A stretch of 64,000 bases of DNA from an uncultured Gammaproteobacteria bacterium (GTDB lineage Bacteria; Pseudomonadota; Gammaproteobacteria; Steroidobacterales; Woeseiaceae): positions 32,368-96,367 of the forward strand of contig CAWEDS010000001.1 of the NCBI GenBank assembly GCA_963807845.1. Direction: 5' to 3'. Positions within the stretch are counted from its first letter, which is position 1. Each line of letters opens with the position of its first letter. The notes beneath the pieces are model-generated. The model was not told the origin of the DNA. It did no database searches and saw only the letters and a list, made by a program, of their open reading frames with translations. Positions 1 through 64,000 of this stretch are shown here, in pieces. A program made the position numbers and the translations under genes.

Positions 1-429
1 GGCCTGTCCGCGGGCAGCGCGATTGCGCTGCAGGCGCGGCTGCCCGGTGTCGCGGTGCATCCGGTTGAGCCGCAGGATTTCGACGATACGGCGCGCTCGC
101 TCGAACGGGGTGAGCGTGTGCGGGTTGACGCCGGGGCGCGTTCCATTTGCGACGCGTTGCAGGCGCACACGCCGGGTCGCATGACGTTCGAGATCAATCG
201 AGCGGTTCTCGGCAAGGGCCTTTGTGTCAGCGACGACGAGGTGCGCGATGCGATGCGTTTCGCGTTTCGCCATTTGAAGCTGGTGGTCGAACCAGGCGGG
301 GCGGTTGCCCTGGCGGCGGTATTGAGCGGGAAAATTCCTACCGCGGGCAAAACGACGGCGATCGTACTGAGCGGCGGCAATGTGGACGCCGACCTGTTCG
401 CCGAGATTCAGAGAAACGCGTCAGGTTGA
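1..429 (+). CDS. PLP-dependent threonine/serine dehydratase-family enzyme, C-terminal fragment (5' end upstream of window)
   Basis: The frame is open from base 1 to the stop at 427-429. VHPVEPQDFDDTARSL ... LVVEPGGAVALAAVLSGK ... AIVLSGGNVD resembles the C-terminal domain of fold-type II PLP dehydratases/racemases. Confidence 0.7.
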   Translation, partial: GLSAGSAIALQARLPGVAVHPVEPQDFDDTARSLERGERVRVDAGARSICDALQAHTPGRMTFEINRAVLGKGLCVSDDEVRDAMRFAFRHLKLVVEPGGAVALAAVLSGKIPTAGKTTAIVLSGGNVDADLFAEIQRNASG

Positions 430-1194
430 GCCGAACTGTTGCCGCTGTGGCATCAGGATCGGCTGGCGCGGTGTTTGACGGTACGCGGCGATGGCAGCGG
501 TAGCTGCCGCTCTGCGCTCGGGCCAGGCATCCAGCCAGTCCACGATGCGGCTCACCTGCCGCACATCGTGCTTCACGCGCGAGGGCTGCAGGTCGCAAAT
601 CCCGAGGCCCTGTTCCGCGGCGTGCACAAAGTTCTGGCTGTCGCGCAATACACCAATGATCGGAATACCCAGTGAGTCGAGGAATCGCATGAGCTGACTG
701 AAGCTGCGAGTGTTTTTGCGCGTGCGATTCGCAACCACCGCCAGTTTGCGATCGCGACGGTCAACTTTCGCCACCAGCAGCAGGTCGGCAATACAGCGCG
801 ACGCCGCGTGTATGTCCATCGAGGACGGCAGCACCGGCACCAGGATGCTGGTTGCGTCGCGCGTGAGTTCGCGCAGGTCGTCATGGCTGACGGCGGCCGG
901 CGAATCGACGATCAGGTTGACGGACTCTTCCGGTACGCGCAGCTGCCAGCTGCGCGTTGCCTGCATCGTCTTCTTGAACGCGGCGATGCCGTGAATTTCC
1001 GGCGCGTCCACAGATCGACGCCCGAGCCAGGCCATGGAGGACCCCTGTGGATCAAAATCCATGATCGTTGGCAGCGTGCCGGCCTTCGCATAATAAGCGG
1101 CCAGGTTGGTCGCGAGCGTGGACTTGCCGCATCCCCCTTTCGGGTTGAGGATGACAATCTTGTTCAGCTTGTCGTGTCGCGCCCTTTGCAGCAT
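421..1194 (-). CDS. ParA/MinD-family P-loop ATPase (orphan; no ParB-like partner adjacent)
   Basis: 257-aa ORF with a deviant Walker A near the N-terminus (KIVILNPKGGCGKSTLATNLAAYYA) and an overall ParA/MinD layout. Confidence 0.8.
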   Translation of the reverse strand: MLQRARHDKLNKIVILNPKGGCGKSTLATNLAAYYAKAGTLPTIMDFDPQGSSMAWLGRRSVDAPEIHGIAAFKKTMQATRSWQLRVPEESVNLIVDSPAAVSHDDLRELTRDATSILVPVLPSSMDIHAASRCIADLLLVAKVDRRDRKLAVVANRTRKNTRSFSQLMRFLDSLGIPIIGVLRDSQNFVHAAEQGLGICDLQPSRVKHDVRQVSRIVDWLDAWPERRAAATAAIAAYRQTPRQPILMPQRQQFGST

Positions 1195-1367
1195 TGCGTG
1201 CTAACCCGTGATCCCGAGAATCCAATAGTGCCAGTTGCCGACTCGATTTCCACCCGGCAGTTCACATAATACCGGACAGCGGGCCCATAGGAAATCATTT
1301 AAATATCGGTGGCTTAGCGCGGGCTTCTCGCGCCATCTATAGGTTAAAGCCAGGAGTACGCCGGGTT

Positions 1368-1787
1368 TCAGGGGCTTGCGGGGTAGGTCTCGTGGCAGGG
1401 CAGCTCGCCGTTGTCGCATGACCACGACGCCTTCGAGTCCTGGTAGATGCGGCCCTGGGGCCGCATGCCCGGATCATTGTCCAGGGTGCCGGCAGGAATG
1501 ACGGCAATGCTCATATCGGGCGCCACACGCGGCATGAGGCTGCCGCAAACGGTGCAAAAGACGGTCGCAAAGCGCTTGGCATCGGGCACCTTGAAGTACT
1601 GCAGGAGTTCGTTGCCGGCGGGCCAGGCGACGCTTTTCGGCTTCATGAGCAGGTTGCTCGCGTGTCCGGTGCCGGTGGCTTTCCGGCAGCGGCTGCAATG
1701 GCAGTGCCAGAACTGGCCGATATCGCCGCTTATCTCGTAGCGCGTCGCGCCGCAAAGGCAGCTGCCCTTCAACGTAACTTCGCTCAT
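1368..1787 (-). CDS. GFA (glutathione-dependent formaldehyde-activating / CENP-V) family protein
   Basis: Uses the internal Met (MSEVTLKG...) of ORF 1368..2174. The Cys pattern CLCG ... HCHCSRC ... CTVCG is typical of the GFA family. The upstream part of the ORF is Arg/Ala-rich and overlaps the next gene. Start is +/- 1 codon. Confidence 0.75.
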   Translation of the reverse strand: MSEVTLKGSCLCGATRYEISGDIGQFWHCHCSRCRKATGTGHASNLLMKPKSVAWPAGNELLQYFKVPDAKRFATVFCTVCGSLMPRVAPDMSIAVIPAGTLDNDPGMRPQGRIYQDSKASWSCDNGELPCHETYPASP

Positions 1788-1903
1788 CGTCTCGACCTCG
1801 GGGATAGTCAGGAGAGTCATCATAGCGCACGGCGGCCACTTTTCGAATGAGATGCGATGCTGTGCTGTTGGCGGGGCGATGCGTTGACTGACGGCAACAC
1901 GGC

Positions 1904-2293
1904 TCAAGCGTGGTTGCGATGCGTTCGCAGGAACCCTTTGGCTTCGGCGAGCCACAGGCAGGTGTCGCACTGACAACCGTCGTAGTGGTCCTGGTCGCGC
2001 CGGGCAGCGGATCGCAAGTACTGCACGGCGGCCTCGAGCGCCCCCAGCAGTTCGGCGAGCTGGACCTCGGTGCACGGCGGTGTCGGTTGCGTTTGCAGCC
2101 ACCGGCAGGCCGTGCCGAAGTGACATGCGCTGCACTGGATGTCGTCGACATCGAAGCCGCCGCTGAGATGGCAATGTGTAAAGTCGACCTCACGTTCGAT
2201 GACCCAGCGCGGATACTCGAGCAACGTCACAACGTAGCCGGTGATCGTGCGTGCGTTTCTGCCCGTGGGCGTCGTCATGAACAGACCCCTCAT
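1904..2293 (-). CDS. hypothetical Cys/His-rich small protein
   Basis: 129-aa ORF (alternative Met at 2278) with clusters HCH, CSAC and CQCDTC. It is on the same strand as the GFA gene and directly upstream of it. No family recognised. Confidence 0.4.
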   Translation of the reverse strand: MRGLFMTTPTGRNARTITGYVVTLLEYPRWVIEREVDFTHCHLSGGFDVDDIQCSACHFGTACRWLQTQPTPPCTEVQLAELLGALEAAVQYLRSAARRDQDHYDGCQCDTCLWLAEAKGFLRTHRNHA

Positions 2294-2424
2294 GAAGTAG
2301 GTCAGTTCTGATTCGTGCGATCAGGGTCAGGCAATTCGCAATCTTACGTAGCCACATCGAACACGGTCGGCTGCAAAGGACACGCGCGCCCGCTGCGGCC
2401 GGTTACATAAGACTGTCGATGAAT

Positions 2425-2453
2425 CAAAAGTGTTGCTTGTAAACAACATTTTG
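2425..2453. promoter_or_regulatory. imperfect AT-rich palindrome upstream of the TonB-dependent receptor (candidate operator)
   Basis: caaaagtgttgcttgtaaacaacattttg has arms CAAAA(G)TGTTG / CAACATTTTG with one bulged base. It lies about 150 nt upstream of the start at 2606. Confidence 0.2.
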
Positions 2454-2605
2454 CGTACAGCTTCAGCATCAGTATTAGCCGTTATTTACAGAGCTGTGGC
2501 AATTTCGCATCATTTCCGTAGACAACAACGCTGCGGCCAGGCACTCGACTGGTAACGGCATTGGCAAAAAGGACTGACCGAATTTCCAGGAACAAGGGGT
2601 ACACA

Positions 2606-5600
2606 ATGAGAATCGACGAGATTCGCGCGGCTTTCGCGCGGAAATTTAACGTGTTCGCCGTCGTATTGGCGAGCTTCGGTCTACTGGTCGCGGCCGAGGT
2701 GTCTGCGCAGGACAACGACGATCAAATCAACGCCAAAGAAGGCGACGTCGAAGAGATCACCGTTACCGGTTCACGCCTCAAACGCGATACCTATTCGAGC
2801 ATCGCGCCATTGCAGGTGATTACCGGGCAAGTGTCTCGCGAGGTTGGCGCGATCGACCCGAGCACGATTTTGCAGGAGTCGACAGCAGCCGAGCGGCCTT
2901 CAGATCGATATGACCTATCAACGGGTTCGTACTCGACAACGGCCCGGAACCAGCACGGTCGACCTTCGTGGACTGGGTGCGGAACGCACGCTGGTCCTGA
3001 TCAATGGCCGACGTGCCGCTCCGTCGGGCGTGGAGGGCGCCCCCGTGTCGCCCGATCTCAATGTGATTCCGAGTTCGCTCGTGCAGCGGTACGAAATTCT
3101 GCTTGACGGCGCATCGTCGGTGTACGGTTCGGACGCCGTCGCGGGCGTCGCGAATATCATCCTGCGCAAGGATTTCGATGGCCTCGAGCTCGAAGCTCTA
3201 TTCGTCGATTCCCGACTATACGCGGCGGCGACCAAGTAATACGATCAGCGCGCGTCCTGGGGCTACAACGGCGACCGCGGCGTCATCGGATTCGGTGTCG
3301 ACTACTCCAAGCTCGAGCCGATCGATCGCGGCGACCGCCCCTGGTCGTCCGGCTGCGAGAGCTATTACGACGTCGATGAGAACGGACAGATTCGCACCGA
3401 GTTTATCGGCTACCAGTCGGACTACGGTATGAAAACGTCGCCGTGCCGCGTCGGTTTCGGCTCGCAGCGTGTATTCGACAATGAGGCGGGACTGTTTGGC
3501 TCGATCTACTACACGGAGGGCCAGACCAATACGGGCATACCCAATTTCTCCGAAGCAACGCTGTTCGACGCTGTGCTCGACATCAATGGTGACGGCGTTC
3601 CCGACGTCGATTTCACCGACTACTTCATCACGTCCCAGGAAGGTGTCGAACACCTGTTCCCGGAACAGGAGCGGCTCAGCTTCATGGCCTACGGCGAGTA
3701 CACGTTGGCCGGTGAATCGAACCTCACGCCTTACTTCGAGCTAAACTACAACGAGCGTGAGACTTTTGCTCGCAGCGCACCGGGCGGCACCTTCGCGGTC
3801 GATCCGCTCAATGTGCCCGGCAACAATCCGTATAACCCCTGCAACCCGGATGCGGCTGGCGGCGTTGACTGCGGCCTCGCCTGGGACAGCGTTATTACGG
3901 ATCCCGGTTTCATCGTGAATTTCCAGGACCGCTACGAGGGTCTTTGTGCGCAGTTCGGGTTCGGGCGAGCCGATTGCACGCCGCCGCTGTTCGGCATTTT
4001 TCCCGGCGGCCCGGTGGGTCCCATTTCGCTGGAGCCGCAGGTTTCGGTTCGCGGCGACAGGGATAACGTAAGGTCAGACGTCAACCAGCTGCGCGTCGTC
4101 GGCGGAATCAAGGGCGACCTGCCCATGGTGGATTTCGGCACGGTCGACAACTGGTCATTTGACGCGGCTGTGGTCTACTCCGACTCGAGCGGTGATTCCG
4201 AACGCCGTGGCATCAATGAGGACAAGCTCCGCTACTCGTTCAACACCACCGTGCAGGATCCGGTTACCGGCGCGATTACCTGCGGCAACGGCTCGGATGG
4301 CTGCGTACCGGTCAATATGTTCTCGCCGACGCTGTACCAGAATCTGTCTCGTAACGACTTTGCGACGCAGGCCGAACGCGATTACGTCTTCGACGTGCGT
4401 TCGTTCGACACCAAGTACGAACAGACGCTGGCCACCCTCATGTTTACCGGTGACATCCTCGAGATGCCCGCGGGCAAGGTCGCTGCGGCATTCGGCTATG
4501 AGTTCCGCAACGACGAAATCAAGTCCATCCCGAACGATGTTGCGCGCGAGGGTCAGCTGCTTGGCTTTTTCAAGGATCTTGGCGCTACCGGTTCGAAGGA
4601 CACGAAGGAGTGGTTTGCCGAGGTCGAGGTGCCGATTCTGGCCAACGTCCCGGCGGCCCAGGAGCTGACCGTGAATCTCTCGACCCGGCATACGGACGAC
4701 GAATTCTACGGTGGTGCCTGGACCTACTCGGCCAAGCTGGGATGGCGCCCGGTCGACTCGCTCTTTATCAAGGGCAGTGTCGGCACCTCCTATCGCGCGC
4801 CGAATCTGCGAGAGAACTTCCTGCTGGGTACCAGCGGCTTCCGTGGACTGTTTGATCCTTGCGTAACGCCCGAGAGCGCGATCGGACTGGATCCGAATAA
4901 TCCGAATGGCTTTGTCTATGATCCGACCGGCGAAACGCGTACACAGACCGTCCTCGACAACTGCGCGCGGGCCGGGATCGACCCGACGGATCTCGGCATT
5001 ACGACGGGCGGTCAGTCGATTGACGTCTACTCGGTCGAAGTGCTGCGCGGTGTGGGTCAAACAGACCTTCGTGAGGAAAAATCGGACTCGTTTACAGCCG
5101 GGTTTGCCTGGGACCAGCCGTTTTTCGAAGCATTTGACCTGACGCTGGGTGCTACCTACTACGAGATTGATGTTCGTGACGAGATCATCTCCCTGTTCTC
5201 ACAGTTCAGCATCGATGCCTGTTATGACGATGCCGAACTCGACAGCCCCTACTGCCGCAATGTCAGCCGAAACCTGGCGGGCGATGGCCTGATCAACGGC
5301 GTTGACGAGTCGTTCCTTAACAGGGACAAACTCAAGACGCGTGGTGTCGACATCAACCTCGCGGTCGACTGGCCGACACAGATGTTTGGCAAGGCGGTCG
5401 ACCTGAGCGCCGATCTGACCTTCAACCGTAAGCTCGAGTTCGGCGATATTTTCATCGACCCGATAAACGGCGACGTCAGCGTAGACAGCGATCTCGGCGA
5501 TTTCGGCTTTCCCGAGTGGGAAGGCCAGGGCGTATTCCGTGCGGATATCGGCGATTACCGCGCAACCTGGTCGACTCGCTACATCGGCTCTGTAGCAACA

Positions 5601-5915
5601 GACCCCGATATTCGCGCCGCGAACGACTTTGACAACTGGCTCGAGGGTGCAGGGCAGACCTGTCTCGGTCCGCTGGCGGGTGATGTCAACTGCCGACCGG
5701 TGGGCGAGGCGGACAATTACTTCCGTCATGACGTGTCCTTCTATTTCCGGGGGGACGTCTGGACCTTTGGTGTCGGCGCTCGCAACGTGACAAACGAGGC
5801 TCCGCCGAAAGTCGATTCGCGCGTCGTGTTCTCCGCGTTCAATACGCCGTTCGGCGCGGGTTACGATGTCAATGGCCGCTCCTACTTTGTGAACGTTGCG
5901 GCGAGATTCCAGTAA
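2606..5915 (+). pseudogene. TonB-dependent receptor, frame-interrupted as assembled
   Basis: Signal peptide MRIDEIRAAFARKFNVFAVVLASFGLLVAAEVSAQ. Plug motifs EEITVTGSR, VDLRGLGAERTLVLINGRR and YGSDAVAGVANIILR. Long barrel ORF 3429..5915. Frame changes near 2885-2950 and 3190-3245, and an in-frame TAA at 3237-3239. Confidence 0.85.
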
Positions 5916-5944
5916 GCATCGTTACAGAGCTTTGTTAGAATAGA

Positions 5945-5980
5945 CAGCTCGCGGGAGAAATTCCGCGGGCTGTTTTTTTT
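5945..5980 (+). terminator. rho-independent terminator after the receptor gene
   Basis: Stem cagctcgcgg / ccgcgggctg (1 mismatch), 8-nt loop, followed by an 8-T run at 5973-5980. Confidence 0.7.
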
Positions 5981-6002
5981 AGGACATTTGGGTTTGCTGA
6001 TC

Positions 6003-8021
6003 ATGAAACTTAAAAGACACCTGTTTATTTTTTGTTCGCTGCTTTCTTTTGGGGGCGTCTCGTCTGTGTTGGCGGACACGGCGGTCGAGCCGTATCCCCT
6101 CGAATACTTCGCGCTGCGAGAGGTCGTGTCCAACGTTGAGGTGTCACCGGACGGCAAGCACGTCGCCATGCTGAAGATTCTGAGTCGCGCAGGTGACCCC
6201 GTGTTGCATGTTCATGACACGTCGGATCTTGACAAGGACCCGCTGGTCGTCAATGCGGACCCAATGGAAATTCGCAGTTACGGTTGGGTCAGCGATACCG
6301 ACATCGTGCTGGTGCTGCGGCAGAAAGTCAGGGACAAGATCGACGGCCAGAACGAGGGCATTTATCGTTTCAAGATTGCGCTGCTGGATACCCGAAAAAA
6401 GAAGTTCGAGGATTTTGACGTTGGTTTTCCGCAAATCGAGAATGTGCTGCCGAAGGAACGCAACCGCATCATCATCTCAACCATTCCAGGCACCGAGGAC
6501 AAGCTCAGGGTCGCCGAGGCCTTCAGGCCCCGGGCCTATTACAAGCTGAACCTGAAGACCGGTGCCAAGGAGCTGCTGATTCAGGGTAAGCTGGACCTTG
6601 GCCAGATCGAATTCGATGCGGACGGCGATCCCTGGCTGGCGCGCGGCTTCGATCTCGGCAAGCAGGAATACGTCTGGTATTACCGCGAGAAAGGCGGCAA
6701 AGGCTGGGACGAAATATTCCGACTCCACGAGGACAAGTTTGAAAGTTTTGCGGTCTACGGCAAAGACGATGCCGTGCCGGGCAATGTCATCGTTGGCTAC
6801 CAGAACGGTCACGACATCGCAGGGCTATGGTCTTTCAATACGAAGACCCGGAACTTCGACGAGTTGCTCTACAGGCGCTCCGATGTCGATATCACCGGTG
6901 TGCGAATGCACAGCAATACCTGGACTTATCCGGACCGAATTACAGCAGTTGCGTACTCGAAGGACAAGCCGCGTTTCGAATACTTTGACGAAGTTGAAGG
7001 TGCCACCTACGCGCAGCTTGAGAAGCTCATCCCTTACTCGCATTATATTCGAATAACGTCGCGTTCCCGCGACGGCAATACGATGACCATCATGAACACG
7101 GGGCCGCGCGATCCCGGGACTTACTACCTTTACAAGGATGGCGTGTTCAAGACGCTGGGCAGCCAGCAGCCGCTGATCGAGAGTGAGAAACTCGCGGACA
7201 TGCGCTACATCGAATACGAGGCGCGGGATGGTCGAAAGATTCCCGGATACCTGACCATTCCGCACGGCGAGGGGCCCTTCCCGCTGGTCGTGTTGCCACA
7301 CGGCGGCCCGTTTGTTCGCGAGACCGTAGTCTACGACGAGTGGTCGCAGATGCTCGCGAACAACGGTTACATGGTGTTGCAGCCACAGTACCGGGGTTCC
7401 AGGGGCTACGGTCTCGAGCATTACCTGAGCGCCTGGCAGGACGGCAGCGAAGCCGGCTACAAGATGCAGGACGACAAGGACGATGGCGCGCTGTACCTGA
7501 TCGAAGAGGGCCTGGTCGATGCGGATCGGGTTGCTATGTTCGGCTGGTCCTACGGCGGCTACGCAGCGCTGGTTGCCGCCTCACGCGAGCCGCAGATTTA
7601 CCAGTGCGTTGTCGCCGGTGCTGCGGTGACCGACATGGTCAAGCAGGTGAACACGATCGCCAATGAAGCCTGGTACCGAGGTGCCGGCGAGTTGGAGCAG
7701 AATTCGTATCGCAACGGCGCGATCAATCCTGTCGATGTCGCGGAAAAGGCCAACGTGCCCATCCTGATGGTGCATGGCACGGTCGACCAGCGCGTGCAGC
7801 CGGTGCAGGCGAAGATCTATCTCAAAAAACTTGAAAAGCACAACAAGCCGCACAAGACGGTGTGGCTCGAAGGTGCGGATCACTTCTACGACACGCTGTT
7901 CTATGAGCACCAGATTACGCTCTACGAGTCGATGATCGACTTCCTGGCGAACGACTGCGGGTATGAAGCCGGAGCTGAGGGCGAGCGCGGCAGAGTAGGG
8001 CAGCATTGGGGACATTCTTAA
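6003..8021 (+). CDS. S9-family serine peptidase (prolyl oligopeptidase / dipeptidyl aminopeptidase-like), secreted
   Basis: Intact ORF with signal peptide MKLKRHLFIFCSLLSFGGVSSVLA, an N-terminal propeller-like region and a C-terminal alpha/beta hydrolase with nucleophile elbow GWSYGGY, plus MVHGTVDQRV and GADH. Confidence 0.85.
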   Translation: MKLKRHLFIFCSLLSFGGVSSVLADTAVEPYPLEYFALREVVSNVEVSPDGKHVAMLKILSRAGDPVLHVHDTSDLDKDPLVVNADPMEIRSYGWVSDTDIVLVLRQKVRDKIDGQNEGIYRFKIALLDTRKKKFEDFDVGFPQIENVLPKERNRIIISTIPGTEDKLRVAEAFRPRAYYKLNLKTGAKELLIQGKLDLGQIEFDADGDPWLARGFDLGKQEYVWYYREKGGKGWDEIFRLHEDKFESFAVYGKDDAVPGNVIVGYQNGHDIAGLWSFNTKTRNFDELLYRRSDVDITGVRMHSNTWTYPDRITAVAYSKDKPRFEYFDEVEGATYAQLEKLIPYSHYIRITSRSRDGNTMTIMNTGPRDPGTYYLYKDGVFKTLGSQQPLIESEKLADMRYIEYEARDGRKIPGYLTIPHGEGPFPLVVLPHGGPFVRETVVYDEWSQMLANNGYMVLQPQYRGSRGYGLEHYLSAWQDGSEAGYKMQDDKDDGALYLIEEGLVDADRVAMFGWSYGGYAALVAASREPQIYQCVVAGAAVTDMVKQVNTIANEAWYRGAGELEQNSYRNGAINPVDVAEKANVPILMVHGTVDQRVQPVQAKIYLKKLEKHNKPHKTVWLEGADHFYDTLFYEHQITLYESMIDFLANDCGYEAGAEGERGRVGQHWGHS

Positions 8022-8071
8022 TTAATCAGATTGTTGCTTCACGCAACAATCTGATTAATCAAGAATGTCCC
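8009..8071. terminator. 29-bp inverted repeat with 5-nt loop; probable bidirectional terminator between convergent genes
   Basis: Arms 8009-8037 and 8043-8071 (gggacattcttaattaatcagattgttgc / gcaacaatctgattaatcaagaatgtccc) with 1 mismatch. The repeat is AT-rich in a GC-rich context. It overlaps the last codons of the peptidase and ends 1 nt before the ilvI stop. Confidence 0.6.
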
Positions 8072-9922
8072 TTAAAACATCTCGCTCGGGCCCGGTGCCT
8101 CGTCGCTCGGTTTTTCGCGGCTCTTGATGTAGTCGCCGGTGATCATCTTGTCGTAGCTCAGACCCGGGCCGACCATCGGATAGACGCCGGCGTCGCGGTC
8201 GATGATGACCTCGAGAAAGGCAGGGCCCTTGAACTCCATGAAATCCTTGATGATGGCCGGCAGGTCCGCCTTCTTGTCCAGCCGTTTGGCAAACTTGAAG
8301 CCGTCGGCTTCGGCCGCCTTGACGAAGTCCTTGTGGTGCAGTGATTTGTCGCTGCCTGACATGCGGCCTTCGAAATACAGCTTTTGCCACTGCCGCACCA
8401 TGCCGTCGCCGAAGTTGTTCAGCACGATCACTTTGATCGGCAGATTGTAGGTGGTCGCGGTTTCGAGTTCGCCGATGTTCATGCGGATGCTGCCGTCGCC
8501 GTCGATGTCGATCACGGTGCGGTCGGGACGCGCGAACTGGGCGCCGATGGCGGCCGGCAACCCGAAACCCATCGTGCCCATGCTGCCGGACGTCAGCCAC
8601 AGCCGCGGTTCGCGAAAATCGAAATACTGTGCGGCCCACATCTGGTGCTGGCCGACGCCGGTCGAGATGATCGCCTCGCCCTTCGCGTGCTTGTTGATTT
8701 CCTCGATGACGGCGTAGGGCTGAATCAGCTCGGAGTCGCGATCGTAATTCAGCGCATGTTCTTTCTTCAGCGCGGCGATTTCCTCGTGCCACTTGTCGAA
8801 CGTTTTTGCGAAACGAATGCGACGGCCGTAGGCCAGCATGTCCGTGAGATCGCGTTCCAGCACGCCGACGTGATGCCAGTTGACGCGCTTTACCTTGCCG
8901 ATTTCGGCGAAGTCGACGTCGAAATGCGCAATGTTCTTGGCGTTCGGTGCGAACTGGCCGGGGTTGCCGGCGACGCGGTCGTCGAAACGCGCGCCGATCG
9001 CGATCAGGAAATCGCAGTCCTCGACCGCGTAGTTGGCTGATGCGATGCCGTGCATGCCCAGCATGTGCAGCGCCAGCGGATGCGTCGTGTCGCTCGCGCC
9101 CAGCGCCATCAGCGTCGTCGTCACCGGAATGCCGTACTCGTTGGCGAGTCGGCGCATCGCCTTGGTCGCATTGCCGTTGATGACGCCGCCACCGGCGTAG
9201 ATCAGCGGCCGGTTGGATTCCGACAGCATCGTGAAAAATCGTTCGCTGGCCGCGTCGCTGAGGATATTCTCCTCGACCTTCGCGAGGCGCCGGCGGTAGC
9301 CGTGCAGCGGCAAGGCGCCGTGCCCCTTGAACTCGACCTGCCAGTTCTGAACATCCTTCGGGATATCGATGACGACCGGGCCGGGCCGTCCGGTGCGTGC
9401 CAGTTCGAAGGCGCTGCGGACGGTATCCTCGAGCAGCGCCGCATCGGTGACGAGGAAGACGTGCTTTGCGACCGCGCCCATGATGGCGGAGACCGGCGCT
9501 TCCTGGAACGCATCGGTGCCGATCGCCGCCAGGGGCACCTGGCCGCAGATGACGACCATGGGCACCGAATCGGCCATGCTGTCGCGCACCGGCGTGACCG
9601 TGTTGGTGGCGCCGGGACCGGAGGTCACCATGACCACGCCGACTTTGCCGCTCGCCCGCGCGTAGCCGGCCGCCATGAAAGCGGCGCCCTGCTCATTGGC
9701 CGGCACGATCAGCGGCATGGACGAGCTGCCATCGGCCCGCTTGTGGCCGTCGTTGTAGCGAAACACGGCATCGTAGATCGGCAGAATGGCGCCGCCGCTG
9801 TAGCCGAATATCGTGTCGACACCTTCGTCCGCAAGCACCTGGACGACGGTATCTGCGCCGCTCAATGACTGTCCGGCCAGCGAATGCTCATCGCTCGCCG
9901 CGGTATTTGCCTGATCGCTCAT
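8072..9922 (-). CDS. ilvI: acetolactate (acetohydroxy-acid) synthase large catalytic subunit (ilvI/ilvB type)
   Basis: Intact 616-aa ORF with GYSGGAILP, MVTSGPGATN, QHQMWAAQ, GSMGTMGFGLPAAIGA and the ThDP motif DGDGS...VLNN. Confidence 0.9.
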   Translation of the reverse strand: MSDQANTAASDEHSLAGQSLSGADTVVQVLADEGVDTIFGYSGGAILPIYDAVFRYNDGHKRADGSSSMPLIVPANEQGAAFMAAGYARASGKVGVVMVTSGPGATNTVTPVRDSMADSVPMVVICGQVPLAAIGTDAFQEAPVSAIMGAVAKHVFLVTDAALLEDTVRSAFELARTGRPGPVVIDIPKDVQNWQVEFKGHGALPLHGYRRRLAKVEENILSDAASERFFTMLSESNRPLIYAGGGVINGNATKAMRRLANEYGIPVTTTLMALGASDTTHPLALHMLGMHGIASANYAVEDCDFLIAIGARFDDRVAGNPGQFAPNAKNIAHFDVDFAEIGKVKRVNWHHVGVLERDLTDMLAYGRRIRFAKTFDKWHEEIAALKKEHALNYDRDSELIQPYAVIEEINKHAKGEAIISTGVGQHQMWAAQYFDFREPRLWLTSGSMGTMGFGLPAAIGAQFARPDRTVIDIDGDGSIRMNIGELETATTYNLPIKVIVLNNFGDGMVRQWQKLYFEGRMSGSDKSLHHKDFVKAAEADGFKFAKRLDKKADLPAIIKDFMEFKGPAFLEVIIDRDAGVYPMVGPGLSYDKMITGDYIKSREKPSDEAPGPSEMF

Positions 9923-10081
9923 CGTGTTGCCGGATAAACTCGTAAGTTACGGATTTTCCACGAGTGTTTACTAATTTGTGCGGCATTGCAATACTGCGGG
10001 TTGTGCACCACCCTTCGGTCGCGGACACGCGCCGATTGGTTTCAATTGTAATCCACCGCCCCTGCTGGCAACGAGTACCTT

Positions 10082-10603
10082 ATGCGACACGCAATATCAG
10101 TCCTTTTGCAAAACGAGGTCGGCGCACTGACGCGCATGACCGGCATGTTCTCGTCCCGCGGTTACAACATCGAAACGCTGAACGTGGCACCGACCTACGA
10201 CCCACGCGTATCGCGAGCGACGCTGGTCGTTTCGGGGTCGGATGCGGCGATCGCGCAACTGAACGCGCAGCTCGCAAAGCTCGTCGATGTCGTCAACATC
10301 CACGACATGACGCTGGGCGAACACTTCGAGCGTGAGCTCGCCATCGTCAAGATCAAACTGGGAACCGGTGGCCTCGCGAAGGCGATGTCGCTCGCCAAGC
10401 GCGTCGGTGCAGAGATGCTCGACGAGGCGCAGGTAAGCTGCACGATGCAACTGACCGGCCGGGTCAGTGAAGTCGACGAGTTCGTGAAGGAAGCGGCGAA
10501 GGTCGGCGAGATATCCGCGGTGGCCCGCAGCGGCACGGTGGCGGTTTCCAAGGGCGAAGTCACGCTGACATCGTTCGACCGGCAACACCTGCTTGCCGGC
10601 TAG
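10082..10603 (+). CDS. ilvH: acetolactate synthase small regulatory subunit (ilvH/ilvN type)
   Basis: 173 aa. N-terminal ACT domain HAISVLLQNEVGALTRMTGMFSSRGYNIETLNVAPT plus the C-terminal small-subunit domain. Confidence 0.85.
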   Translation: MRHAISVLLQNEVGALTRMTGMFSSRGYNIETLNVAPTYDPRVSRATLVVSGSDAAIAQLNAQLAKLVDVVNIHDMTLGEHFERELAIVKIKLGTGGLAKAMSLAKRVGAEMLDEAQVSCTMQLTGRVSEVDEFVKEAAKVGEISAVARSGTVAVSKGEVTLTSFDRQHLLAG

Positions 10604-10634
10604 CACCCGACACAACCAGGTGACCCACAAGCTA

Positions 10635-11762
10635 ATGCCCGCGCTCGCGCTTTCCGACTACCGCCGACTGATCGTCAAGGTCGGTTCGTCGTTGCTGATC
10701 GATCCGACGGGGCGACTTGACCTTGGCTGGCTGACGTCACTGGCCGACGATATCGCATCGTTGCGCGCGAAAGGGCATGAAATGCTCATCGTTTCTTCGG
10801 GCGCCATTGCGATCGGCAGCACCGTGCTGGGCATCTCCAAAAAGCGTGCGCGTCTCGAAGACCTGCAGGCGGCGGCCGCGGCGGGGCAGGTGCAACTGGT
10901 GCACGCCTACCAGGAGGCGTTTCGGAAACACGGCATCGCCGCAGCGCAGGTATTGCTGACTCCGGACGACACCGAAGATCGCCGTCGTTTTCTCAATGCG
11001 CGCGGCACGCTGGGGCGGCTGCTCGATCATTCCGTGATACCGATCATCAACGAGAATGACACCGTGGCGACCGAAGAGATCCGCTATGGCGACAATGATC
11101 GTCTCGCTGCCAGGGTCGCACAGCTGGTTATGGCCGACGCGCTGGTCTTGTTATCCGATGTCGACGGTTTCTACACCGCCGATCCGGGTACGGATGCGTC
11201 AGCGGAACATATCCCCGAAGTCACGGCGATCAGCAAGGAGATGCTGGCGATGGCGAGAGAAACGCGCTCGGACATTGGCAGCGGCGGCATGGCGACCAAG
11301 GTCCAGGCAGCGCGTATCGCGACACATGCGGGGTGCTCGACCATTATTGCGAGCGGCAAGATCGAACACCCGCTGCGAGCGCTGGCCGCGGGCGCCCGGC
11401 ACACGGTGTTTCGCGCGCAGGGCACGCCGGCATCGGCGCGCAAGCAATGGCTGGCCGGCGTGCTCGAGGTGGGCGGGAAGGTGCGCATTGATGACGGCGC
11501 GGCAGCGGCGCTCAAGAGTGGCAAAAGTCTGTTGCCCGTCGGTGTCGTCGAGATTTTCGGACAGTTCAAGCGCGGCGATGTCGTTACGGTCGTGGGCCCC
11601 GACGGCGCCGAACTCGGGCGCGGCCTGGCGGAGTATTCGGATATCGATGCGCTGCGTCTGCGCGGCTGTCAGTCCGAGCAGATTGAAGAGATACTGGGCT
11701 ACCGCGGACGTTCTGTAATGATTCATCGCGACGAATTGGTGCTTTTCGACAGTGAACGCTGA
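10635..11762 (+). CDS. proB: glutamate 5-kinase (with PUA domain)
   Basis: [40 protein letters not shown] and a C-terminal PUA-like KRGDVVTV. Start taken at Met 10635 within ORF 10593..11762. Confidence 0.9.
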
Positions 11763-13032
11763 CAACACGACGATGCCGGTTGCAGACATCATGGACGCGA
11801 TCGGGCGGGCGGCACGGCGCGCGGCCGCAATGCTCGCAACGACGAGTGGCGAGCAGCGCAATGCGGCACTCGAGGCCGCCGCAAGCGCTATCCGCAACGC
11901 TTCGCGGGACATCATCGACGCCAATGCCATCGATCGGCGCGAGGCCAGCGCGCGGTCTTTGAGCGCCGCGATGATGGACCGCCTGATGCTTGATGCAGAG
12001 CGCGTCGAGGCGATGGCGGCCGGTATGGAAAGTATTGTTCTGCTGCGCGATCCGGTCGGTCGCGTGCTGGAAGCCTGGGAGCGCCCGAACGGCCTGCACA
12101 TCGAGCGCGTGTCCGTGCCGCTCGGCGTAATCGGCATCATCTATGAGAGTCGGCCCAACGTCACGGCCGATGCCGCCGCGTTGTGCATCAAGTCCGGCAA
12201 TGCCGTGATCCTGCGCGGCGGTTCCGAAAGCTTTCACTCCAGCCAGGCGATCTATGCCTGCCTGCGCGAAGGTCTGGCCGTCGCCGGCATCGACGCGGAC
12301 GCCGTGCAGATGGTACCGACCACCGACCGCGCGGCGGTGGGTTACCTCTTGTCTTCGATGGCCGACTGGGTTGATGTCGTCGTGCCCCGCGGGGGCAAGA
12401 GCCTGATCAAGCGCGTGCAGGAGGAGGCACGTGTGCCGGTCATTGGCCATCTCGAAGGGATCTGCCACGTTTACCTGCACAACGAAGCCGACGTGGAGAT
12501 GGCGCGCCGCATCGTGGTGAACGCCAAGATGCGCCGCACGGGCATCTGCGGTGCGGCGGAAACCCTGCTGGTTGATAAAGACGCCGCCGCGACGCTGGTG
12601 CCGGTCGTGGTTGCCGCGCTGCAGGAGGCCGGATGCGAAGTTCGCGGCGACAGCAAGGTGCGTGCGCTGGCCGCCGATGTTAACGCGGCAAGCGAGGCGG
12701 ACTGGTCGACCGAATACCTGGACGCCATCGTATCCATGCGCGTCGTCGATGACATCGATCAGGCAATCGCGCACATCCGCCAGTACGGGTCGGGGCACAC
12801 CGAGAGCATCGTTACGGACAGCCCGACGGCGGCCGAGCAGTTCTTCCGCGAAGTCGACAGCGCCATCGTGCTGCACAACGCGTCAACACAGTTTGCCGAT
12901 GGCGGGGAGTTTGGTATGGGTGCGGAGATCGGTATCGCAACGGGTCGTATTCACGCGCGCGGCCCGGTGGGCGCGGACCAGTTGACCAGTTACAAGTACG
13001 TGGTTCGAGGCAGCGGCCAGGTGCGGCCCTGA
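11752..13032 (+). CDS. proA: glutamate-5-semialdehyde dehydrogenase (gamma-glutamyl phosphate reductase)
   Basis: Intact 426-aa ORF with [16 protein letters not shown] and [10 protein letters not shown]. It overlaps the proB stop, as expected for a proBA operon. Confidence 0.9.
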
Positions 13033-14655
13033 TGTCGGACGACAGTCGCCATTTCGATGTGGCCGTTATCGGCGCCGGCATCAACGGCGCCGGCATCGCG
13101 AGGGACGCGGCATTGCGCGGCCTGCGCGTCATTGTTTTCGACAAGAACGATATGTGTACCGGCTGCTCCTGGATTTCCAGCCGGCTGATACACGGCGGCC
13201 TTCGCTACCTCGAGTACGGCGAGATTCCGCTGGTCTACGAGTCGCTGCACGAGCGGCGCTGCCTGCGACGTACTGCGAAACACCTCGTCAAGCCACTGCG
13301 TATCTGTATCCCTATCTTCAGGGGCGCACGGCGCGGGCCGCTGCTGATTCGGCTGGGGATGACCCTGTACGATGTGTTGTCGTTTCGGAAAAAGCTGCCG
13401 TCCCATGAAATGCTGAGCAGCACCGCGATGCAGCAACGGGCACCGGGTCTGCGGCAAGAGGGCTTGAGAGCGGCTGCCTGTTACTTCGATGCGCAGGTGG
13501 CCTTTGCCGAGCGCCTGGTCCTCGAAAACCTCCTGTCCGCGCGAGCAGCCGGTGCCGAGATTCGGACGCATTGCGAAGTGACCGCCATCAAGATGCAAGA
13601 CGGCGAAGTGACTGGCGTGGTTTACGTGGACGAGGATGGCGCGACGACGCGGGAAGTATCGGTCGACACCGTCGTCAACGCAGCCGGTCCCTGGGTAGAC
13701 CGGGTGTTGCAGACTGCGCCGGTTCCGGCGAAACGCCTTATCGGCGGGACCAAGGGCAGTCATATCGTTGTCGGTATCTTCGATGGCGCGCCAGAGGACG
13801 CGTTTTACGTGGAGGCGGCCGCGGACGGCAGGCCGTTTTTCATTATTCCCTGGCACGGCCAGTTCCTGATCGGTACCACCGACATTCGTTACGAGGATGA
13901 TCTCGACACGATTCGGGCGAGCGACGCAGAGGTCGACTACCTGCTGGATGAAACGAATCGGGTATTTCCGTCGGCGAAGCTCAGCCGGGCGGACGTCCAC
14001 TACGCCTACGCCGGCGTTCGGCCGCTGCCGTTCCAGGAAGACGGGCCGGAGTCGGCTATTACCCGGCGCCACATCATCAAGGTCAACAAAAAGGTCGCTC
14101 GCGGCCTGATCTCTATCGTGGGCGGCAAACTGACGACGTATCGCAATCTCGCCGAGCAAACGGTCGATCGCATCGAAAAAATGCGCCGCTTAAGGCTCCT
14201 CGATTGCCGCACGCGCGACACATTGCTGCCGGGCGCCGCCGACCTGGCGCGTGCCGAGGAACGACTTCTGGAACTGCCGCAACTGGCGCGGCCGGGCGTC
14301 GAACGGATGCTCAGTATCTACGGTGGCCGTGCAACGGATCTGGTCGAGTCCTGCAGGGCCGATGAAGCGCTCTTTGGCGACCCTCGATGCGGCGGGCACC
14401 GTGTTACGCGGGGAAGTGCTGTTTGCGATACGCGAGGAGTTCGCAAGGTCACTCGCCGACATTGTGTATCGCCGCATGATGATTGGCCTGGATGCCGATC
14501 AGGGCAGGCCGCTGTATGCGGCGATCGCCGACATCGCGGCTCCCGAGTTCGGCTGGACAGAGGCAGAAAAAGCGCGCGAGCTCCAGCAGTTGGTGAGCTA
14601 CAGCGATTCGCTGCGGGTTTCCCCTGGCGGGTCGTCGCCGAAGCTCGGCCGGTAG
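13032..14655 (+). pseudogene. glpD: FAD-dependent glycerol-3-phosphate dehydrogenase, one frame break near 14380
   Basis: N-terminal FAD fold DVAVIGAGINGAGIARDAALRG and SSRLIHGGLRYLE. The C-terminal part continues in the frame of ORF 14251..14655 (VLRGEVLFAIREEFARSLADIVYRRMMIG). Confidence 0.75.
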
Positions 14656-16757
14656 CGCAGTTCAAGAAATAATTCGCGGCCCCGGCCGGGCAGGTATCGA
14701 TACTGTCCGAATGCGTAGTCGGCACGATCCGCCACCGCGTCGTCGAGCAGATTGTTTACGCGCGCCGTAACGCTCAGTCGCGAAGACAGGTCGATACGTC
14801 CGCGCAGGTTCAGCAGCGTATGGCCCGGATAGCGAAAACGGTTTTCGGCATCCAGGTAGTAGTCTCCGATCGACGTCCACTGCAGGGCGAACGCGGCCGT
14901 GTCGCCGGGCTCAAACCTGAGCTCGGCGCTGCCCAGCCAGCGCGGCGCGCTGTCCACATCATTGCCCGAAATAAACGCTTCCCCGCGTGCCGCGATCGTA
15001 TCGAAGTCGTAGCTGTGGCGCGCGAAACTGCCGTCGAGTTCAAGACGGAACGCGTCGGTCAGGTGAACATCGACCATGAGTTCGAGGCCGCGATGGCGGC
15101 TCTTGGCAGCGCTGACATTAAAGCCATCGGCATCGCGAAAAATACTGTCGCGTTTTTGCATCGCGAACGCGGCGGCCTCGCCCGACCAGCGAGGAAAATC
15201 CCAGCGTAATCCCAGTTCGAGGCTGTCGATGCTTTCGGAGTCGAGGTCGGCAACCTGCTGGCCGCTTTGCAGGCGGTACAGTTCTGTCGCCTGCGGTGCG
15301 CGAAAGCCGCGAGCAAGCGCGCCGAAAAACGCGACTTCGGGCTGCATCCGGAAGCTGAACGAAAACTTGGGCGCGATATTGGTGAAGGTGTCGCTGCGGC
15401 TTGCGGGCCTTGTGTAAAGGCAGCCGCCGAAGCCGCAGGCTGTGCCATCGTCGCGCGTATTACCGACCAGCATATTATTCGTGTAGTCGTAACGGACGTA
15501 TTCCAGCCGCAGGCCGGCGCCGAGCGTGAGGCGTTCACTCATAGCGAAATCGGCCTGCAGGTACGGTGCCAGGCCGATGCTTTGCACATCGAAGTCATAG
15601 TGTTTGCCCACCGGCCGCGTTTCGTTAAGAAACGCCGAACCCTCGGTTTCAGCGTCCTGCGTTTCCTCGAGAAATACATCGCTCCACTCGATGTCGACAC
15701 CCGTGACGAGCTGCCTTCTTTCCGTGCCGAACAGAAAGGCGGTGACCGCGCCAGCGCTGACGTGACCGTTTTCCTCGAGTGGCTGCCCCGGCAGGAAATG
15801 TTGCAGGAAGCGCATGTCGGAATGCCGCAGGTAGGGACGTATGTCGATGTCCACAGGGGTATCGCCGATCGTCGCGCTTGTTTTCAGTATGCCGTACAGC
15901 CGCTGGCTGGATGCCTTTCGAAACGCTTCCGGATTGAGATTGACGCGGTTCTGCGCGGGATCCTTGTAGGCGTCCTCGCCGAAGATGAACCCTGCGGTTT
16001 CCTGGTCGAGGTCGGTCGCGCTGAAGGCGGTGGTTAACTCCGCATTCCGGACATCCCAGTCCGCAGCGAGCTGCAGTTTTGCCTGCCGGTAACCCGATTC
16101 GTCCCGAAACCCGCCATCGTCAGCGTACAAAAAAGAGCCATAGATCGGTGCGACCGCGTCGCCCGAGAGGAAGGTGCGAAAGCGCATGAAGTCGTTCGAG
16201 CCGGTCTCGATCGACACGGTATTGTCCGGCCGCGCACCGCTGGCCGGCGTCAAGACGTTCACGATGCCGTGTATCGCATTGGAGCCGTACAGCGCACTGC
16301 CGGGGCCGCGAATAACCTCGACGCTGCTCGCCCATTCCGTCTGCATTTCGAACATCTGGTTCACATTGCAGAAGCCGGCCGGGCGAATCGCGATGCCGTC
16401 CTCGAGAAACAGGAAGTCACCGCAGGACCCGGGGCCGGTCAGCACGGGAGAGCGTATCGCGGTGAGGTGTTCCTGGCCGCTATTGCGGCTGAGCCACACG
16501 CCCGCAACGCGCGTCATCAACTCGTGGATGTGTTGATGACCAACCGACTCGATCGCGGCGGACCCGAGGATCGCGATATTGCCGGCGTGCTGCAGGCGCG
16601 GCTCGGCGCGTCGCCGGCTGGTAACAACGAGTTCCTCGATGGCGGTATCCACCTCGGGTCGAGGCGCTGGCTCGGCCTGCAGGGTCGCGCCTGGCGCCAT
16701 GCCGATAATCGCCAGCAGCAAGCCGGTCGTCATCCCTGACTGTCTTTCGGTCATCAA
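14598..16757 (-). CDS. TonB-dependent receptor
   Basis: Intact 719-aa ORF with a signal peptide, plug motifs (ELVVTSRR, VEVIRGPGSALYGSNAIHGIVNV) and a barrel ending ...FLELRYR followed by a ~19-aa tail that overlaps the glpD 3' end. Confidence 0.85.
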   Translation of the reverse strand: MMTERQSGMTTGLLLAIIGMAPGATLQAEPAPRPEVDTAIEELVVTSRRRAEPRLQHAGNIAILGSAAIESVGHQHIHELMTRVAGVWLSRNSGQEHLTAIRSPVLTGPGSCGDFLFLEDGIAIRPAGFCNVNQMFEMQTEWASSVEVIRGPGSALYGSNAIHGIVNVLTPASGARPDNTVSIETGSNDFMRFRTFLSGDAVAPIYGSFLYADDGGFRDESGYRQAKLQLAADWDVRNAELTTAFSATDLDQETAGFIFGEDAYKDPAQNRVNLNPEAFRKASSQRLYGILKTSATIGDTPVDIDIRPYLRHSDMRFLQHFLPGQPLEENGHVSAGAVTAFLFGTERRQLVTGVDIEWSDVFLEETQDAETEGSAFLNETRPVGKHYDFDVQSIGLAPYLQADFAMSERLTLGAGLRLEYVRYDYTNNMLVGNTRDDGTACGFGGCLYTRPASRSDTFTNIAPKFSFSFRMQPEVAFFGALARGFRAPQATELYRLQSGQQVADLDSESIDSLELGLRWDFPRWSGEAAAFAMQKRDSIFRDADGFNVSAAKSRHRGLELMVDVHLTDAFRLELDGSFARHSYDFDTIAARGEAFISGNDVDSAPRWLGSAELRFEPGDTAAFALQWTSIGDYYLDAENRFRYPGHTLLNLRGRIDLSSRLSVTARVNNLLDDAVADRADYAFGQYRYLPGRGRELFLELRYRPSFGDDPPGETRSESL

Positions 16758-16774
16758 TTTACCCTCTGAAGTTC

Positions 16775-16791
16775 GCGATCATTATAATCGC
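16775..16791. promoter_or_regulatory. AT-rich imperfect palindrome, weakly Fur-box-like, in the divergent receptor / patatin spacer
   Basis: gcgatcattataatcgc lies 18 nt upstream of the receptor start codon. The resemblance to GATAATGATAATCATTATC is only partial. Confidence 0.25.
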
Positions 16792-16939
16792 CTTCTCACG
16801 ACTGTATGTATTCCAACGAGTTTCTTCATGACGACTACGACACACGCCGGTCCGCGCCCCGTCGCCCTGCTATTGACGCTGGCGCTCATCAGCCTGCGGC
16901 AACAGCGTTGCCGAGCCATTGCAGGACACGGCAACGACG

Positions 16940-19078
16940 ATGAGTGATCGTCCGCGCATCGGGCTGGTGCTGGGCGGGGGCGGTGCCCGTGGTGCGGCCC
17001 ATATCGGCGTGCTGAAAGAGCTGGAGCGCCTGCGCATCCCGATTGACGTTATCGCGGGCACCAGCATGGGCGCGATCGTCGGCGGGCTCTACGCCAGCGG
17101 CATGACGGCCGCTGAGCTGGAGGAACTGGTCGGCTCGCTGGACTGGGCGGGCGCGGTGTCCGACAAGCCACAGCGCGAAGACCTGAGCTTTCGGCGCAAG
17201 CAGGACGACGCGGAGTTTCCGATCGACTTCGAGCTCGGTGTGCGCGGCACGGACCTGGTGCTGCCGAAAGGCGTGATCCAGGGCCAGAAGCTCGATCTGC
17301 TGCTGCGCGAACTGACCTTGCGGACCTCGCATATCGATGATTTTGACGATCTGCCGGTACCGTTTCGCGCGATCGCGTCGGACATTGAGCACGGCGAAGC
17401 CTACGTCATGGGCAGCGGTGATCTCGCCCGCTCGATTCGTGCCAGCATGTCGGTGCCCGGCGTATTCGCGCCGGTGCAGATCGACGATCGGCTGCTGGTG
17501 GACGGCGGGCTGATCGGCAATCTGCCGATCGACGTCATGCAGTCGCTGGGCGTCGACGTCATCATCGCGGTCGATGTCGAGTTTCCGCTGTACGTCCGAG
17601 ATGAACTGGAGTCGGCGCTGACGATTTCCGAGCAGATGCTGACGATCCTGATTCGCAAGGAGACCTTGCGGCAGATCGATCGCCTCGGGGAGCGCGATGT
17701 CCTGATCCGCCCCGAACTGGGTATCTACGGGTCGACGAATTTCTCGCAGATCCTCGACACCATCGAGCCCGGCGAGGCGGCAGCGCGGGCGCAGTCGGAG
17801 AAGTTGCAGGCGCTTGTCGTCGACGAGGCGACGCTATGCCGACTACGACGCGCGTCGGACTGCCTACTACGGCCGACGATACCCGCTGGCGTTTGTTCGG
17901 GTGGTGCACGAGGGCAGGCTGTCGCCGGCCGTGCTCGAGTCGCGCCTCAGCGTCAAAGCCGGGCGATCCGATCGACCCGCGGGTACTCGCCGCAAATGCG
18001 GACCGGCTTTACGGACTGCAGTTGTACGAGCACGTCGGCTACACGCTGGTCGAATGAGGATGGCGCGACCGGCGTCGAGTATCGCGCGACGACCAAGAGC
18101 TGGGGGCCGAATTTCCTGCAGTTCGGCGTGTCGCTCGAAGACGACTTCGAGGGCTCGACCGGCTTCAACCTGGCGGCGCGAATGACGCGCGCCGGTCTGA
18201 ACCGCCTGGGCGCGGAATGGCGCACCGATTTGCGGCTCGGTACCGATCCCCGGCTGTTCACCGAGTTTTACCAGCCACTGAGTTTCGATTCGCGCTGGTT
18301 TGTCGCGCCGCGCCTGGAGATGGGCCAGTCCAACCTCAACGTGTTCTCAATGAACGAGACGATCGCGCGGCTGCGGGTCTCCGAAGCCGAAACCGGGCTC
18401 GATTTCGGTCGTGAGCTCGGCACGTCCGGCGAATTCCGCGTCGGTGCATTTCGCGGCCTGGGCGAGGCGCGCGTAAAAGTCGGTGATCCGGCATTGCCGA
18501 ATATCGACTTCGATACCGGCGGCGCGTTCGCGAACCTGCGCTTCGATACGCTTGACAATGCGCAGTTTCCACGCAGCGGCACGCGCGCGGACCTGCGCTG
18601 GACCTTGTCGCGGCCCGGACTCGGCGCGGACACCGAATTCGACACGATCGCCGGTGAAGTGGCGTCAATCTGGAGTCGCGGCAAGAGCACGCTGCAGCTC
18701 GGTCTTGCTTACGCCACGACGCTCGAGTCGGACAATACCGTGCAGGACTATTTTCCGCTGGGCGGGTTTCTGCGCATGTCGGGTCTTGAGCGCGGCGAGA
18801 TCAGCGGGCCGCACGCGGCGCTGGCCAAGCTCGTGTACTACCGCCGAATAGGCAACACGACGGGCGGCATCCTGGACACGCCAATCTACTTCGGCGTGTC
18901 CCTCGAGGCCGGTAACGTCTGGCAATCACGATCCGATATGAGTGTCGACCAGCTGCGCGTCAATGGCAGTATTTTTACCGGCATCGATACGTTCATCGGG
19001 CCCGTGTATCTCGCCGCAGGTTTTGCGGAGCAGGGTCGCAACAATTTCTACCTGTTTATCGGCGAGCCGCCGCGCTAG
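16940..19078 (+). pseudogene. patatin-like phospholipase fused to POTRA and an Omp85-type beta-barrel (PlpD-like, type Vd autotransporter architecture); three frame changes
   Basis: GLVLGGGGARGAAHIGVL (oxyanion GGGxRG), GTSMG (GxSxG) and LVDGGL. POTRA-like sequence is found in the two other frames at 17835-18055 (ORFs 17814.. and 17836..). The barrel part runs from WGPNFLQFGVSLED to the end. Confidence 0.8.
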
Positions 19079-19452
19079 CGATCGACTTTTTCCAGTACCT
19101 GCGTGGGTGAATCGGTCGTGCGGTAGTAGCCGTGCCTGATCGCCATTTTTTCGAACGCCGCGTCTCGTTCCGCTGCACTCGGATACCAGTGCAGGCGTTC
19201 CCAGTCGTCGCCGACCACGTTGCGCAGCGTGTCGTTGGCCGGCAGCGTCACACGAATGCCGAAACGGCGCTCGCGGCCAGCGATGTCCGGATCGACAAGA
19301 TTGTGTTGATGGCAATAGTCCACGCAGAATTCCTCGGAAGTGTCTTCGACCGGCGGCAGTATACCGGAAGTGGGCCGGCCGGGATCAGCTCTGCTGCCCG
19401 CGATCGCCGGCGCCTTCGCGATCGGACCAGCCGAAACACTTGCGCGTGACAA
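19075..19452 (-). CDS. hypothetical protein
   Basis: 125-aa ORF whose C-terminal two thirds look protein-like (FCVDYCHQHNLVDPDI ... HWYPSAAERDAAFEKMAIRHGYYR). A possible real start is ATG 19470 in another frame. No family recognised. Confidence 0.4.
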   Translation of the reverse strand: MSRASVSAGPIAKAPAIAGSRADPGRPTSGILPPVEDTSEEFCVDYCHQHNLVDPDIAGRERRFGIRVTLPANDTLRNVVGDDWERLHWYPSAAERDAAFEKMAIRHGYYRTTDSPTQVLEKVDR

Positions 19453-19480
19453 ACAGGTAGACGGGCTTGAAAAACCCCAT

Positions 19481-20039
19481 CTACACGCGTGACAGGCCGG
19501 ACGGTTCGCTGAGTATGCGGAGCTCGCGCCGCGTCAGTTCATCCGGGCAGTAGGTGCGCTTGTGCTTTAGCAGGTGTCGAATGTCCTCGCGCGCCGCGAC
19601 CCGAAACAAGCGGTTCCTCTTTTTCGAACGCATGGCGAGCTGGAAATCGATGAACGCGGCGCGTGCCGTCGTCGCAGAGCAGCAGGTTCGGCTCCTTGGC
19701 GAGGTCGTTGTGAGCGACGCCCGCACGGTGCATGCGCCGCAGCAGGCGTGCCGCGCTCACGAAATACGATTTGTCGGCGGGCTTGCCCACATGCAGGGGG
19801 GACCCGCCGAGATAGCTGCGCGATAGCCGCTCCTTGTCGTAATGAATGAGCGCCGGCACGCCGTCCAGCCCGTCCAGTGCCGCAAGGCCGTCGGCTTCGC
19901 GCTTCAACAGCCAGCGCGCAAGCCATCGCAGCCACCAGCGTGCGGTGCGGGTATCGCGCAAGATCGACGGCTGTGGGCCGGTGTTGACCAGCCAGACCTC
20001 GCCAAACAGGTCCTTTTTTAACAGCCGCGGGTTGCTCAT
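19481..20039 (-). pseudogene. small protein-kinase-like protein (RIO / Kdo-kinase-like fold), one frame break near 19700
   Basis: MSNPRLLKKDLFGEVWLV..., a catalytic-loop-like HNDLAKEPNLL, then in the next frame (ORF 19481..19726) FIDFQLA (DFG-like) and the C-terminus. Confidence 0.5.
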
Positions 20040-20143
20040 GGGCTCAAGAATACCGTGACGGAGGTCGGGATTCGCGAAATCGTACTGGCGATACGGCGTG
20101 GAAGTGCACAAAATGGGCAGCCCTACAGGCAACGGAGCCAGCA

Positions 20144-23100
20144 ATGGCAGGCGACTCGAACGAAAACACGCCAGGCGACGATCGCGAGCAGCTGGACTCG
20201 ACCGGTGAGTTCTTCAGCGTCGGTGCGCCGCTGCACGCGGTGCGCGCGGGTTACATACGACGAAAGGCCGATGAGCTGCTGTTCGATACGGTTATCGGCG
20301 GGCGCTACGCGCACGTACTGGCGCCGGAACGCAGCGGCAAGTCCAGTCTTATTGCGGCGACCGCGGTGCGCCTCGAAAGCAAGGGCTGCAAGGTAGCGAT
20401 ACTCGATCTGCAGCAGATCGGTGTTCGCGACGGCGGCGGCGACGACCCGGGCCGCTGGTACTACAACGTCGCCTACCGGCTGATGCGGCAGTTGCGCATT
20501 CGTTTCGACCTGCAAAGCTGGTGGCAGGACAAGTCGGTCCTGAGCAACCGGCAGCGGCTTGTCGAATTCTATTCCGAGGTCATCCTGCAGTTCGTTCCCG
20601 AGCGCATCGTCGTGTTTCTCGATGAAATTCAGTGTATCGAGGGGCTTACGTTTGCCGATCAGCTGCTAGCGAGCATTCGCGCCGCGCACAATGCGCGCAC
20701 GACGGATCCTGACTTCTCGCGGCTGTCATTCGTGCTGCTGGGCGAATGCGATCCACTCAACCTCATCGAAGAGGCTGAGTTGTCGCCCTTTAACGTGACG
20801 CAGCCCGTTGCGTTGAACGACTTCACCCGTGAAGAGCTGGAACTGTTTTCGACGGAGCTGAATCTGAATCTTAAGGATTCGCTCGATCGCGCTGGACCGG
20901 ATTTTTTACTGGACGCGGGGTCAGCCGTACCTCTGCCAGAAACTGGCACGCGCCGTCGCACGCGACGCCAATGGCGAGGATATCGAAACGTTCGTCGACC
21001 GTGTGGCCTGCCAACAGCTGGCCGGACGCGCCGCTCTGCACAATGAGCCGCACATGAGTCATATCCATCGCGTCATCGTTAACGATGAGAAACGCGTGGA
21101 GCCGCTTCTCAACCTGTACGGCAAAGTGCGCAAGGGAGATCGCATGGCGGCGGATCTCGGTTCGCCGTTGCAGCGACGCCTCATGGCCGTGGGCTTGCTG
21201 GTGATCGACGATGACGGCAACCTCGCCGTGAAAAACCCGCTTTACGAACGGGTATTTACGACGCGCTGGGCGAACGAAAACCTGCCCATCCGCCTGCGTA
21301 TTCCGGCCGCTGTCGCCGGCGCCGTCCTGTTACTTGCGCTGGTTCCGTTCTGGTACACGCAATGGCTGCCGCGTCCCTACGTCGAGATCCTCACCTCGAG
21401 CAGCGTCGACCTCGAGACCGCCGGCGAGTCTTATCGCAATTTGCGCTCCTTTCCCGCGGCATGCGGATATCGCCGACCACCTGTACCGTAATTTCCTGGC
21501 GCAGCGCGGACGGGCGGCGGTCAGCGAAGAGGACATCGAGCGCGTCGTCGGCCTGGCCGCGACGCTGCCCGACAGCGGCCGTTTTCCGCAGGGGCTGGAG
21601 GCGGAGTTCTGGGATCGGCGGGCACTGTCGGCCAAGCAGGCGGAACGACGCGACGATGCCCTGGTCGCTTCCTTGAAGTCCCTGCGGATGGCAACGCCGC
21701 AGCGGCGCCAGCGCGCCGCCAACCTCGTCGGCGACGATTACCCGACCCTGATTGCAAGCCTGCCCGGCGTTGGCGGTACGCGTGCTGTTTTTGATCCTGT
21801 CAGCATGGTGCTGACGTCGGTCGAGGGCGCCGCTGTCTCGCAGTGGTCTTACGCGACGCAGGCTTTGCAGCGCCGTGACGACTGGGTAATGACCGCGCTC
21901 GAGGTCGTGCCACTGGTGCGGCGCGTGGTTATGGATCGCTCCGGCAGCGTCAGCCGAATCGGCCTGACGCTGAATATCAGTCACGCCCGACTGTCGGATC
22001 TTCGCATCAAGTTGATCGCGCCCTCCGGGCGTGCCGTGGAAGTGGAAACCGGCCTCGAGCGCGCTTCGAGTGGCGATGACATTCGCATCGCGCCGCAACA
22101 GTTACGGGACATGATCGGAGAGACCGCTCACCGGGACCTGGTCGATCAGCGTTCGCGACGAGAATCTCGGCATCGCCGGACAGTTTGTCGGCTGGAATCT
22201 GAAGTTGAATTCGCAGGGCAACATCGAGGATTTTCAGCGCGGCCTGAACATTCCTGAGCCGATCGAACGCCCGTCGGACAACGTCTGGTTTGACAGCAGC
22301 GGTCGTTTCGCGATTGCGCGCGCCCTGCAAAGCGATAGCGCGCGCATCTGGGATCTCGCGCTGGCCGAGCCGGTTCGCGCGATCGCCGTCAATGAGAGCG
22401 AGGTGTTGATCGGACTGGCCGCTGGCGCGCGACATCTTGCAACGGCCACGCAGGACAATGTCAACCTGTGGGATACGGCAACCGGTGACCGCGTTGTATC
22501 GATACCCATCGGCTCTCCGAGCAGCGGCGCCGTACTCACCGCCGACGGCACGCAATTGTTTGTCCAGCGTCGTGGCGATGTCGAGACGAAGCTCGAGCTC
22601 TGGTCAATCGAGACCGCCGCCATGATCGCGGAGGTCGCGGTGGCCGGCTCGCCGTCGCTGGTGACCGTCGATTCCACCGGTAGCCACGTCGCCGTTGCCG
22701 ATTACGACAGGGCGGTGCGAGTCTGGAATTTATCAACGCGGTGAGCTTCGTGCGCAGATCGACCTGCCCGAGCAGCCGAGTGTCATTCGATTGGCGAGAG
22801 GCGGCGCGAGCCTCGGTGTGATCTACGGCGACGCCGGTGTCTCGCTGTGGAACGTCGATCGTCCGCAACAGTCATTGCTCGAGGAGTTCGGCACGGGTCG
22901 CTGGCAACTGGTCTTTCTGCCCTCGGGTGCCAGCGTGGTCGCCGGACGTCCGGACATCGGATTCCAGGTGTATTCGAGCGACGACGGACAGCTTGTTGGT
23001 CCCGCGATCGGTGTGCGCGACGACGCCTTTGCCGAGGATCTGCTTGCATCGAGTGACGACGAGCAGCTGCTGCTCACCGGCTCCGTAGACAACCTGGTAA

Positions 23101-24235
23101 GGGTGTGGAGGGCGCCGTCCGCGCAGAACGAGGATGACGCGAATCGACCCGATCGGCGAGCACCAGGTCTGGAAACCCTCGGGAGACCGCGTGCTTGCGT
23201 GGACGCCCGATACCAGTCAAGGTCCTGATCGGCGACCCGCGCGGGCATCGTGCACGTCGTTCCCGCAGGCGCCGGGGTCGACGACATCCGGGCGACTGAA
23301 CGAAGACGTGAGTTTCGTCGGGCATAATGCGGACGTCCGCGTGCTGGCGCTGAATCGCAGCGGTTCGCTGGCGGCGAGTGCCGCGTCAGACAACTCTATT
23401 CGCGTCTGGGATACCGACAGCGGGCAGCCACTTGCCCTATATCGCGGCGATCTCCGGGGCGGCTGTTTCGCGCATGGTGTTTTCGCCGGACTCTTCGTTG
23501 CTGGGTATTGTCAATGGCGAAAGTGCGTGGGTGATGCGGGTTGAGGACGGTGAAATCGTCGCGCGCTTCGATCTCGGCGAGCGGCACGCCGGTATCGCTT
23601 TCACGGGCGACCAGCAATTATTCGTCGGCGCAGACAGTGGTTCGTTGCGTTTGCTTGCCGGCAACGCGGACGGTGCCTGGACGCAGCAACAGGTCTGGCA
23701 AGGTGCCGCGGCCATTCACTGGCTGGAAGCCTCACCGCGCGGTGACTACCTGGTCCTCGTGGACGCGAACAACCAGGCAAGCCAGTTTGTCCTCAGCGAG
23801 GAGCGCCTTGCCGATGGCGTTCTGCAACTGCCGGCCGCCGTGTCAGACGTGATGTTCAGCCGCGTGGGCAACCGCGTTTTTCTGCGGACGTCGCGCTGGG
23901 TACACCAGGCCAGCTCAACGGTCGCCGGACTGACGTGGCAGGACAGCGTGTTTGCGCCGCCGGCCGTGCACGGCAGCCGAATCGTTGTGGCGGATGCACG
24001 AGCAGGCGCGCAGGCGAATCGCATTTACCAGCCGGCGGCACGAAACGGATTTGTCGAGCTTGTCGAACTCGGTTTCGCGGGTTCGTCGGTTCCCGGTCTG
24101 TTTGGCAGCCGGGATGAACTGCTGGACTACTGGCGGCTTCGCCTCGAGGGCATTGCTGGAGGCGCCGCCAGGCCTCGATCGACTGATTTCTATCGCGTGT
24201 CGTGGCCTAGCGCAGGTCGCCGCGTAGCGTCCTGA
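20144..24235 (+). pseudogene. ~1360-codon AAA-like ATPase / single TM / P-domain / WD40-type repeat protein, at least eight frame changes
   Basis: Walker A LAPERSGKSS, Walker B VVFLDEIQ and RIFYWTRGQPYLCQKLA (AAA-like-domain pattern). TM IPAAVAGAVLLLALVPFWYTQWL at ~21300-21365. P-domain-like LNISHARLSDLRIKLIAPSG ... GTWSISVRDENLGIAGQFVGWNLKL. WD-like endings VRVWNLS, VRVWRAP, IRVWDTDSGQ. Confidence 0.6.
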
Positions 24236-26113
24236 CCAGCAGCTCGAGTTTTTCAGCCGTTACCTGCGATGCCGGCACCGGCTCGCCGAACCAGACGGGG
24301 ACCCGCGAGAACAGGCGGCCCGGAATTTTCCGGATGCCGCCGCTCTGACGCCGGCTGAACCAGCTGCCCCAAAGCCGGCCCACCGCTGCCGGCACGACGG
24401 GCACCGGCCGCCGCTGGATGATGTGCTCGATACCCGGTCGAAAGCGGTGAATTTCGCCGTCACGGGTTATGGCGCCCTCCGGAAATATGCACACGACGTT
24501 GCCTGCCGCCAGTTCCGCGTCGACCTTCTCGAAGGCTTCGTCCATCAGCGCCTTGTCTTCTCGTGCTGACGCGATCGGAATGGCCTTTGCGGTTCTGAAC
24601 AGGAAACTCAGCAATGGCATCTGGAAAATCTTGTACCACATGACGAATCGCATCGGACGGCGAACGCAACCGCCGAGAATAATCGGGTCCATGAAGCTGA
24701 CGTGGTTGCAAACGACGACGGCCGCGCCCTCGGCGGAATATTGTCGAGCCCGACCGGGCGCACACGATAGACGACAGTGATCATCAGCCAGGCAAGGAAG
24801 CGCATCAGAAATTCGGGCAGCAAGGAATAGATATAGATTGCGACGACGACATTGAGCACCGCGATAATCACGAACAGCTCGGGAATGGAAAATCCGGAGC
24901 GAAGCACGACAATCGAAAGTATCGCGGCACCCACCATCAGCACCGAGTTGATGATGTTGTTGGCCGCGATGATGCGCGACAGGTGCTGGCGTTTGGAGCG
25001 CTTCTGGATCAGTGCGTACAGCGGCACGCTGTAAAAGCCGCCGAATGCGCCGAGCAAGACGAGATCGGCAAGGATGCGCCAGCTTCCGTCGCGGGCCAGA
25101 AACTCGCCGATAGATGCTGACAGCGACAACGTCGTGCGAGTCGGCTGCGCGAAATAGAGATCGATCGCGAAGACACTGCAGGCCGATCGACCCGAACGGC
25201 ACGAGGCCGAGTTCTATGCGGTGCCCCGACATGCGCTCGCACAGCAGCGAACCGATGCCGACGCCGACGGCGAATGCGGCCAGCAAGCGCGTGGTAATCG
25301 CCTCGTTGCCGTTCAGAATCTCGAGCGTGTACGCGGGTATCTGGATCGTCATCGCGGAACCGAAAAACCAGAACCACGAAATGCCGAGGATCGACAGGAA
25401 TACGCTGCGCTCCGCGCGCGCAAATCGCACGATGCGCCAGGTTTCCTGCCAGGCGTTCCAGTTGATGGTTAAGCCGGGATCGACGGCCTGCGTTCGCGGC
25501 ACCTGGCGGCTGGTCATGTAGCCGATCAACGCGACCAGCACGAGGCAGGCGCCGAGAATACGTTTGCCGCTGCAAATTCGAGGTTGCCGGTGAAATCGCC
25601 GGCGACGGCGATACCGCCGACGATGAGACCGAGGATTATCGCGATATAGGTTCCGGACTCGACCAGCGCGTTGCCGCCGACCAGTTCATGGTCATCCAGC
25701 TGCTGCGGCAGGTAGGCGTATTTCACCGGACCGAACATCGTGGACTGGCAGCCCATCAGGAACAGCACGAGCAGGAGCAGCGAGTAGCTTTCGGAAATCA
25801 GGGCAAACGCGGCGAGCAGCATCAGCGCGATTTCGAGCAGCTTGATGCGCCGAATCAGCATGGATTTTTCGTACTTGTCGGCCAGCTGCCCCGCGGTCGC
25901 CGAAAACAGGAAAAACGGCAGGATAAACAGGCCGGCTGCCACGTTCGCCAGCTGCGAGTGGTCCATCCCCGCGACCAGTACGCCCTGGAAGGTAATCAGG
26001 ATGACCAGGCCGTTGCGAAAGATGTTGTCGTTGAGCGCCCCGAGAAACTGGGTGGCGAAGAACGGGGCAAATCGGCGCTGGCCGAGAAGCGCAAACTGGC
26101 TCGATCCTGACAA
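24207..26113 (-). pseudogene. MFS lysophospholipid transporter (LplT-like) fused to a PlsC-type acyltransferase; at least three frame changes
   Basis: N-terminus SQFALLGQRRFAPFFATQFLGALNDN with many TM segments. C-terminal acyltransferase motifs NHVSFMDP (HX4D) and FPEGAITRDG. Frame breaks near 25560, 25150 and 24745. TTG start proposed at 26113. Confidence 0.7.
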
Positions 26114-26288
26114 TGGACTGCTCCCGTGCAAAGAACACCGCGCCACTATAGCGCGAAAAAGAGCGCGGACAGCGCTCGAAAAAGTGCGAACTCGCGCGAA
26201 CAGCCGGACTGCGGCAATTTTGCTATCATCCGATAGGCAATAGCTGTATTCTTTCGAGAGTCGTCGGAAAACGGATCGATTACGCCCT

Positions 26289-26833
26289 ATGAACAGGCAC
26301 CTTACATTCATGCTTGCCGGCTTGCGCCGTGCTGGCCGGCTGCGGCAAAGAACCGCCACCGCGGTCTGTCGACGAATTCGTCGAAAATCCGATTGTTGCT
26401 GGAAGCGGCGATGGTTCGTTGTTCCGAGGATCGCTCGAAGACTCGCTATGACGAGGAATGTGTCAATGCACGACTGGCTGTCTCGCGCATCCAGGCTCGC
26501 GAGGAAGCGGCGCGCAAGGTGGCGCTCGAGGCGAGCTCGGAAAGAAAGCGGGATGCGCTGCGGCGACAGCAGGCGGCCGCTGCCGAGGCTCGTCGTCGCG
26601 CGGCCGAAGCAGAGCGAGTTCGCAAAGAGGCGGAGTACCTGTCGCAATTTGGCCTGCAGCCTGGTGATGCCGAGCGCGCCGAACCTGTCCGCCGGACAGC
26701 CAGAGGCGTCAGCGCCGGTGACCGACCGTGGCCGAGACCGATGCGCGTGGATCCGAACCCGCAACCGTCGTTATCGGACCTCGAGTCGGTTCGCGAAGAA
26801 CTCAAGCGTCGCAACGAACAGGGCGGCGACTAG
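26289..26833 (+). pseudogene. lipoprotein with an EexN-like N-terminal Cys motif and an Ala/Arg/Glu-rich coiled-coil tail; two early frame changes
   Basis: MNRHLTFMLAGL.. / ..AVLAGCGKEPPP (lipobox LAGC in a second frame) / ..LLEAAMVRCSEDRSKTRYDEECVNARLA in the frame of ORF 26393..26833. Confidence 0.45.
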
Positions 26834-27911
26834 TCCTCTGTCGCGCGGCATCGTCCGCACGTGAAGATCGCGTTGCGGAAACGGAATCTCGATACGTTCT
26901 GTCGATGAACGCTTTGTAGACAGCGCAGTTCAGTTCATGCGATAACGCGGCCCCGGTCGACGGGCTGCGCGATCCAGCCCAGCAGTTCGAAGTCCAGGCT
27001 GGAGTCGCCGAACCTGCGGAAGCGAACGCGCGGTTCCGGATCGTTCGAGGACATCGTTATTGTCGGCCGCCACACTTTCCGAGCGTCGCAATGACGTGGT
27101 CGATATCACTGCCGTAGGCGACGCCGACAGCGACGCGAATCCGGTGGTTGGGAGACGGACCGCCCGCCTCGTTGATGATCTTGCCGTTGCCGATGATGCC
27201 GTTGGGCACCGTGATTTCGACATCGTCACGCGTCAGGATGCGCGTGCTGCGCAGGCCAATCTCCGTGACGATGACCGCGTTCGCCGGTTTCGAGAATAAT
27301 GAAGTCGCCGGTTTTGTAGGGCGCATCCATGATGATCGAGACACCGGCAAAGAGGTTTGAGAGCGTGTCTTTCGCGGCGAAACTGAGCGCCAGGCCGACG
27401 ATACCGGCCGATGCCAGCCACGCGGTGACGTCAATTTGCCAGGCGATGAAGAGGAAGTAGACCGTCAGCGCGACCAGCACGATCTTCAGCACGTTGTGTA
27501 GCAGCGAACGCATGCCCGACTGCAGCATCATGCTGTCCGGCGCGTGCCGAGCGACCTCATGATGAGGTTCAGCAGGTTGCTGAGCGTGCTGTACCAGACA
27601 AAAATCGCGATCGTCTTGAGTATGCCGATCGTGATGAACAAGGGCGTATCGGGCAGACCGATGCGGCGTGCCGCAAGCCCCAGTCCTATCAGCACAAACG
27701 ACAGGAATATCGGCCGATGAACCAGTGTGACCAGCTGATCGTCGAAGTTGTTTGAAGAACGCCCGGCGATGCGGCCGACAACGCCGGAGATTATCAGGTC
27801 GGCGATCTTGCCGACGATGATGAAGATGGCCGCGATAATCGCGGCCTGCAGGTAAATATTGGGGCCAATCAGCTCAGCGAGCTGCTGCACCTTCGCGATA
27901 ATGTCGTTCAA
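26771..27911 (-). pseudogene. MscS-family mechanosensitive channel, at least five frame changes; 3' end uncertain
   Basis: TM region in ORF 27528..27911. Pore and beta-domain motifs AKDTLSNLFAGVSIIMDAPYKTGDFI, TRILTRDDVEITVPNG, PEPRVRFRRFGDSSLDFEL and IEIPFPQRDLHV are scattered over three frames. Confidence 0.7.
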
Positions 27912-27931
27912 TGCTCTGCTAGTCCGTGCGC

Positions 27932-28756
27932 CTAGTAGTTCGGGTCATACTCGGTGTCGTCGGTGACCGGTTCGGCCACCTCCGGTACGCCGTAGGTGCG
28001 TACGTTCGAGGCGTCTTCTTCCAGCGGTTCTGCCTGTTCCGCACCCGCCTGCATACCCGGCGACGTGGGCAGGCGCCGTGTTTGCGCGGTCAGTATCTGC
28101 ACGAACGTATTGGCGATGTCCGGCGCGATGTTGGGCGAACTGACGAAGATTTTTTCCGGCGTCATGCTGGTGGAACTGTAGAACGCCGCGTTGGCCTTGC
28201 GGTCCATCGTGACCCCGGCGCCTTCGAGCGCGAGCCCGGCAAACAGGCCGCGGCTGCGCGAATAGGAGACGACTTCGGCTTCGAACTTGATGTCGGTCGC
28301 GATGCCCGTATGCCGCCCGACCGGACCGGCAGCGACCGATGCGTCCGCGCCCAGCGTTAACTTGCCATTGGCGATGCCGTCTACGCCTTTGCGCGTTTTG
28401 AACACCAGGATGATGTCGGTCGACTGGGCGCCAATCTGCCAGCCGACGCTGCCGCCGGTCAGCGTAATAAACGCCGGATTGCTCCATGAATTGTCGTCCT
28501 GGCGAATCACCAGCAGGCCTTTGCCGCGGCGCGCACCCAGTCCGAAGGCCGCTTTGACCACGTTTGGCACGACCGCGACGGCGTAGGCGCGGGAGAGCAG
28601 GGTGGGCGGAATCGTTTTTTCCGGAATCCGCAGCAGCTGATCGACGACATCCGATGCGTCGGCAACGCGTTTTTCTTCGCGCGTTGCCGCCTCGCTGGTG
28701 GCGGCAAGCAACAAGGAGGCCAGCAAAAGAATTGCCGTGAAACATGATCTGTTCAT
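27932..28756 (-). CDS. SYLF (Ysc84 / DUF500) lipid-binding domain protein with signal peptide
   Basis: Uses the internal Met MNRSCFTAILLLASLLLAATSEA. GLGARRGKGLLV, GGSVGWQIGAQSTDIILVF and SRSRGLFAGLALEG are typical of SYLF domains. Confidence 0.75.
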   Translation of the reverse strand: MNRSCFTAILLLASLLLAATSEAATREEKRVADASDVVDQLLRIPEKTIPPTLLSRAYAVAVVPNVVKAAFGLGARRGKGLLVIRQDDNSWSNPAFITLTGGSVGWQIGAQSTDIILVFKTRKGVDGIANGKLTLGADASVAAGPVGRHTGIATDIKFEAEVVSYSRSRGLFAGLALEGAGVTMDRKANAAFYSSTSMTPEKIFVSSPNIAPDIANTFVQILTAQTRRLPTSPGMQAGAEQAEPLEEDASNVRTYGVPEVAEPVTDDTEYDPNY

Positions 28757-28812
28757 TGTGTATCCGACAGGTGAATCGCCCGGGAGTTCTATACTACGAC
28801 AAAACGGGCCGA

Positions 28813-29748
28813 CTAAGAATGCAGATCGGCGTTCCGCGGCAGGCGGGCGCTTCGGTGTACCAGGATAGGCGGCAGCGGGTAGTCGAGCGTCGCACACACG
28901 GCGCGAATGAGTTCGGCCTCGCCGATCGACAGCCTGCCGTCGTGCGCTGCCGTCAGGCTGATGGCGCGAAGCAGGGATTCCTTGCCCTTGCTGTTGAGTC
29001 CGAGCAGCACGTCGAGGCTACGGTCGAGGAGCGGTACGTCGTAGTCCTGGTCGGACCCGTAGTCGTACTCGTTTGCCCACCGGCCCAGTGCCGCGCGACC
29101 GGCGCGAAACGCCGCCTCGCTGCTTTGTGCGGATTCATGACCATAGCTGGCGAGCACGCGCAGCAGGTCAATGGCGGCCGTCCGCAGTTCTTTCTTGCGC
29201 GCCCGAATGGGAGTGCGCCGTCCTGACGGATCGATGGCCTGGCCGAGGTTGCTCATCAGTATTCGGTAAAAACAGTATTCGTAAAAGTCGATCCTGCCGT
29301 CGATCTCGATCATGCGCGTCGCCAGCGAAACGAGGTAGCTGAGTTCCTGCGTGGGCCGCAGCTTCAGCGCCGGAAAGGCGATCGACAACAGCGGCAGGCG
29401 GTACTCCGCACCCGTGGTCGCCAGCTCCTCGTAGTAGCGACGCAGCACTTTCGCGCGCTCGGCGCCGAGCTGGTCGCGAGCCAGGGACAGCTGCCGGTCC
29501 AGCGCGCTGCCATCCTGGTCGAGAATCAAGGCCAGCGTCACCAGGTAGGCGAAGTCCGGCGAATGGGCGGCGGCGTACAAGGACTCGGGCACCGACTGCC
29601 GCAAGTGTTGTGCGTATTCGATGTGCTCGCTTTCCGGGTTGCCGACCGTGTCGGCAATAGAGTCGGCCAGCACGGCGGCGCCGCCGCTCGCAAGCGCCGT
29701 TGTCACGTCGCCGGCGATTCCGGCGTGCAACGATTCCGGGTTCTTCAT
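28813..29748 (-). CDS. hypothetical helical protein; possibly the C-terminal module of the upstream M48 peptidase
   Basis: 311-aa ORF whose ATG overlaps the M48 stop (ATGA at 29745-29748). The helical repeat-like sequence is only guessed to be TerB/DjlA-N-like. No motif recognised firmly. Confidence 0.45.
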   Translation of the reverse strand: MKNPESLHAGIAGDVTTALASGGAAVLADSIADTVGNPESEHIEYAQHLRQSVPESLYAAAHSPDFAYLVTLALILDQDGSALDRQLSLARDQLGAERAKVLRRYYEELATTGAEYRLPLLSIAFPALKLRPTQELSYLVSLATRMIEIDGRIDFYEYCFYRILMSNLGQAIDPSGRRTPIRARKKELRTAAIDLLRVLASYGHESAQSSEAAFRAGRAALGRWANEYDYGSDQDYDVPLLDRSLDVLLGLNSKGKESLLRAISLTAAHDGRLSIGEAELIRAVCATLDYPLPPILVHRSARLPRNADLHS

Positions 29749-30807
29749 CGTGTTCGTTGACGCGGATCGACGCGCGGAAAATCGGTGTCGCGGAAACTCG
29801 GGTCGAGCGCCTGTATGCGCGCGACCAGCGGCGGGTGCGTGGCAAACAGGCTGCAGAATCGTGCGCCGGTGCCGAACAGCATGTGGCTGACTTCCTCCGG
29901 ATCCGCCGACTTGATGAGCGATCCTTCGCTGTAGCCGCCGATTTTCTTCAGCGCATTCGCGATGCCGCTGCTCTGGCGCGTGAACTGCACGGCCGAGGCA
30001 TCCGCAAGGTATTCGCGCTGCCTCGAGATGCCCGCTTTGATGACGCGCGCAAAGAACACGCCGATACCACCGACGACCATCAGGCCGAGGCCGATGACCA
30101 GCGCGACCGGCGCGCCGCGATCCCGGCGGCTGGAGATGATGCTGGTGTGGTGACCACCCCGGACGATCAGGCGTCCGATCAGGCCCAGCACCATGATGCC
30201 GAAGAGCACGCCCATCAGGCGGATGTTGAGACGCATGTCGCCGTTGAGTATGTGGCTGAACTCGTGCGCAATGACGCCCTGCAACTCATCGCGATCGAGC
30301 AGTTCCAGCGTGCCTCGCGTGACAGCGACGGCCGCATCGCTCGGCGTAAAGCCGGCGGCAAACGCGTTGATGCCGCTTTCCTCCTCGAGAACGTAGATCT
30401 CCGGAACCGGCACGCCCGAGGCGATGGCCATTTCCTCGACGACGTTACGCAGACGGCGGCGCAGCGGGTCCTGTACGTCGGCCGGAACCAGCGTGCCACC
30501 CATGCTCGGTCGCAACGCGCCCACCGCCGGCGGACAGAACCGACGTCTTGAACAGGCTGGCGCCGAGAATGAAGAGCGTCGTCAGCACCGCCGTGCCGGC
30601 GAGTACCGGTCCCTGCGCGACAAAGAAGTCGGCGTTCGCGTAGGCACGGCCCGAGTTGATCTGGAAGCTGGCCGCCGTGAAGTTGTAAAGGACGATACCG
30701 ACGATCGCGGTGACGGCGGCGACGATGACTATCGTCGCGACAATGTAGGCGATAACCAGACGACGCGACGTTCGGCGTGCCCGGTCCTGCGCGTCAAAAA
30801 AATTCAC
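29745..30807 (-). pseudogene. M48-family zinc metallopeptidase (HtpX-like), one frame break near 30515
   Basis: N-terminal TM part in ORF 30445..30807. The peptidase body (RNVVEEMAIASGVPVPEIYVL, HEFSHILNGD) is in ORF 29745..30524. Confidence 0.8.
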
Positions 30808-30917
30808 CGTGCGCCCTGTTCGGCCGGCTGCAAATCAGGGCGCTATGGCCATAGCGCCCGAGCCGCACCGCGCCGGGTGCGCGGACATCCTGCAACACAT
30901 TGGCCTGACACTGGCGG

Positions 30918-31509
30918 TCAGGTGAAAGAGACTTCCGGTACGTCGCGCTTTCGTCTCCGATTCGATCTCGAGGAAACTGGCCAGTTCGAAGCTGAAAACG
31001 TTCGCGATCAGGTTGTTCGGGAAATTCTCCGCCGTATTGTTGTAGCCGAGTACCGCGTCGTTGAAAGCCTGGCGCGCAAATGCGACCTTGTTTTCGGTAC
31101 TGGCGAGTTCCTCCTGGAACTGCATCATGTTCTGATTCGCTTTCAGATCAGGATACGCTTCGGCCAGCGCGAACAGCCGGCCGAGCGCGCTGCCGAGCGC
31201 ACCTTCGGATGCACCGAGCTTCTTGATGGCCTCGGCATTGGCCGGGTCCGCCTTGGCGGCGTCGAGGCTGGAAACAGCGCTATTGCGTGCCTGGACAACG
31301 GCTTCGAGGGTTTCGCGCTCGTGCTTGATGTAGCCCTTGACCGCTTCGACGAGGTTGGGAATGAGGTCGTGTCGTCGCGTCAGCTGCACATCGATCTGCG
31401 CAAACCCGTTTCTGACGCGATTACGTTCGTTGATGAGGCGGTTGTAAATGCCGATGCCCCAGAACACAATCGCGGCAATCAAGCCCAGGAAAATCAGGAA
31501 TGAGGTCAC
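30918..31509 (-). pseudogene. lemA: LemA family protein, one frame break near the 3' end (~30955)
   Basis: N-terminal TM MTSFLIFLGLIAAIVFWGIGIYNRLI and QIDVQLTRRHDLIPNLV. The expected C-terminus KRDVPEVSFT-stop is in another frame, ending at 30918. Confidence 0.8.
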
Positions 31510-31557
31510 TGTCCAGCTCCTTACTCAAGCGTCAATCCGGCAAGCATAACTCCCGGC

Positions 31558-32535
31558 TTGGCCAAGACTAGCGGCGCTTTGCTGCTTTTGCCGGTTTCCT
31601 CGGTGCTGGCGGACTGGGTGGGCGATACGCGACCGCTGATGGGAACCGAGGTCAGCGTCTACTTGTGGAGCGACGATGCGGCGAACGGGCGGGGCGGTCG
31701 ACGCGGTATTCGCCGAGGCGATGCGTATCGACCGCCTCATGAGCACCTACAAGGAAGACAGCGAGATCTCGAAATCAACCGCCTCGCCGCCACGCAAGCG
31801 GTGGTCGCGGGCGAGGAGTTGTTCAGCCTGATCCAGCGCGCGCTGGATATTTCCGTGCTGACGCTGGGCGCGTTCGATATCACCTTCGACAGCGTCGGCC
31901 AGCATTACGATTTTCGTTCCCGGCAACGTCCCGATGCGGCGACCGTTGAGGCCGAGCGTGACAAGATCGATTATCGCTACGTGCGGCTCGACGCTGCCAC
32001 CGAGAGCGTGACGTTTCTGAAAGAAGGTGTGCGCATCAATCTCGGCGGCATCGCCAAAGGCTATGTCGTCGAGCGCGGCGTCAATATTCTGCGTCATCAC
32101 GGTGTGGAACACGCCATCGTGACGGCGGGCGGCGACTCACGACTGCTCGGTGATCGACGCGGTCGTCCATGGATGGTCGGCATTCGCGACCCGCGCGTCG
32201 ACGGCGAGGTCGCGATCTCTGTGCCGCTGGCAGACGAGGCCATTTCGACATCGGGCGACTACGAGCGGTTTTTTGACGAAGACGGCGTTCGCTACCATCA
32301 CATCATCCGGCCCGCTACCGGCGAGCCGGCGGGCGGCATCCGGAGTGCCACCGTTTTTGGACCCGATGCCGTCATCACCGACGCGCTGTCGACGTCGGTT
32401 TTCGTCATGGGCGTTGACCGCGGACTGACGCTGATCGCGACGCTGCCGGATTACGAGAGCATCGTCATCGACGCGGACGGCCGCGTCTATTACTCCGACG
32501 GGCTGCAGCAGCCCGGGCCCCCGGATGGCGAATAA
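31558..32535 (+). pseudogene. apbE: FAD:protein FMN transferase (ApbE family); compensated frame changes ~31690-31760
   Basis: LMGTEVSVYLW, INLGGIAKGY, AISTSGDYERFF and HHIIRPATGEP. TTG start at 31558 with a signal-like N-terminus. Confidence 0.8.
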
Positions 32536-32852
32536 ACCTCTCCGAAGCGGGTCTGTCGCCGAAAGGCGACGTTTTTTCGCTTTAAATTCAGCCTCATACA
32601 CCTATCATGGGCCCCGGGCAAGGGCGCGAAAACACCTTGGGCCAAACCTCGATTTAACGTAATCTGTGACGCTCGCTCGTGCGTGCCGCTGGCCGCGCGG
32701 CCTGCGCGCTCACTATGTTTTCGGATTCGGGGCATTTGTGACCATTATCACGGCCCGGAACGGCGTCGGCTGTCACCATTCGGGATTGGATCGTGGCGGC
32801 ACCGGCGCGGTTCAACGGACGGAACCGGGACAAGACAAAAAGGAATGGATAG

Positions 32853-33350
32853 ATGCATGTCAGAATCTTGTTTTTCGGTCTTGTCGCAAGCCTCGTGGCC
32901 ATGAGCAGTCTCGCGTCGTCCGGCATGGAAGGGCAGCCGGCGCCGGATTTTGCATTGCCAAGTGCACTCGGGGAGAACCTGAGGCTTTCGGAGTACCGCG
33001 GCGATGTCGTCATGATCAATTTCTGGGCAACCTGGTGCGGTCCGTGTCGCCAGGAGATGCCGTTGCTCGACGAGCTGTACACGCGTTACCAGCGTGTCGG
33101 ATTCAGTCTCCTCGGCGTCAATATCGACGACGACTCAACTCGTGCGGTGGCAATGATCAGGGATCTGGGCGTCAACTTTCCGGTCCTGTTCGATGCGGAC
33201 AAGGAGGTCAGCAAATTGTACGCCGTCGAGGCCATGCCGGTAACGGTTCTGGTCGATCGAGAGGGAACGGTCCGATATGTGCACAACGGTTACAAGCCCG
33301 GGTACGAAGAGAAATACCTGGATCAGATTCGCGCGTTGCTAAGAGAGTAG
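32853..33350 (+). CDS. TlpA-like periplasmic thiol:disulfide oxidoreductase (redoxin)
   Basis: Signal peptide and the thioredoxin motif INFWATWCGPCRQEMP. The ORF is intact. Confidence 0.85.
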   Translation: MHVRILFFGLVASLVAMSSLASSGMEGQPAPDFALPSALGENLRLSEYRGDVVMINFWATWCGPCRQEMPLLDELYTRYQRVGFSLLGVNIDDDSTRAVAMIRDLGVNFPVLFDADKEVSKLYAVEAMPVTVLVDREGTVRYVHNGYKPGYEEKYLDQIRALLRE

Positions 33351-33360
33351 AGCAGTGACA

Positions 33361-33976
33361 ATGACACTCGAGGGGGTCTCGCTGCCGAGACGGCTGCTGG
33401 CCGGTTTTCTGGCGACGCTCGTATTCAGCACCACGGTGCTTGCAGAGCAGGCAGCGCCGCTCGAGACGGACCGCGGCACTGCTCGAGGCGATCGCGGCAG
33501 AAGCGGCTGAGGCGAAATCGCGAGGCGAGTTCAGCAACCTCGACAAGGACGTGCAGGCCCTGAAGAAGGAAGTGCTCGACCTGAATCGCGATCTGTTCCT
33601 GCTGGAGGAGGAGCTGCTGTTCCCGGCGAATTCGCAGGTCGCGTTCTTCGTCTCGATGGATGTCGGCGAGTATTTCGAGCTCGACTCGGTCAACATCAAG
33701 ATCGACGGCAAGGACGTTGCAAACTATCTGTACACCGCGCGCGAGGCGGACGCGCTGCTGCGCGGCGGCGTTCATCGTGTGCACATGGCCAACCTGAAGA
33801 CCGGCAAGCACGAACTCATCGCAATTTTTACCGGCAAGGGACCGCAGGTTCGCGACTATCGTCGCGGCGCGACGGTGACCTTCGACAAGGGCATCGGTTC
33901 GAAGTACCTCGAGCTGGAAATTACCGACCGCGTCAGGAAGCAGCAGCCGGAATTTGCCATCAAGGAATGGGAGTGA
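33361..33976 (+). pseudogene. secreted protein (coiled coil plus beta-rich C-terminal domain), family not recognised; one frame break ~33468
   Basis: Signal peptide MTLEGVSLPRRLLAGFLATLVFSTTVLAEQ in one frame, the remainder in ORF 33440..33976. It starts 10 nt after the redoxin stop. Confidence 0.6.
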
Positions 33977-33979
33977 TCT

Positions 33980-35865
33980 TTGCCAACGGATTGCTCACCA
34001 CGTAAGCGCCTCGGTCTGCTGTTGGCGCTGCTCGCGCTGACCGCAATCGTTAACGCAGCAGACGACACGCGTACCCCGATCGTTGTGCGAGGACCCGCAT
34101 TACGGCGAGGTCCTTTTCTATTTTTACCAGGAAGACTATTTTCCGGCCATCGTCCGCGTGCTGGCGGCACAGAGAACAGGGGCAGCTCGACAATCACAGG
34201 GACGAGGCGGAGCTGCTGCTTGGCGGCATGTATCTGTCCTACGGTCAGCATCTCGAGGCGGCCGAAATATTCGAGCGCCTGCTTGCGAACAATGCCGCGC
34301 CCGGATATTCGCGACCGCACCTGGTTTTTCCTTGCCAAGATCTGGTACCAGCGCGGCTACCTCGACCGGTCACAGCAGGCGCTCGCCAACATCGAGCGCG
34401 AACTGCCGGAGCATCTTGCAGCGCGAGGCGCTGATGCTCGAGGCGCAGATCCTGATCGACGCCGGCGAATACGATGCGGCGATCGCCCGGCTGCAAAACT
34501 GGCAGGGAAAGACGGAGTGGGCGAGTTACGCGAAGTTCAATCTCGGCGTGGCGCTGGTGCGGCTAGGTCGAGTCGACGAAGCCGCGCGCCTGCTGGGTGA
34601 TCTCGGCACAATGGACCCGTTCAACGACGAAATGATGTCCCTGCGCGACAAGGCGAACCTCGCACTCGGCTACGCGCTGCTGCAGGACGGCCAGGCGCGG
34701 GCGGCGAAGACGTCGTTGCAGCGAGTGCGACTGGAGGGGCCGTTTTCCAACAAGGCGCTGCTGGGCGTCGGCTGGGCCGATGCTGAAATGGACAATTACC
34801 GCCGGGCGCTGGTGCCGTGGATGGAACTTGCGCGGCCGCGACCTGCTGGACTCGGCGGTGCAGGAAGTCGATGCTCGCAATTCCTTACGCAATGGCCAAG
34901 CTCGATTCGATCAGCCAGGCCGCCGACCATTACCTGAACGCGATCGAGGCCTTTCACGAAGAGACCAATCGCCTCGATCGCACCATCCGGCACATTGAAT
35001 CGGGCGATTTTTTCGACGACTTTCTCGCAGACGATCCGCTGGACGGCACCGGCTGGTACTGGCGTCTCGAGGAGCTGCCGGAGGGCCCGGAAGCGCGCTA
35101 CCTGTTTCATTTGCTGGCAACGCACGAGTTCCAGGAAGGCCTGAAGAACTACCGCGACCTCAACTATCTGTACAACAACCTCAATGACTGGCAGCGCAAC
35201 ATCGACGTCTATGAGCAACATGCTCGAGACGCGCAAAGAGGCCTACGCGGCACGTCTGCCGCGCGTCGAGGACGCGCTTGCACGCGCGGATCCTGGATGA
35301 CATGGTCGATCGCAAGCTCGAGTTCGATTCGACGCTGAACAACATTGAACAGCAGCAATGACTGGCTGGCGCTCGCGACGCCGAACGGAGTTCGACATGT
35401 GGGGCGAAATTTCGGGACTGGAAGCGACGCCGGCGCTGCAGGCAGACATTCCGGAAGCGGCCGAGGCGCGTGACAGGATTCGCTTGTTGAAAGGCGTGCT
35501 GCAGTGGGATCTGGAGCGCGACTTCAAGGATCGCCTGTGGCGCATCCGGCGAGATCTCCGCCAGACCGGCGAGGCGCTGGTCGAGACGCAGCGGTCTCGA
35601 CGCCAGATCGACCAGACGCATGGAGCTGCAGCCGCAGCGCTTCGACGCGATCGGTCAGCGCGTTGACGGACTGGAACCGCGTATCGAAAGCACCAAGATG
35701 CGGCTCGAAGACGTCCTGGCGAGGCAGCGCGCGTTTCTGCAGTCGATCGCGGTTGGCGAGCTGCAGGCTCAGAAGGAGCGACTCAATATTTACACGGTGC
35801 AGGCACGTTTCGCGCTCGCCGCAATTTACGATATTGCCGCTAACTCGGACGGTGAGGCGCAATGA
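33980..35865 (+). pseudogene. ~630-codon secreted TPR plus coiled-coil protein, many frame changes
   Basis: Signal peptide ...RLGLLLALLALTAIVNAA. TPR-like DPHYGEVLFYFYQEDYFPAI, WFFLAKIWYQRGYLD and LMLEAQILIDAGEYDAAIARL, then a coiled coil. The pieces lie in ORFs 33980, 34083, 34228, 34817, 35358 and 35620. Confidence 0.6.
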
Positions 35866-38690
35866 GGCTGGCCCGCTACCTGCTGCTTGTCTCGCTCGGG
35901 CTCGCGCTGTCGACGCCTGCCGTCGCGGACAAGTTAAAGAAAAAGGACACGATCAAGAGCCTGGAAAGAAAGTCCGTCACGCTGCGGCCGGGAAATATCT
36001 TCCTCGATAGCTCGATCTCGCGCGCGACAATTATCGGCAGTTTCTCGATCTCGTGTCGGACGATCCGGAGCTGCGTGCGGAAGCGATGCGACGTCTCGGT
36101 GATCTGGAACTGGAGGCGAACGAAGCGGGCGAGCTCGTGGAGAACATCGAATCACTCGATGCCGCGCGCTACGACAGCGCCGTGAATCTGTACCAGCAGC
36201 TGCTCGAAGCGTATCCCGACTATCGACGCAACGACACGGTGCTCTACCAGCTGGCTCGCGCGTACGAAGTTGGCGGGCGTACTGACGATGCGCTCCAAGT
36301 ACTCGATGAGCTCGTCGCCAAATTTCCGGACACCGCGCTCATTGACGAGGTGCAGTTCCGCCGCGGTGAAATGCTGTTCTTGCGCAAGCGCTACAACGAT
36401 GCCGAGGTGGCTTATCAGGCCGTCAGAAAATACGGTGACGCATCGCGCTTTTATGAGCAGTCCCTGTACAAGTTGGGATGGTCGCAGTTCAAGCTGGCCT
36501 GGCATGAGGACAGCCTCGACCCGTTCTTCGAACTGCTGGATCGCAAGATCGAAGGCGTCGAGATTGGCGAAGGTGACAAGAGGCTTGCCAGCCTGAAGCG
36601 CGCGGAACGCGAGCTGGTCGAAGATACGTTTCGCGTGCTGAGTATCAGTTTCTCCTACATGGACGGGCCGCAGAGCATCGCAGAGTTCCTCAAAGAGCGT
36701 CAGGACCCGGCCTACGGCCACGTTATTTACCGCAATCTCGGCGACCTGTACCTCGAGAAAGAGCGTTTTGTCGATGCGGCCAAAACCTACGAGGCATTTG
36801 TCGAGCAGGATCCGTTTCATCCCGAAGGCGCCGCTGCTGCAGGTGGAGGTCATCGAGGCCTACAAGCAGGGCGGATTCCCCGAGTCTGGTGCTGGACGGC
36901 AAGCGGGCTTTCGTCGAGCGCTACGGTATGGACGGCGAGTTCTGGGTGCGCAATCCGATGGCGGGCAATCGAGGCGGTCGCCTCCTACCTCAAGTCCAAT
37001 CTCACTGATCTCGCGCAGTATTACCACGCCGAGGCGCAGCGCGGCGGCAACAAGAGCGACTACCAGCAGGCTGCAAACTGGTACCGGAAGTACCTCGCCT
37101 ATTTCCCCGGCGAGCCCGACAGCGCCAACACCAACTTCCTGCTGGCCGAAACGCTGTACGAGATCGAGGACTATCGCGGCCGCGACGGCCGAGTACGAGC
37201 GCAGCGCCTACGGCTACGGTCCGCATGACAAGGCGGCCGAGGCCGGCTACGCCGCGCTGTTCGTCGTATCGCGAACACGAGCAATTGCTGGCTGGCCGAG
37301 CCGAGAAACGCGTGGCACCAGCAGTACCTGGACAGTGGCCTGCGGTTTGCCGATACGTTTCCCGAGCATCCGGCAGTCCGGCGCGGTGCTGACGACGGTC
37401 GCCGAAGACCTGTTCGCACAAAACCAGTTCGACCTGGCGATCGCGGTCGGCCAGACCGTCGTGGCCAAGCAGCCGCCGGTCGAGTGCGACGCTCGCGCGT
37501 ACTGCCTGGACCGTGATCGCGCATTCGCAGTTCGACCTCGGGAACTTCCGCCAGGCCGAGGACGCCTATTACAGCCTGCGGAATTTCCTGCCTGACGCTG
37601 ACCCGCAGGCCGCCCGGGACATCGACGATCGCATTGCTTCCTCTATTTACAAGCAGGGTGAGAAGGCGCGCGAGCGCCGGGGACCTGGAAACCGCGGTCG
37701 TGCACTTTACGCGCCTCGGTCAGGTGGTCCCGAATTCCGACATTCGCGCAACGGCCGAATACGATGCGGCGGCCGCGCTGATCAATTTGCAGGCCTGGGA
37801 TCGTGCATCCGGCATGCTCGAACATTTTCGCAGCGACTACCCGGACAGCGAGTTTGCCGACGACGTCACGCGAAAAACTCGCCGTGACCTATCTCGAATC
37901 GGGCCAGGCGGAGCAGGCGGCGGCCGAGTTCGAGCGAATTGCCACAGCGGAATCGACGTGCTGACGACGTGCGTCGCGAGGCGCTGTGGAAAGCCGTCGG
38001 ATCTTTACAAACAGACCGGCGGCGCTCGCCAGCGAGCAGCGTGTTCTGGACAACATCATTGCGCGCTACCCGAGCCCGATCGCGGAGTCGGTCGAAGCGC
38101 GCTTTCGCCTGCTCGAAATCGCGCGGCAAAGCGGTAACGATCAGGAGCGCGTTGCGCGCTTGCAGGACCTGGTGCGGGTGGACGCGACAGCCGGCGCCGA
38201 GCGAACGGATCGCACGCGTTTTCTCGCAGCCGTTGCGTCGCTCGAACTCGCCGATCCGGTCCGCGAACGTTTCGCCGTTGTGAAACTGACCCAGCCGCTG
38301 GCGAGCAGCCTCAAGCTCAAGAAGTCGTTGATGGAAGAGGTCATTTCGGCCTATACCAATGCGGCCGACTATGGTGTCGCGGAGGTGACGACGGCCGCGA
38401 CGTTTCGACTCGGCGAAGTCTACGAGCACTTCAGCTCCGACCTGATGGCATCCGATCGACCGGCGGACCTCGATGCCGATGCGCTGGAGCAGTACGAGTT
38501 GCTGCTCGAGGAACAGACGTTTCCTTTCGAGGAAAAGGCGATCGAACTCTACAAAGCGAACACGGACCGCGCGGCCGACGGCGTTTACGATGAATGGGTG
38601 CAAAAAAGTTTTGCACGACTGGCCGGTCTGATACCGGCCCGGTACGCGAAACAGGAGCGCAGCGAAGATGTTGTCACGACGCTTTACTAG
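35862..38690 (+). pseudogene. ~940-codon secreted TPR protein, many frame changes
   Basis: Signal peptide MRLARYLLLVSLGLALSTPAVA. TPR-like repeats (NLYQQLLEAYPDYRRNDTVLYQLARAYEVGG, FRRGEMLFLRKRYNDAEVAY ...) lie across ORFs 36053, 36768, 37513, 37634 and 37986. The start overlaps the previous stop (ATGA). Confidence 0.6.
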
Positions 38691-39330
38691 CGTCGGGCGT
38701 ATCGCCGGCGGCCTGGTGGCATTGCTGCTACTGGGTGCCTGCGCGGGGCTTGCTGCCCGAGAAGGCACCGGATTCGGCCCGGGAACGCGCGGACGCCGGC
38801 CAGCGGGGTCGAGGCCGCGAGCAGGGATGCCGGGGTTCCGCCACGGGTCCTGACACTGTACGAGCAGGCCGGCGGCCCAATGGCGGCCGGCGATGTCCTC
38901 GACGCCGAGTTGCGTTTCAAGGAGTTCCTGCTGCAGTACCCGGAGTATCCGGGTGCCTACGTCAACCTCGCCATCATCCATGCGAACAACGACAACGACG
39001 AGCGGCCGCGATCAGGCGGCTTGACGCCGCACTGGCGCTCGAATCCGGACCATCCGGCCGCGCTGAATCAGCACGGCATGCTGTTTCGCAGAAACGGCAA
39101 ATTTATCGAGGCAGAGGCCGCATATATGAAGGCCGTCACAGTTGACCCCGACTATGCCTTGGCACACTACAACCTGGGCGTACTGAATGAGCTCTACCTG
39201 CAAGCGCCTCGATGTCGCACTGCAGCATTTCGAGGATTATCAGGCACTTGTCGGTGAAGACAAGCAGGTCGCGAAGTGGATCAACGACCTCCGGCGTCGC
39301 GTCGCGGCGGCCGAGAACACGGCAAGTTGA
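38668..39330 (+). pseudogene. TPR lipoprotein, at least two frame changes
   Basis: Lipobox LLLGAC in MLSRRFTSVGRIAGGLVALLLLGACAG. TPRs EFLLQYPEYPGAYVNLAIIH and KAVTVDPDYALAHYNLGVL. The end ...VAAAENTAS-stop is at 39330. Confidence 0.6.
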
Positions 39331-39343
39331 CGGATTGACGGAC

Positions 39344-39787
39344 ATGACCATGCCAAGAAATGCCTTTATCGCCCCGCACTACTGCTGGCACTGCTGCTGG
39401 CTGTCGGCTGCCGGCATCGCCCAGGAGGCGGCCGAGGACGACCTGCTGCCGGCGGTCGATACGTCGGCCGTGGCGCCAGGAGCCTCGAAGACGCTGCCGC
39501 CGCCGGCGTCGGCCGACGCGGCCGCCGTTCGCCGAGGTAACGCGCGCGCACGACGGGCAGCCGAGGTCATGGACACGATCGAGCTTGGACGTACCGAGAT
39601 TACCGGTAACCAGGAATTACCCAAGGTCTTGTATATCGTGCCCTGGAAAAAATCGGACCCAGGCGACCTGATGGGCAAGCCGGTCAACAGCCTGCTCGAC
39701 GAGGTGCTGGCGCCGATCGACAGGGAAGAATTCATACGACAGGTCGATTACTACGGCGACCTTTATGGCGAAGAGGTACAGGAGTAA
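39344..39787 (+). pseudogene. small acidic secreted protein, family not recognised; signal peptide frame-shifted
   Basis: MTMPRNAF... with ALLLALLLAVG visible in another frame. The mature part is in ORF 39212..39787 (ELPKVLYIVPWKKSDPGDL ... EEFIRQVDYYGDLYGEEVQE). Confidence 0.5.
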
Positions 39788-39865
39788 GCGCGGTCCAGCC
39801 GCAATTGCCCTGCGAAAGCGGCGTAGCCGCGAAACAGAAATTCTGTTTTTTAGAGGAGCAGACAG

Positions 39866-40507
39866 ATGAGCACTATTGTGCGGTTTTTTCAGGACGGCGG
39901 TGCATTCATGTACCCGATCCTGTTTGTATTTGCGATAGGCGCGGCGATCGCTATCGAGCGCTGGACTTACCTGACGGTGTCGGGCGTCAGCAATCGCGCC
40001 TTGTGGAAGAAGATCGTGCCGTTTCTGAAGGCCGGCAACTTCGAGAAGGCGGTCGAGCAAACGTCCAAGTCCAAAGCGGCGATCGGCTCGATCCTGACCT
40101 ACGGGCTTTACCGCATCAAGACGGCGCGTCGTCGCGACGACATCGAAAAAGCGATGGAAGAGAGCATGATGGAGGTGCTGCCGCGGCTTGAGAAGCGCAC
40201 GCATTACATTGCGACGCTGGCCAATGTTGCGACGCTGCTGGGTCTGCTTGGCACGATTATCGGCCTGATCAACGCGTTTACGGCCGTCTCGAACGCCAAT
40301 CCCGCGGACAAGGCCGATATGCTGTCGGCCAGTATCTCGGTCGCGATGAACACGACGGCGTTCGGCCTGATGGCCGCGATTCCGTTGTTGCTCGTACACG
40401 CGTTGCTGCAGACCAAAACCAACGGACTGGTCGACAGCCTCGAGATGGCGATCGTCAAGTTTCTGAACGCGGTAACCGAACGACAGCCGCAGACCGCTGG
40501 AGCGTAA
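39866..40507 (+). CDS. exbB: MotA/TolQ/ExbB-family proton channel protein
   Basis: Intact 213-aa ORF with GGAFMYPILFVFAIGAAIAIER and ATLANVATLLGLLGTIIGLINAF. Confidence 0.85.
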   Translation: MSTIVRFFQDGGAFMYPILFVFAIGAAIAIERWTYLTVSGVSNRALWKKIVPFLKAGNFEKAVEQTSKSKAAIGSILTYGLYRIKTARRRDDIEKAMEESMMEVLPRLEKRTHYIATLANVATLLGLLGTIIGLINAFTAVSNANPADKADMLSASISVAMNTTAFGLMAAIPLLLVHALLQTKTNGLVDSLEMAIVKFLNAVTERQPQTAGA

Positions 40508-40510
40508 GCC

Positions 40511-41023
40511 ATGATGTCTCGCCGCCGAGGCAGTCGTCATTACCGCAATGATACGGCCGAACTCAACATTACGGCATTCATGAACCTGATGGTGATCCTG
40601 GTTCCGTTCCTGCTGATTACCGCGGTGTTCTCGCGACTGGCGATTCTCGAGTTGAATCTGCCAGGCTCCTCTACCGAGCCCGTGGACCCGCAGGAACAGG
40701 TATTTCAACTGGAAGTCATCGTTCGCGAGGAGAAGATCGAAGTCGGCGATCGCAATCAGGGCCTGCTCGGCGTCTACCCGAACGGCGAAGACGGCTACGA
40801 CTACGACGCGCTAAAGGCCAAGCTGTCTGAACTGAAGGAAAGATACCCGGCGAAATCGGATGCCTCGATCCTGCTCGAGCAGGACATCCCTTACGACACG
40901 CTGGTGCAGGTAATGGACGCGGTGCGGGTGGCCGAAACGATCGACGACGAATCGGTCGTGCGCTCCGACCTGTTCCCGGATATTTCGATCGGCGATGCGC
41001 CGGTTGCGGACGAGGGGGCGTAG
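40511..41023 (+). CDS. exbD: ExbD/TolR-family biopolymer transport protein
   Basis: Intact 170-aa ORF. ELNITAFMNLMVILVPFLL TM segment followed by a periplasmic domain. Confidence 0.85.
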   Translation: MMSRRRGSRHYRNDTAELNITAFMNLMVILVPFLLITAVFSRLAILELNLPGSSTEPVDPQEQVFQLEVIVREEKIEVGDRNQGLLGVYPNGEDGYDYDALKAKLSELKERYPAKSDASILLEQDIPYDTLVQVMDAVRVAETIDDESVVRSDLFPDISIGDAPVADEGA

Positions 41024-41054
41024 GCAATGGCCACGTCAGCGCCGCGTCAAACGC

Positions 41055-41557
41055 ATGGAGAAACACCACAAGCGCCACAAAGGCACCGGTGCCCTGAACC
41101 TGGTATCGCTGATGGACATTTTTACGATCCTGGTGTTCTTCCTGCTGGTTAATTCGTCCGACGTGCAGACGCTGCCGAATGCAAAGGACCTGCAGCTACC
41201 GCAATCGATCGCCGAGGAGAAGGCCAAGGAGACCGTGGTCATCCTGATCGGTGAGACCGACATCATCGTGCAGGGCACGCCGGTGGCCAAGGTGGCCGAC
41301 GTCATGGCAACCAAGGGCAACAACATTCCGGCGTTGCGCGCGGCGCTTGCTGGCGCAGAACGATCGCGTGCTGCGGCGCGAGGCAGAAGACGATATTGCG
41401 GGACGGGAGGTCACGATCATGGGTGACAAGGACATACCGTACCGTTTGCTGAAGAAGGTCATGGCGACCTGCACCGAATCGGACTTACGGAAAGATTTCG
41501 CTGGCGGTGCTGCAGAAGAGTTCAGAGAAGCTGGACGATATTCAGGCAGCTCGCTAG
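41055..41557 (+). pseudogene. exbD: second ExbD/TolR-family protein, two frame changes
   Basis: MEKHHKRHKGTGALNLVSLMDIFTILVFFLLV... It continues in ORF 41251..41574 (REVTIMGDKDIPYRLLKKVM), and the last part GKISLAVLQKSS... is in a third frame ending at TAG 41555-41557. Confidence 0.7.
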
Positions 41558-41588
41558 GCACAGGGACGACGTAACAGGAGTCGCGGCA

Positions 41589-42556
41589 TTGGATTTACCG
41601 TTTTACAGAAATTACGAGCTGCCGTGGACGTCAGGCGGCGATCAGGAGCGAAAGTTCCGGCGCCTGCTCGGGATCGTAATCCTGGTCTGTGCGCTGCTCG
41701 GCGTCATCTGGCCGTTTATTCCGGTGCCGGAGCCCGGATCCTTACGAGGTGACGGAGATTCCGCCGCGCATCGCGCAAGCTGCTGCTGGAAGAAAAGCCG
41801 CTGCCGCCGCCACCGCCGCCGCCGAAGGAGGAAGAGCCGGAGCCTCGAACGAGGACGACCCGGAGCCCGAACAGGTTGTCGAGGCAGAACCCGAGCCCGA
41901 GCCGAGCTGACGAACCGGAACCCGTTGCCGGAGCCCGATCGCGAAGCGATCGCGCGCGAGCAGGCGCAGGCAGCCTTGATGCCGTTTGCCGAAGATCTGG
42001 CCGACCTGGTCGACAACAGATCTGCTTGACGAACATGGCAGACGATCGCCCGTTGACGGCGTCGGTCGGTGAGGCCGAGCGCAATGAACGCTCGATGATT
42101 ACATCGAAGGTCGGCGCCGCGTCCGGCGGCATCAACACCGCGACCATGAGCCGCAATACCGGCGGCACCGGCATCGCCGGACGTTCGACCACCAAGGTGG
42201 CGAGTCCGGTCGCGGGCATCGGCCAGGCCGGCAGCAGCGCCACGCGCTCCGGATCGAGCGGCAAGGCGTCGCGTTCGCGCGAGGAGATCGAACTGGTGTT
42301 CGACAAGAACAAGGGCGCGATTTTCGCGCTCTACAATCGAGCGCTGCGCATGGATCCGTCGCTCGAGGGCAAGCTGGTTCTCCGGCTGACGATCGCACCG
42401 AGTGGTGCGGTCACGATGTGCGAGGTCGTCTCCAGCGAACTCGGCGATGCGGAGCTGGAGCGCAAACTGGTGCAGCGCATCAAGCTGTTCCGCTTCGAAG
42501 CGAAAGACGTCGAGGCGATTACGACAACCAAGCCGATCGACTTCTTCCCCGCCTGA
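41589..42556 (+). pseudogene. TonB-like energy transducer with an AgmX/PglI-type C-terminal domain, several frame changes
   Basis: N-terminal TM LLGIVILVCALLGVIWPF and a Pro/Glu-rich linker PLPPPPPPPKEEEPEP. C-terminus in ORF 41876..42556: IFALYNRALRMDPSLEGKLVLRLTIAPSGAVTMCEVV ... KPIDFFPA. Confidence 0.65.
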
Positions 42557-42796
42557 TCAAGCGGCGCGCGAGCAACGGGTCAGCAGCCTGCAGCGCCTGC
42601 CCGATACTGTCGCTCCACCGGCAGACTGCGTAAACTTTGCGACTCTCGAGCAATGTAGCTCTGCCGTCAACATGCAGAGGCGGGTGCGACGGATAGTGAA
42701 ATGGCCGGGCTAGCCTCGGGATCGATCCGCCCCCCAAACGGGTGCCGGGTCACTCATCGTGCAGCCTGCAGCGGCCTCGTGCGAAGGGCGTCGTTG

Positions 42797-43303
42797 ATGC
42801 AGCGCTCGACGGGGTTCGACGCGGTCATGCAGAGCGACGCGCGAATCCTGATTCTTGGCAGCCTGCCGGGCCGGCGCTCGATCGAGCAGCAGCAATACTA
42901 CGCTCACCCGCAGAACGCCTTCTGGCCGATCATGCAGGCCCTGTACGGTATCCGCGGCAACTACGTGGAGCGCCTCGGCCAACTGGTGGACAATCATATT
43001 GCGCTGTGGGATGTACTGGAGAGCTCGGTGCGCCCCGGCAGCCTGGATGCCAGCATCGAGACGCCAAGCGCCAGGGCGAACGATTTCGACGGGCTCTTCC
43101 GGGCGTGCCCCGACATTCGTCTCATTGCGTTTAATGGCCAAAAAGCCTCGCAACTCTTTCGCAGGCTGGTGCCTGAAGTGCCGGGCGAAGGTCGTGTTCA
43201 ACAGGTGCAACTCCCTTCAACGAGCCCGGCTTTTGCCGCAATGCCGTTCTCGGTTAAGCTGGAACGATGGCGAGAGGCGCTCGGGCCGGCTACGGCTAAA
43301 TGA
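42797..43303 (+). CDS. DNA-deoxyinosine (hypoxanthine) glycosylase, UDG superfamily
   Basis: Uses the internal Met MQRSTGF.... ILILGSLPGRRSIEQQQYYAHPQNAFWPIM, IALWDVL, IAFNGQKA and LPSTSPA are typical of this family. Confidence 0.7.
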   Translation: MQRSTGFDAVMQSDARILILGSLPGRRSIEQQQYYAHPQNAFWPIMQALYGIRGNYVERLGQLVDNHIALWDVLESSVRPGSLDASIETPSARANDFDGLFRACPDIRLIAFNGQKASQLFRRLVPEVPGEGRVQQVQLPSTSPAFAAMPFSVKLERWREALGPATAK

Positions 43304-43318
43304 CCCAGGGGGTGTGCA

Positions 43319-43693
43319 ATGATCGGATACGTAACGTTAGGAACCAACCGCTACGAAGACGCGGCGAACTTTTACGATGATCTGCTGGCCGTTATCGGCG
43401 CGGGTCGCATCATGGAAGGCGACACCTTTATAGCGTGGTCCACGGGCCCGCAATCACCCGCGATCTCGATTCTTCGCCCGTACGATGGCAAGGACGCGAC
43501 CGTGGGCAACGGCATCATGGTCGCGATTGCAGCCGGTTCACCCGACAAGGTAAACGCCCTGCACGCCAAAGCGCTGCAGTTGGGTGGTACGGACGAGGGC
43601 GCGCCAGGATCGCGCGGCGACAATTTCTACGCCGCCTATTTTCGCGATCTCGACGGCAACAAGCTCAATGCGTTTTGCATGACCAAAGGTTGA
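43319..43693 (+). CDS. VOC (glyoxalase/bleomycin-resistance/dioxygenase) family protein
   Basis: 124-aa intact ORF with IGYVTLGTNRYEDAANFY ... YAAYFRDLDGNKL. Confidence 0.7.
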   Translation: MIGYVTLGTNRYEDAANFYDDLLAVIGAGRIMEGDTFIAWSTGPQSPAISILRPYDGKDATVGNGIMVAIAAGSPDKVNALHAKALQLGGTDEGAPGSRGDNFYAAYFRDLDGNKLNAFCMTKG

Positions 43694-43699
43694 TCGCCC

Positions 43700-44128
43700 A
43701 TGGACCAGAACCTGATTTTGCAACCGATGCTCGCCATGATGCTGCTCACCGCCGTTGTATGGGTCGTTTTATACGCGCGGCGAATTCCGGCGATGAAGCG
43801 GGCGCGAAAACCGGTGCAGGCGTACGCAACGCCTGACAAGACGATGGAATACCTGCCGGACAGCGTCAACTACCCCGCGCATAATTTCAGGAACCTGTTC
43901 GAGTTGCCGGTGTTGTTTTACGGACTGTGCCTGTACTTGCACGTCACGGGCACGGTCGACGCGACCTATCGTTGTGGCGGCATGGCTGTTCGTGGCGTTC
44001 CGGGTACTGCACAGCCTGGTGCAATGCACGTCGAATATCGTGATGTTGCGCTTTTACCTGTACCTGGGCGGCGCGCTGTCACTCTGGTTCATGCTGGGGC
44101 GCGCGCTGCTCGGAAGCCTCGGCCAATA
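43700..44128 (+). pseudogene. MAPEG-family membrane protein, one frame break ~43970
   Basis: TM-rich N-terminus in ORF 43700... The C-terminal part ...AAWLFVAFRVLHSLVQCTSNIVMLRFYLYLGGALSLWFML is in another frame, ending at TAA 44126-44128. Confidence 0.6.
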
Positions 44129-44145
44129 AGCCGACGCGGGGCTGC

Positions 44146-44514
<369 letters not shown>

Positions 44515-44579
44515 TCACGTATGCTAGCAACAGGCCCGAGAGATGTGTACAGCCGGGACGAAATGACTGAAAGGGCGTA

Positions 44580-45608
44580 ATGAGGACAGACGCAGCATTG
44601 ATCAAGGAGCCAGACGGCCTGGCGTATTACGGGGCGGCGACCGGCTACGCCATCGTCGCCTATGTGCTGGGATTTGCCGGCCTTTTTCACCAGCAGTGGC
44701 CGGTGAATCTGCTGGCGACGCTGTTGCTGGCGCACGCGATGACGATCGCGGCCTACCTTATCCATGAATGCGGTCACAACCTGGTGTTCTCGCACCGGCG
44801 GCACAATGCGCAACTGGGGCGATTCATGAGCTGGCTGTGCGGCGCCGCGTACGGCACCTACGAAGATATTCGCTACAAGCATTTTCGCCACCATGTCGAC
44901 AACGACGATGTGGTCTGGTTCGACTACGACCGGTTTTTTGAAGAGCACCCGGTATTGACCCGGATTATTCGCGTGCTCGAGTGGTTCTATATCCCCGCGC
45001 ACGATTTGCTCATGCATGCGGTCATGGTGTTCACGTCCTTCGTCATTCCGGCGCGTCGCAAGCAGCGTGTTCGCAACGTGACCGTCATACTGGTTCGCGG
45101 CGGCGTGTTTGCGGCATTGCTGATTGTCGTGCCCAAGGTCGCCGTTCTCTATGTCGATTGCCTACATGATCATGATGCACATACTCCGTTTTATGGACAG
45201 CGTGCAGCACGACTATCCGTACAACACGACGCTGTTCGATTACGTGAAGCCGCCGCACAAGGGCGATTTCGCCTGGGAGCAGCGGCACACGTTCAGTAAC
45301 CCGCTGAGCCTGCGGTTCCCGAAGCTCAACTGGATCACGCTGAATTTCGGCTACCACAATGCGCACCACGCCAACATGAACGTGCCGTGGTATCGATTGC
45401 CCCAACTGCATGAGGAGATGACGGGGAACGATCCGCCGAGGTCATTCCGTTGGTCTCGCAACTCAGGCTGTACCATCGCAACCGGGTGCGCCGCATTTAC
45501 AATCCGCAGCCGGCGGACTATCCGACCGGTGCCGATTATTTGCGCGTTGCCCGGTCGGGTGCCGGGCCCATCGGCGGCAATGCCGCGTCTTTTTTGACCT
45601 CGTTCTGA
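44580..45608 (+). pseudogene. membrane fatty-acid desaturase family protein, two frame changes (~45150, ~45440)
   Basis: His boxes HECGHN, HFRHHVDND and YHNAHHANMNVPWYRL are spread over ORFs 44580.. and 45124.. plus a third frame to TGA 45606-45608. Confidence 0.7.
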
Positions 45609-45647
45609 AACGCGCGCCGCCAAACAGTCAACACAAGGGGAAGCAGT

Positions 45648-46025
45648 ATGTCGGATGAAAACAAAGTGGGCAGCATTGGCTGGATCGACATGAGCACCGA
45701 TGATGCGCCCGGGCTCAGGGACTTCTATAAGAAAGTGGTCGGCTGGCAGTCGCAGGAGGTCAGCATGGGGGACTACGCCGACTACTCGATGCACATGCCG
45801 GGGAGCGGCGAGGCGGTAACGGGTATTTGTCATGCGCGTGGCAGTAACGAGGCGCTGCGTGGTGGATGGTTGATCTACATCGTTGTTGAGGACGTACACG
45901 CCAGCGCAACCGCCTGCGAGGCGAACGGCGGCCAGGTCAAGGTTCTACCGCGTGAATTGTCGGGCGGGCAGTTTTGTGTGATCGAAGATCCCAGTGGCGC
46001 CGTCGCGGCGCTGTATCAGCCCTAG
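45648..46025 (+). CDS. VOC (glyoxalase-like) family protein
   Basis: 125-aa intact ORF with IGWIDMSTDDAPGLRDFYKKVVGW ... FCVIEDPSGAVAALYQP. Confidence 0.7.
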   Translation: MSDENKVGSIGWIDMSTDDAPGLRDFYKKVVGWQSQEVSMGDYADYSMHMPGSGEAVTGICHARGSNEALRGGWLIYIVVEDVHASATACEANGGQVKVLPRELSGGQFCVIEDPSGAVAALYQP

Positions 46026-46035
46026 TCGCAATACC

Positions 46036-46831
46036 TTGAGTTCCCGATTCGACAAACCAGAGTGGCATGCCGCGCTGGCAGGCCTGGTGAAATCTGCCGA
46101 GGACGCGGAGATCGCTGCGGCACTGGTCGATGTCATCGGCGCTTCGGTCGAGCACGATGCGACGTGCCTGCTCGCGTTCCATCGCGACGCGGCACCGGAG
46201 GTGCTGCACCACACGATGTCGCCGAGCAGGGCGCGACATTACCTGGACCGCTACCTGGCCGGACCGTATCTACTCGATCCGCTGTATCAGCTGGCGCTGC
46301 GCAAGAAGCGGCCGGCCATGTGCCGTTGTCGTGACGAAACACCCGACCGGTTTCGCTCCAGCGAATACTATCGCCACTACTATGAACGCACCCATCTCGC
46401 GGACGAGATGGACTTTCTTGTCGACGTACGTGCGAACAGCACGCTGGTGCTGGTAGTGGGCCGCTGGGAAACGCGGTTTTCGCGGGCGGACGCTGCGCGC
46501 CTGCGTTTGATACAGCCAATCATCAGTGCGGCCATGCAGCGCTTGTGGGATACCTGGTCGGCGGGCCATTCCGACGATGAGACGAGATCTCAGCATGCAC
46601 CAGAAGCTAACGCAGTGTTTCGAGCGATTCGGTGAAGCGTCCCTGACGCAGCGCGAGCGGCAGATCACCCAGTTGCTGTTGCGCGGTCATTCCTCGAAGT
46701 CGATTGCGCGCGAGCTGGAAATCGCGCCAGGGACGGTGATGGTGCACAAGCGCAACATGTTTCTGAAGCTCGGCATTACGTCACAATACGAACTCTTTTC
46801 GCTGTTCATCCAGAAGCTGTCCGCCCTGTGA
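46036..46831 (+). pseudogene. LuxR-family (GerE-type HTH) transcriptional regulator, one frame break ~46590
   Basis: C-terminal LTQRERQITQLLLRGHSSKSIARELEIAPGTVMVHKRNMFLKLGI in ORF 46526..46831. The N-terminal domain is in ORF 45994..46635. TTG start proposed at 46036. Confidence 0.7.
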
Positions 46832-46928
46832 GCCGCGCCCACCCGTACCGCGCGATAGGTATTCAGCTCTGCCGGAAATGAGCCGACAATGACTTACAGG
46901 AGATGGGTCATGCTGATGCAGAGGCGTT

Positions 46929-48093
46929 ATGTCGATTTTTGAATTTGACTTTGGTCATGGTGAGGACCTGGACCTGCTGCGCGAGACCGTGCGAGGTTTT
47001 GCCAGCGATCAGATCGCCCCGCGTGCCGCGGCGATCGATGAGAAGAACGAATTCCCGCGCGACCTGTGGCCGGAACTCGGCGCGCTCGGATTGCTCGGTA
47101 TCACGGTTGAAGACGAATACGGCGGATCGGAACTGGGCTACCTCGCGCACGTCATTGCGATGGAAGAGATCAGTCGCGCGTCGGCATCGGTCGGTCTTTC
47201 TTACGGCGCGCACTCCAACCTGTGCGTCAATCAGCTGCGACGCTGGGGCAGCCCGGAGCAAAAGCGCCGGCACCTGCCGAAACTGGTATCCGGCGAGCAC
47301 CTCGGCGCGCTCGCCATGAGCGAGCCGGGCGCGGGTTCCGACGTGATGAGCATGCGCACCACGGCGACGCGCGATGGCGAGCACTACGTTTTGAACGGCT
47401 CCAAGATGTGGATTACCAACGCACCCGGCGCGGACGTGATGATCGTCTATGCGAAGACCGACGTCGACGCCGGCAGCCAGCGGCGTCAGCGCGTTCCTCG
47501 TGGAACGGGGATCGCCCGGTCTTTCGACGCCGCAGAAACTCGACAAGCTCGGGATGCGCGGCTCCGATACCAGCGAGGTGCTGTTGGACAACTGTCGCGT
47601 GCCGGTCGAGAATTTACTGGCTGAAGAGGGCAAGGGCGCGGCTATTTTGATGAGTGGTCTTGACTACGAGCGCGTCGTGCTGGCCGGCGGATCGCTCGGT
47701 ATCATGGCCGCGTGCATGGATGTCGTCATGCCCTACGTGCACGATCGCAAGCAATTTGGCCAGCCGATCGGGGAGTTCCAGCTCATGCAGGGCAAAATCG
47801 CCGACATGTATACGACAATGAATTCCTGTCGAGCCTATGTCTATGCGGTGGCAAGGGCCTGCGATCGCGGCCGTGCGACGCGCTTCGATGCCGCAGGCTG
47901 TATTCTGGTGGCGGCCGAGCGGGCCACCTGGATGGCGGGTGAGGCGATACAGGCGCTCGGCGGCAACGGGTATATTAATGAGTATCCGGTCGGCCGATTG
48001 TGGCGTGACGCCAAGCTGTACGAGATCGGCGCCGGCACCAGCGAGATACGTCGCATGCTGATCGGTCGTGAATTGTTCAGCGCCTCGAAGTAG
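46929..48093 (+). pseudogene. liuA: isovaleryl-CoA dehydrogenase, one frame break ~47480
   Basis: [46 protein letters not shown] and, in the next frame, GVSAFLVE...[20 protein letters not shown]. Confidence 0.85.
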
Positions 48094-48113
48094 CCAACCC
48101 CGGACGAGATTGC

Positions 48114-49724
48114 ATGCCCGTAATAAAAACCAAAGTCGATCGTGAGTCAGACGATTTCAAAAAGAACGCCGAGGCCAACATGGCGCTGGCCGACAACCTG
48201 CGGGAAGTTGATGACTATGTGATGCAGGGCGGCCCCGAGCGATCACGCGAAAAACACCTGGCGCGCGGCAAGCTGTTGCCACGCGACCGCATCCGGGAAC
48301 TGCTGGATGAGGGCTCGCCGTTTCTCGAGGTTGGCCGCCAGGCGGCGTGGCAGGTTTACAGCGACGATGTGCCCTCTGCGGGTATCGTCGTTGGCATTGG
48401 CCGAATTCACGGTATCGATTGCATGATCGTTGCCAACGACGCCACGGTGAAGGGCGGCACCTACTACCCGCTGACCGTCAAGAAGCATTTGCGCGCGCAG
48501 GAGATTGCGGCGCAAAACCACCTGCCCTGTATTTACCTGGTGGACTCCGGCGGCGCGTTCCTGCCGCGGCAGGACGAAGTGTTTCCGGATCGCGATCACT
48601 TCGGTCGCATCTTTTTCAACCAGGCAAAGCTGTCGGCAAAAGGCATTCCGCAAATTGCGGTGGTCATGGGCTCCTGTACCGCAGGCGGTGCCTACGTGCC
48701 GGCGATGTGCGATGAGTCGATCATCGTGCGCAACCAGGGCACGATATTCCTTGGCGGCCCACCGCTGGTCAAGGCGGCCACCGGTGAGGTTGTTGACGCC
48801 GAGACGCTCGGCGGGGGCAGCGTGCATTCGCGAATTTCCGGCGTGACCGACCACCTGGCCGACGATGACCGTCATGCGCTCTCGATCGCCCGTGACATCG
48901 TCGACAACCTGAATCGACAGCGGGCGCCGGAGACTCTGCGGCGCGAGCCACGGGATCCCGCTTACCCGATCGATGACGTCTACGGCATCGTCTCGCGGGA
49001 GTATCGCTTTCCCTACGATATTCGCGAGGTTATCGCGCGCATCGTCGACGCCTCGGAGTTCCAGGAGTTCAAGAAGCTGTATGGCGCAACCCTCGTCTGC
49101 GGGTTTGCGCATATCGACGGCTACCCGGTCGGTGTGGTTGCCAACAACGGCATCTTGTTTCCGGAGTCCGCACAAAAAGGCGCGCACTTCATCCAGTTGT
49201 GCAATCGGCGGCGTATTCCGCTGGTGTTCCTGCAGAACATTACCGGCTTCATGGTCGGCAAGCGCGTCGAGCATGCCGGTATCGCCAAAGACGGGGCCAA
49301 GATGGTCAATGCGGTTGCATCGGCAACCGTGCCGAAATTCACCGTGGTGATCGGCGGCTCTTTTGGCGCCGGCAACTACGCCATGTGCGGTCGTGCCTAC
49401 AATCCACGACTCATGTGGATGTGGCCGAATGCGCGCATCTCCGTGATGGGCGGCGAGCAGGCCTCGCTGGTGCTGTCGACCGTGAAAAGCGAAGGCGCTC
49501 GAGGCGCGTGGCGAAACGTGGTCGGACAAGGACAAGGGCGACTACGAGGAGATGATCCGCCAGCAGTATGAAACACAGGGGCACCCCTACTATGCCAGCG
49601 CACGCCTGTGGGACGATGGTGTGATTGACCCGGTGACCACGCGCGACGTGCTGGCACTGGGGCTCGCCACGGCCATGAATGCCGCGCCACCGATGAGGAG
49701 CCGTTCGGCATTTTCCGCATGTAG
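48114..49724 (+). pseudogene. liuB: methylcrotonyl-CoA carboxylase beta (carboxyltransferase) subunit, two frame changes (~49492, ~49688)
   Basis: [43 protein letters not shown] and the tail [29 protein letters not shown] in the frame of ORF 49552... Confidence 0.85.
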
Positions 49725-49860
49725 CTGTAAACTGCGGCGACATGAGCAAAGAAGCTACCTATTGGTTTTTATCGTATCGCCGTGGCGCCGGCGCCAACGT
49801 CGCCGCAAGCGGCAAGGCGGCCGCAGCCGCCGTAACGATGCCTCGGACCCGGGCAGATAG

Positions 49861-50929
49861 ATGAGCCAGCGAACGCAGCAAAACAGCGGCACCCGCGCGG
49901 TGCGCGACGCGCATCGCTTCGATGAGCAGGCTCTGCTCGACTACCTGTCGTCGCATCTCGAGGACTTCAGGGCGCCATTGACCGTCAGCCAGTTCAAGGG
50001 CGGGCAGTCCAATCCGACCTACCTGATCGAAGCGGCGTCGGGCCGCTACGTACTGCGGCGCAAACCGCCCGGCAAGTTGCTCAAATCAGCGCACGCGGTG
50101 GATCGGGAGTTTCGTATTATCAGCGCCCTGCACCGCGTCGGGTTTCCGGTGCCGAGGCCGATGCTGCTGTGCGAGGACGACGACGTCATCGGCACTACTT
50201 TTTTCGTCATGGACTTCGTCGAGGGGCGCATCTTCTGGGACCTCGACCTGCCGGGGCTCGAGCGCGACGAGCGTACGGCGATCTACGACAACGTCAACGC
50301 GACGCTCGCCAAGCTGCACAACTACGACTACGCGGAACTCGGCCTCGAGGATTACGGCAAACCGGGCAACTATTTTGCGCGGCAAATTTCTCGATGGTCC
50401 GGTCAGTACCGGGCCTCGGAAACGAAAACGGTCGAGGCGATGGATGCGCTGATCGAATGGTTACCGCAGAATATTCCGCCGGATGAGTCGGTGAGTATCG
50501 TGCACGGCGATTTCCGGCTGGACAATATGATTCTTCATCCGACGGAGCCGCGCGTTATCGCCGTGCTTGACTGGGAGTTGTCGACGATCGGTCACCCGCT
50601 CGCGGACTTCACCTACCACCTGATGACCTGGCAAATGCCGGAAATCGGTATCGGTTCCGTCGGCCTGGCAGGGAAGCCGTTGCAGGAACTCGGTATTCCG
50701 GACGAAGAGGCGTATATTCAACGCTATTGCGAACGCACCGGCCGCGACAGCCGGCATAGCCAATCGCAATTTTTACTCGGCCTTCAATTTCTTTCGCCTG
50801 GCCGCCATCCTGCAGGGCATCGCAGGCCGGGTGCGGGACGGCACGGCGGCCAGCGCGCATGCCGACCAGGCGGTTAAAGCCGTCTTGCCGCTGGCTGATA
50901 TTGGCTGGCGCTTTGCAAACCAGGGATAA
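49861..50929 (+). pseudogene. aminoglycoside-phosphotransferase-like kinase (ACAD10/11 N-terminal-like), one frame break ~50750
   Basis: QFKGGQSNPTYLI, VLRRKPPG, IVHGDFRLDNMIL and VLDWELSTIGHPLADF. The C-terminus NFFRLAAILQGIAGR is in another frame, ending at 50929. Confidence 0.75.
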
Positions 50930-50962
50930 GACGCGAGCACTAAGTCGCAGAACGGAATCACT

Positions 50963-51820
50963 ATGGCACTGAACTACGATGAACTGATGTCGAAGTCGAT
51001 CTACGACATCCCGTTCAGGTACACGGATACCGAGACGATACTCTACGCGCTGAGCGTCGGTATGGGACAGGACCCGATGAACGCACGCGAACTGCCGTTC
51101 GTTTACGAACAGGACGGGCCACTGCAGACGGTGCCCACGTTGTCGACGGTGCTGGTGCCCGACATGTTTCCTCCTGATCTCGGGTGGGATTACAGCCAGG
51201 TGCTGCACGCGGAACAGCGCATGCAGCTTTACCGGCCGTTGCCGCCGGCGGCCGATTTGCTGATCAACAAGAGAGTCGTCGATGCGTTTGATCGCGGTCC
51301 CAGTCGGGGCGCGCTGATCCTGCTCGAAGCCGAGGGCCGGCTGGCCAGCGATGACACCGTCCTGTTCACCCTGGGTTGTACGATCATGGCGCGCGGGGAC
51401 GGCGGTTTCGGCGGCCCGACGGGCAAGGGACCACCGCCACATCGTGCACCGACTCGCGAGGCCGACCTGAGCTGCGACATCGTGACGCGACCGGACCAGA
51501 GCCTGCTTTACCGTCTGACCGGGGATCGCAATCCACTGCACGCGGATCCGAGCCACGCCGCTGTCGTGGGTTTCGACAGGCCGATACTGCACGGGCTCTG
51601 CACGTTCGGCGTGGCCTGCAAAGCGGTGCTGAAAACCATCTGCGACTACGACTACACGCTGATCAGGGAATTCGACGCACGCTTTTCGGCACCGGTGCTA
51701 CCGGGTGATACGATAACGACGGAAATGTGGCAGGACGGCAACGTCGTGTCGTTTCGATGCAGTGTCAAGGAACGCAACAGCGTGGTATTGCGAAACGGCA
51801 AATGCACGCTCGCCGTGTAA
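50963..51820 (+). CDS. MaoC-family (double hot-dog) dehydratase
   Basis: Intact 285-aa ORF with YRLTGDRNPLHADP ... ILHGLCTFG in the C-terminal hot-dog. Confidence 0.8.
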   Translation: MALNYDELMSKSIYDIPFRYTDTETILYALSVGMGQDPMNARELPFVYEQDGPLQTVPTLSTVLVPDMFPPDLGWDYSQVLHAEQRMQLYRPLPPAADLLINKRVVDAFDRGPSRGALILLEAEGRLASDDTVLFTLGCTIMARGDGGFGGPTGKGPPPHRAPTREADLSCDIVTRPDQSLLYRLTGDRNPLHADPSHAAVVGFDRPILHGLCTFGVACKAVLKTICDYDYTLIREFDARFSAPVLPGDTITTEMWQDGNVVSFRCSVKERNSVVLRNGKCTLAV

Positions 51821-51837
51821 CGACCGGAGGCAGGAAA

Positions 51838-52629
51838 TTGAACGATCGGGTGAAAATCAGTCTTAAAGACCATGTTGCAGAAGTGCTGCTCGATCGGGCC
51901 GACAAGTACAATGCACTGGACATGCAGATGTTCGAGGCGCTCGGCGAGGCGGCTGACATGCTCGCGACGGAACCGGGGCTGCGCGCGGTCGTGCTGCACG
52001 GCGCCGGTGACAATTTCTGTGCCGGTATTGACGTTGCCATGTTCGCGCATCCCGATTTCAAGATCGACGCTACGATGATGCAGCCGGTGCCGGGGTCGAG
52101 CGCCAACCTGTTCCAGCGGGCGGCCTATGCCTGGCGCGAACTGCAGGTGCCGGTTATCTGTGCGCTCCAGGGCATTACCTACGGCGGCGGCCTGCAGATC
52201 GCGCTCGGCGCGGATCTTCGTTACGCGGCACCCAACACACGCTTTTCGATCATGGAGACGAAATGGGGCCTGATTCCGGACATGGCGATCAGCACCACGT
52301 TACGCGATATCGTGCGTCCCGACCGGCTCAAGGAACTGGCCTGGTCGGCGCGGGTTTTCGACGCGGCTGAGGCGCTCGAACTCGGCATCGTCACCGCCAT
52401 TCACGACGACCCGCTTGGCGCGGCGCGAGACTTCGCCAAAGAATGTGCGGCACGGTCGCCTGAGGCGATTCGCGGTATCAAGCGGCTGGTGAACGAGGCG
52501 TGGCACCTTGGCGAGCCAGAGGCCCTGGCGCTCGAAGCCGAGCTGCAATCCGGCATCATGGGCTCTCGCAACCAGGCTGAAGCGGTGCGGGCCAACATCG
52601 AGAAGCGCGCCGCGGAGTTTACAGACTGA
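51838..52629 (+). CDS. enoyl-CoA hydratase/isomerase (crotonase) family protein
   Basis: TTG start after GGAGG. VLLDRADKYNALD, GAGDNFCAGIDV, ALQGITYGGGLQIALGAD and ETKWGLIPD. Confidence 0.8.
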   Translation: MNDRVKISLKDHVAEVLLDRADKYNALDMQMFEALGEAADMLATEPGLRAVVLHGAGDNFCAGIDVAMFAHPDFKIDATMMQPVPGSSANLFQRAAYAWRELQVPVICALQGITYGGGLQIALGADLRYAAPNTRFSIMETKWGLIPDMAISTTLRDIVRPDRLKELAWSARVFDAAEALELGIVTAIHDDPLGAARDFAKECAARSPEAIRGIKRLVNEAWHLGEPEALALEAELQSGIMGSRNQAEAVRANIEKRAAEFTD

Positions 52630-52741
52630 TTGCCGGGCGACGTTTTGCGCGCGGCGCCGGAACTTGCGGCATCGATCTGGACTCCAAGCTGATATTGACG
52701 AGGCTCGGGAGATCACGGTTAACACAGTGAGCAGGTTTTAG

Positions 52742-53436
52742 AAGCTGGCCTGGCTAACGCTTTTCGTGCTGGGTTGCGCGACAGCGCAGGCACAGCGCCC
52801 GACCGTGGCGCCATCGCACTTCCCTGATTCGCGTACCCTGACGGTGCAGCGAAAGGTCGACGAGCTGTTCGAGCGGGGCGACTACGAGCGAGCGTATTTC
52901 ATCTATCGCAACGAACTCGCGCCGGCGGGTGACAAATACGCGCAATACATGATTGGCTACATGCACCTGATGGGCATGGGAGCGGCAGAGGATCCGGGCG
53001 CTGCGTTTGCCTGGTACCGGCTGGCCGCGGAGCGCGGTACCGCAGAATTTGCGGCGGTCCGCGACCAGTTGGGCCGTGATCTCGACGCCAGTCAACGCCG
53101 CCGTGCGGACGCGTTATACCCGGAGCTGCGGCGGGAATACAGCGACCTCGTCGTGTTGCTGGCGGCAATAAAGCGCGATCTTCGCGAGCTCAAGGCCAAG
53201 TCCGGCTCACGACTTGCGGGTCGAACCAACCCGATGACCGTCGTCGACAGTCGCCGCCGGTGAGCGTGAGATCCGGTTCCGACTATTACGGTCGCATTCG
53301 CCGGCAGCTCGAGGCGAACCTTAAGACGCTTGCCGCGCTGGGTAACTTCCCGGATATGCAGACCGATCCCGATCGCGTTGACTTTGACCAGGTCGAACGG
53401 CTGGTCGCGCGGCGACTGGAGTCGATGGACGACTAG
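52742..53436 (+). pseudogene. Sel1-repeat (TPR-like) secreted protein; frame break ~53260; start uncertain
   Basis: KLAWLTLFVLGCATAQA signal-like. AQYMIGYMHLMGMGAAEDPGAAFAWYRLAAERG (Sel1 repeat). The tail SGSDYYGRIRRQLEANL... is in another frame. There is an in-frame TAG at 52739 after a possible GTG at 52727. Confidence 0.55.
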
Positions 53437-54029
53437 TTCGGCTGACGGTCGCAAGCCCTGTGTCAGGATGCGCGGGAATTCGCTGATGATCTTGCGGCCT
53501 GTCTGCTGGTCGCCGTGATACCACTTCGGAATCCAGTTAATCGATCCCATGATGGCGTTGCCGGTCATGCGCACGTCGCAGGGCGCGATGCTGCCGTCCT
53601 CGATGCCCGTCGTCCAGCAGCTGCTCGAAGCGAGCGCTGTGACGGCGCGAGAGCTCGAGCACCTCCGTTCGGTGCGCCGGCTTCAGTGACGGAATTTCGC
53701 TCATGATCGCGATCGGGCCCCGTTCGCCGACCATGATCTCGATGTGATAGCGGAGGTATCGGTGCACCGTGTCCAGGCCGCTGCCTCCCTCGCGCTCGGC
53801 ACGCTGCATCGCTTCCCGACCGACTTCGGCGGCGCGTAGGTAGCAGAGGTAGACCAGTTCTTCCTTGTTGCGCACGTAATAGTAGAGCGCCGCATCGGTC
53901 AGGCCGAGGCGCGGCGACGTCTTTGAGCGACGAGCCGCTGTAGCCTTTTTCGTTGAAACAGTGCGCGGCGGCCCGCAGCATGCGGTCTTTCTGCAGCTCG
54001 AAACGCGTCTCGTCGGCTTTCTGGCCCAT
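53434..54029 (-). pseudogene. TetR-family transcriptional regulator, two frame changes; 3' end uncertain
   Basis: MGQKADETRFELQKDRMLRAAAHCFNEKGYSGSSLKDVA (HTH). The remainder is in ORFs 53537..53875 and 53092..53574 (GNAIMGSINWIPKWY). The gene is divergent from icmF. Confidence 0.7.
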
Positions 54030-54096
54030 GATCGTCCCTTGCCCTGTTGCCTTGATTCGCGTGTCGTGCACTTGAGTTAACGTGCCATCTGCATTA

Positions 54097-54114
54097 TTTT
54101 AATCCAGATTAAAA
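54097..54114. promoter_or_regulatory. 8+2+8 palindrome in the TetR / icmF divergent spacer (candidate TetR operator)
   Basis: ttttaatc ca gattaaaa has perfect 8-bp arms. It is strongly AT-rich in a GC-rich locus and lies between start codons 54029 (-) and 54203 (+). Confidence 0.4.
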
Positions 54115-54202
54115 TTTTTTCAATACCAAAAGTGCTTGATTATTCTGAACTTTCTGCCTGAAGGCGGAGCGTTCCGTCGCGTTTACGCGCAGGAGATGAT
54201 GC

Positions 54203-57200
54203 ATGGGTACCGCAGCCACTGACCTGCCGGGCGTCTCCGGGAACCGCAACACCGCGCCGCTGCGCTTCGTCACAGCCGCGTCGCTGTTCGACGGCCACGA
54301 CGCCGCGATCAACATCATGCGCCGCCTGATCCAGGCGCAGGGCGCCGAGGTCATCCATCTCGGCCACAACCGCAGCGTCGACGACATCGTGCGCGCCGCG
54401 ATCCAGGAAGACGCCGACGGCATCGCGATCAGTTCCTACCAGGGCGGCCACATCGAGTTCTTCCGCTACATGATCGACCGGCTCGCGAGCTCGGTGCCCG
54501 CCACATCCGGGTCTTCGGCGGCGGCGGCGGCACGATTACGCCCGAGGAGATCAAAACGCTGATGGACTACGGCGTCGAGCGCATCTACCACCCGCACGAC
54601 GGCATGGAGCTGGGTCTCGAGGCGATGATCGCTGACCTGATCGAGCGCACCGCCACGGCGCGCCGTCCGGCGACAACGCCGGCCAGGCCCGAGTCCAACG
54701 TCGACATCGCCGCGATGATTTCGGCGATCGAAGCCGGCATGTTCGCCGACGCGGAACTTATGACGCTGCGCAAGGAATGGCAGGTGCAGGCAGGGCAAGC
54801 GCCGGTCGTCGGCATCACCGGCACCGGCGGCGCGGGCAAGAGCAGCGTCACCGACGAAATTCTCAATCGTTTCCTGACGAGTTTCCCGAGCATGCGCATC
54901 GCGGTGCTCGCCGTCGATCCGACGCGGCGTCGCACCGGCGGCGCGCTGCTGGGCGACCGCATTCGCATGAACTCGCTGCGTTCCGATCGCGTCTACATGC
55001 GCTCGATCGCGACGCGTCGCCAGCACCTGGCGACCAGCGAAATGCTGGGCGACCACATCCTGTTCCTGAAGTCGCGTCGGCTTCGACCTGGTCATCGTCG
55101 AGACGGCCGGCATCGGCCAGAGCGACAGCGAGATCGTCGACCTGGTCGATTTTTCGGTGTACGTCATGACCAGCGAATACGGCGCGGCGAGCCAGCTCGA
55201 GAAAATCGACATGCTCGATTTCGCCGACCTGATCGTGCTCAACAAGTACGACAAGCGCGGCGCCGAAGACGCGCTGCGCGACGTGCGCAAGCAGTGGAAA
55301 CGCAATCACGTCGCGTTCGACGTCAACGACGACGACGTGCCGGTTTATCCCGACCATCGCCAGCCAGTTCAACGATCCCGGCGTCAGCTGGATGTTCGCC
55401 GAGCTGTGCCGTCTCGTGGCCGGCAAGGTCGGGGCTCGACGTGGACAAGTGGACGCCGGACATCGACACGTCGATTCGTGAGCCGCGCGCGACGGCGATG
55501 ATTCCCGGCGCGCGCATTCGCTATCTTGCCGAGATTGCGGAGCAGGGCGCGCGATATCAACGCGCGCCGACAGCCAGGCGCGAGACGGCGAGTCGCGCGC
55601 AGCACCTGTACGAGGCGCTGCGCATCCTGGACGACCCGCTGTTGCCGGCAGAACTTCGAACGCTATCCGGCAGAAGCGCTGGCCGACGGCAGCGACCGCA
55701 GCCTGCTGCTGCTCCGGCAGCGCTACCAGGAGGCGCGTCAGTGACCTGTCGGCCGAGTCACTCGCAGCTGCTGAGGGAATGGCCCGAGCGCAAACGCGGC
55801 GTGCGCGACGAGAAATACAGCTACACGGTGCGCGGCCGGGAGATCACCGGCGACAACTTACCGCGAGAGCCTGAGCCACCAGAAGATTCCGAAGATCGCG
55901 GCGCCGGATTTCACCGACTGGGGCGAACTGCTGCAGCTTCCTGATGCAAGGAAAACCTGCCGGGCGCCTATCCGTACACCGGCGGCGTGTATCCGTACCG
56001 GCGCGCTCGGCGAGGATCCGACCCGCATGTTCGCCGGCGAGGGCACGCCGGAGCGAACCAACCGGCGTTTTCACTACCTGTCGCGCGGCCAGGACGCGGC
56101 GCGCCTGTCGACGGCGTTCGATTCGGTGACGCTGTACGGCGAGGATCCGCACGAGCGACCCGACATCTACGGCAAGGTCGGCAACTCCGGCGTGTCGATC
56201 GCGACGGTCGATGACATGAAGAAGTTGTATTCGGGCTTCGACCTGTGCGCGCCGACCACGTCGGTGTCGATGACGATCAACGGTCCGGCGCCGATGATCC
56301 TCGCGTTTTTCATGAACACGGCGATCGACCAGCAGGTCGAAAAACACCTGCGTGAAACCGGCGGCTGGGACGCGGCCAAGAAAAAGATCGATCAGTACTT
56401 CGCGGACAAGCAGCGGCCGCGCTACGTCGGCGAACTGCCGCCCGGCAACGACGGCCTCGGTCTCGGGCTGCTCGGCATCTCCGGCGAACAGCTTGTCGAT
56501 GCACAAACCTACGCGCGCATCCGCAAGGAGACGATGGCCGCCGTGCGCGGCACGGTGCAGGCGGATATTCTCAAAGAAGACCAGGCGCAGAATACCTGCA
56601 TCTTCTCGACCGAATTCGCGATGAAAATGATGGGCGACGTGCAGCAGTTCTTCATCGACAACAACGTGCGCAATTACTACAGCGTCTCGATCAGCGGTTA
56701 TCACATCGCCGAAGCCGGCGCGAACCCGATCAGCCAGCTGGCGTTCACGCTTGTCGAACGGGTTCACGATCGTCGAGTACTACCTGGCGCGCGGCATGGA
56801 TATCGACGAGTTTGCGCCGAACCTGAGCTTCTTCTTTTCCAACGGCATGGATCCGGAATACTCGGTGATCGGTCGCGTCGCGCGCCGCATCTGGGCGCGC
56901 GCGATGCAAGAGCGCTACGGCGCGAGCGCGCGCTCGCAGATGCTGAAATACCACGTGCAGACCTCCGGTCGCAGCCTGCACGCGCAGGAGATCAGCTTTA
57001 ACGACATTCGCACGACGCTGCAGGCGCTGTACGCGCTGTTCGACAACTGCAACAGCCTGCACACGAACGCGTTCGACGAGGCCATAACGACGCCGACCGA
57101 GCAGTCGGTGCGCCGTGCGGTCGCGATCCAGCTGATTATTTCACGCGAGCTCGGCCTGAATTTCTGCGAAAACCCCTGGCAGGGGTCGTTCATCATCAAC

Positions 57201-57650
57201 GAGCTGACCGACCTCGTCGAAGAAGCGGTCTACCAGGAGTTCGAACGCATCTCGGAGCGCGGCGGCGTGCTCGGCGCGATGGACACCATGTACCAGCGCG
57301 GCAAGATCCAGGAAGAGAGCCTGTACTACGAGAGCAAGAAGCACGATGGCTCGCTGCCGCTTATCGGCGTGAATACCTTCCTGCCGCGGGAAGGGCAGGA
57401 AGATGAGGTCCACGAGCAGGAGCTCATCCGTTCGTCGGACGACGAAAAGAACGACCAGATTCGCCACGTCAGGGCGTTCCAGGACAACCACCGCGAGGCA
57501 AGCAGCGACGCGCTGGCGCGTCTGCAGTCCGTCGCGCGCGAACGCGGCAACGTTTTCGCGGAGCTCATGGAAACGGTGAAATCCAGCTCGCTCGGCCAGA
57601 TTTCCGCGGCGCTCTACGACGTCGGCGGCGAATACCGCCGCAACATGTAG
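54203..57650 (+). pseudogene. icmF: fused isobutyryl-CoA mutase IcmF (B12-binding domain + MeaB-like GTPase + mutase domain), at least seven frame changes
   Basis: [11 protein letters not shown] (DxHxxG), GITGTGGAGKSS and VLNKYD (G-domain). The mutase part is in ORFs 56027.. and 56751.. (AFTLVE.., [19 protein letters not shown]). Confidence 0.85.
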
Positions 57651-57825
57651 GCTGCAGGCTTTGGTGGCAACATCGGTAGCGTAATGGAAGCCCGGCAACA
57701 ATCGACGTGCCGCCATCGTGGTTTTTACCAACCTGCTCTGTGGAAAGACCGCCCTGATTCAGGGGCGGTGTCGAGTAAGATTGCCCCACCTTTCTAACAG
57801 ATGTCCTTCCAGGGCAGAGGCCTCC

Positions 57826-59181
57826 ATGGGATTCGAAACCACAGCGCGCAACCGTTGGCTCATTGTCGTCGGCGCAATACTGATCCAGCTGGCGCTGGGC
57901 GCGATTTACGCCTGGTCGGTTTTCACCGCCAGGCTGACCGATGCAGCCGGTGCCTATGCCTTCAGCGCAAGCCAGACGGCCTGGGTCTTCTCGGCCGGTC
58001 TCGCCACGTTCGCCATTGTCATGGTGCTGGCCGGGCGCGTGCTGCCGCGCGTCGGACCTCGCCTGCTGACCATAGCGGGCGGTCTCCTGTTGGGCGGCGG
58101 CTACGTACTGGGTGGCTTCTACGGCGACAGCTTCTGGGTGCAGTTGCTCACTATCGGCGTTATCGGCGGTGCCGGCATTGGCCTTGCTTACGTAGTGCCG
58201 ATCTCGGTTTGCGTCAAGTGGTTCCCTGACAAGAAGGGCCTGATCACTGGCCTGGCGGTGGCCGGTTTCGGATTTGGCGCAACCATCTGGGTCAAACTCG
58301 CCGGATCCTGGTTTGGCGGTTTGTTGAATACGACCAGCGTTTTCGGCCTGCCTGGCGTGCAAAGCGTGTTCGTGATTTACGGCTTCGCGCTGGCCGCGCT
58401 CGTGCTGCTGGGCAGCGTGGTTATGATCAATCCGCCGGACGACTACGTGCCGGCAGGCTGGTCGCCGCCGGTTACCGAGAACAACGACCACGAGGGGGCG
58501 GTGGAATTCCGGGCGCGCGACATGCTGCGCACGCCACAGTTCTACATGCTCTGGCTGGTTTTCATGTTCGCCGGCGTATCGGGGCTCATGGTCATCTATT
58601 GCATCAAGCTGTTCGGCATCGACGCGCTGGAGCATCACGGGGTCACCGGCGCCGGAGCAATCACCGGCACGGCTATGGCCTGGTACGCCATTTTTAACGG
58701 TGTTGGCCGCATCGCCTGGGGCAGCGTCTCCGACAGAATTGGCCGCAAGACGACGATCACGCTGATGGCCGCGCTGCAGGGCGTCACCATGCTGATGACC
58801 TACCACGTGTTCATCAGTTTTGGTCTTGTCTACGGATTTATCGTGGTCGCCGCGCTGATCGGCTTCAACTATGGGGGCAGCTTCGCGCTGTTCCCGGCTA
58901 TAACGGCGGACTATTTTGGCAACAAGAACGTTGGCAGCAACTACGGCTGGATGTTCACGGCTTACGGTGTGGCGGGCCTCGCCGGGCCACTGCTGGCGGG
59001 CTACTTCAAGGACGCCGCCCAGGGTGCGGCGCAGCCGGCGGTATGGATGACACCCTTTATCATTGCTGGCGGAGTGTGCCTGCTGGGTGCCGTTATCATG
59101 GCGTTCACGACTCGGCCACGGCGCGCGCCGCCGCCCGCATCCGCTGGAAACCGAAGAAAACTGGCTACTGAAAGCGCCTGA
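57826..59181 (+). CDS. MFS transporter, oxalate/formate antiporter (OFA)-like family
   Basis: Uses the internal Met MGFETTARNRWLIVVGAILIQLALGAIYAWSVF. About 12 TM segments, and the ORF is intact. Confidence 0.75.
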   Translation: MGFETTARNRWLIVVGAILIQLALGAIYAWSVFTARLTDAAGAYAFSASQTAWVFSAGLATFAIVMVLAGRVLPRVGPRLLTIAGGLLLGGGYVLGGFYGDSFWVQLLTIGVIGGAGIGLAYVVPISVCVKWFPDKKGLITGLAVAGFGFGATIWVKLAGSWFGGLLNTTSVFGLPGVQSVFVIYGFALAALVLLGSVVMINPPDDYVPAGWSPPVTENNDHEGAVEFRARDMLRTPQFYMLWLVFMFAGVSGLMVIYCIKLFGIDALEHHGVTGAGAITGTAMAWYAIFNGVGRIAWGSVSDRIGRKTTITLMAALQGVTMLMTYHVFISFGLVYGFIVVAALIGFNYGGSFALFPAITADYFGNKNVGSNYGWMFTAYGVAGLAGPLLAGYFKDAAQGAAQPAVWMTPFIIAGGVCLLGAVIMAFTTRPRRAPPPASAGNRRKLATESA

Positions 59182-59199
59182 TTACCGGCACCGGGCGCC

Positions 59200-60150
59200 T
59201 TACGGGGCAAGAAACGGGAATTCCTCGTTCGCGACACGCAACAGGGCGGCGATGACCTCGGTCCGGTCGGGTTCTACGTGCGGGCCGTCTGTAAAACGCA
59301 GGCGTTTGGGTTCCCCCGCAAGTTCGTGCAGCCGTGTCACCTCTGCGATGGGAGTCCGCTCATCATCGCGTGCGCCGACGATGAGTACCGGGCGCGGCGC
59401 GATCCTGGCAACGTTCGCGCCGGTATCCATTGCCGGCCCGTAGGCGAGCCAGTAAAGAATCGTCGCCACGGGATCGTGCAGGATCCGCGCGTCCAGCCGG
59501 CGTGCGACCTGTACCTTCAGCCATTGGCGATTGTCGGCAGCGCCGTGCACCAGCATCAGGCCGGTGATGCGTTGGTCGCGCGCGGCGGCCGACGCGGCAA
59601 ACGGCACGCCGAGGCTTGCACCGACGAGCACAATTCTCTGTTGGTCGACCCACGGCTGCTCATAGCAGCCAGTCGAGAACGAGTGACAGGGCGGGCGTCG
59701 TATCCAACATCGCTTTCCTCGCCACAGGCAAGGTCTTTAGCACGGCGACAAACCCTTTGACCTTGTCGGGCCCGGCGTAGGGGTAGTCAATACTGACGAT
59801 CGCGCGATCCTTGGTACGAGCAAAAAGATCGACCGCATCGCCGCCCGTCCGGTGTCCGCCCAGTATCAATAACAGTGGCAGCCGCACGCCCTCTGTTTCC
59901 GGGCGTAGCACACGAAGGTCAACCTGCAGTCCGGAGTCAGATTTCAGGCGCAGCGACGCGGAAATCTGCTGGTCTCCCGCAGCGCGTTCCGTTGCAATCA
60001 CGGTCTCGACATGGCCCTGGCGCGTGCCAAACCACTCCTCTCGGGGCCGATGCGCGTCCCACCGCAGCCAGGCAAGGAAAAGCACAACGGTAGCAAGGGT
60101 CAATAGCGTCGGATAAAAGACGAGCAGGCGAAGCGTGGTGCTATGTTTCA
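59200..60150 (-). pseudogene. alpha/beta hydrolase (dienelactone-hydrolase-like) with N-terminal TM anchor, one frame break ~59650
   Basis: GTG start 60150 (VKHSTTLRLLVFYPTLLTLATVVLFLAWL). PLLLILGGHRTGG, then in the next frame RIVLVGASLGVPFA (GxSxG) and VGARDDERTP. Confidence 0.65.
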
Positions 60151-60428
60151 CCAGTGGCCTCGCGACGCACCGATTCCTGCGAGAAGATTTTGAACGGTCA
60201 TCATGGTTGCGCCAGATCCTATCATCGGCTGGCGGCAAGGGCGCACCTTCCGTCGTAGCGGAGGGAGGCTGTCTTTCCATTGCGGGTGTTGTCGGCGGCC
60301 GGTCGCGTGGGGCAAGATCTCGCAATAGGGAAATCGCAAAAAAGAGTTGTTGGGAACGCAGTCTTTTGCCTCGCGATCTTGTCGTGTTTCTTTCAGACGA
60401 ATCTCTGCGTGAAGGGCTCGCCACAAGC

Positions 60429-60680
60429 GTGCGGGATGGTATCAATTTGATAAACCAAACTAGCTATCAGCAATCCATTGATTATGATTGCCTGGCGAAT
60501 ATATCGGTTGATAGCAATATCGTCCAAACACTAAACTCCGGAGAAGTTGATAATGTTCTCTTGCTCATGGAAGAGCCGGGGCAACTGGCTATTGCCGACG
60601 GTGCGGTTGCGTACTCAGCCTACCTGCAGATATTAAGGCTTATGCGATCGGGTTTCGATGATCTCGGCAATCCCAACTAG
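60429..60680 (+). CDS. hypothetical small protein (weak call)
   Basis: Only the low-GC 3' third of ORF 60135..60680 looks protein-like (INLINQTSYQQSIDYDCLANISVD...LLLMEEPGQLAIADGAV). GTG 60429 or TTG 60446 could be the start. No family recognised. Confidence 0.2.
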   Translation: MRDGINLINQTSYQQSIDYDCLANISVDSNIVQTLNSGEVDNVLLLMEEPGQLAIADGAVAYSAYLQILRLMRSGFDDLGNPN

Positions 60681-60701
60681 CGACGTGCTGGCGACGGCGG
60701 C

Positions 60702-60790
60702 AATCGGGGTCAGACCGAGGTTTTCAACCACTGACGCGAGTTTCCTGTGGCATGTTGTGCGAGTTCCGAAACTTCGGTCTGACCCCGATT
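60702..60790. repeat. 19-bp inverted repeat (18/19) flanking a 51-nt spacer, upstream of the DUF4019-like gene
   Basis: aatcggggtcagaccgagg (60702-60720) pairs with cttcggtctgaccccgatt (60772-60790). There is a nested small hairpin ccgaaacttcgg. Confidence 0.6.
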
Positions 60791-60830
60791 TTCCACATAT
60801 CAGCCTGTCGCAATTTGGAGAAGTTACGTT

Positions 60831-61247
60831 ATGAAACGTTTGCTCAGTACCGCTTTGATTTTCGCCTTGATCGCGTTTTCGGCCCAAGCAAGCGAGCCCG
60901 AAGCGATCGAAGAGGCACAAGTAGAAACCGTGGCATGGCTCGCTCTGACGGATACCGGGCAGTACGAATCGAGCTGGGAGTCAGCATCGGTGCTATTCAA
61001 GGCTGCTATCCCCAAAGAGGACTGGGAGAAGTCCTTGAGCGCTGTGCGAACGCCAATCGGCGCGCTCGGAACGCGCGAGGTGGCCAGGTCAATGTTCAGC
61101 AAAACGTTGCCTGGTGCACCTGATGGAGAGTACGTCGTGTTCCAGTTCAATTCAGTGTTCGAGCACAAAGCTAAAGCTCTTGAGACGGTGACGGCTATGA
61201 AGGACCCGGATGGAATATGGCGAGTGGCCGGCTACTTCATCAAGTGA
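60831..61247 (+). CDS. secreted DUF4019-like protein
   Basis: Signal peptide MKRLLSTALIFALIAFSAQA. WLALTDTGQYESSWESAS...LPGAPDGEYVVFQF...GIWRVAGYFIK matches my memory of DUF4019. Confidence 0.6.
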   Translation: MKRLLSTALIFALIAFSAQASEPEAIEEAQVETVAWLALTDTGQYESSWESASVLFKAAIPKEDWEKSLSAVRTPIGALGTREVARSMFSKTLPGAPDGEYVVFQFNSVFEHKAKALETVTAMKDPDGIWRVAGYFIK

Positions 61248-61306
61248 GTCAGGCAGCGTCCTCACCGGATGCCGGAACGCTTGCTTGGTGCTAAAAGCGG
61301 AAGTTC

Positions 61307-61360
61307 GAATCTAGGGATAAGGAATGACCGCTGCTGAGTGCAACCGCTAGCAGTCCGTCG
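61307..61360 (+). repeat. intergenic repeat unit 1 (extended form)
   Basis: gaatctagggataaggaATGACCGCTGCTGAgtgcaaccgctaGCaGtCcgTcg. It shares the 5' extension with unit 3. Confidence 0.55.
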
Positions 61361-61375
61361 AGTGATAAACTAACG

Positions 61376-61406
61376 GATGACGGCGACTCGCCCAAAGCGG
61401 GTGTAC
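61376..61406 (+). repeat. intergenic repeat unit 2
   Basis: gATGACGGCgaCTcGcCCaaaGCgGgtgTac. Confidence 0.5.
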
Positions 61407-61427
61407 TCAAAAAAAAGGAACTCGTGC

Positions 61428-62054
61428 ATGGCTACGGACACATGGTTGCTGTACGTCGGCACAGTGTTGATATTTATGAGTACGCCGGGCCCTAGCCACC
61501 TGTTGATGCTCTCCGTAAGCCTGTCGAACGGATTTCATCGGGCGCTTGCGACTGCCGCCGGTGACTTGTCCGCAAACGCAATCCAGATACTGCTGGCGGG
61601 GCTGGGACTGGCCGCCGTAGTTACCGCCTCGCGCTACGGTTTTGCCGTCATCAAGTGGGCAGGTGTTTCGTACCTGGTTTGGGTTGGTATACGACAGATC
61701 GTGGCTTCATTCCGAGGAAGAAGTGCCTCCTCGGAGGTGCCTCTCATTACGCTTCGACAACTATGGTTCCGTGGCTTTGTGACGTCCGCCGCAAACCCAA
61801 AGGCGGTTGTATTTTTCGCCGCGCTGTTTCCCCAGTTTCTGGACCCACAGTACTCACTCGTCCCGCAAATCGCGGTTTTGGGCGTAACTTACATCGCGAT
61901 TGACGGATGTTTCCTTGCCTCGTACGGCAAAGGTGCCAGCTGGATAGCGACAAAATTACGTAGTCAAAATAAAGTCTGGGTCGACCGAGCGGCAGGAGTA
62001 TGCCTGATTACCGCAGCTCTGCTTCTCGGTCTAAGGACGAACGAACATAAATGA
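61428..62054 (+). CDS. LysE/RhtB-family amino-acid efflux translocator
   Basis: Uses the internal Met MATDTWLLYVGTVLIFMSTPGPSHLLML. NPKAVVFFAALFPQF. About 6 TM segments. Confidence 0.75.
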   Translation: MATDTWLLYVGTVLIFMSTPGPSHLLMLSVSLSNGFHRALATAAGDLSANAIQILLAGLGLAAVVTASRYGFAVIKWAGVSYLVWVGIRQIVASFRGRSASSEVPLITLRQLWFRGFVTSAANPKAVVFFAALFPQFLDPQYSLVPQIAVLGVTYIAIDGCFLASYGKGASWIATKLRSQNKVWVDRAAGVCLITAALLLGLRTNEHK

Positions 62055-62088
62055 AGGGCTGCTTCACCTCGCATAGCAGCCGCTCGAA

Positions 62089-62132
62089 GAATCTACGGTA
62101 AGATGACGGCTGCTGACCCGTTGCAGACATCG
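62089..62132 (+). repeat. intergenic repeat unit 3 (extended form)
   Basis: gaatctacggtaagATGACGGCTGCTGAcCCgttGCaGACATcg. Confidence 0.6.
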
Positions 62133-62279
62133 CGTGAGTCATTATGTAAGAATATGTACATCCCCGAATTGACGCGATTCTCCTATCGGCGCATACAATT
62201 TAGTTGCATCCGACAATGGCGAATCTAGCCAAAGCTAGTGGCTGAATGACTTCTTTGGCAGATGCCGAGGAGAGTCAAC

Positions 62280-63128
62280 ATGAAGCCTACAAATATGTTC
62301 GCGCCGTTCCTGGTAGTCCTCGGCTTGCTCTGCCCACTTGTTGTGATCGTGCCCATCGCCCACGCGCAAACGTCGATCTCGACCGATGGCGTCATCGAAT
62401 CCAAGGAGGGCGGCTTCATGTTCCCGGATGGCTCGATGCAAACGACCGCTGCGCCGGATACGCAACCTTTTCCGCCCATTAATTTTGGACAGTCTTGCGT
62501 ACCAAATGTTTTCGTCACAGGTTTTGATCAACTCGGGAACATCATCTGTTCAGACGGTTCAATAGGCGGTGTGCCTGTAGTGGGTGCCGACTGTCCAGAC
62601 CTCAGCACTGTTGGTTACGACCTGAGCGGCGTCGATCTGAGCGGTGCCGACCTACGAAACTGCATCCTCGCCAATGTCCTTCTGACTGGTGCCAACCTGA
62701 GTGGTGCCGACCTGCGAGGTGCTACCTTGGGGGGGAGCAGCTTGGTCGATGCCAACCTCGCCGGTGCTAACCTGAGCAACGTAAACCTGACGGTTACCGG
62801 TCTGCTTAACGCCGATTTTAGCGATGCCATACTGAGTTTCGCCAACCTGAGCGGCGTCAATCTGATCGGTGCAATTTTAACCCGCGCTGACTTGAGGAAT
62901 GCCAACCTGAGCGGCGCCTATCTGTTCGGTGTCGACATAAGTTATGCTGACCTGACAGGCGCCGACATTAACGATGTAAACCTGACCAATGCCGACTTGA
63001 CCGGTGCCGTGCTGACCGTTGCCGAAATAATTGGTATTCCCATCATATGGGCGAACACGACTTGCCCAGACGGTTCAAATAGCGATGACGATGATGGAGA
63101 CTTTTTTACGTGTTCTAACAATCTATGA
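62280..63128 (+). CDS. secreted pentapeptide-repeat protein
   Basis: RBS gaggag. Signal peptide MKPTNMFAPFLVVLGLLCPLVVIVPIAHA. About 170 aa of A(D/N)LxG-type pentapeptide repeats (GADLRNCILANVLLTGANLSGADLRGATLGG...) with Cys-containing N- and C-terminal caps. Confidence 0.8.
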   Translation: MKPTNMFAPFLVVLGLLCPLVVIVPIAHAQTSISTDGVIESKEGGFMFPDGSMQTTAAPDTQPFPPINFGQSCVPNVFVTGFDQLGNIICSDGSIGGVPVVGADCPDLSTVGYDLSGVDLSGADLRNCILANVLLTGANLSGADLRGATLGGSSLVDANLAGANLSNVNLTVTGLLNADFSDAILSFANLSGVNLIGAILTRADLRNANLSGAYLFGVDISYADLTGADINDVNLTNADLTGAVLTVAEIIGIPIIWANTTCPDGSNSDDDDGDFFTCSNNL

Positions 63129-63162
63129 TCAGCCTTATCCTTCAAATCAGAGTTGACCCCGA

Positions 63163-63187
63163 CCCCGCCCTCGTGGCGGGGTTTTCT
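63163..63187 (+). terminator. rho-independent terminator after the pentapeptide-repeat gene
   Basis: ccccgcc / ggcgggg stem with a 5-nt loop, followed by ttttctt. Confidence 0.7.
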
Positions 63188-63195
63188 TATGCGAC

Positions 63196-63225
63196 GACGG
63201 TCCGCTTCTGGCCGACTGCCGTCGG
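63196..63225 (+). repeat. intergenic repeat unit 4
   Basis: gacggtCCGCTtCTGGcCgactGCcGtCgg, with self-complementary ends cgacgg / ccgtcg. Confidence 0.5.
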
Positions 63226-63253
63226 TTTGTTTGCTGAAATTTAGCGCGGGACT

Positions 63254-63284
63254 GAGCGACCGCTCCTGGAAAGAGCAGACGTTC
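63254..63284 (+). repeat. intergenic repeat unit 5
   Basis: gagcgaCCGCTcCTGGaaagaGCaGACgTtc. Confidence 0.55.
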
Positions 63285-63317
63285 AGAGCGCGATTTTCGA
63301 AAAATCTGATCTGAGGG

Positions 63318-63347
63318 GCCGGTTACCGCTCCATAGCCGACGTAAGC
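63318..63347 (+). repeat. intergenic repeat unit 6 (most diverged)
   Basis: gccggttaCCGCTcCatagCCGACgTaagc. Confidence 0.4.
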
Positions 63348-63350
63348 CTG

Positions 63351-63392
63351 GGATCAAGGAATTAGGCGGCTGTTGACCCGAAGCCGACATCG
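63351..63392 (+). repeat. intergenic repeat unit 7 (extended form)
   Basis: ggatcaaggaattagGCGGCTgtTGAcCCgaaGCcGACATcg. Confidence 0.55.
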
Positions 63393-63716
63393 ACACAATC
63401 TAATCCCTGGCGAAAACAACGCCTTTAATTGGTGCAAAGTGGAAAATATAGTCGGGTTATCGTCTGCTATACTCTGTGGCACGGCAATTAGCCGACCCCC
63501 GACTAGTGACTCTGTCCGTTTGCTCTGGGTTCCTCCTCGGTCCTGAATCTCATACTTCGGACCAATGACCTTCTAAAGGTCGACGAATCGCCTGGCCGCT
63601 CCTAAGAGAGCGGGCTCAACGCGGCTTCGTATTCGACCTATTCACCGAATAGTAACCTGTGAGCAGGCGACAAAACCGCGGTCGCTAACTGTGCATTCAA
63701 AGTCGGGGACTAACAG

Positions 63717-64000
63717 ATGTCTTTTAACCGCATTTTCTTAAGCTTCGTATGTGTCATTGGATTAGTAACGGTCGCGTCGCCCGCAAGCGCGCAACTGGTG
63801 CTCGTATTCACAGGATTTCGAGGGCCTGGCGGTGGCCGAACCATCGCCCGGCAACAACGCACTGTCCGGCGATAGCTGGCTCGCGTTTCGCCAATGTATT
63901 TCAGCCCGACGGCGTAACTTTTGATAGCGGTTACTCGTCGACTATTGCGAACATCCAGGGTTCAGGCGCGGCATTTGCCAACGTTGCCACAGGTGAGGGC
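63717..64000 (+). pseudogene. secreted protein, 5' fragment running off the window; two frame changes (~63795, ~63890)
   Basis: ATG 63717 after ggggac. Signal peptide MSFNRIFLSFVCVIGLVTVASPASAQ, then YSQDFEGLAVAEPSPGNNALSGDSWLAF and ANVFQPDGVTFDSGYSSTIANIQGSG in the other two frames. Confidence 0.35.

Follow-up and report, generated by a model that had tools for sequence, protein, structure and literature searches.

STAND-type NTPases are switches rather than motors. In those of the Apaf-1/CED-4 type the NTPase is followed in order by a GxP helical domain, a winged helix, a further helical domain and tandem WD40 propellers, and both WD40 repeats and such an Apaf-1-like layout are as a rule cytosolic. 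Avs3 (8dgc), EfAvs5 (9jap) and MalT (8bob) also belong to this NTPase class; in them a ligand sensor, likewise cytosolic, controls oligomerization, and the same polypeptide carries the effector or DNA-binding domain. The archaeal proteins PABY2304 (2qen) and SSO1545 (2fna), of the ATPase_2 type, are soluble, about 350 residues long, and have neither a membrane helix nor sensor repeats. KAP NTPases, which are relatives of the STAND and AAA+ classes, are P-loop NTPases associated with membranes, and their transmembrane segments are inserted within the NTPase domain. The KAP family of P-loop NTPases is treated in Aravind et al. 2004, as cited in PMC8195603.

Here we analyze a gene on a contig of an uncultured gammaproteobacterium of the family Woeseiaceae. 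Its product resembles each of these systems in part and is probably a transmembrane receptor. All coordinates refer to the window, i.e. the whole 64,000-nt stretch of DNA that was analyzed.

Results

An ATG at 20144 opens a single coding signal on the forward strand that is spread over seven ORF pieces, which overlap one another and fall in three different frames. A MAFFT alignment with contig L001 (89% DNA identity), in which the counterpart gene is intact, shows that the frame hops are caused by 11 one-base insertions on the window side, in mixed-base sequence contexts between 20881 and 24179 (20881, 21458, 22126, 22738, 23141, 23217, 23239, 23296, 23432, 24157 and 24179). Removing them gives a CDS of 1343 codons (20144–24186, plus strand), and the intact orthologue P0001 has the same length and is 92.4% identical. 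The region is thus confirmed as one gene encoding one 1343-aa protein. A preliminary description of this DNA had likewise read one continuous gene rather than several, which agrees with the repaired ORF and with the full-length intact orthologues, and the hops it placed near 20875, 21460, 22130, 22740, 23140, 23215–23300 and 23440 all coincide with mapped insertions. Its end point of 24235 was wrong; the insertions at 24157 and 24179 had been overlooked, and the true stop codon is therefore at 24184–24186.

Is the gene a real pseudogene in an eroding genome, with frameshifts of biological origin? There are 11 frameshifts within 4 kb, neighboring genes are broken too, and the adjacent kinase-like gene has an in-frame TAG. 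We nevertheless regard this as very improbable. The dN/dS between the repaired ORF and the intact orthologue is 0.10 at a dS of 0.40, with values of 0.06–0.14 for every domain, the sensor region included, which gives no hint that constraint has been relaxed. Moreover, all 11 events are +1 insertions, whereas bacterial indel spectra in nature are biased to deletions, and L001 has its own, different indels in other genes, as error-prone long-read assemblies do. Neighboring genes show like damage: one-base indels of the same sort affect the patatin, kinase and MFS-acyltransferase genes, and they continue in the sequence beyond. We therefore take the frame hops to be one-base insertion errors that run through the whole assembly and are without biological meaning.

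The N-terminal part of the protein is an NTPase module (20252–21260, plus strand; residues 37–372) made up of a P-loop alpha/beta core, a helical domain and a winged helix. It matches the Pfam family AAA_35 (PF14516) over profile positions 13–330 of 331 with 96.8 bits against a curated cut-off of 27 (E 1.5e-27), which upholds the family named in the preliminary description; a weak ATPase_2 match is also present. The Walker A motif LAPERSGKSS (20318–20347) keeps its GK[ST] in 74–75 of 76 relatives and the Walker B motif IVVFLDEI (20606–20629) keeps D160 in all 76. Equally invariant (76/76) are W256, G259 and P261 of a GxP-type motif, WTRGQPYL (20910–20933), in the helical domain. An AlphaFold2 model of residues 1–690 (pLDDT 88.4, pTM 0.59) predicts helices at 231–330 and a winged helix at 341–378. 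In Foldseek searches with this part of the protein 2qen and 2fna came first (target-normalized TM-score 0.62–0.63, E about 1e-8, identity about 15%), making them the closest solved folds of the module, followed by Avs3, MalT, EfAvs5, NOD2, CED-4, NLRC4 and ORC/Cdc6. The modeled NTPase, helical domain and winged helix are in this way shown to fold like those of STAND/ORC-class ATPases. Walker A and B motifs, a GxP helical domain with a winged helix, and a C-terminal repeat sensor, all typical of the STAND class, are present. The fused effector or output domain that the class also has, usually at the N-terminus, is absent: only some 36 residues precede AAA_35, of which 19 are modeled as disordered (pLDDT under 50), and no domain was matched in them.

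The module is followed by a predicted transmembrane helix (21300–21368, plus strand; residues 386–408), the single hydrophobic segment that had been noticed earlier. It has 23 residues, none of them charged, with a 19-residue Kyte-Doolittle mean of up to 2.09; the protein has no other such peak. AlphaFold2 models a continuous helix at 385–407, and the hydrophobicity is kept in relatives down to 27% identity while the helix sequence varies.

Beyond the helix come a helical linker (residues 410–530) and a small beta unit (531–598), as modeled by AlphaFold2 (21372–21939, plus strand); they are predicted to be extracytoplasmic and matched no Pfam family. Next is a proprotein-convertase-type P-domain (21940–22216, plus strand; residues 599–690), which covers the full P_proprotein profile (PF01483) with an E-value of 4e-14, above the curated cut-off, and which Foldseek matches to the serine protease of Aeromonas sobria (3hjr and 3wqb). 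Kexin/furin-type convertases and the A. sobria protease share this domain by profile and fold; unlike the convertases, however, our protein lacks the subtilisin (S8) catalytic domain, and Pfam scans of all segments found no Peptidase_S8 to accompany the P-domain. The JGI label 'subtilisin-like proprotein convertase family protein' is misleading for this reason. The remainder (22217–24067, plus strand; residues 691–1305) forms tandem WD40-type beta-propellers, with about 13–14 blades by manual count. WD40 (PF00400) scores 51.7 bits against a cut-off of 27, and other beta-propeller models match too. The P-domain and WD-like blades of the preliminary description are thereby recovered; the roughly 260 further beta-rich codons it listed after the blades are part of the second propeller. 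In the AlphaFold2 model of residues 531–1343 (pLDDT 92.3, pTM 0.88) the two WD40 propellers are shown to resemble the Apaf-1 sensor most, full-length Apaf-1 (3sfz, E 7e-23) being the top Foldseek match of this part, ahead of other double-propeller proteins.

The protein might be a wholly cytoplasmic, Apaf-1-like STAND whose hydrophobic helix is buried or a peripheral anchor and which uses its P-domain and WD40 repeats to detect a ligand inside the cell. The C-terminal part finds its best fold match in Apaf-1, a cytosolic protein, and the helical domain after the winged helix has a presumed counterpart in HD2 of Apaf-1. Although K/R are richer on the N-terminal flank of the helix and D/E on the C-terminal flank, the positive-inside bias is weak (K/R 1.66 vs 1.21). 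The pTM of only 0.59 for residues 1–690 leaves undefined where the helix sits with respect to the rest of the modeled domains. Even so, a cytoplasmic location appears distinctly improbable to us, given the long, uncharged and conserved hydrophobic character of the helix, the P-domain, a fold matched in protease structures and usually found in secreted proteases, and the domains that follow the helix in relatives, which are of extracytoplasmic types (PEGA 8, CarboxypepD_reg 8, PD40 2, Glyco_hydro_25 1). The best reading, and the one offered earlier, therefore has the NTPase inside and the P-domain and propellers outside. We infer that the helix would cross the inner membrane with its N-terminal end facing the cytoplasm, which would put the C-terminus, and with it the P-domain and propellers, in the periplasm.

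At least 120 intact homologues of 1329–1367 aa cover 97–99% of the query, and species-representative genomes hold 147 loci; each of the best 80 comes either from Woeseiaceae or from an unclassified gammaproteobacterial MAG. After clustering at 50% identity, the architecture is shared by about 44 of the 150 top-ranking clusters. The gene is conserved across Woeseiaceae sediment bacteria with conserved synteny, and these sequence comparisons show that in this family and in related Gammaproteobacteria it is inherited vertically, stays in synteny and evolves under purifying selection. No solved relative was found by sequence in the PDB at E<1, and PDB sequence and literature searches gave no characterized protein or paper with this architecture, as the preliminary description had supposed. 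That the architecture might be a common and already named family holds only in its first half: with 147 loci it is not rare, but the database names are generic ('AAA-like domain-containing protein', 'WD40 repeat protein').

The wider neighborhood is conserved too. It contains proBA, DAO, Ysc84, M48 and LemA genes, a patatin-Omp85 phospholipase, MscS, and an MFS-acyltransferase fusion that we read as LplT/Aas-like. Could the protein be a scaffold or machine for envelope maintenance, a periplasmic TolB/BamB-like platform whose ATPase energizes or controls assembly, possibly in membrane-lipid homeostasis? The phospholipase, the MFS-acyltransferase, MscS, LemA, the M48 peptidase and Ysc84 would suit such a role, as would some weak PQQ_2/BamB and PD40-type similarities. 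It is a rather improbable one, however, since STAND-type NTPases do not act as motors, more distant homologues have other neighbors (AceK/Icd, a TonB-dependent receptor or an AMP-binding enzyme in place of the patatin or MFS genes), and relatives pair with signaling or effector outputs, as described below.

Two small genes lie on the opposite strand. The divergent spacer of 104 nt (20040–20143), whose size and position had been given exactly, contains blocks conserved across Woeseiaceae in an alignment of 40 spacers (AAGAATA... and AATGCACAAAAT...); these are candidate -10 boxes of back-to-back promoters, and a consensus promoter scan of the spacer gave nothing significant. Beyond it is a small stand-alone gene of the RIO/Bud32/Kdo-like kinase family (19385–20039, minus strand; 217 aa after repair). 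It had been recognized as kinase-like but placed at 19481–20039; its reading frame contains one extra nucleotide, at 19661, and a TAG in frame at 19481–19483. The intact L001 kinase matches the NCBIfam models PRK12274 (E 4e-64) and PRK09188 (E 2.5e-72) over its full length, below their equivalog cut-offs (216 bits vs 372 and 244 vs 490, respectively), and so by profile score it is a relative, not a member, of these 'serine/threonine protein kinase' families. Conservation of its catalytic-loop motifs, HNDLAKEPN and DFQ, extends over 73 loci. The beta3 lysine is apparently an arginine (ILRD), so the protein may not be an active kinase. Downstream is a conserved 82-aa gene with no family assigned (19075–19323, minus strand).

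Among 81 informative loci, 64 have both genes, 6 the kinase-like gene only, 11 the 82-aa gene only, and none lacks both. Co-occurrence of the kinase-like neighbor, which the preliminary description had proposed to check, is hence frequent (70/81) without being constant, and that of the 82-aa gene is 75/81. The linkage persists in homologues only 27–40% identical. Conservation of the two genes could simply be vertical synteny within one lineage.

Distant relatives without a P-domain, i.e. AAA_35-TM-WD40/PEGA/TPR proteins, have a homologous AAA_35 module (25–28% identity, E 1e-14 to 1e-19), a hydrophobic helix at the same place and, in many cases, WD40 sensors. Inspection of metagenome loci revealed an abutting, co-directional partner gene, encoding an output domain joined to its own AAA_35, in 48 of 51 informative cases. 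The output domains include TIR (25), Pkinase (14), the OmpR-type DNA-binding domain Trans_reg_C (10), cyclase (3) and CHAT (2), and also Mrr_cat, SEFIR, Metallophos and BTAD. Such two-gene pairs occur in Acidobacteriota, Myxococcota and soil or sediment metagenomes, and our literature search found no published description of them. Our protein shares the layout of their sensors, AAA_35 followed by one hydrophobic helix and domains of extracytoplasmic type, but its subfamily has the P-domain and lacks the partner: no second AAA_35 ORF was found within 8 kb on either side at 88 related loci or in the 64-kb window, and no fused or nearby effector at the same loci or in the window. The earlier remark that nothing adjacent looks like an effector thus stands for the P-domain lineage and fails for the distant relatives.

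A role in anti-phage defense or conflict, in which the protein would be an NLR/Avs-type sensor that sets off a toxic effector from another part of the genome, would fit an NTPase that folds like Avs3, EfAvs5 and NLRs, and partners in relatives that carry TIR, CHAT, Mrr_cat, SEFIR and Metallophos domains. We think it unlikely. Searches with the PADLOC-DB v2 defense models gave no family at E<0.01 for P0001, and the kinase-like neighbor gave only weak catalytic-loop matches to PD-T4-6. Furthermore, this is a core gene with conserved synteny, present at the 147 loci mentioned above, its sensor region is under purifying selection, neither effector nor partner is nearby, and many outputs of relatives are plain signaling domains (Pkinase, Trans_reg_C/BTAD, cyclase). 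Because the gene is core and conserved, housekeeping sensing of the envelope or environment is more likely than phage defense.

Discussion

We propose that the protein works as a transmembrane receptor of the STAND type, with a sensor on the periplasmic side and a switch that operates through nucleotide-dependent oligomerization, a reading to which we give a probability of about 0.6. The P-domain and propellers would bind an envelope or extracellular ligand, and binding would be relayed through the helix and release nucleotide-dependent oligomerization of the cytoplasmic NTPase modules, as in STANDs. In most of the distant relatives the oligomer would then recruit a second protein, the soluble output-AAA_35 product of the adjacent gene (TIR, protein kinase, OmpR/BTAD DNA-binding domain, cyclase or CHAT). 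In the P-domain subfamily this partner may have been lost or may lie elsewhere in the genome, and the divergent RIO/Bud32-like kinase and the 82-aa protein would be the most plausible outputs. There is no fused effector and no nearby AAA_35 partner, and the output step is therefore a guess.

The likeness to Apaf-1/CED-4 lies in a shared order of parts and, by fold, extends to both halves of the protein (CED-4, NOD2 and NLRC4 for the N-terminal part, 3sfz for the C-terminal part). In contrast to these, its NTPase is AAA_35 rather than NB-ARC, it has no N-terminal CARD or other effector, and a transmembrane helix and a P-domain stand between switch and propellers, so that the predicted site of its sensor lies beyond the cytoplasm. 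To Avs3, EfAvs5 and MalT it can be likened by fold, and control of oligomerization by ligand may by analogy be similar. It differs from them in having no output domain, in its predicted membrane-spanning nature, in being a core gene and in the lack of a PADLOC match. The outputs of its relatives recall both groups, TIR, CHAT and Mrr as in Avs-type proteins and Trans_reg_C/BTAD as in SARP/AfsR-type STAND regulators. Unlike the transmembrane segments of KAP proteins, the single predicted helix in our case comes after the complete NTPase and winged-helix module.

More tentatively, and as a possibility that we hold to be less than even, AAA_35-TM-sensor proteins as a whole may be an undescribed class of transmembrane receptors that work on the apoptosome/NLR principle and recruit a separate output protein. 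If so, varied extracytoplasmic sensors (WD40, PD40, PEGA, TPR, FGE-sulfatase, or P-domain plus double propeller) would drive nucleotide-dependent, STAND-like oligomerization in the cytoplasm, and the recruited output would be an output-AAA_35 'helper' in most lineages (TIR, kinase, DNA-binding, cyclase or CHAT) and, in Woeseiaceae, an unfused RIO-like kinase with an 82-aa adaptor. Bacteria would then have an equivalent of sensor/helper NLR pairs, albeit one that looks outward into the periplasm.

The focal gene and its frame breaks

The coding signal at 20144-24235 (+) is broken into seven ORF pieces, which overlap and fall in three frames. Is this several genes, one gene read by frameshifting, or one gene with a damaged sequence? 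A homologue search with the stitched translation gave 897 homologues, and the best 120 of these are all intact single ORFs of 1329-1367 aa (97-99% query coverage, 59-90% identity), which rules out several independent genes. The closest intact orthologue, P0001, is encoded on ENA ERZ25039499:contig_6443 (locus L001) by an uninterrupted ORF of 1343 codons. When the DNA of the window is aligned to that of L001 (89% nucleotide identity), exactly 11 one-base insertions are found within the focal gene, all of them in the window (+ strand; 20881, 21458, 22126, 22738, 23141, 23217, 23239, 23296, 23432, 24157 and 24179). Every frame hop listed in the preliminary description coincides with one of these. 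The start at 20144 and the call of a single gene also hold, but two further insertions lie near the 3' end, and deletion of the 11 bases gives an ORF of 1343 aa with its stop at 24186 and not at 24235.

The neighbouring genes are affected as well. From 16253 to 27571 (16.2-27.6 kb) there are 49 indels in 11.3 kb relative to L001, mostly one-base insertions in the window; the patatin gene, the kinase-like gene and the MFS-acyltransferase gene are all disrupted, as is sequence farther downstream. The kinase-like gene carries a one-base insertion at 19661 and also an in-frame TAG (19481-19483) where relatives have TGG (Trp). L001 is itself frame-broken, in different genes (6865-8935 and 14053-15955), so that there the patatin gene falls into three calls and the gene for the MFS-acyltransferase into two. 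The repaired focal protein is 92.4% identical to P0001, with dS 0.40 and dN/dS 0.10, and dN/dS is 0.06-0.14 in every domain. Because indels run across the neighbours, the kinase-like gene has its TAG, L001 has breaks of its own and the gene is under purifying selection, the frameshifts are most likely assembly errors rather than biology. Eleven breaks in one gene might be read as the decay of a real pseudogene, a highly improbable reading of a sequence whose every domain is under selection. Damage that consists of insertions only and touches every gene, in a sequence under strong purifying selection, is what an unpolished long-read assembly typically shows, and any other frame hop within the window is probably an artefact too. 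Programmed frameshifting can be ruled out, as the 11 sites have no common motif, are all +1, and the neighbours are equally affected. In a consensus scan, promoter- and terminator-like sites inside the gene were not above chance frequency, which again speaks against several independent genes.

Domains and predicted fold

In the repaired protein Pfam detects all three expected signatures: AAA_35 at residues 37-372 (whole profile, 96.8 bits vs a cut-off of 27), P_proprotein (full profile, 52.8 bits vs 21) and many WD40/beta-propeller models (for PF00400, 51.7 bits vs 27). This confirms a real gene with the architecture first described, known before only under generic database names. Pfam has no match in residues 410-598 or in the final 250 residues, NCBIfam contains no model specific to it, and no PDB sequence matches a profile of residues 1-690 at E<1. 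A convertase or other protease identity is ruled out, there being no S8 domain.

An AlphaFold2 model of residues 1-690 of P0001, built with 76 aligned relatives (pLDDT 88.4), has an alpha/beta NTPase core (residues 56-230), a helical domain (231-330), a winged helix (341-378), a single long helix (385-407), a second helical domain (410-527) followed by a beta unit, and the P-domain (600-687). The top Foldseek matches in the PDB are the archaeal Walker ATPases 2qen and 2fna (target-normalised TM-score 0.62-0.63); below these come the STANDs Avs3, MalT, EfAvs5, NOD2, CED-4 and NLRC4, and then ORC/Cdc6. The protein has all the structural features of a STAND except a fused output domain. Its P-domain resembles in fold that of an Aeromonas sobria serine protease. 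Full-length Apaf-1 (3sfz, E 7e-23) heads the PDB matches of the model of residues 531-1343 (pLDDT 92.3, pTM 0.88), with double-propeller proteins next. The model and these matches point to a tandem propeller, of some 13-14 blades by our count. The propeller of the preliminary description is thus retained, but its six WD-like blades and the 260 beta-rich codons set apart from them would together make up one tandem propeller.

Of the 76 relatives, which are 27-77% identical, 74-75 retain the Walker A GK[ST] and all retain the Walker B aspartate D160; R185 and R193 are kept in 75, and W256, G259 and P261 (GxP motif) in 76. This conservation suggests that the NTPase switch is probably functional.

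Membrane topology

A 19-residue hydropathy scan gives a single peak, 2.09 at residues 386-408 (IPAAVAGAVLLLALVPFWYTQWL), a segment whose sequence varies while its hydrophobicity is retained in relatives down to 27% identity. With a cytoplasmic NTPase and one membrane helix, the ~935 C-terminal residues would be periplasmic. The mean number of K/R beside the helix (1.66 on the N-terminal side vs 1.21 on the C-terminal) agrees weakly with an N-inside topology; the corresponding means for D/E are 0.95 and 1.84. Better support than these flanking charges comes from the domains that follow the helix in 20 relatives without WD40 repeats, most of which are typically extracytoplasmic: CarboxypepD_reg (8), PEGA (8), TPR/YfiO-like (7), PD40 (2), FGE-sulfatase (1) and Glyco_hydro_25 (1). 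P-domains, for their part, occur mainly in secreted proteases. The STAND/NLR-type switches known from immunity, apoptosis and transcription control sense in the cytosol; that the focal protein too lies wholly in the cytoplasm is very unlikely, and the earlier placing of the NTPase inside and of the P-domain and propeller outside looks largely right from the hydropathy and the relatives' domains.

Distribution and two-gene systems in distant relatives

The family is large. In a set of 1.84 billion representatives of 50%-identity clusters, a profile of residues 1-690 matched 8,940 proteins at E<=1e-3, and 3,958 clusters at E<=1e-30. Local domain HMMs found the complete NTPase-TM-linker-P-domain-propeller layout in ~44 of the best 150 matches. 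Others lack the P-domain, have two or three tandem NTPase modules, or have other C-terminal parts. A close relative is encoded at 147 loci in species-representative genomes; the best 80 of these are all in MAGs, whose label is mostly Woeseiaceae or Gammaproteobacteria and in a few cases Chromatiales, Proteobacteria/Pseudomonadota or plain 'bacterium'. Named distant members belong to Pseudomonadota, Acidobacteriota and the myxobacterium Hyalangium versicolor. The names in use are generic ('AAA-like domain-containing protein', 'WD40 repeat protein', 'proprotein convertase P-domain-containing protein'), and the architecture is common in sequence databases yet uncharacterised.

Where, then, is the output domain? 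In distant relatives it is found next door. A co-directional TIR-AAA_35 gene stands directly ahead of an AAA_35-TM-WD40 gene on an Acidobacteriota contig (L089, 4390-9432), a Metallophos-AAA_35 gene precedes the sensor gene in Hyalangium (L090, 3923-10437), and a TIR-AAA_35 gene does so on a metagenome contig (L092, 378-5632). The partner proteins are without a membrane helix, and in their NTPase module they are homologous to the focal protein (25-28% identity, E 1e-14 to 1e-19). When metagenomes were scanned with a profile of the distant two-gene subgroup, 80 loci were returned (L093-L172), 51 of them informative; the pair of output-AAA_35 and sensor genes is present in 48 of the 51, and in most cases the two genes abut or share a few bases. 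Domains in the N-terminal extensions of 46 partners are TIR (25), protein kinase (14), Trans_reg_C of the OmpR type (10, four of them with BTAD) and nucleotide cyclase (3), and more rarely CHAT (2), HTH (2), Mrr_cat (1) and SEFIR (1). The order is thus TIR, Pkinase, Trans_reg_C-BTAD, cyclase, CHAT or Metallophos fused to AAA_35, and then AAA_35-TM fused to WD40, PEGA, CarboxypepD_reg, TPR, PD40, FGE-sulfatase or GH25. The frequency of the pair, the homologous NTPase modules and the helix-free partner mark the wider family as a split, two-gene STAND-like system, in which a membrane sensor carries one NTPase and a soluble output protein carries a matching module.

It is of note that some relatives (P0140, P0142, P0150, P0163, P0167, P0169-P0171 and others) have two or three tandem AAA_35 modules ahead of the membrane helix. 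From their domain order, these look like a single-chain version of the sensor-partner arrangement.

The focal subfamily differs from these systems in lacking their defining partner gene: no second AAA_35 ORF is found in the 64-kb window, nor within 8 kb on either side at 88 loci of the P-domain subfamily.

Genes beside the focal gene

Gene order is conserved in Woeseiaceae loci: a patatin-like phospholipase fused to an Omp85-type barrel (16919-19078, +), an 82-aa gene (19075-19323, -), the kinase-like gene (19385-20039, -; 217 aa when repaired), the divergently transcribed focal gene, and an MFS transporter fused to an acyltransferase (24207-26764, -). MscS, Ysc84, M48 peptidase and LemA genes lie beyond the last of these in related loci. 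The patatin-Omp85 gene presumably resembles PlpD, and the MFS-acyltransferase gene LplT/Aas. Together with MscS, LemA, M48 and Ysc84, these two genes give the surroundings a membrane-lipid or envelope flavour.

Upstream sequence is long enough for this comparison at 81 loci: the kinase-like and 82-aa genes are both present at 64, the kinase only at six and the small gene only at 11, and at none are both missing. The 82-aa gene is therefore present in 75 of the 81, and lies directly upstream of the focal orthologue in the 11 kinase-less lineages. The pair adjoins even homologues of 27-40% identity whose neighbours otherwise differ, one of which has the small gene only.

Over its whole length the intact kinase-like protein aligns with NCBIfam PRK12274 and PRK09188, with scores below the equivalog cut-offs, and it has weaker similarity to Bud32, Kdo-kinase and RIO-type proteins. 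The motifs HNDLAKEPN and DFQ are retained across 73 loci, but ILRD stands at the beta3-lysine position. The 82-aa protein, possibly an adaptor or regulator, has no match in Pfam or NCBIfam.

The 104-nt divergent spacer (20040-20143) contains blocks conserved in an alignment of 40 Woeseiaceae spacers (L001-L040), AAGAATA... near the kinase side and AATGCACAAAAT/AGAGAAT near the focal gene. These spacers and that of the window come in two forms, a long one of ~103 nt and a short one of ~50 nt. A consensus promoter scan of the spacer found nothing; the blocks are possible -10 boxes of back-to-back promoters, or an operator.

There is no tRNA gene in the 64-kb window. At its end (60001-64000) GC drops from ~0.62 to ~0.54, and judged from translations alone an ORF there (61377-62054) looks like a membrane transporter and another (62262-63128) like a secreted pentapeptide-repeat protein; this segment may be horizontally acquired.

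Possible function

How might such a protein work? The periplasmic P-domain and propellers would bind a ligand, and the signal would be relayed through the transmembrane helix; the cytoplasmic modules would then oligomerise in a nucleotide-dependent manner, as in Apaf-1, NLR, Avs and MalT proteins, and the oligomer would recruit an output protein. In the focal subfamily the best candidates for the output are the divergent kinase-like and 82-aa genes. Kinase domains are the second commonest output among partners elsewhere, those being Hanks-type and fused to AAA_35. We give a probability of about 0.3 to the view that the AAA_35-TM-sensor family as a whole consists of transmembrane receptors of the apoptosome/NLR type with separate helper outputs.

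As the focal gene is a syntenic core gene with a conserved sensor region, and as PADLOC has no match for the protein, a housekeeping role in sensing seems more likely than the alternatives. Phage defence, to which the fold matches with Avs3 and EfAvs5 might point, is unlikely; a purely structural role in the envelope, for which a large periplasmic part would be suited, is quite unlikely.

Searches of the literature for PF14516, AAA_35 and transmembrane WD40 STANDs found no description of AAA_35-TM-sensor proteins or of output-AAA_35 partners, the 'AAA_35' matches being GenBank accession numbers. The architecture is absent from PMC13581612, PMC8195603, PMC7159879, PMC10907252 and PMC5587647, which include a survey of prokaryotic WD40 proteins. 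Periplasmic sensor domains have been proposed for some DGR-diversified STAND targets (PMC10907252), so that outward-looking STAND sensors have a precedent.

If the family does consist of such receptors, the STAND/NLR principle would extend to a membrane-spanning form with its sensor outside the cytoplasm and, in most lineages, with sensor and output in separate genes. This would add a bacterial transmembrane-sensing architecture to histidine kinases, Hanks-type kinases, chemoreceptors and anti-sigma factors, and would be a bacterial parallel to paired sensor/helper NLRs. Woeseiaceae are among the most abundant bacterial groups of marine sediment, and as their version of the gene belongs to the conserved core, what it does matters for how these bacteria sense their surroundings.

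Follow-up and report, generated by a model that had tools for sequence, protein, structure and literature searches.

A nine-gene Woeseiaceae operon as a probable member of the stand-alone Agl/Glt-type core complex

The 'core complex' described by Luciano et al. in 2011 was derived from the Agl-Glt genes of Myxococcus as the ancestral 'core' of the gliding motor, and consists of seven genes plus one extra (PMC3169522). The hosts listed in their Table S3 are Cellvibrio, Marinobacter, Saccharophagus, Shewanella, Teredinibacter and Hahella, and example clusters are Cellvibrio japonicus CJA_3319-3312, Marinobacter aquaeolei Maqu_1602-1595 and Shewanella frigidimarina Sfri_1230-1223 (PMC3169522). 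The gene order in this table begins with a GltC-like (550-692 aa), a GltD-like (933-1016 aa) and a GltE-like protein (162-263 aa) and one unlisted gene, and continues with AglR (217-272 aa), AglQ (169-188 aa), AglS (162-185 aa) and a GltG-like protein (321-334 aa) (PMC3169522). GltG and GltJ were formerly named PglI and AgmX, respectively, and an interaction between AglR and GltG was found in a two-hybrid assay (PMC3169522). In an AlphaFold model of the Agl-Glt machinery, an AglR5QS-GltG motor is seen in which GltG wraps GltD, GltE is bound to GltD, GltC contacts GltD, and GltF bridges the C-terminal domain of GltG and GltC (PMC11761067). GltF is confined to Myxococcales and Bdellovibrionales, and Asp28 of Myxococcus AglQ is essential. 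The function of the core was called unknown in papers from 2013 and 2020, and no later functional assignment was found in the literature.

The DNA analysed here, referred to as the window, is a stretch of 64,000 nucleotides from an uncultured Woeseiaceae bacterium. It carries nine tightly packed genes on the forward (+) strand, spanning 33361-42556 in ORF coordinates (Table 1). A first-pass annotation had described nine packed same-strand ORFs, and their order and sizes were reproduced both by the ORF coordinates and by an intact orthologous operon. The junctions it listed were also recovered: an ATGA overlap (one ORF ends at 35865, the next starts at 35862), a 23-nt overlap (38690 against 38668), a 3-nt gap between ExbB (end 40507) and ExbD (start 40511), and a TlpA-like redoxin 10 nt upstream, with its TAG stop at 33348-33350 and the ATG of gene 1 at 33361. 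The peptides quoted there (LLLGAC, ELPKVLYIVPWKK, PLPPPPPPPKEEEPEP and the C-terminal IFALYNRALRMDPSLEG...) are all present in the translated ORFs. The redoxin is not counted among the nine genes and is probably co-transcribed with them; it lies directly upstream of the operon in 54 of 57 related loci, and it is preceded by a hairpin resembling a terminator (32554-32571) and a site resembling a promoter (32581-32608).

Table 1. Coordinates of the nine genes and of the adjoining redoxin gene in the window
Feature	Coordinates	Strand	Basis
TlpA-like thiol-disulfide redoxin	32853..33350	+	Pfam AhpC-TSA and Redoxin, E about 1e-30
Gene 1, secreted protein	33361..33976	+	signal peptide, 47-residue helix, 8-stranded beta-sandwich
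Gene 2, GltC-position protein, ~624 aa	33980..35865	+	position and size, Luciano Table S3
Gene 3, GltD-position TPR protein, ~938 aa	35862..38690	+	TPR hits, position, size
Gene 4, GltE-position TPR lipoprotein, ~220 aa	38668..39330	+	TPR hits, lipobox LLGAC
Gene 5, small secreted protein	39335..39787	+	signal peptide, acidic linker, conserved core
Gene 6, ExbB/TolQ/MotA-type proton channel, AglR position, 213 aa	39866..40507	+	PF01618, 103 bits
Gene 7, ExbD/TolR paralogue 1, AglQ position, 170 aa	40511..41023	+	PF02472, 61.6 bits
Gene 8, ExbD/TolR paralogue 2, AglS position, ~167 aa	41055..41557	+	PF02472, 64.7 bits (intact orthologue)
Gene 9, TonB-like transducer, GltG position, ~321 aa	41589..42556	+	NF033768, 66.8 bits

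The intact orthologous operon was found in the Woeseiaceae MAG GCA_013003035.1 (locus L001), where genes 1-9 encode 160, 624, 938, 220, 150, 213, 169, 167 and 321 aa. Genes 2-9 follow the order of Table S3 gene for gene, with the 150 aa of gene 5 falling on the unlisted gene. The locus is therefore probably a Woeseiaceae representative of the stand-alone core complex of Agl/Glt type (PMC3169522). The reading of the first-pass annotation, a core-type envelope machine, was supported by the gene order, the sizes, the match to the AgmX/PglI model and the absence of a receptor in the operon. Its list of core parts needs amendment: GltF, which it included, is excluded from the published core, and GltC, which it omitted, belongs there. 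We infer orthology with the 2011 clusters from the architecture and from one Cellvibrionales representative.

In all 57 related (Woeseiaceae-type) loci for which the upstream sequence extends for 8.8 kb or more, genes 1-9 were present in the same order. Seven more distant loci have all nine genes in this order as well, and an eighth (L084), in which the sequence ends upstream, holds the last seven. Aurantivibrio infirmus, a cultured bacterium of the Cellvibrionales, is among these distant lineages. This arrangement is far from chance. The family of the TonB-like protein is large: at the 50% identity level it comprises 486 clusters with E <= 1e-30, and in one genome scan, the matches of which all came from Woeseiaceae, at least 592 species genomes were found to carry a relative. 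The nine-gene machine is widespread. At one locus (L090), a btuB-like receptor gene lies 4 kb away on the other strand, inside a cobalamin cluster.

The TPR trio occupies the order GltC-like, GltD-like and GltE-like at 624, 938 and 220 aa, each protein with a signal peptide or lipobox. The product of gene 2 has a signal peptide and TPRs at its N-terminus, and its C-terminal half is helical and coiled-coil-like; in the intact orthologue (L001:2423-4297) weak TPR matches cover residues 45-275, and by position and size gene 2 corresponds to the 'MXAN_2541' (GltC) column of Table S3. Gene 3 has a signal peptide and matches to TPR_6, TPR_19 and TPR_16. Its product reaches 106.8 bits with the YbgF/CpoB model TIGR02795 over several stretches and 70.5 bits with BamD/YfiO, and it agrees with the MXAN_4870 (GltD) column in position and size. 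Gene 4 corresponds in the same way to the MXAN_4869 column; it scores 33 bits against the GltE model NF033758 (cut-off 225), which is no more than with the PilW and Tgl models for unrelated TPR lipoproteins. Genes 2 and 3 matched no Glt model even at E <= 10. The three proteins are assigned to GltC, GltD and GltE by their position and size and by the phylogeny of 2011.

As in the core complex, a single TolQ/ExbB-like gene (PF01618) precedes two genes of the TolR/ExbD type (PF02472). The curated equivalog models for ExbB and ExbD were not reached: the best NCBIfam match of the ExbB-type protein is TolQ with 66 bits (cut-off 221), it scores 45 bits with the ExbB model (cut-off 206), and the ExbD proteins score at most 31 bits with the ExbD models (cut-offs 123-216). 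The first ExbD has Asn (FMNLM) at the site of the usual transmembrane Asp in 76 of 76 orthologues, the distant ones included, whereas the second keeps the Asp (LMDIF) in all 82. No description of this fixed Asn/Asp split was found in the literature. Since Myxococcus AglQ depends on its Asp28, the two stators may work differently.

A GltG-type transducer, with one transmembrane helix, a Pro-rich linker and an AgmX/PglI-type C-terminus, is encoded last. The protein has an N-terminal LPW motif before the transmembrane helix, and after the linker come a conserved helix, a segment that is likewise conserved but predicted as disordered, and the C-terminal domain. The claim that this C-terminus is of the AgmX/PglI type, rather than a classical TonB domain, was borne out in its first half, as 66.8 bits were obtained with the NCBI AgmX/PglI model NF033768 (cut-off 40). 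The second half did not hold: TIGR01352 is also passed (35.5 bits, cut-off 27.1), Pfam TonB_C is missed narrowly (23.9 bits, cut-off 24.6), and in Foldseek the top matches of the domain are TonB C-terminal domains at a probability of about 1. On these profile and fold comparisons, the domain is a subtype of TonB_C and not a different kind of domain. The C-terminal part alone gave 42 bits with the GltG model (cut-off 650), and with the GltJ model it gave 20-35 bits. AF2 predicted the transmembrane helix, the linker and the C-terminal domain, the latter at pLDDT above 95. It also predicted a segment of low pLDDT that is conserved in sequence, which fits the expectation for a fold induced by a partner.

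Genes 1 and 5 have no assigned family. Gene 1 gave no sequence match in Pfam, NCBIfam or PDB, and its AF2 model (mean pLDDT 81.6) had no significant fold match, the best being at E = 5e-3. It shows 51-65% identity across orders with 54 invariant columns, and all 8000 of the 8000 scored protein-database candidates were at E <= 1e-5. Its conservation is at least equal to that of the other operon genes, and judged by sequence gene 1 is a strongly conserved, putative ninth subunit, of which no description was found in the literature. Gene 5, without a family match in Pfam or NCBIfam profile searches, has a conserved core of ~55 aa (ITGNQELPKVLYIVPW...DREEF.RQ..YY) and a variable acidic linker; the core is kept in seven of seven aligned lineages, while the N-terminal length varies and the proteins measure 89-192 aa. 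In Table S3 the locus tags skip one gene between GltE-like and AglR-like, and gene 5 occupies this slot; by its position in the cluster it fits the extra gene of the core that has no Myxococcales homologue. Gene 5 resembles GltF in position and layout, a likeness for which no description was found in the literature.

In the window, the operon is 85.7% identical to L001 over 11 kb at the nucleotide level, and in-frame stretches of the better-preserved genes show 88-96% protein identity. It was found to contain ~45 indels with a length that is not a multiple of three, nearly all of them single-base insertions outside homopolymers. As had been cautioned, six of the nine genes (1, 2, 3, 4, 8 and 9) are visibly broken. 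Gene 1 has a single frameshift near 33472, genes 2 and 3 have many, gene 4 is also frameshifted, the second ExbD paralogue has two (~41345 and ~41487) and the TonB-like gene has many before 42020. ExbB and the first ExbD are free of frameshifts; the frame of gene 5 is open, yet stretches of it are locally scrambled. The breaks are almost certainly sequencing errors.

Read at face value, at least six broken genes out of nine, with a break density at 34-38 kb above that of most of the window, would describe a decaying, non-functional remnant with genuine pseudogenising mutations. This explanation is hardly credible: mostly single-base insertions combined with such well-preserved in-frame stretches misfit neutral decay, the operons are intact in all related genomes, and similar frameshifts are scattered through other genes of the window, which indicates assembly noise rather than decay of the operon. 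A functional operon could instead be an ordinary accessory TonB-ExbB-ExbD system that energises receptors encoded elsewhere, with the TPR proteins as accessories, comparable to TtpB/TtpC/TtpD of Vibrio TonB2. The normal TonB fold of the C-terminal domain, which passes TIGR01352 and matches TonB domains of which some were solved in complex with receptors, would allow this, and two TonB-dependent receptors are encoded elsewhere in the window. Still, we consider it quite unlikely. Ten annotated operons, drawn from distinct lineages, contained neither Plug nor TonB_dep_Rec, and they also lack siderophore and ABC uptake genes, as had been noted for the operon in the window; the consistent linkage of a canonical TonB C-domain to receptor or iron genes, which would have marked an ordinary system, was not seen in them. 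In Vibrio-type TonB2 systems, TtpB (DUF3450) and TtpC (a long MotA/ExbB protein) are encoded upstream of exbB-exbD-tonB (PMC10734418). The operon gave no DUF3450 match, and its sole MotA_ExbB protein has 213 aa, so that TonB2/TonB3 parts such as a TtpC-type long ExbB are missing. The fixed Asn/Asp split of the ExbD pair is not a feature of Ton systems either, the ExbB and ExbD scores fall far below the equivalog cut-offs, and the AgmX/PglI model outscores the TonB models.

The last explanation, a second Tol-Pal-like system for outer-membrane integrity, constriction or lipid homeostasis, bears more on what the machine does than on what it is, and it coincides in part with the core-complex reading, the Agl motor itself being considered Tol-like (PMC3169522, PMC11761067). 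TolQ is the best curated match of the ExbB-type protein, the 938-aa protein is made of CpoB/YbgF-like and BamD-like TPR units, and the TonB-like protein shows a weak match to TolA in its N-terminal part. However, no TolB or Pal homologue (no TolB_N, PD40 or OmpA-family protein) is encoded in the operon, and in Foldseek the C-terminal domain is closer to TonB C-terminal domains than to TolA domain III. In one lineage (L086) ruvCAB-ybgC-tolQRAB-pal-cpoB lies directly downstream; the proximity suits a Tol-Pal-like role, but the presence of a complete canonical cluster alongside means that the operon is not a Tol-Pal replacement. Taken as a whole, this explanation is unlikely.

For the core-complex reading, a mechanism can be proposed. 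The ExbB-type protein would form a pentameric proton channel in the inner membrane that encloses the two ExbD paralogues in single copy, giving a 5:1:1 stator of the kind modelled for AglR5-AglQ-AglS, with a protonatable Asp in the second paralogue only. Powered by proton flow, the stator would act on the only transmembrane helix that the TonB-like protein has, and the Pro-rich linker of this protein would cross the periplasm. Its conserved segment at residues ~150-229, for which disorder is predicted, and its C-terminal domain of TonB type may dock on the GltD-position TPR protein, which would bind the GltE-position lipoprotein and the GltC-position protein beneath the outer membrane. Gene 5 is probably GltF-like: it would add its beta-strand KVLYIVPW to the sheet of the TonB domain and use its C-terminal helix to bind the GltC-like protein. 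Gene 1 may supply a further periplasmic subunit. All of these contacts are taken over from the modelling of a distant system. The output would be mechanical work on an outer-membrane partner encoded elsewhere; most likely it would move, expose or release a component of the outer membrane or the surface rather than import nutrients. Set beside the observed gene content, order, conservation, domain types and lack of a linked receptor, the stoichiometry, contacts and output are inferred by analogy with Tol, Ton and Agl-Glt.

The operon resembles Tol-Pal in its CpoB-like TPR modules, in its single-pass transducer, which has a long linker in the periplasm, and in its proton-driven stator, presumably also of the 5:2 type; it differs in having two different TolR-like proteins and a TonB-type C-terminal domain, and in the missing TolB and Pal. 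With TonB-ExbB-ExbD and Vibrio TonB2 it has in common proteins of the ExbB and ExbD families and a C-terminal domain with the TonB fold, and TonB2 also has a TPR protein, TtpD. It is set apart from them by three TPR proteins, two proteins of no assigned family, Asn/Asp-split ExbDs and no linked receptor.

The likeness to the Agl-Glt and spore-coat Agl-Nfs machineries of Myxococcus xanthus extends to a TolQ-like channel with two TolR-like proteins, a TonB-like transducer with an AgmX/PglI-type C-terminal domain, three periplasmic TPR proteins and a small secreted protein after the GltE-type gene. In contrast, the Myxococcus machinery is encoded in three gene clusters instead of one operon, the TonB-like protein here is without an FHA domain, and the first ExbD carries Asn instead of the Asp of AglQ. 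The Myxococcales-specific barrels GltA, GltB and GltH are absent from the operon, as are GltK, CglB, GltI and GltJ; none of the Group A genes (GltA, GltB, GltH, GltK, GltI, GltJ, GltF) was found in the operon or its flanks. Gliding by the nine-gene machine is not expected. Compared with the clusters of 2011, the operon differs in its host order, Woeseiales, which was unsampled at that time, and in gene 1, which precedes the GltC-like gene as a ninth member, whereas the order, the sizes within a few per cent, the one small gene between the GltE-like and AglR-like genes and the lack of a receptor are the same.

The nine genes lie on one strand according to the ORF coordinates, and they appear to form a member, in a new taxonomic order, of a gene cluster that was described in 2011. 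Luciano et al. (PMC3169522) sorted the 14 Agl-Glt genes in two: a group confined to Myxococcales and Bdellovibrionales, and a second group that makes up one cluster, called the core complex, in several Gammaproteobacteria as well as in one betaproteobacterium and in Geobacter. The core complex, which has no known function, includes one additional gene, and Table S3 of that paper lists clusters from Cellvibrio, Marinobacter, Saccharophagus, Shewanella, Teredinibacter and Hahella. The order and sizes of genes 2–9 correspond one for one to these clusters, and gene 5 falls at their single unlisted locus tag. This supports the first-pass annotation, which had read the locus as a core-type envelope machine, with corrections to names. 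Two papers by the same groups, from 2013 and 2020, describe the core as a system of seven proteins whose function is unknown, and they suggest that it is a basal machine for transport or secretion. Literature searches returned no later functional assignment for the core complex in Gammaproteobacteria, nor any report of the job of the core machine in a non-gliding bacterium, and a TonB study in Teredinibacter did not include the TonB-like gene of the core cluster.

Features of the window, with the sizes of the intact proteins at the Woeseiaceae locus L001 and the domain content of each gene
Feature	Window position	Strand	Size in L001 (aa)	Content
TonB-dependent receptor gene	~2954-5915	+		TonB_dep_Rec beta-barrel
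TonB-dependent receptor gene	14598-16757	-		TonB_dep_Rec beta-barrel and Plug domain
Flavinylation-module pieces	31558-33350
Redoxin stop codon	33348-33350			TAG
Nine-gene operon	33361-42556
Gene 1	from 33361 (ATG)		160	no family match
Gene 2 (GltC position)			624	signal peptide and weak N-terminal TPRs
Gene 3 (GltD position)			938	many TPRs of the CpoB/YbgF and BamD kinds; TIGR02795, 106.8 bits over several stretches
Gene 4 (GltE position)			220	TPR lipoprotein; lipobox LLGAC
Gene 5			150	no family match
Gene 6 (ExbB)			213	MotA_ExbB; top curated match TolQ (66 bits), next ExbB (45 bits), both far under equivalog cut-offs
Gene 7 (ExbD-1)			169	ExbD/TolR
Gene 8 (ExbD-2)			167	ExbD/TolR
Gene 9 (TonB-like)			321	AgmX/PglI C-terminal domain
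ATGA overlap	35862-35865
23-nt overlap	38668-38690
3-nt gap	40508-40510
ExbB and ExbD-1 stretch	39866-41023			no single-base insertions relative to the intact orthologue
ExbD pair	40511-41557
Last 4 kb	60001-64000			G+C falls from ~0.62 to ~0.54; no tRNA or Rfam RNA

The junctions cited in the first-pass annotation were reproduced, and the peptide strings that it quoted were all found in the window. Its remark that several of the genes are frame-broken was borne out by a codon-usage Viterbi pass and a three-frame reading, which gave many frame changes. The repaired TonB-like protein has hundreds of relatives with 73–91% identity, and the named sources are Woeseiaceae or unclassified Gammaproteobacteria. 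The Woeseiaceae TonB-like reference, P0002, is encoded on a 38.6-kb contig of the MAG GCA_013003035.1 (L001), where the operon is intact and preceded by ApbE and redoxin genes; a second genome (L002) has the identical layout. The window and L001 can be aligned collinearly over 11 kb, where 85.7% of the nucleotides are identical. About 45 indels of a length not divisible by three separate the two, nearly all of them single-base insertions outside homopolymers. In-frame stretches of the better-preserved genes retain 88–96% protein identity to L001, and frameshift-like events are scattered, at lower density, through other genes of the window. For these reasons, it was concluded that the frame breaks are assembly errors and that the operon is predicted to be functional in the organism; pseudogenisation, in which the breaks would be genuine decay, was rejected as extremely improbable. 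Measured against the intact orthologue, the single-base insertions are spread very unevenly, with about 20 in 34–38 kb, about eight in 41.7–42.05 kb and none in the redoxin gene, and they do not lie in homopolymers. No tRNA or Rfam RNA was found in the window, and a plasmid collection gave no match.

The core complex is widespread. At the 50% identity level, 3603 representative clusters match the TonB-like protein at E <= 1e-3 (486 at E <= 1e-30), and a relative was found in at least 592 genomes in a scan of species-representative genomes. The scan used the motif LYNRALRx[DN]P, and the 80 loci that were kept all belong to Woeseiaceae, a family of marine-sediment bacteria in the gammaproteobacterial order Woeseiales. 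Genes 1–9 are present and collinear in all 57 of the kept loci with at least 8.8 kb of upstream sequence; the redoxin gene is immediately upstream in 54 of the 57, and 55 of them have ApbE. Contig look-ups on the hits of a profile search widened the sampling by eight loci, including Aurantivibrio infirmus (Cellvibrionales) and a Thiohalobacteraceae MAG, whose TonB-like proteins are 37–59% identical to P0002. The nine-gene order is kept in seven of the eight, and the last seven genes are present in the other (L084), which is cut off upstream. At one of these loci (L087, 10978-11604), an extra same-strand gene of 208 aa comes after the TonB-like gene, and its C-terminal part looks by eye to be of PDZ or GspC type.

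The TonB-like protein was originally assigned an AgmX/PglI-type C-terminus. This assignment stands at the family level, since gene 9 scores 66.8 bits against the AgmX/PglI C-terminal model NF033768 (cut-off 40), but the fold is that of an ordinary TonB C-terminal domain. Gene 9 also scores 35.5 bits against the TonB C-terminal model TIGR01352 (cut-off 27.1) and 23.9 bits against Pfam TonB_C (cut-off 24.6), and its matches to the GltG and GltJ equivalog models are partial. The AF2 model, made from an alignment of 132 sequences, places a transmembrane helix at residues 17-43, followed by a Pro-rich linker and a helix at 118-149. Residues 150-229 are modelled with low confidence, yet they are conserved in sequence (ERS.ITS..SGGI.T..LSR.TGG). 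The C-terminal domain is modelled with pLDDT > 95, and Foldseek matched it, with probability ~1 and TM-score ~0.6, to the TonB C-terminal domains of HasB, H. pylori TonB and FusB and to those of receptor-bound TonB from P. aeruginosa and E. coli; domain III of TolA ranked lower. A sequence search of the PDB with the TonB-like protein gave nothing significant. Several relatives of 450–480 aa, such as P0134, P0135 and P0160, carry a coiled-coil-like cytoplasmic extension of about 150 aa at the N-terminus, and P0196 (668 aa) carries one of about 350 aa with a repeated beta-rich sequence. These extensions are reminiscent of the FHA extension of GltG.

A TonB-type fold is what an ordinary TonB system energising unlinked receptors would have, and two receptor genes do occur elsewhere in the window. 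These lie 17–30 kb from the operon, amid unrelated metabolic genes and unlinked to it. The operon had been described as containing no TonB-dependent receptor, siderophore or ABC uptake gene, and the same was found in all further loci; at L090, a btuB-like receptor lies 4 kb downstream on the opposite strand, inside a cobalamin cluster. With the operon architecture speaking against it, the ordinary TonB system is very unlikely. A Tol-like role in envelope maintenance would be compatible with the parts, but it too seems improbable for an operon without TolB and Pal. At L086, ruvCAB-ybgC-tolQ-tolR-tolA-tolB-pal-cpoB (11077-18737) is directly downstream of the nine-gene operon on the same strand. 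The presence of the operon and a complete Tol-Pal cluster side by side indicates a machine that is additional to Tol-Pal rather than a substitute for it. Since a receptor is never linked, the output favoured by analogy is mechanical work on a component of the outer membrane or surface, over nutrient import.

Sequence comparison marks gene 1 as a ninth, conserved subunit. At 51–65% identity across orders, it is better conserved than the TPR and TonB-like proteins, whose identity to the Woeseiaceae reference is about 28–39% at the most distant loci, and all 8000 scored candidates in its database search were significant. AF2 predicted a 47-residue helix followed by an eight-stranded beta-sandwich (pLDDT 81.6). 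The fold search gave generic beta-sandwiches only, with no significant structural neighbour, and the PDB sequence search gave nothing significant. Since the homologues P0421, P0474, P0478 and P0434 are secreted helix-plus-beta-sandwich proteins, the names that they bear in public records ('AraC family transcriptional regulator' or 'HPt domain-containing protein') are almost certainly misassigned. As the literature counts seven genes and one extra, either gene 1 or gene 5 is without mention in the literature searched.

In the transmembrane helix of ExbD-1, the position of the proton-carrying Asp, which we take to be Asp25 of E. coli ExbD, is occupied by Asn (FMNLM) in 76 of 76 orthologues. The same position in ExbD-2 is Asp (LMDIF) in all 82 orthologues. 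ExbD-1 corresponds to AglQ by its Table S3 position, and Asp28 of Myxococcus AglQ is required for proton conductance. This suggests that the stand-alone stator probably combines one active and one inactive plug subunit. No match to GltC or GltD models was found in the NCBIfam search at E <= 10. A defence-system reading of ExbB was dropped, as PADLOC gave only a weak ZorA-type MotA match.

In the gene 5 product, a signal peptide and a variable acidic linker accompany a conserved core of 55 residues (ITGNQELPKVLYIVPW...DREEF.RQ..YY). GltF is small, mostly disordered and encoded right after gltE; in an AlphaFold model of Agl-Glt, a beta-strand of GltF pairs in parallel with the TonB-domain sheet of GltG, and its C-terminal helix sits in a crevice of GltC (PMC11761067). 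Gene 5 shares with GltF both the position and the strand-then-helix layout, and it is proposed to be its functional counterpart. The literature searched made no mention of this likeness, of gene 1 as a ninth subunit or of the fixed Asn/Asp split.

In several lineages, the operon is directly preceded by pieces of the extracytosolic flavinylation module, which consists of ApbE, DUF3570, a thioredoxin-like protein and DUF4266 (PMC8238504). The pieces are ApbE and a TlpA-like redoxin in Woeseiaceae and at L085, and ApbE alone in Aurantivibrio (L083) and at L089. At L087, the redoxin, DUF4266 and DUF3570 genes are joined to gene 1 with gaps of 2–5 nt; neither DUF3570 nor DUF4266 occurs in the window or at any other locus. 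Flavinylation of an operon subunit by ApbE was considered and set aside: none of the nine proteins has the [ST]GA[ST] flavinylation motif and there is almost no Cys in their periplasmic parts, which leaves no evident redox substrate. For the same reasons, a functional link between operon and module is only a lead.

From the observed gene content, order, conservation and folds, a mechanism can be proposed; its stoichiometry, contacts and output are drawn by analogy from TolQ5R2-TolA and from the model of AglR5QS-GltG. An ExbB pentamer around the ExbD-1/ExbD-2 pair would conduct protons, and this flow would drive the transmembrane helix of the TonB-like protein, whose linker would span the periplasm. 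The conserved "disordered" segment of the TonB-like protein, together with its C-terminal domain, may engage the GltD-position TPR protein, which would bind the GltE-position lipoprotein and the GltC-position protein beneath the outer membrane; genes 5 and 1 would complete the periplasmic assembly. A bolder version, which is speculative and rather unlikely to hold as a whole, takes the core as a minimal force-transmission shaft of nine subunits, not seven. The stator would be obligately asymmetric (ExbD-1 Asn, ExbD-2 Asp), gene 1 would be a universal extra subunit and gene 5 a 'Ton box in trans' adaptor equivalent to GltF. The recurrent ApbE, TlpA-redoxin, DUF4266 and DUF3570 pieces might then hint at an outer-membrane partner or cargo, possibly a redox-active outer-membrane protein, and not an adhesin or nutrient receptor.

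The window itself adds no function, but the comparison sharpens the tests by pointing to a fixed Asn/Asp stator pair and two conserved small subunits with proposed roles. The consistent absence of a receptor and the recurring redox-module neighbour offer further leads, and concrete mutants and complex predictions are now possible in tractable hosts, e.g., Marinobacter, Cellvibrio and Shewanella. The core complex to which these would apply is the presumed ancestor of the gliding and spore-coat machines of Myxococcus.
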